A stretch of 63,373 nt of DNA, the filler included, from Collodictyon triciliatum (lineage: Eukaryota): assembly GCA_043381765.1 (NCBI GenBank). It is 5 parts of 5 records of this genome, joined end to end, with 100 filler letters (N's around TTAATTAATTAA, not from the genome) between each part and the next. Parts side by side here need not be neighbours in the genome. Positions count along the whole stretch, not along the records: positions 43,900 to 54,588 come from JBHJMP010001062.1; 4 more parts are not named here. One strand, 5' to 3'. Below are positions 1-63,373 of the stretch, piece by piece; position 1 is the stretch's first letter; each line of letters begins with the position of its first letter. Under the pieces are notes generated by a model. The model worked only from the letters and a program-made list of their open reading frames with translations. It was not told the origin of the DNA and did not search any database. Position numbers and translations under genes: made by a program.

Positions 1-861
1 TTTTTTTTTTTTTTGTTTTTTTGTTTTTTTGTTTTTTTGTTTTTTTGTTTTTTTGTTTTTTTGTTTTTTTGTTTTTCTGTTTTTTTTTGTTTTTTGTTTT
101 TTGTTTTTTGTGTTTTCGTGTCGATCGAGCAGGTCAGTTTAACCAAAGGCAGCGCGGTTGCAAGTTTGACTAAAATGTTAAGTTATATAATTTCATACAA
201 ATATGTAACCTATCAGACAACTTCAGCCGCCAAATATGCTATTTAATTGTATGCATATATATTCCATTTTTAATTTTTGAATCTGGATATTAAAGAAATA
301 ATGCAATTAGTTTGCAAAGAAACATACTAATCCTGTTTGGTATCTTCTATTTACATATTGAATATATTGGAAATCTATTGTGGGAGATAATGTATTTGAT
401 AGTCGTCTTTCTTCATCTCGTCTGCAAATGAGGCCGATTACTTTTCGTGCGCCGCACTGCTTTATTCGCCAAAAAGAACAGAAGCTCGCATTCACCAATA
501 AGACAAACAGGAACGCTCAGAAAGCATCACTAAACACAGTAATCCCTTTTCCTTTATTTTTTTTTTGTTTGTTTATTCACCTACTCTCTTTATTTTATTT
601 TTTTTTTTGCGTTTTTTTTTTCTTCTACATATCCACTCATTGCAATCAAAGAACAGCAACAACACGTTCATACTCGCTCTTATGCTGACCAAATCTTTCA
701 CCAGATTCACATATTTTTGTATTTTTTTTTCTTAGACGAGGCCTTCTTTGCCTGCATTTTGATTGCCTCGTCTGTCGACTTTCACCATTTTGATCCTGTG
801 TTCTTAGTTTGTTTTCATTCGCTGCTTTCGTTCGCTCTAAAATAGTCGTTTCTCAGGGTCG

Positions 862-4139
<3,278 letters not shown>

Positions 4140-4817
4140 CTCCGTCACTCCCTGGTGTCGATACCATCTGCCAGCCATCAATTTATTTCTCGTTTTTTTT
4201 TTTATCATTTTTCGTTCGATTTGTCAGTGACCTAGAAGCCGTCTCCCACCATAGTCCTTCTGCCTTCCCTTCCTTCTTGTCCTTTCTTTTCCTGTGTTAC
4301 TCTCTCTCTCTCTCTCCGCACATATACGCACTCCCTCCCCCCCTCACATTGTCCTTGCCTCGGCCATTATCGCCTTCCATCAGCCTGCTTCGTGTAAAAA
4401 CGCGCGCATTTGTTGCTTCCCACCGCTTCTCTGCCTGCCGCCCATAACCCGTGTTTCTGGATTGGTGCTCGCCAAGGGCTCCTGAGTACTCCGCAAACAC
4501 TTAGCTGGGCGGTCAGAACACAAACAAAAACAAAAAAAAACAAAAAAACAAAGCCTAATAAACCTGTCGTAGTCGTCACAAACCGTATTCTCACACCAGG
4601 AATGACACCCGCGCTGAAACCAGACAGGCAGCATCCTATGCCTTCCCTGTTCATATCTCTTCCATCCCCAAGCACCTGCCTTTCTGTCCCGCCCTTGCAC
4701 AGGCGGCCCTCTGTCGTTCTCTGCGTATTCCTGGTTTCCCACCTTGTTTTACAGCGCGTTCTGTACCTGGGTTCAGGCTCTAATAATAATAATTTTTTTT
4801 TTTTTAATATTGATGTC

Positions 4818-6037
4818 CTACTCAAACTGAAAGCGGAACGAGTTTGTATCGTGGAATGACTCCCAATCCTCGTGATACTTGTCGCCGGCGTCGTTGGGTT
4901 CTGCGCTTGTCTCGTGCAGCGAACCACATTCCCTCGTTGTCCCTGCGGGGCCGTTCGCCTTTGAATCAGACACTTTCCTTCGTCGGTTCGTCCGCCGGCG
5001 CTCCTTGAAAGGCTGTGCTTGGGCTATTCGGCGTTTGACATAATCCGAGTTCAGTCTGCTGGTTTGTGCATGCTTCGCCGCTGGCTTTTCAAACTCCGCA
5101 GCAGCCTCTACACCGTCGCCTTCTCTAGTCTTGCGCTTTTGGAAATACTCTGTGCGTCGAGCAAGATTTCTGGCGTGTTGGTTCACAATGTCCCCGATTG
5201 TGGGATTGAATCGGTTGATTGGCTTTCCAAAGAAAAATGGCTGGCGAAATACCATCTCGCGTAGGCTGTCGCAAAGAAAAGCTGTTGTCAGAATGATGGC
5301 GCAATTATAAGCGGTATGTGGATTAGCCTTCCCCTGCACAACAAAACCACCTCAAAGGATGTCGCTGTGGCCTTGTGGGTGTGTTATGACAAAAAAGATA
5401 GCTCCTTGTGGAAACATTGTGTGTGCTTTTTTTTTTTTTTGATGGATCGATGGGGAATATTGGGTTCTTTTTTCTCTTTCTTTCCTTGTTTACCTCAAAG
5501 ACTTTTCAACCAACACTTTGCCCATGTGCGTTTTCTCTATTCCGCCCCTCTGCAACAAGTCAAACATAAGCTGACTTCTCAGCATTACATCCATAAATTC
5601 TGTGCTTCTCACCAAATCATTCATGTGCCTCCTGTGGATGTATTATTGATTTGTATATAAAAAAAGTATTGAACGAAGCAAACTCTGTAATGAGCAGATA
5701 AAGAAATATCATACATCGAACCAATATTCTCCTGTAAGACCTCCTCTTTGCCTGATGTATTGGAGCTCGATTGAATCTCAGAGTAATCCTGAGAATGAAT
5801 GTTGGGTTCCAAGCGATTGCTTTGTTTCTCTGGGGGTTGGCTGGATGCTGCGCCAGCTGTTCCTTGACCTGTGTCACATGCATCGCCGAACGGTGTTGTT
5901 GGGATAAATGGTATATTTTCGTCAGGCGGATTCAATCCCCATTCGTAGTAATCCCCGTGCCCTTGAGTATCACCAGGAGGCATATTGGTCATTCCAGTGA
6001 TGTTCCTCCTAGATGAGGTTTTCATGTTCAGAATCAT
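4818..6037 (-). CDS. hypothetical protein (probably 3 exons)
   Basis: ORFs 6037-5621 and 5339-4818 plus an open intervening segment (RHMNDLVRSTEFMDVMLRSQ...) bounded by plausible GT/AG sites. No domain recognised and the second donor site is uncertain. Confidence 0.45.
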
Positions 6038-6425
6038 TTTCCAAGGATTTCATATACTTTATGTAACTAGCTTTATTATTTAATATCAAAGTCATCGCAA
6101 TTACTTGGCAAATGAAAATATAGGCAATTCAGTTTCGGTTTAAAACCCTGGTTCTCTGCCTCAAAAAAAGTGAGGGACAAGATTTAAATTATAATTGCAG
6201 AATAAATAGTCCCTAATCATTTACATTTTCAGCCGATTTCTTCCTCCTTTGTTTAAAATGCGAGGAAACCCAATCCAAAAATATGAAAAATTATTGCTCC
6301 ACGTAACATATTATTGGAAGCACCAAACATAGCTGCTTCACCAAATTGTTTATTTTTGTTTTCTCTGTAACAATAAAAAAAATATGGTCTGTCGTGTTTT
6401 ATCGATTGTACGCCCAAAATCCAAA

Positions 6426-6585
6426 TATTGTATTGTATTGTATTGTATTGTATTGTATTGTATTGTATTGTATTGTATTGTATTGTATTGTATTGTATTG
6501 TATTGTATTGTATTGTATTGTATTGTATTGTATTGTATTGTATTGTATTGTATTGTATTGTATTGTATTGCATTGTATTGCATTG
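6426..6585 (+). repeat. (TATTG)n microsatellite
   Basis: Tandem pentamer seen directly. Confidence 0.95.
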
Positions 6586-7101
6586 CATTATATCACATTA
6601 CATGATATTTTTCTATATTTTTTTTTCTGCATCGCCCTGGCGAGGGCGCTTTGTGTTGAAATTGGTTTATTTTGCCATGTTAAAAACCTATGAAGCGCGA
6701 TTATTCCCCAGCGAGTGAGATTTTTGACCTGCTGATTATGGCATGAATAAATTTTTTTCTGGCAAAGTACCGAGAAGCGCCATTTTGTTTTGGGAATGAT
6801 ATATCCTTGTGATAGGTATTTAATTAAGCGAAATCAGCATCGGGCTCTACTAGTGTGCGGCGAAGAGAACATATCCTCTGACAACAGAGGCCTGCGCTGG
6901 CTGATTGAATCTCATCGAAGCTCTCCTCCCTTTTCTAATCTGGAATTTAATGCTCCAATCTGCTATAGTTCTCTATCCCTATCAAAAAACACGCGCGTCA
7001 GCTATGTCGGGTGCCGTGTTGATCTTGTCGCGCTGAGCGCCAGATGTCCCATTCCTCCGCCTCTGATATTCCTGTGTTTCATTTGCTTATTATTTATTAA
7101 T

Positions 7102-7144
<43 letters not shown>

Positions 7145-7272
7145 CTTATTTATTTATTTATTTGCCTGTTCGAGGTGTGGTCAATCAAAAGTGTACTCAC
7201 AGTTTTTTCCTCAGGGAACCAAAGCAGAGTTCAAGAGCGTTGGTAATTGAAAACGGTGTCCAGTTGGAATTG

Positions 7273-10200
7273 ATGGGATATCTATTTGCCTCCTCAGTCC
7301 TGATAGGTTTACATTGAGTGATCCTTTTTGAGAGTAGAGGTATCTATACGCATCTTAACGTTTGAAACAATCACATAGGAATACTCTGGGCACTCGGATG
7401 TATAACAGTGAGCTGCAACAGCGAAATTTTTACTGTGAGCAACGGGCACACAAAGACTGTAACGAGCGTGCACGCAACTGTAGATGGCTCAAAAGTTGTT
7501 TCCGGTAGCCAGGATTGCACTATCAAGATATGGAACCTTTCAGACGGCAGCCTCATTCGCACGTTAACAGGTCATCAAAACTACGTGAACAGCATCGTAG
7601 TCAACCAGGATGGGTCCCGCATCATTTCTGGAAGTAGCGATGAAACAATCAAGATTTGGGATACCTTCAACGGCATCGTTGTCCGCACTATCCCAGGGCG
7701 TTTTGGTGATATTTTGAGCCTTGCTTTGACTCCTGACGAAACTAATATTATATCTGGTAATAGTAGGAACACAGTAACCATATGTAGTTTCACTAGTGGT
7801 ATAGAGCTATATTCTTTAGAAGGCCATACAGGTTCCGTACGTTGTGTTGCCACTTCTCCTGATGGAAAACTCATCGCATCTGGGTCTGATGACAAAAATA
7901 TAATGATATGGAATATTTCCAATGGAACATCAGTCCAAAAACTTTCTGGTCATGAAGGTCCTGTCCTTTGTCTCTCATACACACTGGATGGCCTAAAATT
8001 AATATCAGGAAGCTCTGATACAACAATCATCATTTGGGACCCAAGAACCGGAGCTATTCTAAAAAAGTTGCTAGGGCATTTTAAGAGTGTGAATTCAGTC
8101 CAGGCATCCTTAGAGAAAAAAATAATTGCTTCCTGTGGTGAAGATAGCACAATTAAACTATGGGATATGGACAATGGAAACGTGATATCGTCATTTTTGG
8201 GCCACGAAAAAAGCATAAGAAGCATATACTTGTCTATCTATACATCGAGACTTTTTTCAGCAAGTTCTGATATGAAAGTTAAGGTTTGGAGTTTTCCAGA
8301 AGGCAATTTACTTCAAACACTAAACGCTATTATACTATGTGTGTCTACTTCAGCAGATGGCTTGAAAATAGCGACAGGATTGGATGATACCAATATCAAT
8401 ATCAGGGACTCAAGAGACGGTTCTATCATTCGCACACTTTGTGGACATGAGGGTTCCGTTAACAGTGTAGCATTCAGTAGTGACAGTATAAGGCTGGCAT
8501 CAAGTAGCAGCGATACAAAAATTAAAATATGGAACGTTTTAAGTGGCTCCTTGAACCTCACCTTAACCGGCCATACAAATTTTGTATGGGGAGTATCATT
8601 CTTAAACCAGGATTCGACTCTAATATCAGGCGGTGGAGATTACTCAATAAGAATTTGGGACACATCATCAGGTAAACAAAAGCAACTAATTATGGACAAC
8701 AATTGCGTAATTTACAGTGTCTCTTTTACTCCTGATAATACAAAATTCATATCTGGGGGGAGTGATACTAATGTTAAAGTATGGAATCAATCTGGAGGGT
8801 CTCTTATTCGTGTATTGGACGGGCATACAGATATTGTTTCTTGCGTATCTGTGACACCAGACGGAGTTTCTGTCATATCAAGCAGTTTTGATAGAACGAT
8901 TAAAATTTGGAGCATGTTGAGTTTGTCACTCACTCGAACACTTACCGGTCATAGCAGCTTTATATACTCTATTCACATAAACTCTTTCGGGACTAAAGTT
9001 GTCTCATCCGGGGGCGACTCTAGCATTAAAATATGGAACATATTAAATGGAGTCTTGATTGCATCAATAATCGGTCACTCAGATAAGGTAAATGGAGCGG
9101 TATTTGCCTCTAACGGATCGAAAATCATATCGGGAAGTAGCGACACGACATTAAGAATGTGGGAATCTCCTGATAATAACCTGGTGATGACATTTTATGG
9201 ACACACTTCATCGGTTAATAGCATCGCCATGTCACCTGATGACCTGACTGTGATATCTGGGGGCGGAATCTACGATAAGACTATAAAAATATGGGACGTT
9301 ACGGACGGAAAATTGCACAAAACCTTAAATAAGCATACTGACCTCGTTAGTAGTATTGCCATAACTGCCGATGGTATGACTGTTGTCTCAGGAAGCTGGG
9401 ATTGCACCATTAAGCTATGGTTCTACAACAATGGTTCTTTGATAAACTCATGGCATGCACATGATAATGGTGTGACAAGCACCCTTTTAACCCATGACGA
9501 CACAAGAATAATATCTGGCGGGAAAGACAATGCGATAAAGGTTTGGGATTTGGAGAGCGGATTGCTGGTCAAAATTATGTACGGGCACACAAATTACGTG
9601 AATGGAATTGCAATTACACCGCTGAATAAGAAAATACTTTCGGTTAGTGCCGACAAGACAATCAAAATATGGTCCTTGAGCGATGGTTCATTAATCAATT
9701 CAATACAAGCTCATACTGATGAAATATATTGCGTAGCAGTGACTCCAGACAGCTCCACTGCCATATCAGGGAGCAAAGATAACAATATCAAACTGTGGAG
9801 CATCGCTGATGGCAAATTAAAGCGGACAATCACAGGGCACAAAAAGAGCATATACAGTTTAGCTGTTAGTCCTGATGGGCTGGTATTTGTGTCAGCTAGT
9901 GCCGATGATACACTTAAAGTATGGAGTATAGTTGATGGCTTGCAAATAAGATCATTTTCGGCCGACACCTACGGCATTTACAGCGTTGCTTTTTCATACG
10001 ATGGGTCTAAGATTGTGTCGGGTGGCTCGAGCAATTCAGCCAAAATTTGGAATCCTTGTCTTGGCGGGTCTTTCTTCGACTTAGCCATGAATAAGTGTAT
10101 AGCATGTCCCCAAGGAACTTACAATAATGCAGATAATATATACTGGTGTAATCCATGCCCTCCTGGAACATTTAATTCAAAGAATGGATCTTCCAAGTTT

Positions 10201-12882
10201 GAGGATTGCATTCCTTGTGAAAGAGGAAAATTCAATCCCGACTATGGACAAGCAAACTGTCAAGATTGTACGCCAGGCACAGCAAATAATTTACAGGGAC
10301 AAACAAATTGTATTGATTGCACGTCAGGATTTTACAGTGATTACGGAAATACCTCTTGCATTAGCTGTCCTGTTGGTTCATATAATCCCACCCCCAGGGG
10401 AAGACATAAGGATTCTTGCAAGAAATGCGAACTGGGAACTTACAATAGTCAAATTGGGAAAACAGAATGTATTGACTGTCCGACAGGGTCATTCTCTGGC
10501 AGTGAAGGATCACAATTATGCCTACCATGTCCCCCGGGGCAATACACTGATAAAGTTAGAACAAAAAGTATGTGCACTCTATGTCCAGCAGGTACGGCTA
10601 ACGAAAAAAGTGGATCTCGTGATTTCTCTGACTGTAAACCATGTCCCAAAGGACAATTTACATCAATATCAGGGAAATCAGTATGTGAGTACTGCCCCCC
10701 TGGAACATTTAATCATAATGCAAATCAAACTTCTTGCATCAAATGCCCTCCAGGGACTTTTAATCCATTCTATGAACAAATTAGTAGCTCATCTTGTATC
10801 GATTGTCCTGTGGGTACTTATGAAAATCAGAATAACACAGATTGTTTGAGCTGTCCGGCTGGCACATACAATAACATAACGCGAGCATCTCATTCGGGAA
10901 TGTGTACGCTCTGCCCTGAGGGTAGCTACAGTTTTGAAAGAAGTCAATCTTGTAGCTTATGCACAGCTCGATCAACTACAGACCATAAGGGCTCAAAAAG
11001 TCCCGATGATTGTAAATGCATTTTAGGATTTAAACAATATAACTATGCATGTACTTGCGAGCCAGGAAATTACGAGGAGTATAATAGATGTGTCCCTTGC
11101 AAAGTGGGCACATACAAACCAGACTATGGCACTGATTTTTGCTTTCCATGCTCAAATAAATTTTCTACAAATGCGACTGGAGCAACTAATTTATCCCAAT
11201 GCATATGCAGTAAAGGCTTCGTATCCTACAATGGTACATGCGAATGCGCCCCCGGTTCATTTATGGACAGAAACGAGCGATGTACGAACTGCTCTTCGAA
11301 TTCTTACAATCCTGACTATGGACAAACATCATGCAGAGAATGCCCGTTCAACTCAGTCGCAGAAAAGACAGGATCTATCTCCATAAATGATTGTAGGTGT
11401 CTAGCATCCACTTACTTGGACTTAATTTCGAAACAGTGCCAGAAATGTCCTGATGGTTTCATATGTGATGGAAGCAGCGAATTACTGTTGGCGCCTGGTT
11501 ATTGGAAGGCACCTACTTCTGATGGGGTACACAAGGCTTTTAAGTGCACAAATGAATTTGCATGCCTTGGTGGGAATAATACATGCGCAGAGGGATATAA
11601 AGGGGCCCTTTGTAGTGTCTGTGAAAATGGGTATGGATCAGCAAGCTCTTTTTGCACAAAATGTCCATCGCTCGGCTGGGATTGGGTCTTGGCCATACTA
11701 AGCATATTGCTTCCACTTTGGTTTGTTTACTACATGATTGAACAGTCGAGACAGCCCCAAACAGGCAAAATATTGATTCTAAAATTACTTGCCACTCATT
11801 TTCAAATTCTATCTTCACTAGCCAATTTCGATGTCCGATGGACTTCTACATTAATTTCTATAATGAAATTTCCAGCTCTATTTTCTTTCTCTCTTTCTGT
11901 GGATAGCTACCCCATGGAGTGTCAGTTTGGCTTGAGCCTGTATGATAAGATCTTTTACACTATGCTAACCCCTGCCATTCTCTTTGGATTAGTTCTTATC
12001 GTCGTTTTCACCAAGGCATTACGGAATTGGTATGTGGGAGAGATGACTCGTAAAGATTTCACATATTTTCGGTTTCGACAGGAGATTATATACTCTATTC
12101 TTGTCATGCTGTTTTTCGTTCATCCTATCGTCACCGCTAATATCGCAAAAATTTTTCCGTGCGAAGAGTTGGGAGAAGTAAAGTACCTGAAATCAGATAT
12201 GTCTATTCAATGCAATGATTCATATTACCTGGCATGGCGCGGCATATCTTTGATTTACGTCATTTTGTATTGTTTTGCATGTCCTCTTCTTCTTTTTGTG
12301 CGGATAGTGAAAAAAAAGAAAGCACTTATGAACCCCACTTCGAGCACATATACGCTGCTCCGATTTGTAGTTGACGGGTACACCGAGAGGTGTCAGTATT
12401 GGGAGATAGTCTTGATGATGCAGAAGCTTCTGATAGTCATCATCAGTGTTTTCTTTGCAAGCTCTTTACAGATTTATTTTGGACTATGGCTCATTTTCGC
12501 AATGATTGCATCCACGTTATATTTTAAACCCTTCATGTCAAACATTCTCAAGAAAGCCCAGATTCAGTCTTTAATGGTTCTTTACTTTACTCTGATGTTG
12601 AGTCTCCTCTTTCGTTATTCTGAATTGAGCGGCTCCACAGAGACAATCTTGACTGCACTCGTGGTTATCAGCAACGGGCTGATTGCCTTGCTGTTCTTGT
12701 CCATCGGAGGTCCAGCCCTCATGCGATTACTGCTTCGTAACCTTTCGGGCCTTCTAGATTATCTGAAGGAGGCTGTCGTCGAAAACGTGTTGGTTGTGGG
12801 GCTGTTGAGATGTTTGGAGCCAAATAATCCGGATAAAAGAGCTCTCGAAATGACAGACTTTACAACAGACAGCGCCCTTTGA
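7273..12882 (+). CDS. Signal peptide + 21 WD40 repeats + Cys-rich (GCC2/GCC3, ephrin-receptor-like) repeats + multi-pass membrane domain
   Basis: Exon 1 7273-7306, GT-AG intron 7307-7378 and exon 2 7379-12882 join in frame to give N-terminal MGYLFASSVLIGILWALGCITVSC. 21 GH...WD-type repeats run to ~10053, then CxxCPxGT(Y/F) repeats to ~11666, then about 8-9 hydrophobic helices with GY..YWE and KPF motifs. Confidence 0.9.
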
Positions 12883-13106
12883 GCGGTTTTAAGACTCTCC
12901 CTCTCTCTCTTTCTTTCTTTTCTTGACTTTCTTTTTCTTGTCTACGCAGCTGTTAACACTTTTTCGAGTTGGCTTTGTGTCTTGAAGCTAACTGACAACA
13001 AATAAGAATAATAAAAGAAAGGTCAAATATATACTTATGGCACTGGGAAAGTTGCAGCGTTTTCCACTGACAGGTGACAGCCAACTCTTTTCACAGCACC
13101 AAGGGA

Positions 13107-14841
13107 ATGAGCGATCTAGCAAAGCAGCAGCGCCAGAACATCGACGATCTAACAGAAAAGGTTTCTCCTTTTTCTTATTATCCACAAGATACGATTGATC
13201 GTCAAAAAAAAAAAGAAGAAAAGAAGAATAAAGCACAGAATAAAGAACCTTAGAAACGCCGATTGTTAGTTCATAGAGACACTGGAGATTCTGGACGCCC
13301 ACGTCGAGACTCTGATGAAAACCCACATGACTCGTGTCGAGAGTGAAGAGAGCACCGCGTTAGACCAGGTTTGCATCCTTTATTCCCGAAAAACAGCGCT
13401 TCTTTCTTTCTTTTCAGCGGACAACTCATACGCTACCACTATTACATTAGGTTGCATTTACATTCTAATGTATCATATTGTCTTCTATTGTAATCTTTTT
13501 ATATTGATTTAATTATACATTGTAGTCTTGTTATATCATATTATATCCCTTTTTTTTTTATTATGTCATATGCACGTTTTATATTCTAAACATGTCCTTT
13601 CCGCACAGCTGAAATACTTTCGCAACCAAGCGAGCAAGCCCCTCGACTTCATGGAGCGAACGGCCATAGCCCTGCGCGCTGTGCTCCCTTCATGGATCAA
13701 AGTCACTCATCAGATAACGGCAGTTGCCTCCAAAAGCACACAAAGTGCGATGAGACTCTTGCACAATCACCGCAATCTGAGTTCCTTGGGTGCATTCAGC
13801 GGATCTCTTGGGTATGAAATCAACCTGTATTTGCGTTTCGACGACCGACGCGACTTACCAGCGGACTTTTGCGAGTCTCCCTTTAGCATGCCTGCCAATC
13901 TATCTCCAAACGTGTATGAATGGATTACAACGTTGATGTATCCAATCCGCAGGGACATCAAGGAATGGGGTGTCCCTGTGAAATTGACCTCGGATGAGCA
14001 GTCTAATAGTGCCTCTGTGACAATATCGAGTCCGTGGGGAATCGCCATCCACCCATCGACGGGGCATATATACACGACAGATCACACCAATCCTGTGGTT
14101 TACATCTGGACCCACGAACAAGATGGGAATCTGAAAAACCTTGTGCGATTCAAGGAAGAATCAGGTGGCGGTAGAAAAAGCGGACTGTTGGTCAACCCAC
14201 GTGGTATTGCTATCTCCAAACAAGGACGAGTTGCCATTGCAGATTATGGAGGATGCCGATTGACATTAATGACCAGTGACCTGAAGCTGATTCGTCATGT
14301 CGCTGAAGTAAACAGCTCCATCTCACGCATGTCTGCCCCCTACAACGTTGTTTTTGATCAAGACGACAATATATATCTATCAGACAGCGGGAATCAACGA
14401 GTCCTCAAGTTCAACCACGAGGGCGAATATATCTACGAAATCCGAACTAGAAATATGGATTGTACAAACCCCATTCTTCAAGTTCCGCATGGAGAGAAAC
14501 TCTTCAAGTCGTCAGTAAATGGTGTCTCTGTGGATGAGAAAGGACGCGTCTTTGTTCTGACCAGTGGCGGAGATGTCATCAGAGTTTTTAAATCAAATGG
14601 AAGCTATGACTTCGACATTCCAATAAAGACGTTTGGTTCTGGCGGTTGGGGTTTTCTGGCCCGTGGGCCCAAAAGTACAGTTGTTGTCTCAGACTACAAT
14701 AACAGCCATATACGCTTCTACAATTATTCTGGTGAGTTGGTGAGTCAGATTGACTGCAGAGGCCCGCTGGGTTGCGTCTTTGACCCCACTGGGCGCTTCT
14801 ACTTTGTGCAGCACGATGCAAGCACACTGATGTGTGTCTAA
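13107..14841 (+). CDS. NHL-repeat beta-propeller protein with N-terminal helical/coiled-coil region
   Basis: Exons ~13107-13160 (MSDLAKQQRQNIDDLTEK), ~13270-13368 and ~13609-14841. NHL motifs: SPWGIAIH, NPRGIAIS..VAIAD, APYNVVFD..IYLSDSGNQRVLKF, GPLGCVFD. Confidence 0.8.
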
Positions 14842-15132
14842 TCGAGTAAGACGGTGACTGTCCTCTTGTGATGGGCGAATAGCAATCCATTTCGTCTACA
14901 TTAAATCCCTCTTATGGCTCAACCCCGTTTTCTTTCGAGAAAGTTTTGCCTTCTTATATGGCTGTTTGCCAATATTTGTCTTCCTCGTGGTGTAGTATGA
15001 ATGCATTTTGAGTTGGTTTTAAGGCATCACACATGCATATTTCGCTTCCGTGATTTAAATACGGATGGTATAACTGCAAAGAAATTTTCGTCTGTTTTAT
15101 TATTATTATCATTATTATTATCATTATTATTA

Positions 15133-15202
<70 letters not shown>

Positions 15203-15275
15203 TGGCATCACATATGAATTTTTTTCAAAAGAAAAAGGATTGGTATGAATATCTTTATCTGTGGCAAATCTCTCT

Positions 15276-15755
15276 TCACTTTTGTTCTGGAATTGAGAGG
15301 GAGATATTAAGTAATCTTGAAAGAAACTCCCGGAATGAAAGTATTTGCGTTTCACCGTGTGATTTTAGAGCGTCCTTGCACATTAAAGTAAATTCCCTTT
15401 GTGTTAAAAAAAATAAGATTTAATAATTGTACTATGAATATGTTTTTTATAGCTTAATAATAGTCAAAAAATTATTATTAATTATTTTTATTTTTATTTT
15501 TTACTGAAACTAGGAATGTGAGTATTATCTAATAAACCATTATGGAGTGGGACTGTTCTTTGTTTTGTTTCTTTGTTTGTTTTTATCCCTCTCCTTTTCT
15601 TTTTTCTTTTTTTCTTTTTTTCTTTTTTTCTTTTTTTCTTTTTTTCTTTTTTTCTTTTTTTCTTTTTTTCTTTTTTTCTTTTTTGTCTTTTTTTGTCTTT
15701 TGTCTTTTTTTGTCTTTTTCTCAAAAACCAACTAACGCCCTTTTTGCAAGTACTT

Positions 15756-15832
<77 letters not shown>

Positions 15833-26436: not shown

Positions 26437-29348
26437 ATTTTCCTCCTGCTCTTCGCTCGGAATGATGCACCTGTCGCAGCTTTTCGCTTTTCGCTTTTCG
26501 CTTTTCGCTTTTCGCTTTTTGCTTTCCCGCCTGCGGATTCGAATCGAGCCGCAAAAGGGCGCTGCTTAACAGGTCGCGGTTGGCCGGGCGGGCGGGTCTA
26601 GTGCGGCGGTGCAATGGGGACAGCCGACCAGTGGGAAAGCAGCAGCTGCAGCAGCTGCAGCAGCGGACGCACGGCTGAGTCTGGAGAGGTGACGCTGCTT
26701 GCGAGGGAGATGCAGATGACTGAGGCGGAGGAGCGGTCAGCAAGTGGATGGGTCCGATTACAAAGATGCTCTCATCGGAGGGACTGGGTATCCTTTTTTT
26801 TGTTTTTTGTTTTTGTTTTTGTTTCTACCATTCGACTTTTTCTTCTTCTTTGTGTGTACAAACGGGCAGACCTAGGATGGAGCCGAGCAGTGGGGCAGGA
26901 AGTTGCTTCAGGAGAACCAGAGAAAGAGTGGATGCGAGCAGGAAGTCGCGTGTCTTGGAGGGGTCGTCCCATCTATACAGGCTGCCAGAGTAGGGACAAA
27001 ATTAAGGCGGTGAATGATTCGGGAGAGGGAAGTGAAAGACAGTAAATAATAATAATAATAATAATAATAATAATTGCGATTTGCACAAAATTGAAAGGAA
27101 GAATAAACAAATTACTGATAGATAGATAATGGCGTTGATATCGTAAAGATGAGCTGGTAAAGGATTCTCTCGTGCTCACCTCTTTAGTTTACCAGCGAAA
27201 CGGTTCATCGAGACTGACGTTTTTTGGACAAACATCAAAATGGCAAATATTGATGCGTTGCTCGGCTGCAAATCTCCAGGGCTCTCTGCTGAGCCACTAT
27301 GCTGCTTCATTTTGAAAGTTATATGAGTCATAGCCACATTAAAACTTCAGCATACACGCAACCAATAGCAATTTTTTTTTTCATCGACCTCCGTATCATT
27401 ATGATTGCCAACCTGAGAGGTTACAGCATAGATATCGCTATCTGCTGGTCTCAGGGATTCACCGTCTAGCTGCCTTAATGTTGCCTGGATTGGGTGCCAG
27501 AATACAAGCGCAATATTGGCCAGAAAAACGATGTAAAATCCATACGAGAAAGCATCCGTCAAAACAAGGAATAATGATATCTAAGTCGAAAATATATTGT
27601 TTTTTTTATGAAAGACAATGATACATCTGTTAGCTTTAATTTTTGAATCAGGGAATTGTGCAATATGCTTCGAATTTTATTGAAAGACCAAAAAAAAAAA
27701 AACTATGAAACCAACAACAAACACACAATAGTTTCCTTTTAATACAATACAATACAATAATAAAAATAAATAAAAATACCAAAATAGCTAGTATCGATGT
27801 CGAGAAGTTTTGCCAAGATACAATATCGAACGCTGAACAATACATGTCAATAAAGGGTGAAATGTAAGCGACTGTCCTATTCATTTCCTCCACAAGTTCG
27901 AGATAAGAAAACGGCTTGTATGATTCCTCGTTAATAGGAGACTCCCGTGACTTTGATATCATCGTAGGGTGTATCTTCGTGTACTTGATTGTATTAAAAT
28001 GATTTTGAGAAAGTTATAGTATAAAAAAGCCATTAAATTATTATTTTTTCTAAAAAAAAAAAAAAAAAAAAAGTCCAATAAGATGTTAGTTATATTCTGA
28101 AGTGTTTCGTTTTTTTAGTATATAACATAGTATATTGTCGTACAACTCTCAAGAGGCGCGTAAGCGAAGTATTAGCTATTCCCTCCAAAAGATATTTCCG
28201 GTATTGCGTTTGGTTTCCTGAATTCGTGGATAATGCAGGCTAATCACAGACACAGACACACGAAAAAAAGAAAGCGTCTTAATTTTCATCTCATATTCTA
28301 AAAGTCAGACGAATGACTAAAGGTAATTGTAAATCAGATAAAAATGAACGAACAAGAAATTTTCCAGTGGTTTCGTAGAGAGCTCTTGAAAGGCGGATGT
28401 TATGACAGATAAATCCTTTAAGAGCCTCTGTCACGACGTCTTTTTCCATTTGATGCACTTCAGAAAGGTCTTTAATGTATTCAAACCACCTGTCTCTTCC
28501 CTACGGCAGTATTTGCGACGTAAGAAAATCTTTCCATTAATCATGTGATACATAAATGTGCAAATAAGATTCATGGACTGTGCATGTAATATATCCATAG
28601 GCGGATATTAAAACACACTCGATGAAACGTGAATATGAGAGACGGAAGGTTTTCTCCTCCAGATATTTCAATCATATTTTCATTTCGAATGAAGCCCGTT
28701 TTCTTTTTATAGACCGATGAAACCAACCGCAGAGGAATCAGCTTTTGCTTCTGTAGAGCCTGTTTGATAGTTTTGTATGTAAAGCAAAATGAAATAAAAA
28801 TTTGTCTAGACGGGGGAATAACGAAAATTATCAATTGAATATTGCGTGAATAGGTGAAGGATTTAATAATAGATGCAAAAGACAATATTCTGAATTTGAA
28901 AGATAAAATTTCGTTCTTACAGGGCTCTCAAAGAAAATGTAATTTGGCGTGAGGTAAAGAGACCCCGAGGGGCCAATAGAGTCGTCAGTGTTGTATGTTA
29001 CATAAGAAGAGTGCTTCAACAGGACCTCTCCTTCGTCTAAATTATTTAAAAAATTTTTTTTAAAAAAAATGAAGAATGATAAACTTAAAATAAATAGTCA
29101 GATACTTTTTCAGGAATAAAATCACCTAATTTTAACTGTCCCCTCAATTCATTCCACCTAATATCAGGCTGGAATACCTTTTGGAATTTGTTTAGGAAAT
29201 CAGTAAATGTATTGACGGTTATGTATCCCCTTGCATCAATATCCAAATGCTCGAAGACCCTAGATATATACATCGAGACCAAATCAAACTTCTTGGTCAG
29301 TAAACCTCTCCAAAGGATTTGGCAAAAAAAAAAAAACACACACAGTAA

Positions 29349-29439
<91 letters not shown>

Positions 29440-29624
29440 ATNNNNNNNNNNNNNNNNNNNNNNNNNNNNNNNNNNNNNNNNNNNNNNGCCCGTGAGATTC
29501 GTTGTTGGGGGGATTCTTCCAAGATTCTGATGGCAATATTCAGCTTTGTAAACAGAAAGTAAGATTCCTCATTGTCTGCAATCCTTGATAGCACAAACTC
29601 TTCAAGATTCGTCCCACTATTTGA

Positions 29625-29721
<97 letters not shown>

Positions 29722-30261
29722 GCGGTTGTAAAATTATAGGTGGTTATTATATATCATTTTATCTTTATATATACAACCAGTTCAGAAGGTATACATGTTC
29801 AAACTGGAAGAAATATATATATATATCTAGTGACATGGAAAACATTTCGAAGCAAAAAAACAACGATACAGACGCATTTTCCACACTGCTTATGAGCTTT
29901 GTGTATTCCCCCTCCAAAGATTCTCGGTCAGAAAAATTAGCAGCCAAACGAAACAAGTCATCCAATAGCATCTGCAATAGAAGCGAAATGAGGAGGTATA
30001 TTTCCTTATTGATTCAAATATCAAATGTTTGAGTTAAATAGTTTGCTGAAATGAATTCAACAAAAGCAAGCAACATCTGCAGCGCAGTACGCAAATTTGC
30101 TCGTGTATACCCAGACGATTTGGTTATCGAATACAAAGTTGTACGAAGCATTCTCTCTCTTTTTTTTTCAGAACAAAAAGTAAAGAGTATTACCAGAGTG
30201 GATAAAAGGCAAAATACAAGATCATTCTGCCTGTGGGTGATCCACATACCTTTCCTTCCAT
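26311..30261 (-). CDS. EF-hand-like + GRAM/PH-like + MCTP/PRT_C-like membrane protein (multi-exon)
   Basis: Exons give FEHLDIDARGYITVNTF (EF-hand-like loop); GSLYLTPNYIFFES..LIPLRLVSSVYK..IEI..FTF..GRDRWFEYI (GRAM-like); and SWQNFSTSILAILVFLFIF, WDDPSKTRDFLLASTLFLVLL, LLSHWCIIPSEE (MCTP-type hairpin membrane region). Stop TAA at 26311-26313. Confidence 0.65.
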
Positions 30262-30920
30262 GGCCGGCAGGGTTTGTGTTAAGGCGAAAAACGGGCGGAG
30301 CGCTCTCTAAAAGACATGACAGCTGGTTTACTTGAGAGTAGCAAAAAGTATTGCTTGCAAGACTTTATGCAACAGGAATTTAGGACAAAAGACGAGAATT
30401 CTATGGCGAAAATAAAGTGGTGTATGTGAGGAGGGAGTTGACCAGTGGCCAGAGCGTGGGAAGTGACGAGTGCAAGGCGAGAGAAGAAAAAAGCTGAACG
30501 AAAGTTCTGAGGATAACAACCATGCAAGCGCTGAATGAGAATTCCACATATGTAATTTATTCGCTGAACTGGGTATTCATTACATTTGTGGCATGATAAA
30601 GCAGATTCTGTTGCCCGCCATCCAACACCGCAGCCAAGTGGCGTTTTTTTTTTTTGACTCCAGCCAGATCAACACACAAAAAAAAGCCCCTCTTCAAGCC
30701 GCCCTTCACCAACCTTCTTCTTTTTTTTCCTTTATTCGACTCAAAGTTTCACCAACCTTCTTAAACACTTCGCACACAACCTCACAACTAGGATCACAAG
30801 CCAAGTAGGGACGAGGTTGCATTTAGAAGAATAAATCACAGTCTGGGAAAGAAAGAAAGAAAGAAAGAAAAAACAACTCCCCACCGTCACTAAAGGAAAA
30901 GAAAGTAGAAACACCCCAAG

Positions 30921-34377
<3,457 letters not shown>

Positions 34378-34494
34378 GCCACACAAAAATGCTTTCTCTG
34401 TAAAGAGCGTGCCATCGAGAATAAAGATCGACTCTCTTAAGCCTAGGCTTTAGTGTTTGAAAATATTAAGAGGAAAATATTCCTATGTGCTGCT

Positions 34495-35220
34495 ATTTTT
34501 GTTCTCCCTTACAATTTATGCAGGATGGTGAAGATGTTGGCTTTGGTTCGCTAGCCATTTTTTGCATGGACGCTACTTGGTGACTTGGTGGCGGAGAAGT
34601 AGTCGGTAATCAGGAATTGCATCCTGCGCTTTGGCCTGTAGCCTGGGTCTTGTGCTTGCATGAGAGATACAAGGCAAGGTTTGAATATCTTTCTCAGCCT
34701 CTTTACACACGTCTCTTCTCACAGGGTCGGAGTAGTAGAGAACGTGCAGGTGGCGAAGGAAGCTGATGAGGAAAGAGATTTGTATGATGTTATCCAGCCT
34801 ATTATCAGGAATTGATGGCTGGTTATTGAGTCTTGCTTTGCGTGAGTATATGCGCGCTATCCGCATAGTCCATAGCAAATGGCCTCGCGTCACTGCCCAG
34901 AGTGTTTTTACATCTGGACGCAGCTGTTGCAGAGGCCCGAAATCACCTGGATTGGGCCAACAGCTGCAGCCGTCTCGAGTGTCAGTCGAAGATTCTTGCC
35001 GGCTGTTTTGCGCAGGTTTTGAGTGAAGGGACATTGCACAAATGTGTGCTCAATGGATTCACCACCGTTGCTGCAAAGTGTGCATTGTTGGGAGACTTTG
35101 CCAGAATTTGCCGCGCGTGTGCCTATCCATAGCTCCCTATTGGTGATATTAGGCATCAGAGAGCGGTGATTTGGAAGGACTTGCGGGGTTCGTGCTTGTC
35201 TCCAGCTCGCGGTGAGCGGG
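34495..35220 (-). mobile_element. 5'-truncated, frameshifted non-LTR retrotransposon (L1/Tx1-like) 3' fragment
   Basis: CTLCSNGGESIEHTFVQCP zinc knuckle typical of the L1/Tx1 ORF2 C-terminus, a frameshift between ORFs 35156-34908 and 35034-34573, and a 3' end shared with copies at 35.75 kb and 42.0 kb. Confidence 0.8.
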
Positions 35221-35749
35221 GTGTAAGAGATGAATTATTAAACCATTCATGTGTGTGTGCGTTTTTTTTTAAACACTCTAAATGTAAACAAGATTCGACG
35301 AGATATCACACAGGTTGGAGTTACGAATTGGAGGTGTCGATTTAACTGCATCTACCGTTTATATGATTCGCCCACCTCCACACTCAACCCATTTCATTTG
35401 CATCGACACGTCGTACCGTGCAGTTTCGCCTAGAATTCTCTGTCTTGTATGTGAATGAATCATGTGTATTTCTCTGCCCATAATATATGTGCAATCTCAT
35501 GATTTATTTGCTATATTTTTTTTATGGCATGTGTTAGATATGGTCGTATTTTATTCACTTTCTCTTAAAATGGATATCACTGACCATGAAGTGGTGGACG
35601 GACATGTTCATGCAGCCGAAAGGGTTTTGGCAAATCGGGATGTGGAAACTCATCGCCTTCGACAAAATCATTAACTAATATGACCTGCAAGTAATTTTGG
35701 ATTCATTTTAATTAAATGCAATACATTTTTGAATCTCTCAGGTTTTATA

Positions 35750-35803
35750 ATTTTTTCATTCTTCCTTACAATTTTGCGCAAGATGATGAGGATGTTGGCT
35801 TTG
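35750..35803 (-). mobile_element. very short 3'-terminal remnant of the same LINE family
   Basis: ttcttccttacaattttgcgcaagatgatgaggatgttggctttg matches 34502-34545 and 41998-42042. Confidence 0.6.
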
Positions 35804-38173
35804 AAGAGCCTTGTGCGACACAATGTTAATTGATGGCTTGGTGAAATGCTACTTATGATTACATATGTAATAATTTGTTGTGTTGTAATGGATTGGATTC
35901 ATAAAACCTTTCCTTTTTCCTTTTTCCTTAATTATATATTTGAGTGTTGCGTAAGCGGCATTATGATGCCATAAAAGACCAGTACATTTACCATTTTGTT
36001 GATAGAGGATATCAGCTATATGAGTAAATGAGTAAAGGCTTTGCTACACCAAATGAATTGTCTTCACATCGTGTCGGTACTTGCCTGAAAGGGAATCTTT
36101 TCATTCCCGAGGAGACTGTAACCCAAGATTCAAGCGTATGTGAGATTCATTCATCAGTACCCAAATGATTGCTTCGTGCGTGTCTGCACACGAGTCCTTC
36201 TAATGCCATGAGACCAAACAAAGATAAAAAAAATGTATATGCAACCTGCAGACAGGCACGAACGGTCTGTAAATCTTCATAATTAAAAAAAACGCAGCAT
36301 CTTTGTCAAATATACCAATTTTTGGGCTCATAAATCCCCCGAAGAAGCTACTAATTCAAATAAATCATTTCCTCGTCATCGATTTAATCATGCAGGCTAT
36401 CCTTGTCGAGTTGAGAGGGGTAGGCGGGCGTTGAGCGCAGCTTTGTGGAGTTAATTGGATGACTCCGGTGCTCTTCGCAACGAATATCTTTATCGCCTTG
36501 CGATGGCCAGGGATTGTGACGCTCCACAGTTAGAACACGTCCTTGCTGGGAACTGGGCCACTAAAGGGAGTCACTACACAAACTGGTGCGATATTTTCTG
36601 ATGGTCATACGCGGTGCCGTATCCCGACTCGGCGGGGAGCAGCTGCGTGGCTTCGGCATGGCTCCTGGCAGTAGTGTCTGCTGCGGGAGACAACGCACCC
36701 AACAGGCATGTCTCATATGCAAACTACGACATCTCATTTCTTGTTTTTTCTGTACACTTTCAACTAGTGGTTTGAAAATTTTGGTTATAACGCCAAAATA
36801 TACGCAATGTAAAAGATATAACCCAATCAATTTTTTTGTTCTTTAATATTCTACATCTTTTACAATTAAACTTCGTATCAAATTTTCGAATACATCATGC
36901 ATAATGTTTGCCCATCTTTGATTTTATTTATTTTAATCCAATCTACGATATATTTGTCAACCAGGTCAGTCAGCAAATCAAATACAATCACATCGAATCT
37001 ATGCATCAAAACTAATCTGACCTGAATCCATTTTTTCCACCCCCACGCAGGCACTACTTCCAGGCATCCCAATATGGACTCGCGGGTAAGCTGCTCCTCA
37101 TAAAAGCAAAGCATTTCTGCATAAAGACTTGGGATAGAACTGTTTGTAAACCTCGATGATGCTAATCCTGTGCGACCAAGGTTCTCCGTTTATTCAAGCT
37201 TCGCACCTTTCTTTTCCGTTCATTCTTAGACGGACAGCTTCGGCAGCTGCTCGCCTTGTGTGCCCGACCATTTTTATTTTATTTTATTTTGGCAGCAGCC
37301 TTTCAGCCAGCCACCAAGCAGTCCCGAGTCGAGGCAATCAGCAAATGGCGTCTGCAACCCACAACACCCCGCACAAGCGACACAATGTTGACTCACGGGC
37401 AAGGGCGCTCCATTATGTGAAGATACAAACAAATGCGCTTGACACACAAGAACACATGGAAGAATAGGAATTCAAAGCGACCAGTATGAAAGGTTCATTC
37501 GAAAAACGACACGTGCTGTAGTCTGACCACCAAAAGAAAGAAACTATGTGTAAAATGAATGTGGATTCAAAAGCAAGCTTTACCATCGAGCAAGGAAAGT
37601 AACTGTATACCGTACTGTTCTCACTATAAAAATATATATTGTGGAATTCACAGAATTTATTATTAAAATGACGCATGTCGGACATTAAACGTTTAATGAC
37701 ACCACATTCTGTAGCAATAATACAGATTGTGCAGCAAACAGACCGTTCATAGCTGCAGCTCATATGGAATTTCCTTAAACATAGCTGATCATCACCAAAC
37801 CCACACAACACAAAAGAATGACACACAGCCAAATCCTCGGAGCTAAAAGTGTTGGTGTGTTCGTATCTCCGTTTGTGATCGGTGGCTATGTTGGCCGCTG
37901 CGAAGTCACGATCCTCTTTCTCCAGCCAGAAACGCTGCTGCCTTGCGCTCTTACTTTCTACTACCAAAGCAGATCACTCATTCACGCTGCGCATTCTGTT
38001 CTCTGTGCACACAACCGCACCGCCCTCACTCGATCAACGCCTTTCCTGTGTGACCTGTCAAGTGCAGCCACAAAGCAAATAAACACTGCGCAACGCACTG
38101 ACATAAAACCGGCCCCTTTGTCCACACAGCCTCAGAACCCGTCCAAACTACTTACCGTCCCACTTCTGTCGCG

Positions 38174-40089
38174 ATGGCCGACGAGGCTGCGCTTTTGGAA
38201 GAGCTCCGAGAAATCACCGGACATGTCGACATCGCCTCTTTAAAAAACTCTGAGAGTCTAGACCTCGCTGGAAAAGGCCTGAAATCCGTTCCGCGTGGCG
38301 TTTCTTTGTTGGATCGATTGAAAAGGCTGGAACTTGGAGGAAATGAGTTGACCTCTGTACCTCGTGACGTTTTCTTGTTGGACCAATTGAAAAGATTGGA
38401 AGTCTCTATCAACAAGCTGTCTTCACTGCCTCCAGAAATATCGTGTTTGACTGGCCTCGAGTATTTTGATGTTGGTGATAATCAGCTGTCATCACTGCCT
38501 CTTGAAATATCATGTTTAACTGGTCTCAGAAAGTTGGGTGTTGATGGCAATCAGCTGCCATCACTGTCTCCAGGAATATCGTGTTTGACTGGTCTCATCG
38601 GGCTTTATGTTAGTGACAACCCGGTACATCTTGATCCATATGTTATTATATGTATATTTATTTGCTTTGACAAGAGAACGTGACTGAAAACATTACATGC
38701 AGATGGAGGAGCTCCCACCACAAATCACAGCACTCACAAATATGAAGAGGCTCTTGATTGTCAGCGACGCTGGTGTTATCAACATAAAGAGAGCACCACG
38801 GGGACTTTCAAACCTTCCAGTGTGGAACAACACAAAGAAACATGCGTCAGATGCGACACTGAGCTTTGCTGATGCCCTCCGAAAGCTGAAGCTCTACGAC
38901 CCCGTAAGCTACAGAACCATCCATCATTCAAGAACCTTTCACATACCATTTCCTGATATAATCTGCATCAATGCAGGTCTCGACCAACCCCATTATTCTG
39001 CCACGAGTCCACGAGGCAAATTCTGACAGCGCCCCGGTTGTTGGAGACTACGCAGACGTGATGGGAGTCGACCTCGCCAGGCAGGAGGTTCTCGGAGAAG
39101 GCGGCTTCGGGATGGCGTACAAGGTGCAGCTGCTCAAGGGCACAGTCGCTATCAAGGTGCTCAATAAGAAGGCGCAGCCAGGGACGGCCGAGTACGAGGA
39201 CCTGACGCGCGAGGCGAGGATGATGGTGGGGCTCTCTCACGCAAACATCATCGGCCTCTACGCCTACGGCTGCAAGAGTCAGACGGTCTTCTACGTCATG
39301 GAGTATGCCGATGGCCGCAGCATATGGAACGTCATCGAGGCCGCGGGCAAGGCACTGCCCTTCGCAGACTACATCCAGTACTCGGTCCATATCAATGCCG
39401 GCCTCAAGTACCTGCACACACGCACCCCGCCCGTGGAGCACCGCGACCTCAAGCCCGAGAACGTCCTCCTCTGTCGTGGCGTTGCAAAGATTTGCGACTT
39501 CGGCATCTCCTCGGCTCGCGAAACCATCTCCCGCACAACCGGCTTCAAAGGCACGCTCCACTACGCCGCTCCGGAGTACTTTGACAGGGACAAGGGCTAC
39601 GGACCTCTGAGCGACATGTATACCTTCGGCCTCGTTGTCTGGGCCATGGCTGAGGGCAAGCGCCCGTACAACAGTCTCAACATGGGCCAGATAATGAATG
39701 AGAAGCTGCAGCAGAGGCTTCCACTGGTTCCTCCCGCCATGTCTGCCAAGCTGGCCGCTATGCTGAACCAGTGCTGGTCTTTCGAGCCGCGTGGCCGCCC
39801 CTCTGCGACCGACCTGGAGTCCAGGCTGGCCGACATCAAGGCAAATCCAGGCCCTGCCATCGGCGAAAAGGGGAAATCTGTCAAGGATATGACTAACCCA
39901 GAACTCGTTGCCTATCTCAAGGGCAAGAACGTGTTGCCAGACTTTGTGTCTGCGGTTGTAGACCATGAGGCGAGTGGTGAGGACTTTATGCTTTTGAGCG
40001 AGAAAGACCTCACCTCTACCCCGTTCAACATGACCAAGTTCCAGGCAAGGGTTATTTTGAAGCTCATTGACGAAGCAAGGGCTTCTTAA
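38174..40089 (+). CDS. LRR + TKL-like Ser/Thr kinase + SAM-like domain protein (3 exons, ~587 aa)
   Basis: Exons 38174-38623, 38703-38903 and 38977-40089, all phase 0 with GT-AG. 23-aa LRRs; kinase motifs GEGGFG, VAIK, HRDLKPEN, DFG, APE; C-terminal VKDMTNPELVAYL...HEASGEDFMLLSEKDL resembles a SAM domain. Confidence 0.88.
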
Positions 40090-40340
40090 ACGTAATCCCT
40101 CCGTCATCCCCACTCCCTTCTCTCGCTCTCTCCCGGTTCTTGATGCTGACGCGCACCAAGCCATGGAGTCTTTTCCCTACTATCTCGCACCTCCGCATTG
40201 CGTCTCCACAACGGGGTAAAGAATGCAAAAAGAAAAAAACAAAGAGAGGGGTTTCGATCTTTCGATTGATTTACTCCTAGCGGGAAATATGTCGCCTCAG
40301 ATGTAGACGGCTGTTAAAAAACCTGTCAATTTTTTAGTGG

Positions 40341-41250
40341 TTACGCGGCGGTTACAAAGCTTCTCAAATGTGTAGACTCCATTTTCACAATAGCGGAATA
40401 TATAGCACCGTATATAAGCTCTCTTCGATCTAGTGCAATCCAGGCAAACATCGATTCAGCCGGTGGCTGTGAATGGCAGGCGAGGTATATAGACTGGAGG
40501 GCATACAATGACTCCAAGTCGATAGAAGACATACAAAACAAGCTCAAAACTCACTTCAACACCCCAGGTGATGCGCCCATCGAGGCGGAATGGCCAATAC
40601 TCAAAAAGCAATTCTCTATTCTTCTTATCCAAAAATCGAGTTGGTTCAAAAATAAGGATGGGGAGGAGCGGAAGAAGCTTGAAAGGGAAAAAGAGGCTCT
40701 CATGAAAGCAGCCGGTAGACCATCGGGGTGGAAACGCACCCAAAAAGAAAAACTGGCGAGCTTGGAGGATAAACTTGCCGAGCAGCTAACATCAGATATT
40801 CACAAATACCGCGAAAAATGGGAAGCGAGATACTTGCGAGACTTTGAGCAGATGGAGAAATGGTTCTTTGGACTAGGAAAGGAAAAAGAAAAGACCTTGT
40901 ATCCGTCCTGCACACCATCTGAGGACATGCAGCATTTATTACCTCGCAACAACAAAAAGAACACCCACGACTTCTTCTCAAAGATGTGGTCAAGACGAGA
41001 CTATGATGCTGCTACTCTCGAGCTTATCACCACAAATTGCTCCAAGGCTTCACCCTCGCAAGCAGCCAGCATGATAGCACCAATAGATGCAGGCGAATTG
41101 TGGAAAGCGGTCAAGTCGCTACACAACGGAAAGGCGCCAGGACCAGATAGGCTGCCCAACGGAATATACTCTACTTTCTTTAATGAGGTCAAGACATCTT
41201 TAGTGGCTTTTCTGAATGGAATCATGTCTGATGGCGACCTACTGCAAGGA
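40341..41250 (+). mobile_element. non-LTR retrotransposon ORF2 internal fragment (linker + start of RT), disrupted
   Basis: PIDAGELWKAVKSLHNGKAPGPDRLPNGIY..F is the conserved K(A/S)PGPDG region just before the LINE RT core. The frame breaks and the sequence turns into AT-rich DNA before the RT catalytic motifs. Confidence 0.8.
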
Positions 41251-41974
41251 TTTACATTTAATTTATTTTTAATGGGATTTTAAACGCTCGATGTAAAACA
41301 TGAGTATCAATTCTAGTCAGTTTATACATCCACAAGTGCAACATGTGAAATCAATAATTATAATGATTAAACCGCCTACAAATAGTCTTAACCATGATTT
41401 TATGTCCATTTATTCAAGACTTTGCCATGATTGTATGGCATCATTATGCACAATGCGGCTCTGAGTACACATATCGAAATAATAGTGCAGAAAACGATAT
41501 ATATTTCCGAATAATAAAAAATTGATATGATGCACAACATAATTTTTACTCTTCCATACAGATGTGTGAGATAGGGTGTTTTGGGTTTTGTTTTGTAGCC
41601 GATACACAATGCGAAATACAACACAGAAGGAGGTTTAATTGGTGATAGAATGACAAGATATATAATTGAATTTCTTCTCTTCTATTTTATGCTGTGCTGT
41701 TCTGTATGTAAAGAATGTGAATAAAAATAAATTAAACTATAAATATATTTGTTTTTGTGACAGTAGACTATTTGTGATTATATACTTAATAAATATTTGT
41801 TGGACTGTCATTATGTAACTTGAGATGAGGGTGTTTTTCAGCTCTTTTATTCTTTCAATAAACTGATGTGATGAAAAAAATTTATTCTAACCGCCAGAAT
41901 AAAAAGCGTTGTCCTCAACTGGACACAATTTCACAGCCGACGTTGATAAATAATCAAAGAATTCATATTTAAGT

Positions 41975-42114
41975 TTGTTAATTGCGCAGATTTTTTATTC
42001 TTCCTTTCAATTTTGCGCAGGATGGTGAAGATGTTGGATTTGGTTCGCTAGCGATTGTTTGCATGGACGCTACTTGGTGGCCGGGTGGCGTAGAGATTGT
42101 TAATTGCGAAGATT
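41975..42114 (-). mobile_element. ~105-bp 5'-truncated LINE 3' end with A-rich tail and target-site duplication
   Basis: Insert matches 34500-34592. It is flanked by TTGTTAATTGCGCAGATT (41975-41992) and TTGTTAATTGCGAAGATT (42097-42114), 17/18 identical. Confidence 0.75.
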
Positions 42115-45100
42115 ATTTAAAAAAGAAAAAGTTTTTAAATCAACAAAATTGACATATAAATCGTAGAAAGGCATAATATGTTGGATTTTTTATGAATATA
42201 TATCTTATTTAACTCTTTTCATAAAGGACTTGTTGCGGAGCTGTGTTATAATTTTTATTTTCAATATTTTCAATTTTAAATACAACAAATAAGTCTTTTA
42301 AATAAGAGATGAAAGAAGAAAAAAATATGTGCCAGGAATTTGTGATGTATAATATAATAATGGGCTATTATTTACGAAGCAGGCACCCATGACAACCTTC
42401 CAGGATAATCTTGTGTTAAAATACATTTTGAAACTTAAGCAAGTATTATCTTACTTTTATTTTCACAAACACCATAATACCATATGAGTCCCGGAATATA
42501 TGCCTCCAGGCTTCGACACTTGTTGGATGTTCCAGTCTGATGACGCCTTCATAAATGTCGTACTTTTAGAACATGCCCATAAACTCGTAATCAACGCATC
42601 GAACCAGGAGCCTATTCTCTTTACTGACATGCACAATCAAAAAGTGAGTCTATGGAGTCTCTAATTTTGCCTTTACCTTTCATGGTGCAAATAAACGAGA
42701 CCCTGTTTTGTTTAATTTTTGAATTATTTTGTTACCAGAGTCTGTCTCATCCAAACTTCCTTGGCTATCAAAAGTAACCGAGAGCGTGTGATTGTACGTT
42801 TTTTTTTATGAAATCCTTTTACGTCCGATAATTGTGAAAAGTTTCAAACAGTCAGCGCAAAGCTTCATTTTATGGTATTTATAGCATGCAAACGCAATGA
42901 GTCTTTTATCAGACACAGAAATGACTTTCGGTCTGTGTACCAAAATAGGGAATTTTATTTGTACATTAATACAGGAACATGTGTAACTGAGTCTGTTGCG
43001 AACTGTATGTAAACGCATCTGCTGGTCTTCATGTGTGCTATTACTGTTTTCGTTCTGTGGATGAGCACATACGATTCATGGACACTAAACTTGAGCTTAA
43101 GTGTTGACATCATAAATAGCTTTAGGATTTACTGCAATATATGTAGGCGATGCAAAAATGTGATAAAATATTGATTTAGAGTGACCTCTGTGCTTTTTTT
43201 TGATTTATGTGAGACTAGGGAAATTTTTGTAAGATGCGTGTAATTTTTGGGGCGAATTCTGTGGCATTTCATTCAAACACAATGATTCGATCGCACTGTC
43301 TTATTTATTCTTTCGAAATATATCGTAGCACACCGAAGATAATCTGAAGAGCAGATATTTCAATGATGCGTCATTTTTTTTTGGAGTGAAAGATGATAAC
43401 ATTTTCTTGATTAAGTGAATTACATTCCCGTTTGAATATATGAAAGCTATTTTTCAGACTATTTCATGAGCGTGCATAGAGCTTTATCGGTGATGTAAGT
43501 TAAGTGGATATCACAGACAAGATCGTCTTTTGGCTTTTCGAGTGGGTCAAAGGCACAGTGCTTCAAGGATTCCAGGTGTTGAATTATATGATTTAATATT
43601 AACCAATTATGTACATATCAAATCATAAAACATATGACAAGCAAAGGATAAAATACAATTTTAATGATATTTGTTTATTGGGCGTCGGTGACATTTACAA
43701 AATAGACGTCTACTATAGATTTTTAGCCTTTCATTGGATAATTGTGCTTGCGTACCTAAACATTCTTTAAATATATGGCTCATTTGTTGTTTATTTGCAN
43801 NNNNNNNNNNNNNNNNNNNNNNNNNNNNNNNNNNNNNNNNNNNTTAATTAATTAANNNNNNNNNNNNNNNNNNNNNNNNNNNNNNNNNNNNNNNNNNNNT
43901 TCTTGCAATTCGTGATAGAAAATGCTCTCTTTTTTTTTATTGATGCACTGGGGTCATTCTGATATTTCAATTGTAATTTCTTGAATGTTTTTCCCTGCGT
44001 TTTTTCGAGCATTCAAAGAAAAATATTATGTCATATTCTGCAGGTTTTTCATTCGCGCAAGTAAAATCATTTCGTCGAATCATTTCAAGGGCATTTTCTT
44101 GGATAATTCAAAGAATAATGCTCAATGAAACTTCTAGTTGCTCTGTAGGGCATTGGATAGATATATGAGGAAGCCCGCTTCCCACTTGTCTTTTATTTTC
44201 AAAAATCCCACGAAATGTTGTTATGTGTATTTCCCATAAATAATTTTCGAGATTTGACCGGAAAATATGAAATCCCATCTCCCAGATGTTTTTTCTTTGA
44301 GGAGCAACCCAGAGTCGTGAGTGATGGGTGAACCTGCCAACAATTAACTAAGGTAATCCTCTTAGTGCATCACATGTCTCTATGGAATTCCCACTGGCCC
44401 ATATGAAACGAAACTACAAGCCTACCACAAGGCTGATGGCAGTCATGCGCGGCCTGAACGAAGACAAGAAGCTCATTAATATGAGCGAATGAGCATAATG
44501 TTAACCGCAGCACAAGACATCCACCAAGCTGCGCCCGAAGTGCCACAGAATCCAAGCGCCCTTGAAAACGCTGGCCGTGTTAGTTTTTGTTTTTAAACTA
44601 CTCTGTGTTCCTTCGATACAAGGATTTGTAAGGCGAGTTTCTCCTGCGCCAGGAAAAGCTATTTGCTTTCGTGTGAATAGTCCTGCGGATTAATACTAAT
44701 GTAGTGCTTGGTGTTCGCCTATAACGAAAAGTGTTGGACGGGCTTTAAACCTGAGGATACATTAGTGGCGGATGCTCAAGCGAATTCATGAAACCAGCAT
44801 TNNNNNNNNNNNNNNNNNNNNNNNNNNNNNNNNNNNNNNNNNNNNNNNNNNNNNNNNNNNNNNNNNNNNNNNNNNNNNNNNNNNNNNNNNNNNNNNNNNN
44901 NNNNNNNNNNNNNNNNNNNNNNNNNNNNNNNNNNNNNNNNNNNNNNNNNNNNNNNNNNNNNNNNNNNNNNNNNNNNNNNNNNNNNNNNNNNNNNNNNNNN
45001 NNNNNNNNNNNNNNNNNNNNNNNNNNNNNNNNNNNNNNNNNNNNNNNNNNNNNNNNNNNNNNNNNNNNNNNNNNNNNNNNNNNNNNNNNNNNNNNNNNNN

Positions 45101-45740
45101 NNNNNNNNNNNNNNNNNNNNNNNNNNNNNNNNNNNNNNNNNNNNNNNNNNNNNNNNNNNNNNNNNNNNNNNNNNNNNNNNNNNNNNNNNNNNNNNNNNNN
45201 NNNNNNNNNNNNNNNNNNNNNNNNNNNNNNNNNNNNNNNNNNNNNNNNNNNNNNNNNNNTTTTCAATCTGATAAAGACTGCTACCAATGAAGTTCTTCCA
45301 TACTGTTTCGATTAGCTTTTTGATTTGTTTATGAAGAGCAAGCACACAAGCCAACCACTTTGTCTTTTGTTGTGAACAAATGGGCTCAGTGAGGTCAAAA
45401 CGATATGATGAAAGAAACAATCCTTGTCATGCGCATAGCAATACCATTTTCATCTACACAGTTGGGCGGGCATTCCAAAAAAACAAAAAAACAAAAAAAC
45501 AATCGAAAGCCAGCACATTCCTGTACAAAGTCAAAAGTGACCTGAATTTCGACCGCAAAGCATAAAGCAACAAAAAAAAAAAAAAAAATACACAAGAATG
45601 AACGAAGACTGGTACCAAACTCATTAACTAGAAGCATAAAGGCTCCGATTGTGGGAGATAGGATAAGACGGAAAAAGAGGAGGAAAAAGAGGAGGAAAAG
45701 AAAGGAGAAAGGAGAAAGGAAAATAGTCGAACAGGAGAGA

Positions 45741-48700
45741 ATGACTCACAGCCACGCCAATCCCCGCGTTCTGCCCGTTCCCATCCCTGTCACACGTCGC
45801 TCCGCAACTCTGGGGACAGGCAGAACTCCAGTCGATCACGCTCACGCGCACCGCTTTGCGCCAAACACCAACGAGGCCGATCCCTGTCCAAATGCCCCAA
45901 ACTTCCCAGTTTCGGCCTCTCATCCAAGCTCAGTGTCCTCAGCGAGTACTTCGCCGTCTCCAAACGTCCGCTTTGAGGCGCATATTCCAACGACGGCTCT
46001 TTCCCAGCATCGACCTCAGTCTCAGTCTCAGTCTCAGTCTCAGTCTCAGTCTCAGTCTCAGTCTCAGTCTCAGTCTCAGTCTCAGTCTCAGTCTCAACAA
46101 GTCAACGTGGTGACGATTCCAAACCAGTTGTATAGCAGCCTTGATTTGCGTATTCGGAATGATTCATTACTGCGGGCTGTAAGAAAGATGCCCATGGAAA
46201 AGGTACCGTGTTGGGCTATGCGACAAGGTTTATGTAGCTATCGGACGCTGTGCGCAGGAAAGTCCTTCTGGGAGGTTTGTTTTGATTGACGTCTGTTTTT
46301 CTTTGTATTTCTTTGTTTTCTTTTTCTTTTTCTTTTTTCTTTTTTCTTTTTTCTTTTTTCTTTTTTCTTTTTTCTTTTTTCTTTTTTCTTTGTTTTGTTT
46401 TGTTTTTGTTTTTGTTTTTGTTTTTGTTTTTGTTTTTGTTTTTGTTTTGTTTATACCATTTGCTATAATATCCAGTCACAAGGTGTATTTTGGTTTCATG
46501 TCTTTGTGAATGAATGACTAGGTATGTTGCACTCCTGAGATAGCCTCTGATTGCACTGTCGCTCCTGTTAGAAGCTTTGGTGTTGATGCAGCCATCTTGT
46601 TCACTGACATACTCGCTCCTTTGCAATCATTTGGAGTTCGAGTCATCAATGATACTCGCTACGGTATTGCATCGAAAATCATCTATATTTTTATTTATAA
46701 TTGTAAAACATCGTTTTCTTTATTTTAGCAACACTATTTCCTCATTTTTCTTTTCATTTTCTATCACCACCACTACAGTTATTTATCCAACACTTAAGCC
46801 AGGCAACAATTTCAAGTAATTTTTGATACTACCTCTTGTTTTAACGTTGATTCCTCAAAGGAATGATGCTTTCTTCGGCTCTCAAGCGACCTGACCAAAT
46901 GAGATTGGCAACAGCAAAAAATATCACTGCTGCAGTCCTACATGTGATTGAAACTATTCGACTCTCCAAAATGAAACTCCGAGGAGAAGTACCTCTCATT
47001 GGTAACCCTTTCTTTTTTTTCTTTTTTCTTTTTTTCTTTCTTTTTTCTTTCTTTTTTCTTTCTTTTTTCTTTCTTTTTTCTTTCTTTTTTCTTTCTTTTT
47101 TCTTTCTTTTTTTTCTTTTCTTTTTCTTTTTCTTTCTTTTTCTTTCTTTTTCTTCTTTTTTCTTTTTTCTTTTTCTCTTCGTTTTTACGAGTGGAAATAA
47201 AACTACTAAATTGTTTATCCTTCTTAACACGTGCGATTGATCCATGATTATTTTGGGATAACCACCGCTCATTTATTTAGACGAATACTTAGTCCACTCT
47301 ACTCTGATCGAGTATAATAAATTCGCCTAATCGCACTTTGCAGGAATAATCGGAAGCCCATTTACACTCTTTTGCTTTCTGGTTGATTCCAAAGCGAACC
47401 CAGGACTCCACAGAATCAAAAAATGGCTGCTAAAGTATGCTTCAGAGTGCCATTTACTCCTCCAAAGAATTACGGATCTGCTCTATGACTTTTCTGTAAT
47501 GCAGATTGAAAATGGTGTGCAAGTGAGTGCGTGCCGCTCATAAAGCATTGAATGGATTGTTAAATCAGCTATCCAGTCATTATTTTTCTCCTTACTTTAA
47601 ACCATTCCGAATTCTATAAATATTAGAATATGCGCGCTCTTGTTCTCGTTCTTTGATAAAATCAATATGATGTCATCATCATAGAAGGAGTTATTTCAGC
47701 CTTATTTTTTATTAGACTGAATTTCGACTAAAGATACATATCATCAAAGGTAATTCAAGTATCAGAGTTGCTTCTTGGAGAAATCCCAGATTTTTTGCAC
47801 AATACCTATGGATTTCAATATCTACGCGACTATTCTAAAAGAATAAAAAAGGTACCACATCCCTTCGAAACATGAACGCAAAAAGATTGGTATTATTATC
47901 TTATACTTAACACGCGTATGTCTTGTGAACTGAATATCACGTCATATATGCGTCCAATCCGCAGAACTGGCCTCACGTCCCTTTGGTCATATACGCCAGA
48001 GGCTTGGGCTCGAGGCTTAATGAGGTCATTGAACTTGGTTTTGACGTTTTGTCGCTGGACCACAAGGTTGACCCGCTCCAGGCAAATGTAGCAAACAAAG
48101 GGCGTATTGCATTACAAGGAAACCTTGACCCAACTGTGCTTTTGCAGGACACCAACACAATTCACCGAGAAGTATTTCGCATCACTCATAGATACTTCAC
48201 CTCATATCTATTCACAACCGACCCTAGCACAATAATACCACAATCATCCCTCGTTTAAACTCGAACGAAACTGCAGTTGGTTTTCTTTCATGTATGCTAA
48301 AACCCTGTCATTCCGATATCACCAGGTCAACATTATGCTTAGCGGGTTTGGAAAAGTCGGAATAATTGCAAACCTCGGCTCCGGGATGGAACCTGATACC
48401 GACCCAACATCCGTCACTGCATTTGTCCAGGCGGTGCACAATTTCTCTCTACAAAAAGTGTCAGAGCCTCACTCATCCAATATGTCACATACGCACTCCC
48501 TCTCAAACCGAAGTGAGTCCTGGGTCGACCAATCGGGTGGGTACTATCGGAGCGAGAGGCTTTCCAAAGGGCATGAATCCGAAAATGGTGCTTCCATCTA
48601 CCACGCCATTTCAGCGCATTCAGCAAGCTCAGTATTCTCGTTTTCAGAGTCATTTGTTACATCCAGTCTTTTTCGGGCGATGCGCAAGTCTGAGTGGATT

Positions 48701-48798
48701 CCTGACCATTGTGTAGATGCGTGTACGATGTGCGATAAGCGATTTGGATTCTTCCGCAGGAAAGTAGTGATTCCGATTTATTTATTTATTATTTATTG

Positions 48799-48897
<99 letters not shown>

Positions 48898-49076
48898 TTC
48901 TTGGCATTATCAAAGAAATCGCAAACTCATGTGTCCACAAACTATAGCACCACTGTCGAAAATGTGGCAATATATTTTGTCACAAATGCTCCTCCAAAAA
49001 TGCAGTCATCAGTTTCTCCGACCCTCCTGTTCGCGTTTGTGACAAATGTTATGGAGCGCTTAATTTTATTGTCTGA
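45741..49076 (+). CDS. Uroporphyrinogen decarboxylase-like domain (degenerate active site) fused to C-terminal FYVE zinc finger
   Basis: Eight GT-AG exons (45741-46274, 46522-46663, 46861-47001, 47344-47522, 47750-47851, 47965-48171, 48326-48763, 48948-49076). UROD motifs: NDSLLRA, PCWAMRQ, DAAILFTDIL, VPLIG..GSPFTL, QIENGVQVIQ, LQGNLDP, IANLGSG. FYVE: WIPD..CTMC..F..FRRKHHCRKCGNIFC..C..RVCDKC. Confidence 0.88.
46017..46097 (+). repeat. (CAGTCT)n coding microsatellite encoding a Gln-Ser dipeptide run
   Basis: Perfect hexamer tandem repeat in frame within exon 1 of the UROD-FYVE gene. Confidence 0.9.
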
Positions 49077-50103
49077 GACTCGTTTCTCTCTGTTCTCTTC
49101 GCCACCTTGTTTTGCTTTATTTCGTTCTACATCGTTCTGCTTCGCTCTATATTCCTCCATCTGTCTCCCATCGCCTGATTAGCAACTGGCGAGGTTTTTT
49201 CCTTACTCGAAGCCAGTCCAAACAATCAGGGCTGTACTTTGCTATAAACAATACCGAATACCAAACCGAAGATTCACACCAAACCACCACAGCGAGAAAA
49301 AAAAGGAATGGAAAGAAAAGGTTATATGTACCTCCCGAAAAAGAAAAGTAAAAATATTCAAAGTCATGTCTCAGCATTCAAAATGACATCTTTGCCAAGA
49401 TTAAAATATATTCCTTGAAAGATTGAAAGAGAGTTCTTTTTCCATCTCTCTTTTTTCTTTTTTCTTTTTTTATCTTATCATACCTGGGCTAGCCAGTGAA
49501 AGGATTACAATTTTCTTTTAAAATTACCACGATATATAGCGCTAACTACAGGAAAGGAATGACTTTAGTGATAACTCACTTATAAATCCAGATTAAAAAC
49601 GGTTTGCCTCATGACATTAAAGTATTTTTGTAAACGTAGAGAAACCAGCGAGATTGTCATCATGTCATCCAAAATATACATAAGGGACAATATCATTCAA
49701 TAATGACGATGGACATCGTGTCAAAATGGATGATTCTTTTGACATCGGTATGGGCTCGTGCGTGGTTAAACAAATCTGGCTTGTCTTTTCGTTTTTCTTT
49801 TAAAAATTTATTTTTCCTTTTCAAGTTTATTAGGCTTCCTTTCTTCACTGATGAAAGGTTTCCAGCAATCGCACAATGTCATGTATGGAATGGGGCGATG
49901 CCTGTGATTGATTCAAAGGCCACTCTACGGATATGCGCGACTCGAGGCAACGGCGGTAAGACAGAACTGCAAACAACAAGGACAGTTACTGAAGTTTCAA
50001 GAGTACGAAATAAAATAAAAAATAAATTAAATCAAATGAGATAAGATTCCAAGGAGGTCTAGGAGAGGAGAAAAAGCTTGGGTGGCCACGTAGAAAAGAG
50101 ATG

Positions 50104-52598
50104 CTAATTGTACAATAAGCAAGGAACGGAATGCATTTGCTGAATGACAAAAGTACCATGAGTAGTCTCTTGATTTATGAATTTGAAAGGAAAAAGGTAA
50201 AACCCGGCCACAACATATGTGCTCTCTGTCTCTGGGATGGAGCAGTGATGGTCTGGAAACTCCATCAGGAATTGGGCAAGTTCTTTTATCCCACAGTGCG
50301 GCTTTATCCGAACTGGCATGTGTTCGGTAGATTGAAAAACTTCGCAGTGGACGTGAAGAAACAACTCTAGCATTTTGATTCTCGCCTTGTATGACCTGCT
50401 ACGAACATCAACAGTCCCAAGCTGGATTGCATCAATTACATGGAGCGTTGGTACCAACCTCCTTGTTGATTGGTTGTATTCCTGTACAAACTCGGCCTCT
50501 AAAATAGTTGATTCGGGAAAGCGAAGCCCACCTTGACCCTGTATTACGCGAGCTTGGAACCATTTTGGATTGCTTTTGGGCGACTGGGCTTGGCAGAAGG
50601 CAAACGAATAATCATTCCAGACACCAAAGATAAAACAGCGGTCCTGGAATCGCGAGGATGTAGGCACACACACCCAATCGTCCATATGGCGAAGGCGTGA
50701 TTTTTGTGGGTTAAGTATTTCTGATGTGATGGGACTCCAACATATCGAGCGAACATCGTTTGGTCCAATTATTGATGAAAACTTCTTTTCAACCTCGCTG
50801 GATTCGTAATGGAAGTTGCGGCGTTGAAATCTTGTGTCTCGTGATGATTGGTTTTTCTGTACAATGATGTAGCTCTGAGCCATACACCTTCACTGTAACC
50901 GATTTACGAAATGTTCGTTTTGATATTCTTACCTCTGCTGATATTCCCCACTCCCTGAGACAATCCTCACGTATCTGGTCTTGGTTTTCGCCAAGTAAAG
51001 AACTGCAACGCATGGTAAATGTTAAAAAAAAATATAAATGATAAGACGAGACTCATATTCAGATGGGAACGCCCAGAAAGTTATGCATATTGAAAGTATT
51101 TTAAGTTTGGATGCTTTTCATATAGAAGGAAAACCGATTCTTGATATAAGCAGCTACTTTTTTCAAGCTGTAAACCTGCTTATTTGCAATTCTAACAACG
51201 AATTAGTTATGTGCCAACAGTAAAATAAAAAAATTACGATATTAAAAAAAGGCATATATTTGAATCATATAAAGGCTGTTCTTGGATGTTTCAGAGATTA
51301 CTTTTGCACAGATTCGACAAAGCTGTCGTAAAATTTAGAGTCATTTTGGACGACCTCAAAATGGTAAATGTGTTCGACATCTTTGTCGGTTCCCTAGAAT
51401 TAAGATGAAAATGGATTATTATGAGATGATTCTAATGATTTCCATTCTCAAATTATGAATGGCCCTTCTCATAATGTCATCCATTGTGTGTGTAGGCCTC
51501 TTCAGCACCTGAAGCTCAGTCATTTTGTCGTTTACAGCAAATAAATGATTGCATATGGCTGGCATGAATTCTTTAAATCCTCGCCCGATAAAATACCTGT
51601 GCTTTTTTTTTCAATCGACTCTCCATTCATTAAATAAAAAATGAGACACAATGAAGCTTTCACATTTATGATAGTATGATATGAAAATTACGAGACAATG
51701 TGAGGATAAAGAACCTTTCTGAATTCGCGGGCCTGCTTGTATGGGGCTTTAAAATACATATGCTTTCAAACGAACGGAACATCAAATAGATAAGCTCTGA
51801 TGTGAATGGAAGAAAAGTATCGAATGTTTTGCACATGAAATGTCCTCCTATTGCAATTTCGCTTTTCAATATGTTGATTGAATATCCCTCTGCTTTCCCA
51901 TTCCTTTTTACTCTCTTCCTTTATCGATATTATTTTAAAAATAAAGTATAATGTTAGTATACCCTTTCTAAGGATAGAGACAGCCGTCAAAAATTGACAT
52001 AAAACCAATTGCTTCGTCAAAACTTCTTGGATATTTTCATTTCCCTCGACGGAGATACCCTGCAAAGACATGATTAAGAACTGAGACTTTAAAACTGAAG
52101 GTCCGTTTTGTTGGGGAAAAATGGAGAGGATAGCTGCGCAAACTCTTGAAGGAGAAGTTATAATTTCCTCAGAGATTAATTGGTTGGTTTGACGATTGAA
52201 TCTTAAATTACGGTCATTACCCCATCCGCCATGACAAAATGAACACCGTTTCCTTTGGTCATTTTCAAGACATGCTCTTGAAAGTAACGTATATTGCTTG
52301 ATTTTGTAATGTCTCCAGTATTATCTGCTCAAATATGCAGGGAAAAAATGATGCTATTTAGCTTGATTACTCGGCAGAGATAATCAAATGACAACTAAAT
52401 TGCTTTTTGGGTGGCTATTAAAAAAAATTAAACTAAATGTTGAAAGCATGAGACTAGCATCTCACTTAAAATTTTCGGTATTTTTTTAAACCTGCGCCAT
52501 ATATGCATTGAAAAGTTCCAGTTGGAGAGTCCTTGTTAAATTTCGACAGCTGGAAGTCATTCGACTCTATGGCACAAATAAAATTGTTTTCCAAACGA

Positions 52599-52697
<99 letters not shown>

Positions 52698-54410
52698 TGT
52701 GGAGGTACTGGAGTAGAGATATCTTTTCTATTAAAACGTTTACAAACGATTCTTTAAGGTAGTGCCGAATCCCATAGATTGCCATTTTTTCTTCCACAGG
52801 ACGTACTCTGAAAAACCTCCGGGACCAGCACATAAATCAGCAAAGTACAAAGGTTCGAACTGTCGACGCAACAAAAAAAAAAAAATTGTCATAAAGAGTA
52901 TATGTCTGATTGCAAATAGAAAGAGAAAAAAAAGAAAAAAAAGCAGCTTGGCAGAAAATAACTGTAGATACACATTCGATATTATCTATGGAATGATGGG
53001 AGATATAATTTGGAGATGACTTTTAAGGTTAATAAGTCAGAACCAACATCTTCTCCATTTTCAAATTGATGGTCAGTAAACATAAAGTTACACAGGGAAT
53101 CAATATTTGCCATTTTCATAGCAGCGCGATTCTGAAAAATACCACCTGGTGGTTTAAAAGTTAAATTGATAAGTATTCGTCCCTTAATTTTTTCGTGTGA
53201 GCATTATATCTATTTTGTTTCATAAGAGTACTTGGGCTCAGAAGGATTGTATTCGTTTGTATCTTACAAGGTTTTAGGATAAGACCGGTAACAAATTGTA
53301 ATGCATGTGTTGATTAAACGTACACTTGATTGTTTCGAAAGGGTTTGCTCTATTTCGCGCGTCAAGAAATTCTTTCTGAGAGACCCCATCGAAAGCTGAC
53401 TAATTTATTTTTATTTTTTTGCATACGTTGGATAAAAATGAAAATTTAGGGTATTTCGAGTGAAACGCTGTTGTGATTTCATCTCTCGATTAGTTTAGAA
53501 AGGTGCTGTGCGAATAAGAATAATTACCTTAGATGACAGTAACTCTGATAGAACACTTTTATCAATAAACGTAGTTTCATCGTCGATGGATTTCTTCCTC
53601 TAATATTGAAAGAAAAAACAAGTATAGTTTCATAATATGACAGTAACATATGTTTCTGGGTGCGAACAGAATTCGAATTGAACTTTTATTTGAAGAGGAA
53701 CTAATCAAAGCGTATGCACTTCTGATGAAAAAATCATTAGGAAATTGAGTAAATCAATCCGAACAGTGATGAGCATAAAATCCCGAGAGTTATTACATCG
53801 CCAATTATGATAGAATCTTGAAGATCTTGCTCAGTCAATAGATTCGAAGTGGAGGGAGAAAACCATTCAGCTTCTTGCTTAACAACAACTTTCTCTTCTT
53901 CCCAATCAACATTCTCTGAGTTCAATACAGGGTGTGAAAATCCCAATCCGCGATGACCTGGAAACGTAACGGTCTGGCAAGTGAGTCATGAAAAGCATTT
54001 AAAGTGTCAAAACATCGAAACATCCCGGAGTTCTCATCCAAGAAAAGAACATTGCATTTATTGAAATTATGCGCAGAAAAATAATATCGTTTCTGACTTG
54101 TTATGTTGCAATCTTTTGAAATACGTGATACAATTATTCTTTTTTCTTTTTTTTTCTTTTGCAAACCGAATTGATTTGACGGATTAATAGGCTCCACCAA
54201 TCCCTGTCTGTCCGCTCCGAGGCCTTCACCTTCGCGATATCCCATCTTCTCCTGTATTTTTTTAGGGATTTCGTTACGTTTTTGAGAATAAAAAGACGCC
54301 CTGTTTTAAACGAATAAAGAGGGGAACATCAGAATCAATTTCTTGGAGTTGAGAAAATATACCATCATTTTCTGGGACTGGAGACTGAATTGTGAGTTAG
54401 GTGGGTCCAT
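50104..54410 (-). CDS. CMTR1: Cap-specific mRNA (nucleoside-2'-O-)-methyltransferase 1
   Basis: G-patch ([23 protein letters not shown]), [75 protein letters not shown], and a C-terminal capping-enzyme-like region (EAEFVQE, LHVIDA). Confidence 0.92.
52597..52696 (+). repeat. (AAAG)n intronic microsatellite in CMTR1
   Basis: Tandem tetramer seen directly. Confidence 0.95.
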
Positions 54411-54551
54411 CTTCTTCGGCAAACGGAGCTTTGGTAAGCAAATGAGCTAAAATAAACATCAGAAATTGAAAAAGTAGGCTCTGTATCTGCTCTCACTCCC
54501 TATTCGTTTTTTTTTGTTTTTTTTGTTTTTTTTGTTTTTTTTGTTTTTTTT

Positions 54552-54588
<37 letters not shown>

Positions 54589-54808
54589 NNNNNNNNNNNN
54601 NNNNNNNNNNNNNNNNNNNNNNNNNNNNNNNNTTAATTAATTAANNNNNNNNNNNNNNNNNNNNNNNNNNNNNNNNNNNNNNNNNNNNGTGTTTTTTTAT
54701 GTGTTTTTTATGTGTTTTTTTATGTGTTTTTTATGTGTTTTTTATGTGTTTTTTATGTGTTTTTTTTGTGTTTTTTTTGTGTTTTGTGTTTTGTGTGTCT
54801 TTCTACAG

Positions 54809-63373: not shown

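What the first reader, a model, noticed from the sequence alone, without database searches (positions are those of the whole stretch)
45741..49076. UROD (HemE) pseudoenzyme fused to a PI3P-binding FYVE finger: candidate endosomal porphyrin/heme sensor
Seen: a full-length UROD-like barrel followed by a Ser-rich linker and a FYVE domain. The end of UROD (IANLGSG..FVQAVH) and the start of FYVE (WIPD..CTMC..RRK) lie in one uninterrupted exon (48326-48763), so the fusion does not depend on my splicing. Established: UROD is normally a stand-alone cytosolic heme-synthesis enzyme with motifs MRQAGRY, FSDIL, GAPWTL..Y, FES/FDS and NLGHG. Here these read MRQGLCSY (AGR lost), FTDIL (Asp kept), GSPFTLFCF (Tyr to Phe), VSELL (Ser lost) and NLGSG (His to Ser). 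All three PI3P-binding FYVE motifs (WxxD, RRKHHCR, RVC) are intact. Inference: a catalytically impaired UROD paralogue retargeted to endosome/phagosome membranes, perhaps binding tetrapyrroles released from digested prey or acting as a scaffold. I do not know this architecture from characterised proteins.
Basis: partly seen in the sequence, partly recalled or inferred. Interest (0 to 1): 0.85.

Follow-up and report, generated by a model that had tools for sequence, protein, structure and literature searches.

The report
UROD barrel tethered to FYVE finger
A protist gene joins a remodelled copy of a haem-synthesis enzyme to a small finger that docks proteins on endosome or phagosome membranes; the only other carriers found are two genes of the freshwater predator Diphylleia, and nobody has described the combination.

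Summary
Window 45741-49076 (+) is an eight-exon GT-AG gene for a 623-aa protein. It has a disordered N-terminus, a complete uroporphyrinogen-decarboxylase (URO-D, PF01208) barrel, a Ser-rich linker of about 80 aa, and a canonical FYVE finger (PF01363). The end of the barrel and the start of the FYVE lie in one exon. A freshwater metatranscriptome contig shows the last intron spliced out in frame.

The only relatives found with this architecture are two paralogous transcripts of Diphylleia rotans (CRuMs), 45-47% identical. The three form one clade on a long stem, so the fusion is old and both domains are kept; the linker is not conserved.

The cleft is remodelled rather than simply dead. Arg37 and Asp86 (human numbering) are kept in all three. 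Gly40-Arg41 are deleted, and Arg50, Phe154, Phe217, Ser219 and His339 are replaced.

My best reading (about 0.4) is a PI3P-docked, probably dimeric barrel that binds or processes a ligand other than uroporphyrinogen III. An inert scaffold (0.3) and a working UROD (0.12) are not excluded. I could not check whether the genome also has a canonical UROD. I rate it a new variant of known kinds, of moderate to high interest.

The parts
45741..49076 (+). Whole coding region of the UROD-FYVE gene (8 exons, 623 codons plus TGA)
   Evidence: Gene model with GT-AG introns and an open joined frame. The barrel aligns to the transcript-derived homologue P0001 without gaps.
45741..46274 (+). Exon 1: low-complexity N-terminus (aa 1 to about 132, Ser/Gln/Pro-rich) and the first part of the barrel, including MRQGLCSY (46218-46241)
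   Evidence: URO-D profile positions 3-43, E 8e-6. PDB alignment to bacterial URODs up to MRQ. Composition.
46015..46096 (+). In-frame hexanucleotide microsatellite (CTCAGT, 13.7 copies) encoding the (SQ)n run
   Evidence: Tandem Repeats Finder; translation.
46522..46663 (+). Exon 2: family-specific motif VCCTPEIASDCTVAPV and FTDIL (Asp86 equivalent at aa 207)
   Evidence: URO-D profile 46-85, E 9e-10. Alignment to human UROD residues 59-98. The motif is identical in P0001.
46861..47001 (+). Exon 3: barrel segment with no Pfam hit of its own
   Evidence: No family. Aligns without gaps to P0001 and P0223.
47344..47522 (+). Exon 4: GSPFTLFCF (Tyr164 equivalent is Phe284; Phe154 equivalent is Ile274)
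   Evidence: URO-D profile 143-200, E 4e-11. Alignment to human residues 155-212; the best PDB hit is the Y164F mutant chain 1r3w. Cleft table.
47750..47851 (+). Exon 5: VIQVSELL (Phe217 to Ser, Ser219 to Leu, His220 to Leu)
   Evidence: No Pfam hit alone. Placed by alignment.
47965..48171 (+). Exon 6: barrel segment with LQGNLDP
   Evidence: URO-D profile 237-303, E 5e-12. 20 of the 22 PDB matches with E up to 1 are UROD chains. This exon was the query that found the Diphylleia homologues.
48326..48763 (+). Exon 7, the fusion exon. It holds the end of the barrel (NLGSG 48371-48385; barrel ends about 48445), the Ser-rich linker (about 48446-48691) and the first third of the FYVE (WIPD 48695-48706, CTMC, FGFFRRK)
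   Evidence: URO-D profile 314-345 and FYVE profile 1-24 in one exon translation. Alignment to human residues 323-361. The RNA contig covers 48602-48762. Linker identity to the relatives is 24%.
48764..48947 (+). Intron 7, holding an (ATTT) array of about 31 copies; removed in RNA
   Evidence: TRF array 48776-48899. The RNA contig jumps from 48762 to the start of exon 8.
48948..49076 (+). Exon 8: remainder of the FYVE finger (HHCRKCG, CHKC, RVCDKC) and the stop codon
   Evidence: FYVE profile 25-65, 48.6 bits against a 27.8-bit cut-off. The best solved relatives are the EEA1 FYVE chains 1hyi and 1joc, E 7e-13.

Best explanation
The gene encodes a tethered two-module protein of an old, narrowly distributed family. 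So far the family has been seen only here and as two paralogues in the diphyllatean flagellate Diphylleia rotans.

**Module 1.** A complete UROD (beta/alpha)8 barrel, probably dimeric like UROD. It keeps the two residues described as holding and protonating the macrocycle (Asp86, Arg37). It has lost most of the side chains listed as gripping the carboxylates of uroporphyrinogen: Arg41 is deleted; Arg50, Ser219, His220 and His339 are replaced; and the aromatic residues Phe154 and Phe217 are gone.

**Module 2.** An EEA1-like FYVE finger with all PI3P-binding motifs, joined to the barrel by a disordered linker of about 80 aa.

**Most likely mechanism.** The FYVE docks the protein on the cytosolic face of PI3P-rich endosome or phagosome membranes, with two fingers per dimer giving avidity. 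There the remodelled cleft binds or processes a ligand that is less acidic than uroporphyrinogen III, most simply another tetrapyrrole. It does not serve bulk haem synthesis.

**Shown:** the gene, its splicing at intron 7, the architecture, its conservation, and the residue states.

**Inferred:** PI3P docking, dimer avidity, loss of the canonical reaction, and the nature of the ligand.
For: **Architecture and expression.**

**Same architecture elsewhere.** P0001 (548 aa) scores URO-D 271 bits and FYVE 72.7 bits. P0019 (375 aa, N-truncated) also has both domains. All three stored sequences, including the 474-aa full-length isoform P0223, are EukProt Diphylleia rotans transcripts.

**Conservation by region, identity of the window protein to P0001 / to P0223.**
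- Barrel: 53% / 46.5% over 346 ungapped positions.
- FYVE: 59% / 51.5%.
- Linker: 24% / 24.5%, with gaps.
- Selection therefore acts on both domains but not on the tether.

**Tree (55 rows).**
- The three proteins are one clade (SH-aLRT 100) on a stem of 1.12 changes per site; the median end branch is 0.22.
- The window protein is sister to P0001 (support 99), with P0223 outside. The fusion therefore predates an old duplication.

**Cleft.**
- Of 82 columns that are at least 90% conserved in 115 canonical URODs, the window keeps 53, P0001 keeps 59 and P0223 keeps 61. Nineteen are changed in all three.
- Arg37, Gln38, Phe55 and Asp86 are kept in all three.
- All three share the same derived states at Gly39, the deleted residues 40-41, Trp56, Cys60, Asp67, Cys68, Thr85, Phe162 and Cys163. 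These are states fixed after the fusion, which fits a new constraint.
- Roles of the residues: PMC3510221 and PMC4145669 (passages read).

**Fold of P0001.** In the AlphaFold2 model the barrel (residues 61-410) has pLDDT above 90 and the linker (411-483) is below 50. Foldseek against human UROD gives TM 0.91-0.92 and rmsd 1.9 A over 351 columns.

**Dimer.** Two copies of P0001 residues 60-410 score 0.46, against 0.00 for the best of 3 controls. The three runs agree in at least 92% of contacts, and partner pLDDT is at least 88. On the tool's microbial calibration the mark was reached by 21 of 30 proteins solved as pairs of one chain and by 0 of 23 solved as single chains. UROD homodimers are solved, so this pass may reflect likeness to them.

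**FYVE.** WxxD, R(R/K)HHCR, RVC and four CxxC pairs are present in all three proteins. The closest solved relative is the EEA1 FYVE.
Against: - There is no biochemical or localisation data of any kind.
- Of the 14 cleft residues listed in PMC3510221, only 4 keep the canonical state in all three proteins. Six differ among the three (positions 50, 154, 164, 219, 220, 339). That pattern looks like relaxed constraint rather than a new, defined pocket.
- About 57% of the conserved columns are kept in all three proteins, so keeping Arg37 and Asp86 together is not improbable by chance.
- Predicted dimer-interface residues are no better conserved than the rest of the barrel: 11 of 31 against 117 of 305 invariant.
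- A FYVE places the barrel on the cytosolic side of the membrane, so it cannot meet luminal prey pigments directly.
- The structure and complex predictions were made on P0001, not on the window protein. The window protein can only be obtained by joining exons and could not be handed to those tools.
Confidence: 0.4

Rival explanations
1. Inert scaffold. The barrel has lost all ligand chemistry. It survives only as a stable, dimerising, folded body that presents two FYVE fingers, or that offers a new protein-binding surface on PI3P membranes.
For: - Six of the 14 literature-listed cleft residues vary among the three family members.
- The stem branch is long and 19 of 82 conserved columns are lost in all three.
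- The dimer prediction passes: 0.46 against 0.00 for the best of 3 controls. The runs agree in at least 92% of contacts and pLDDT is at least 88. On the tool's calibration, 21 of 30 pairs and 0 of 23 single chains reached the mark. The pass may come from memory of solved UROD dimers.
- From my own knowledge, not from a call: single FYVE fingers bind membranes weakly and many FYVE proteins act as dimers, EEA1 among them.
Against: - Arg37, Gln38, Phe55, Asp86, Ile87 and Leu88 are kept in all three proteins, which are only 45-47% identical overall.
- Several derived states around the cleft are fixed in all three (Trp56, Cys60, Cys68, Thr85, Phe162, Cys163). A mere spacer would not need that.
- The full 346-position barrel has no indel among the three.
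Confidence: 0.3
2. Working UROD. The protein still makes coproporphyrinogen and is the organism's haem-pathway enzyme, or one of them, merely relocated to endosomal membranes.
For: - The barrel is full-length, and Arg37 and Asp86 are kept.
- His339 is not strictly required by sequence: two otherwise canonical URODs carry Gly or Ser there (P0101, P0042).
- No canonical UROD of Diphylleia appeared among the 120 hits listed. This is weak, because only the best 120 of 2254 were listed.
Against: - Ala39-Gly40-Arg41, Phe154 and His339 are 100% conserved in 115 canonical URODs, Phe217 in 99% and Arg50 in 95%; all of them are changed or deleted here.
- Three of the four basic side chains named as substrate-binding or contacting (Arg41, Arg50, His339) are lost (PMC3510221 passages).
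- The family sits on a stem about five times the median end branch.
- Other UROD fusions found in the databases (HemD-HemE P0066; HemE with porphobilinogen deaminase P0016) keep the canonical motifs.
Confidence: 0.12
3. Artefact: an assembly chimera, a mis-joined gene model, or a decaying pseudogene.
For: The window contains N runs. Only one short RNA contig covers the gene. No single transcript from exon 1 to exon 8 was seen.
Against: - The UROD end and the FYVE start lie in one uninterrupted exon.
- All 7 introns are GT-AG and the joined frame is open over 623 codons.
- Intron 7 is spliced in RNA.
- Two independent Diphylleia transcripts have the same layout.
- The barrel aligns to them without gaps.
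Confidence: 0.02

Closest known systems
Human and other canonical uroporphyrinogen decarboxylases (UROD/HemE, PF01208; PDB 1URO, 1R3Q, 1R3Y)
   Same: - Full-length barrel. The P0001 model superposes on human UROD with TM 0.91-0.92 and 36% identity.
- Every exon hit in the PDB is a HemE-type UROD.
- Arg37, Asp86, LQGNLDP and IANLGxG are kept.
- A symmetric homodimer is predicted.
   Different: - Gly40-Arg41 are deleted and Ala39 is Gly.
- Arg50, Phe154, Phe217, Ser219, His220 and His339 are replaced; Tyr164 is Phe in the window copy.
- The stem branch is long.
- The protein carries a linker and a FYVE finger at the C-terminus and a disordered N-terminal extension.
EEA1-type FYVE fingers (PF01363; PDB 1HYI, 1JOC)
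   Same: WxxD, R(R/K)HHCR, RVC and four CxxC pairs are present. Exon 8 matches the EEA1 FYVE at E 7e-13.
   Different: The finger is attached to an enzyme-derived barrel rather than to a coiled coil or a trafficking domain. PI3P binding has not been tested.
FYVE-Rheb and PX-Rheb fusions of Euglenozoa and Cryptista (PMC5869587, passages read)
   Same: A lineage-specific addition of a PI3P-binding module to an otherwise soluble, conserved protein. In those cases it is read as a change of membrane address and as a clade marker, and paralogues duplicated after the fusion.
   Different: The partner there is a GTPase that keeps its function and the module sits at the N-terminus. Here the partner is a metabolic-enzyme barrel with a remodelled cleft and the module sits at the C-terminus.
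Other UROD fusions found in the databases: HemD-HemE (P0066, 646 aa) and HemE with porphobilinogen deaminase (P0016, 713 aa; P0139)
   Same: UROD occurs as one module of a longer polypeptide.
   Different: Those fuse neighbouring haem-pathway enzymes and keep MRQAGRY, FSDIL, GAPWTL..Y and NLGHG. They are metabolic fusions, not a change of membrane address.
MtaA/MtbA-type methyltransferases of the URO-D superfamily (PDB 4AY7)
   Same: The same barrel fold; Foldseek TM 0.85 (rank 25).
   Different: Identity is only 20%, against 36% to UROD. No sequence-level PDB hit from any exon. The window protein is HemE-derived.

Membership tests
Uroporphyrinogen decarboxylase (HemE/UROD, PF01208, EC 4.1.1.37) | Full-length URO-D barrel recognised by the family profile and by fold | tested here: met
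   5 of 8 exon translations hit PF01208 colinearly over profile positions 3-345. P0001 scores 271 bits. Model against human UROD: TM 0.91-0.92.
Uroporphyrinogen decarboxylase (HemE/UROD, PF01208, EC 4.1.1.37) | Arg37 and Asp86 (human numbering), the residues tied to protonation and to holding the pyrrole NH groups | tested here: met
   Arg161 and Asp207 in the window protein; kept in P0001 and P0223. Roles are taken from PMC4145669 and PMC3510221 (passages).
Uroporphyrinogen decarboxylase (HemE/UROD, PF01208, EC 4.1.1.37) | Invariant lid motif MRQAGRY, including Arg41 | tested here: not met
   The window reads MRQG-LCSY. Ala39 is Gly and Gly40-Arg41 are deleted in all three family members; these positions are 100% conserved in 115 canonical URODs.
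Uroporphyrinogen decarboxylase (HemE/UROD, PF01208, EC 4.1.1.37) | Carboxylate- and ring-contacting residues Arg50, Phe154, Tyr164, Phe217, Ser219, His339 | tested here: not met
   The window has Cys, Ile, Phe, Ser, Leu and Ser at these positions. P0001 has Cys, Ser, Tyr, Asn, Phe, Gly. P0223 has His, Leu, Tyr, Met, Phe, Gln. Caveat: two otherwise canonical URODs also lack His339.
Uroporphyrinogen decarboxylase (HemE/UROD, PF01208, EC 4.1.1.37) | Decarboxylation of uroporphyrinogen to coproporphyrinogen | not testable with these tools
   This needs an enzyme assay or hemE/hem12 complementation.
Uroporphyrinogen decarboxylase (HemE/UROD, PF01208, EC 4.1.1.37) | Homodimer | tested here: inconclusive
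   P0001 residues 60-410 in two copies score 0.46, against 0.00 for the best of 3 controls. Runs agree in at least 92% of contacts and pLDDT is at least 88. The mark was reached by 21 of 30 solved pairs and 0 of 23 single chains. The pass may come from memory of solved UROD dimers, and interface residues are not better conserved than the rest of the barrel.
FYVE zinc finger (PF01363), PI3P-binding class | Eight zinc-binding Cys in four CxxC pairs | tested here: met
   CTMC, CRKC, CHKC and CDKC are present, aligned to the Pfam profile and to EEA1.
FYVE zinc finger (PF01363), PI3P-binding class | WxxD, R(R/K)HHCR and RVC motifs (the motif definitions are recalled from the FYVE literature) | tested here: met
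   WIPD, RRKHHCR and RVC in the window. WVPD, RKHHCR and RVC in P0001 and P0223.
FYVE zinc finger (PF01363), PI3P-binding class | Profile score above Pfam's gathering cut-off | tested here: met
   Exon 8 alone scores 48.6 bits against the 27.8-bit cut-off. P0001 scores 72.7 and P0019 73.3 bits.
FYVE zinc finger (PF01363), PI3P-binding class | Binding to PI3P membranes | not testable with these tools
   This needs liposome or PIP-strip assays and localisation with and without a PI3-kinase inhibitor.
MtaA/MtbA corrinoid methyltransferases (URO-D superfamily) | Closer to the MtaA branch than to HemE | tested here: not met
   Foldseek gives 20% identity and TM 0.85 to 4ay7, against 36% and 0.92 to human UROD. 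All sequence-level PDB hits are HemE-type.

The most novel reading that the evidence does not exclude
The protein is a phagosome-docked tetrapyrrole handler of an alga-eating predator. A UROD-derived cleft is held at the cytosolic face of PI3P-positive phagosomes. There it captures or modifies metal-free tetrapyrroles (chlorophyll or haem breakdown products, porphyrinogens) as they leave the digesting prey. It would be a lineage-specific answer to pigment phototoxicity or to haem salvage.

The genetic basis of protist chlorophyll detoxification was still called unknown in 2019 (PMC6775998, passage). Against this reading: that catabolism is phylogenetically widespread, whereas this family has been found only in diphyllateans.
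Probability: 0.08. Interest if true: 0.85.

Novelty: new variant of a known kind. Interest (0 to 1): 0.6.

Why it matters
UROD is treated as a soluble, stand-alone housekeeping enzyme with no known moonlighting paralogues. This is a copy that was joined to a membrane-address module and then duplicated. It has been kept over long evolutionary time with a remodelled cleft, in a deep-branching and barely studied eukaryote lineage (CRuMs).

- **Enzyme evolution.** It is a clean natural case of an enzyme-to-something-else transition, and one assay can decide it: does the protein still decarboxylate, does it bind porphyrins, or does it do neither?
- **Cell biology.** It is a candidate link between tetrapyrrole handling and the PI3P endo-/phagosomal system. 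Very few proteins are known for moving haem or porphyrins across and away from digestive compartments.
- **Systematics.** The fusion may serve as a marker of diphyllateans, as the FYVE-Rheb fusion does for Euglenozoa.

Tried and rejected
**Searches that found no further family members**
- Whole-genome search for a second UROD: no genome is held for this window.
- Word-based protein search with exon 7 among longer proteins: none of 150 candidates scored. This is uninformative, because even P0001 was not among the candidates.
- ESM Atlas with exon 7: no usable hit.
- Word-based search with whole P0001: only P0001 itself, 1 of the 120 listed, carries FYVE plus URO-D. The known paralogue P0019 was also missed, so this search is not exhaustive.
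- Search with the family-specific region of P0001 (residues 60-165): 31 hits, and only the query itself has a FYVE.
- JGI metagenome contigs: my degenerate pattern for the VCCxPxIASDCTV motif gave 0 matches. The tool's own patterns (G[RK][SN]FWEVC and P[ED]IASDCT) gave 98 pattern matches, none confirmed by tblastn.
- Earlier findings of this scan: nothing on this genome and no look-alike windows. The word search returned only bacterial URO-D cases.

**RNA**
The tool proposed asking for a part.
- In the part that was laid (47200-48798), the single contig covers only 48602-48762. Exons 4-6 and the barrel part of exon 7 have no cover, which says nothing either way.

**Papers**
- UROD plus FYVE: 9 papers hold both terms. 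Judged from titles and abstract starts in the listing, all are proteome or expression lists.
- The FYVE/PX architecture survey PMC2837644 has 0 occurrences of uroporphyrinogen, URO-D or heme in its main text. Its supplementary tables could not be seen.
- UROD with Diphylleia, Collodictyon or CRuMs: none of the 12 papers listed (of 71 that hold at least two of the terms) contains 'uroporphyrinogen decarboxylase'.
- A search for the mutants Y164F and D86N gave 0 papers.
- Phillips 2003 and Whitby 1998 are not held. What I say about them is recalled or second-hand, from PMC3510221 and PMC4145669.

**Readings considered and dropped**
- An MtaA-like methyltransferase. The protein is HemE-derived.
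- Identity of the window organism with the EukProt D. rotans strain. The exhaustive exon-6 search found nothing above 55% identity, and P0001 was 49%. The organism is therefore a relative of that strain, or the gene is absent from that transcriptome.

**Test with no signal**
- Conservation of the predicted dimer interface is no higher than that of the rest of the barrel.


Full report
**1. The observation**

The stretch 45741-49076 (+) holds an eight-exon gene. All seven introns are GT..AG, the joined frame is open, and the product is 623 aa. The exons are 45741-46274, 46522-46663, 46861-47001, 47344-47522, 47750-47851, 47965-48171, 48326-48763 and 48948-49076.

I scanned each of the 8 exon translations against Pfam.
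- Five match URO-D (PF01208), in colinear order along the profile: positions 3-43, 46-85, 143-200, 237-303 and 314-345.
- The FYVE profile (PF01363) is split between exon 7 (positions 1-24) and exon 8 (positions 25-65; 48.6 bits against a 27.8-bit cut-off).
- Exons 3 and 5 hit nothing by themselves. They align without gaps to a transcript-derived homologue.

**2. Expression**

One public RNA run holds part of the stretch: X1, a freshwater metatranscriptome. On 47200-48798, one 224-nt contig matches 48602-48762 with no differences and then continues with the first bases of exon 8.

Intron 7 is therefore removed in RNA, and the two halves of the FYVE are joined in frame. The last exon-7 base reads G instead of A; both codons encode Lys. 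The rest of the gene had no cover in that run, which says nothing either way.

**3. Relatives**

An exhaustive HMMER search with exon 6 (69 aa) over 1.84 billion cluster representatives gave 103 proteins at E up to 1e-3.
- The best hit was P0001: 548 aa, 49% identity, with the match placed where a protein of the window's layout would have it.
- I scanned 10 of the 103 with Pfam. P0001 and P0019 carry URO-D followed by a C-terminal FYVE.
- The other eight were two UROD fragments (P0002, P0004), a fusion of HemE with porphobilinogen deaminase (P0016), a HemD-HemE fusion (P0066), and four WD40 proteins matched by chance.

The cluster look-up names the three as EukProt transcripts of Diphylleia rotans. 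They belong to two genes: P0001, and P0019/P0223, which are isoforms of 375 and 474 aa.

Further searches found no other carrier.
- Whole P0001, best 120 of 2254 listed: only the query has both domains.
- The family-specific region of P0001, 31 hits: only the query has a FYVE.
- Two scans of JGI metagenome contigs: 0 matches, and 98 pattern matches with none confirmed.
- The word-based searches are not exhaustive; one search missed P0019.

**4. Evolution of the family**

| Comparison | Identity |
|---|---|
| Window protein vs P0001 | 47% |
| Window protein vs P0223 | 44.5% |
| P0001 vs P0223 | 46% |
| Each of the three vs canonical URODs | 32-44% |

By region, identity of the window protein to P0001 / to P0223:

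| Region | Identity to P0001 / P0223 | Note |
|---|---|---|
| Barrel | 53% / 46.5% | 346 positions, no gap among the three |
| FYVE | 59% / 51.5% | |
| Linker | about 24% | with gaps |
| N-terminal extensions | not comparable | unrelated low-complexity sequence |

I built a tree of 55 rows: the three family barrels plus 52 canonical URODs. The 52 were the named ones, every third of the 115 canonical sequences of 330-410 aa, and four; the other canonical rows were left out.
- The three form one clade (SH-aLRT 100) on a stem of 1.12 changes per site. The median end branch is 0.22.
- The window protein is sister to P0001 (support 99), and P0223 lies outside.

From this I conclude three things. 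The fusion happened once. It predates a duplication that itself predates the split between the window's organism and Diphylleia. Both domains have been under purifying selection since.

The organism is probably a diphyllatean or a relative. This rests only on these homologues and on the freshwater RNA hit.

**5. The cleft**

PDB alignments of the exons give human numbering. A 118-row alignment gives conservation, and a residue table gives the states at each position.

Of 82 columns that are at least 90% conserved in 115 canonical URODs, the window keeps 53, P0001 keeps 59 and P0223 keeps 61. Nineteen are changed in all three.

- **Kept in all three:** Arg37, Gln38, Phe55, Asp86, Ile87, Leu88, LQGNLDP and the IANLGxG frame.
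- **Changed in all three, to the same state:** Ala39 to Gly, Gly40-Arg41 deleted, Phe56 to Trp, residue 60 to Cys, Glu67 to Asp, residue 68 to Cys, Ser85 to Thr, residue 162 to Phe, residue 163 to Cys.
- **Changed in all three, to states that are not all the same (window / P0001 / P0223):** Arg50 (Cys/Cys/His), Phe154 (Ile/Ser/Leu), Phe217 (Ser/Asn/Met), Ser219 (Leu/Phe/Phe), His220 (Leu/Leu/Tyr), His339 (Ser/Gly/Gln).
- **Tyr164:** Phe in the window only.

[quoted passage not shown] PMC4145669 (passages) describes Arg37 as the protonated residue that assists decarboxylation.

The two residues most tied to chemistry therefore survive, while most of the groups that would hold the eight carboxylates of uroporphyrinogen are gone. 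This argues against the canonical reaction. It does not prove a dead enzyme.

- His339 is also Gly or Ser in two otherwise canonical URODs (P0101, P0042).
- Because more than half of the conserved columns are kept in all three anyway, retention of Arg37 and Asp86 is not statistically compelling.
- The states that are shared and derived speak for a new constraint. The positions that differ among the three speak for relaxation. With three sequences I cannot separate the two.

**6. Fold and assembly**

The window protein exists only as a spliced product, so I folded the homologue P0001 with a 50-row alignment.
- Barrel, residues 61-410: pLDDT above 90.
- N-terminus (1-56) and linker (411-483): below 50.
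- FYVE: 55-82.

Foldseek puts human UROD first, with TM 0.91-0.92, rmsd 1.9 A over 351 columns and 36% identity. MtaA-type methyltransferases follow at 20% identity.

Two copies of the barrel gave a symmetric interface.
- Score 0.46, against 0.00 for the best of 3 controls.
- The runs agree in at least 92% of contacts, and partner pLDDT is at least 88.
- On the tool's calibration the mark was reached by 21 of 30 solved pairs and by 0 of 23 single chains.
- UROD dimers are solved, so the pass may only reflect likeness to them.
- The interface residues are not better conserved than the rest of the barrel: 11 of 31 against 117 of 305.

**7. The finger**

All three proteins have WxxD, R(R/K)HHCR, RVC and four CxxC pairs. 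A hydrophobic stretch (FGFF, FGLF or FGLL) sits just before the basic motif. Exon 8's best solved relatives are the EEA1 FYVE chains 1hyi and 1joc, at E 7e-13. By sequence this is a PI3P-type FYVE. Binding itself is inferred.

**8. What it most likely does**

My best reading (about 0.4):
- The FYVE docks the protein on PI3P-rich endosome or phagosome membranes, with the barrel dimer giving two fingers.
- The tethered barrel binds or processes a ligand less acidic than uroporphyrinogen III, most simply another tetrapyrrole.
- The protein is not the housekeeping haem enzyme.

Rivals:
- An inert dimerising scaffold (0.3).
- A still-working UROD with a new address (0.12).
- An artefact (0.02).

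The decisive tests are listed under next steps. The simplest are a genome-wide look for a canonical UROD, a decarboxylase and porphyrin-binding assay, and a PI3P liposome assay.

**9. Comparison with what is known, and novelty**

Both domains are textbook families, but the combination is not described.
- A full-text search for both terms found 9 papers. Judged from the listing, all are incidental protein lists.
- The FYVE/PX architecture survey PMC2837644 does not mention uroporphyrinogen, URO-D or haem in its main text. Its supplements could not be seen.
- None of the 12 listed CRuMs papers (of 71 holding at least two of the terms) contains 'uroporphyrinogen decarboxylase'.

The closest analogy in logic is the lineage-specific FYVE-Rheb and PX-Rheb fusions (PMC5869587, passages). 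The UROD fusions that do occur in databases join neighbouring haem enzymes and keep the canonical motifs.

I rate it a new variant of known kinds. The finding is real, conserved and testable, but it is restricted so far to one obscure lineage and its function is unproven.

Noticed in passing
window 7366-12882 (+): A single 1838-aa open frame combines about 18 WD40 repeats, 9 Ephrin_rec_like cysteine-rich repeats and a long hydrophobic C-terminal part. This looks like an unusual receptor-like architecture.
   Followed up: partly
window 38102-40089 (+): Leucine-rich repeats (38102-38683) are followed by a protein-kinase domain (38962-40089). This is probably one LRR-kinase gene with an intron.
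   Followed up: partly
window 13513-14841 (+): A 442-aa open frame with NHL repeats and an SGL-type beta-propeller.
   Followed up: partly
window 46296-46452, 47009-47176, 48776-48899, 46015-46096: Introns of this gene are filled with T-rich and (ATTT)n microsatellites, and one in-frame hexanucleotide repeat encodes (SQ)n. Similar long homopolymer-like coding runs (poly-Ile, poly-Asp, poly-Asn) appear in other frames of the window.
   Followed up: partly
window 25131-25230, 43800-43899, 54589-54688, 61946-62045: At four places there are paired runs of exactly 44 N, 12 bases apart. The window also has N blocks of 423-458 bases at 17139, 44802 and 57516. The regular pattern looks like masking or scaffolding rather than biology.
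   Followed up: no
window 40318-41283 (+): A 321-aa open frame with no Pfam hit. Its end resembles, from memory only, the start of a LINE-type reverse transcriptase.
   Followed up: no
database proteins P0016, P0139, P0066: Fusions of HemE with porphobilinogen deaminase (713 and 716 aa) and a HemD-HemE fusion (646 aa). P0016 and P0066 were read and keep the canonical UROD motifs; P0139 is known only from its listed Pfam domains.
   Followed up: partly
database proteins P0101 (385 aa) and P0042 (178 aa): Both carry Gly or Ser at the 'invariant' His339 position. P0101 is full-length and keeps MRQAGRY, FSDIL, GAPWTL..Y and FDS; P0042 is a C-terminal fragment that keeps FDS and LQGNLDP. That histidine is therefore not universally required by sequence.
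   Followed up: partly
window protein aa 181, 189, 283 (46527-46529, 46551-46553, 47373-47375): Three cysteines (human positions 60, 68, 163) are fixed in all three UROD-FYVE proteins and absent from the canonical URODs compared, while human Cys65 and Cys66 are lost. Whether they cluster near the cleft could not be computed.
   Followed up: no
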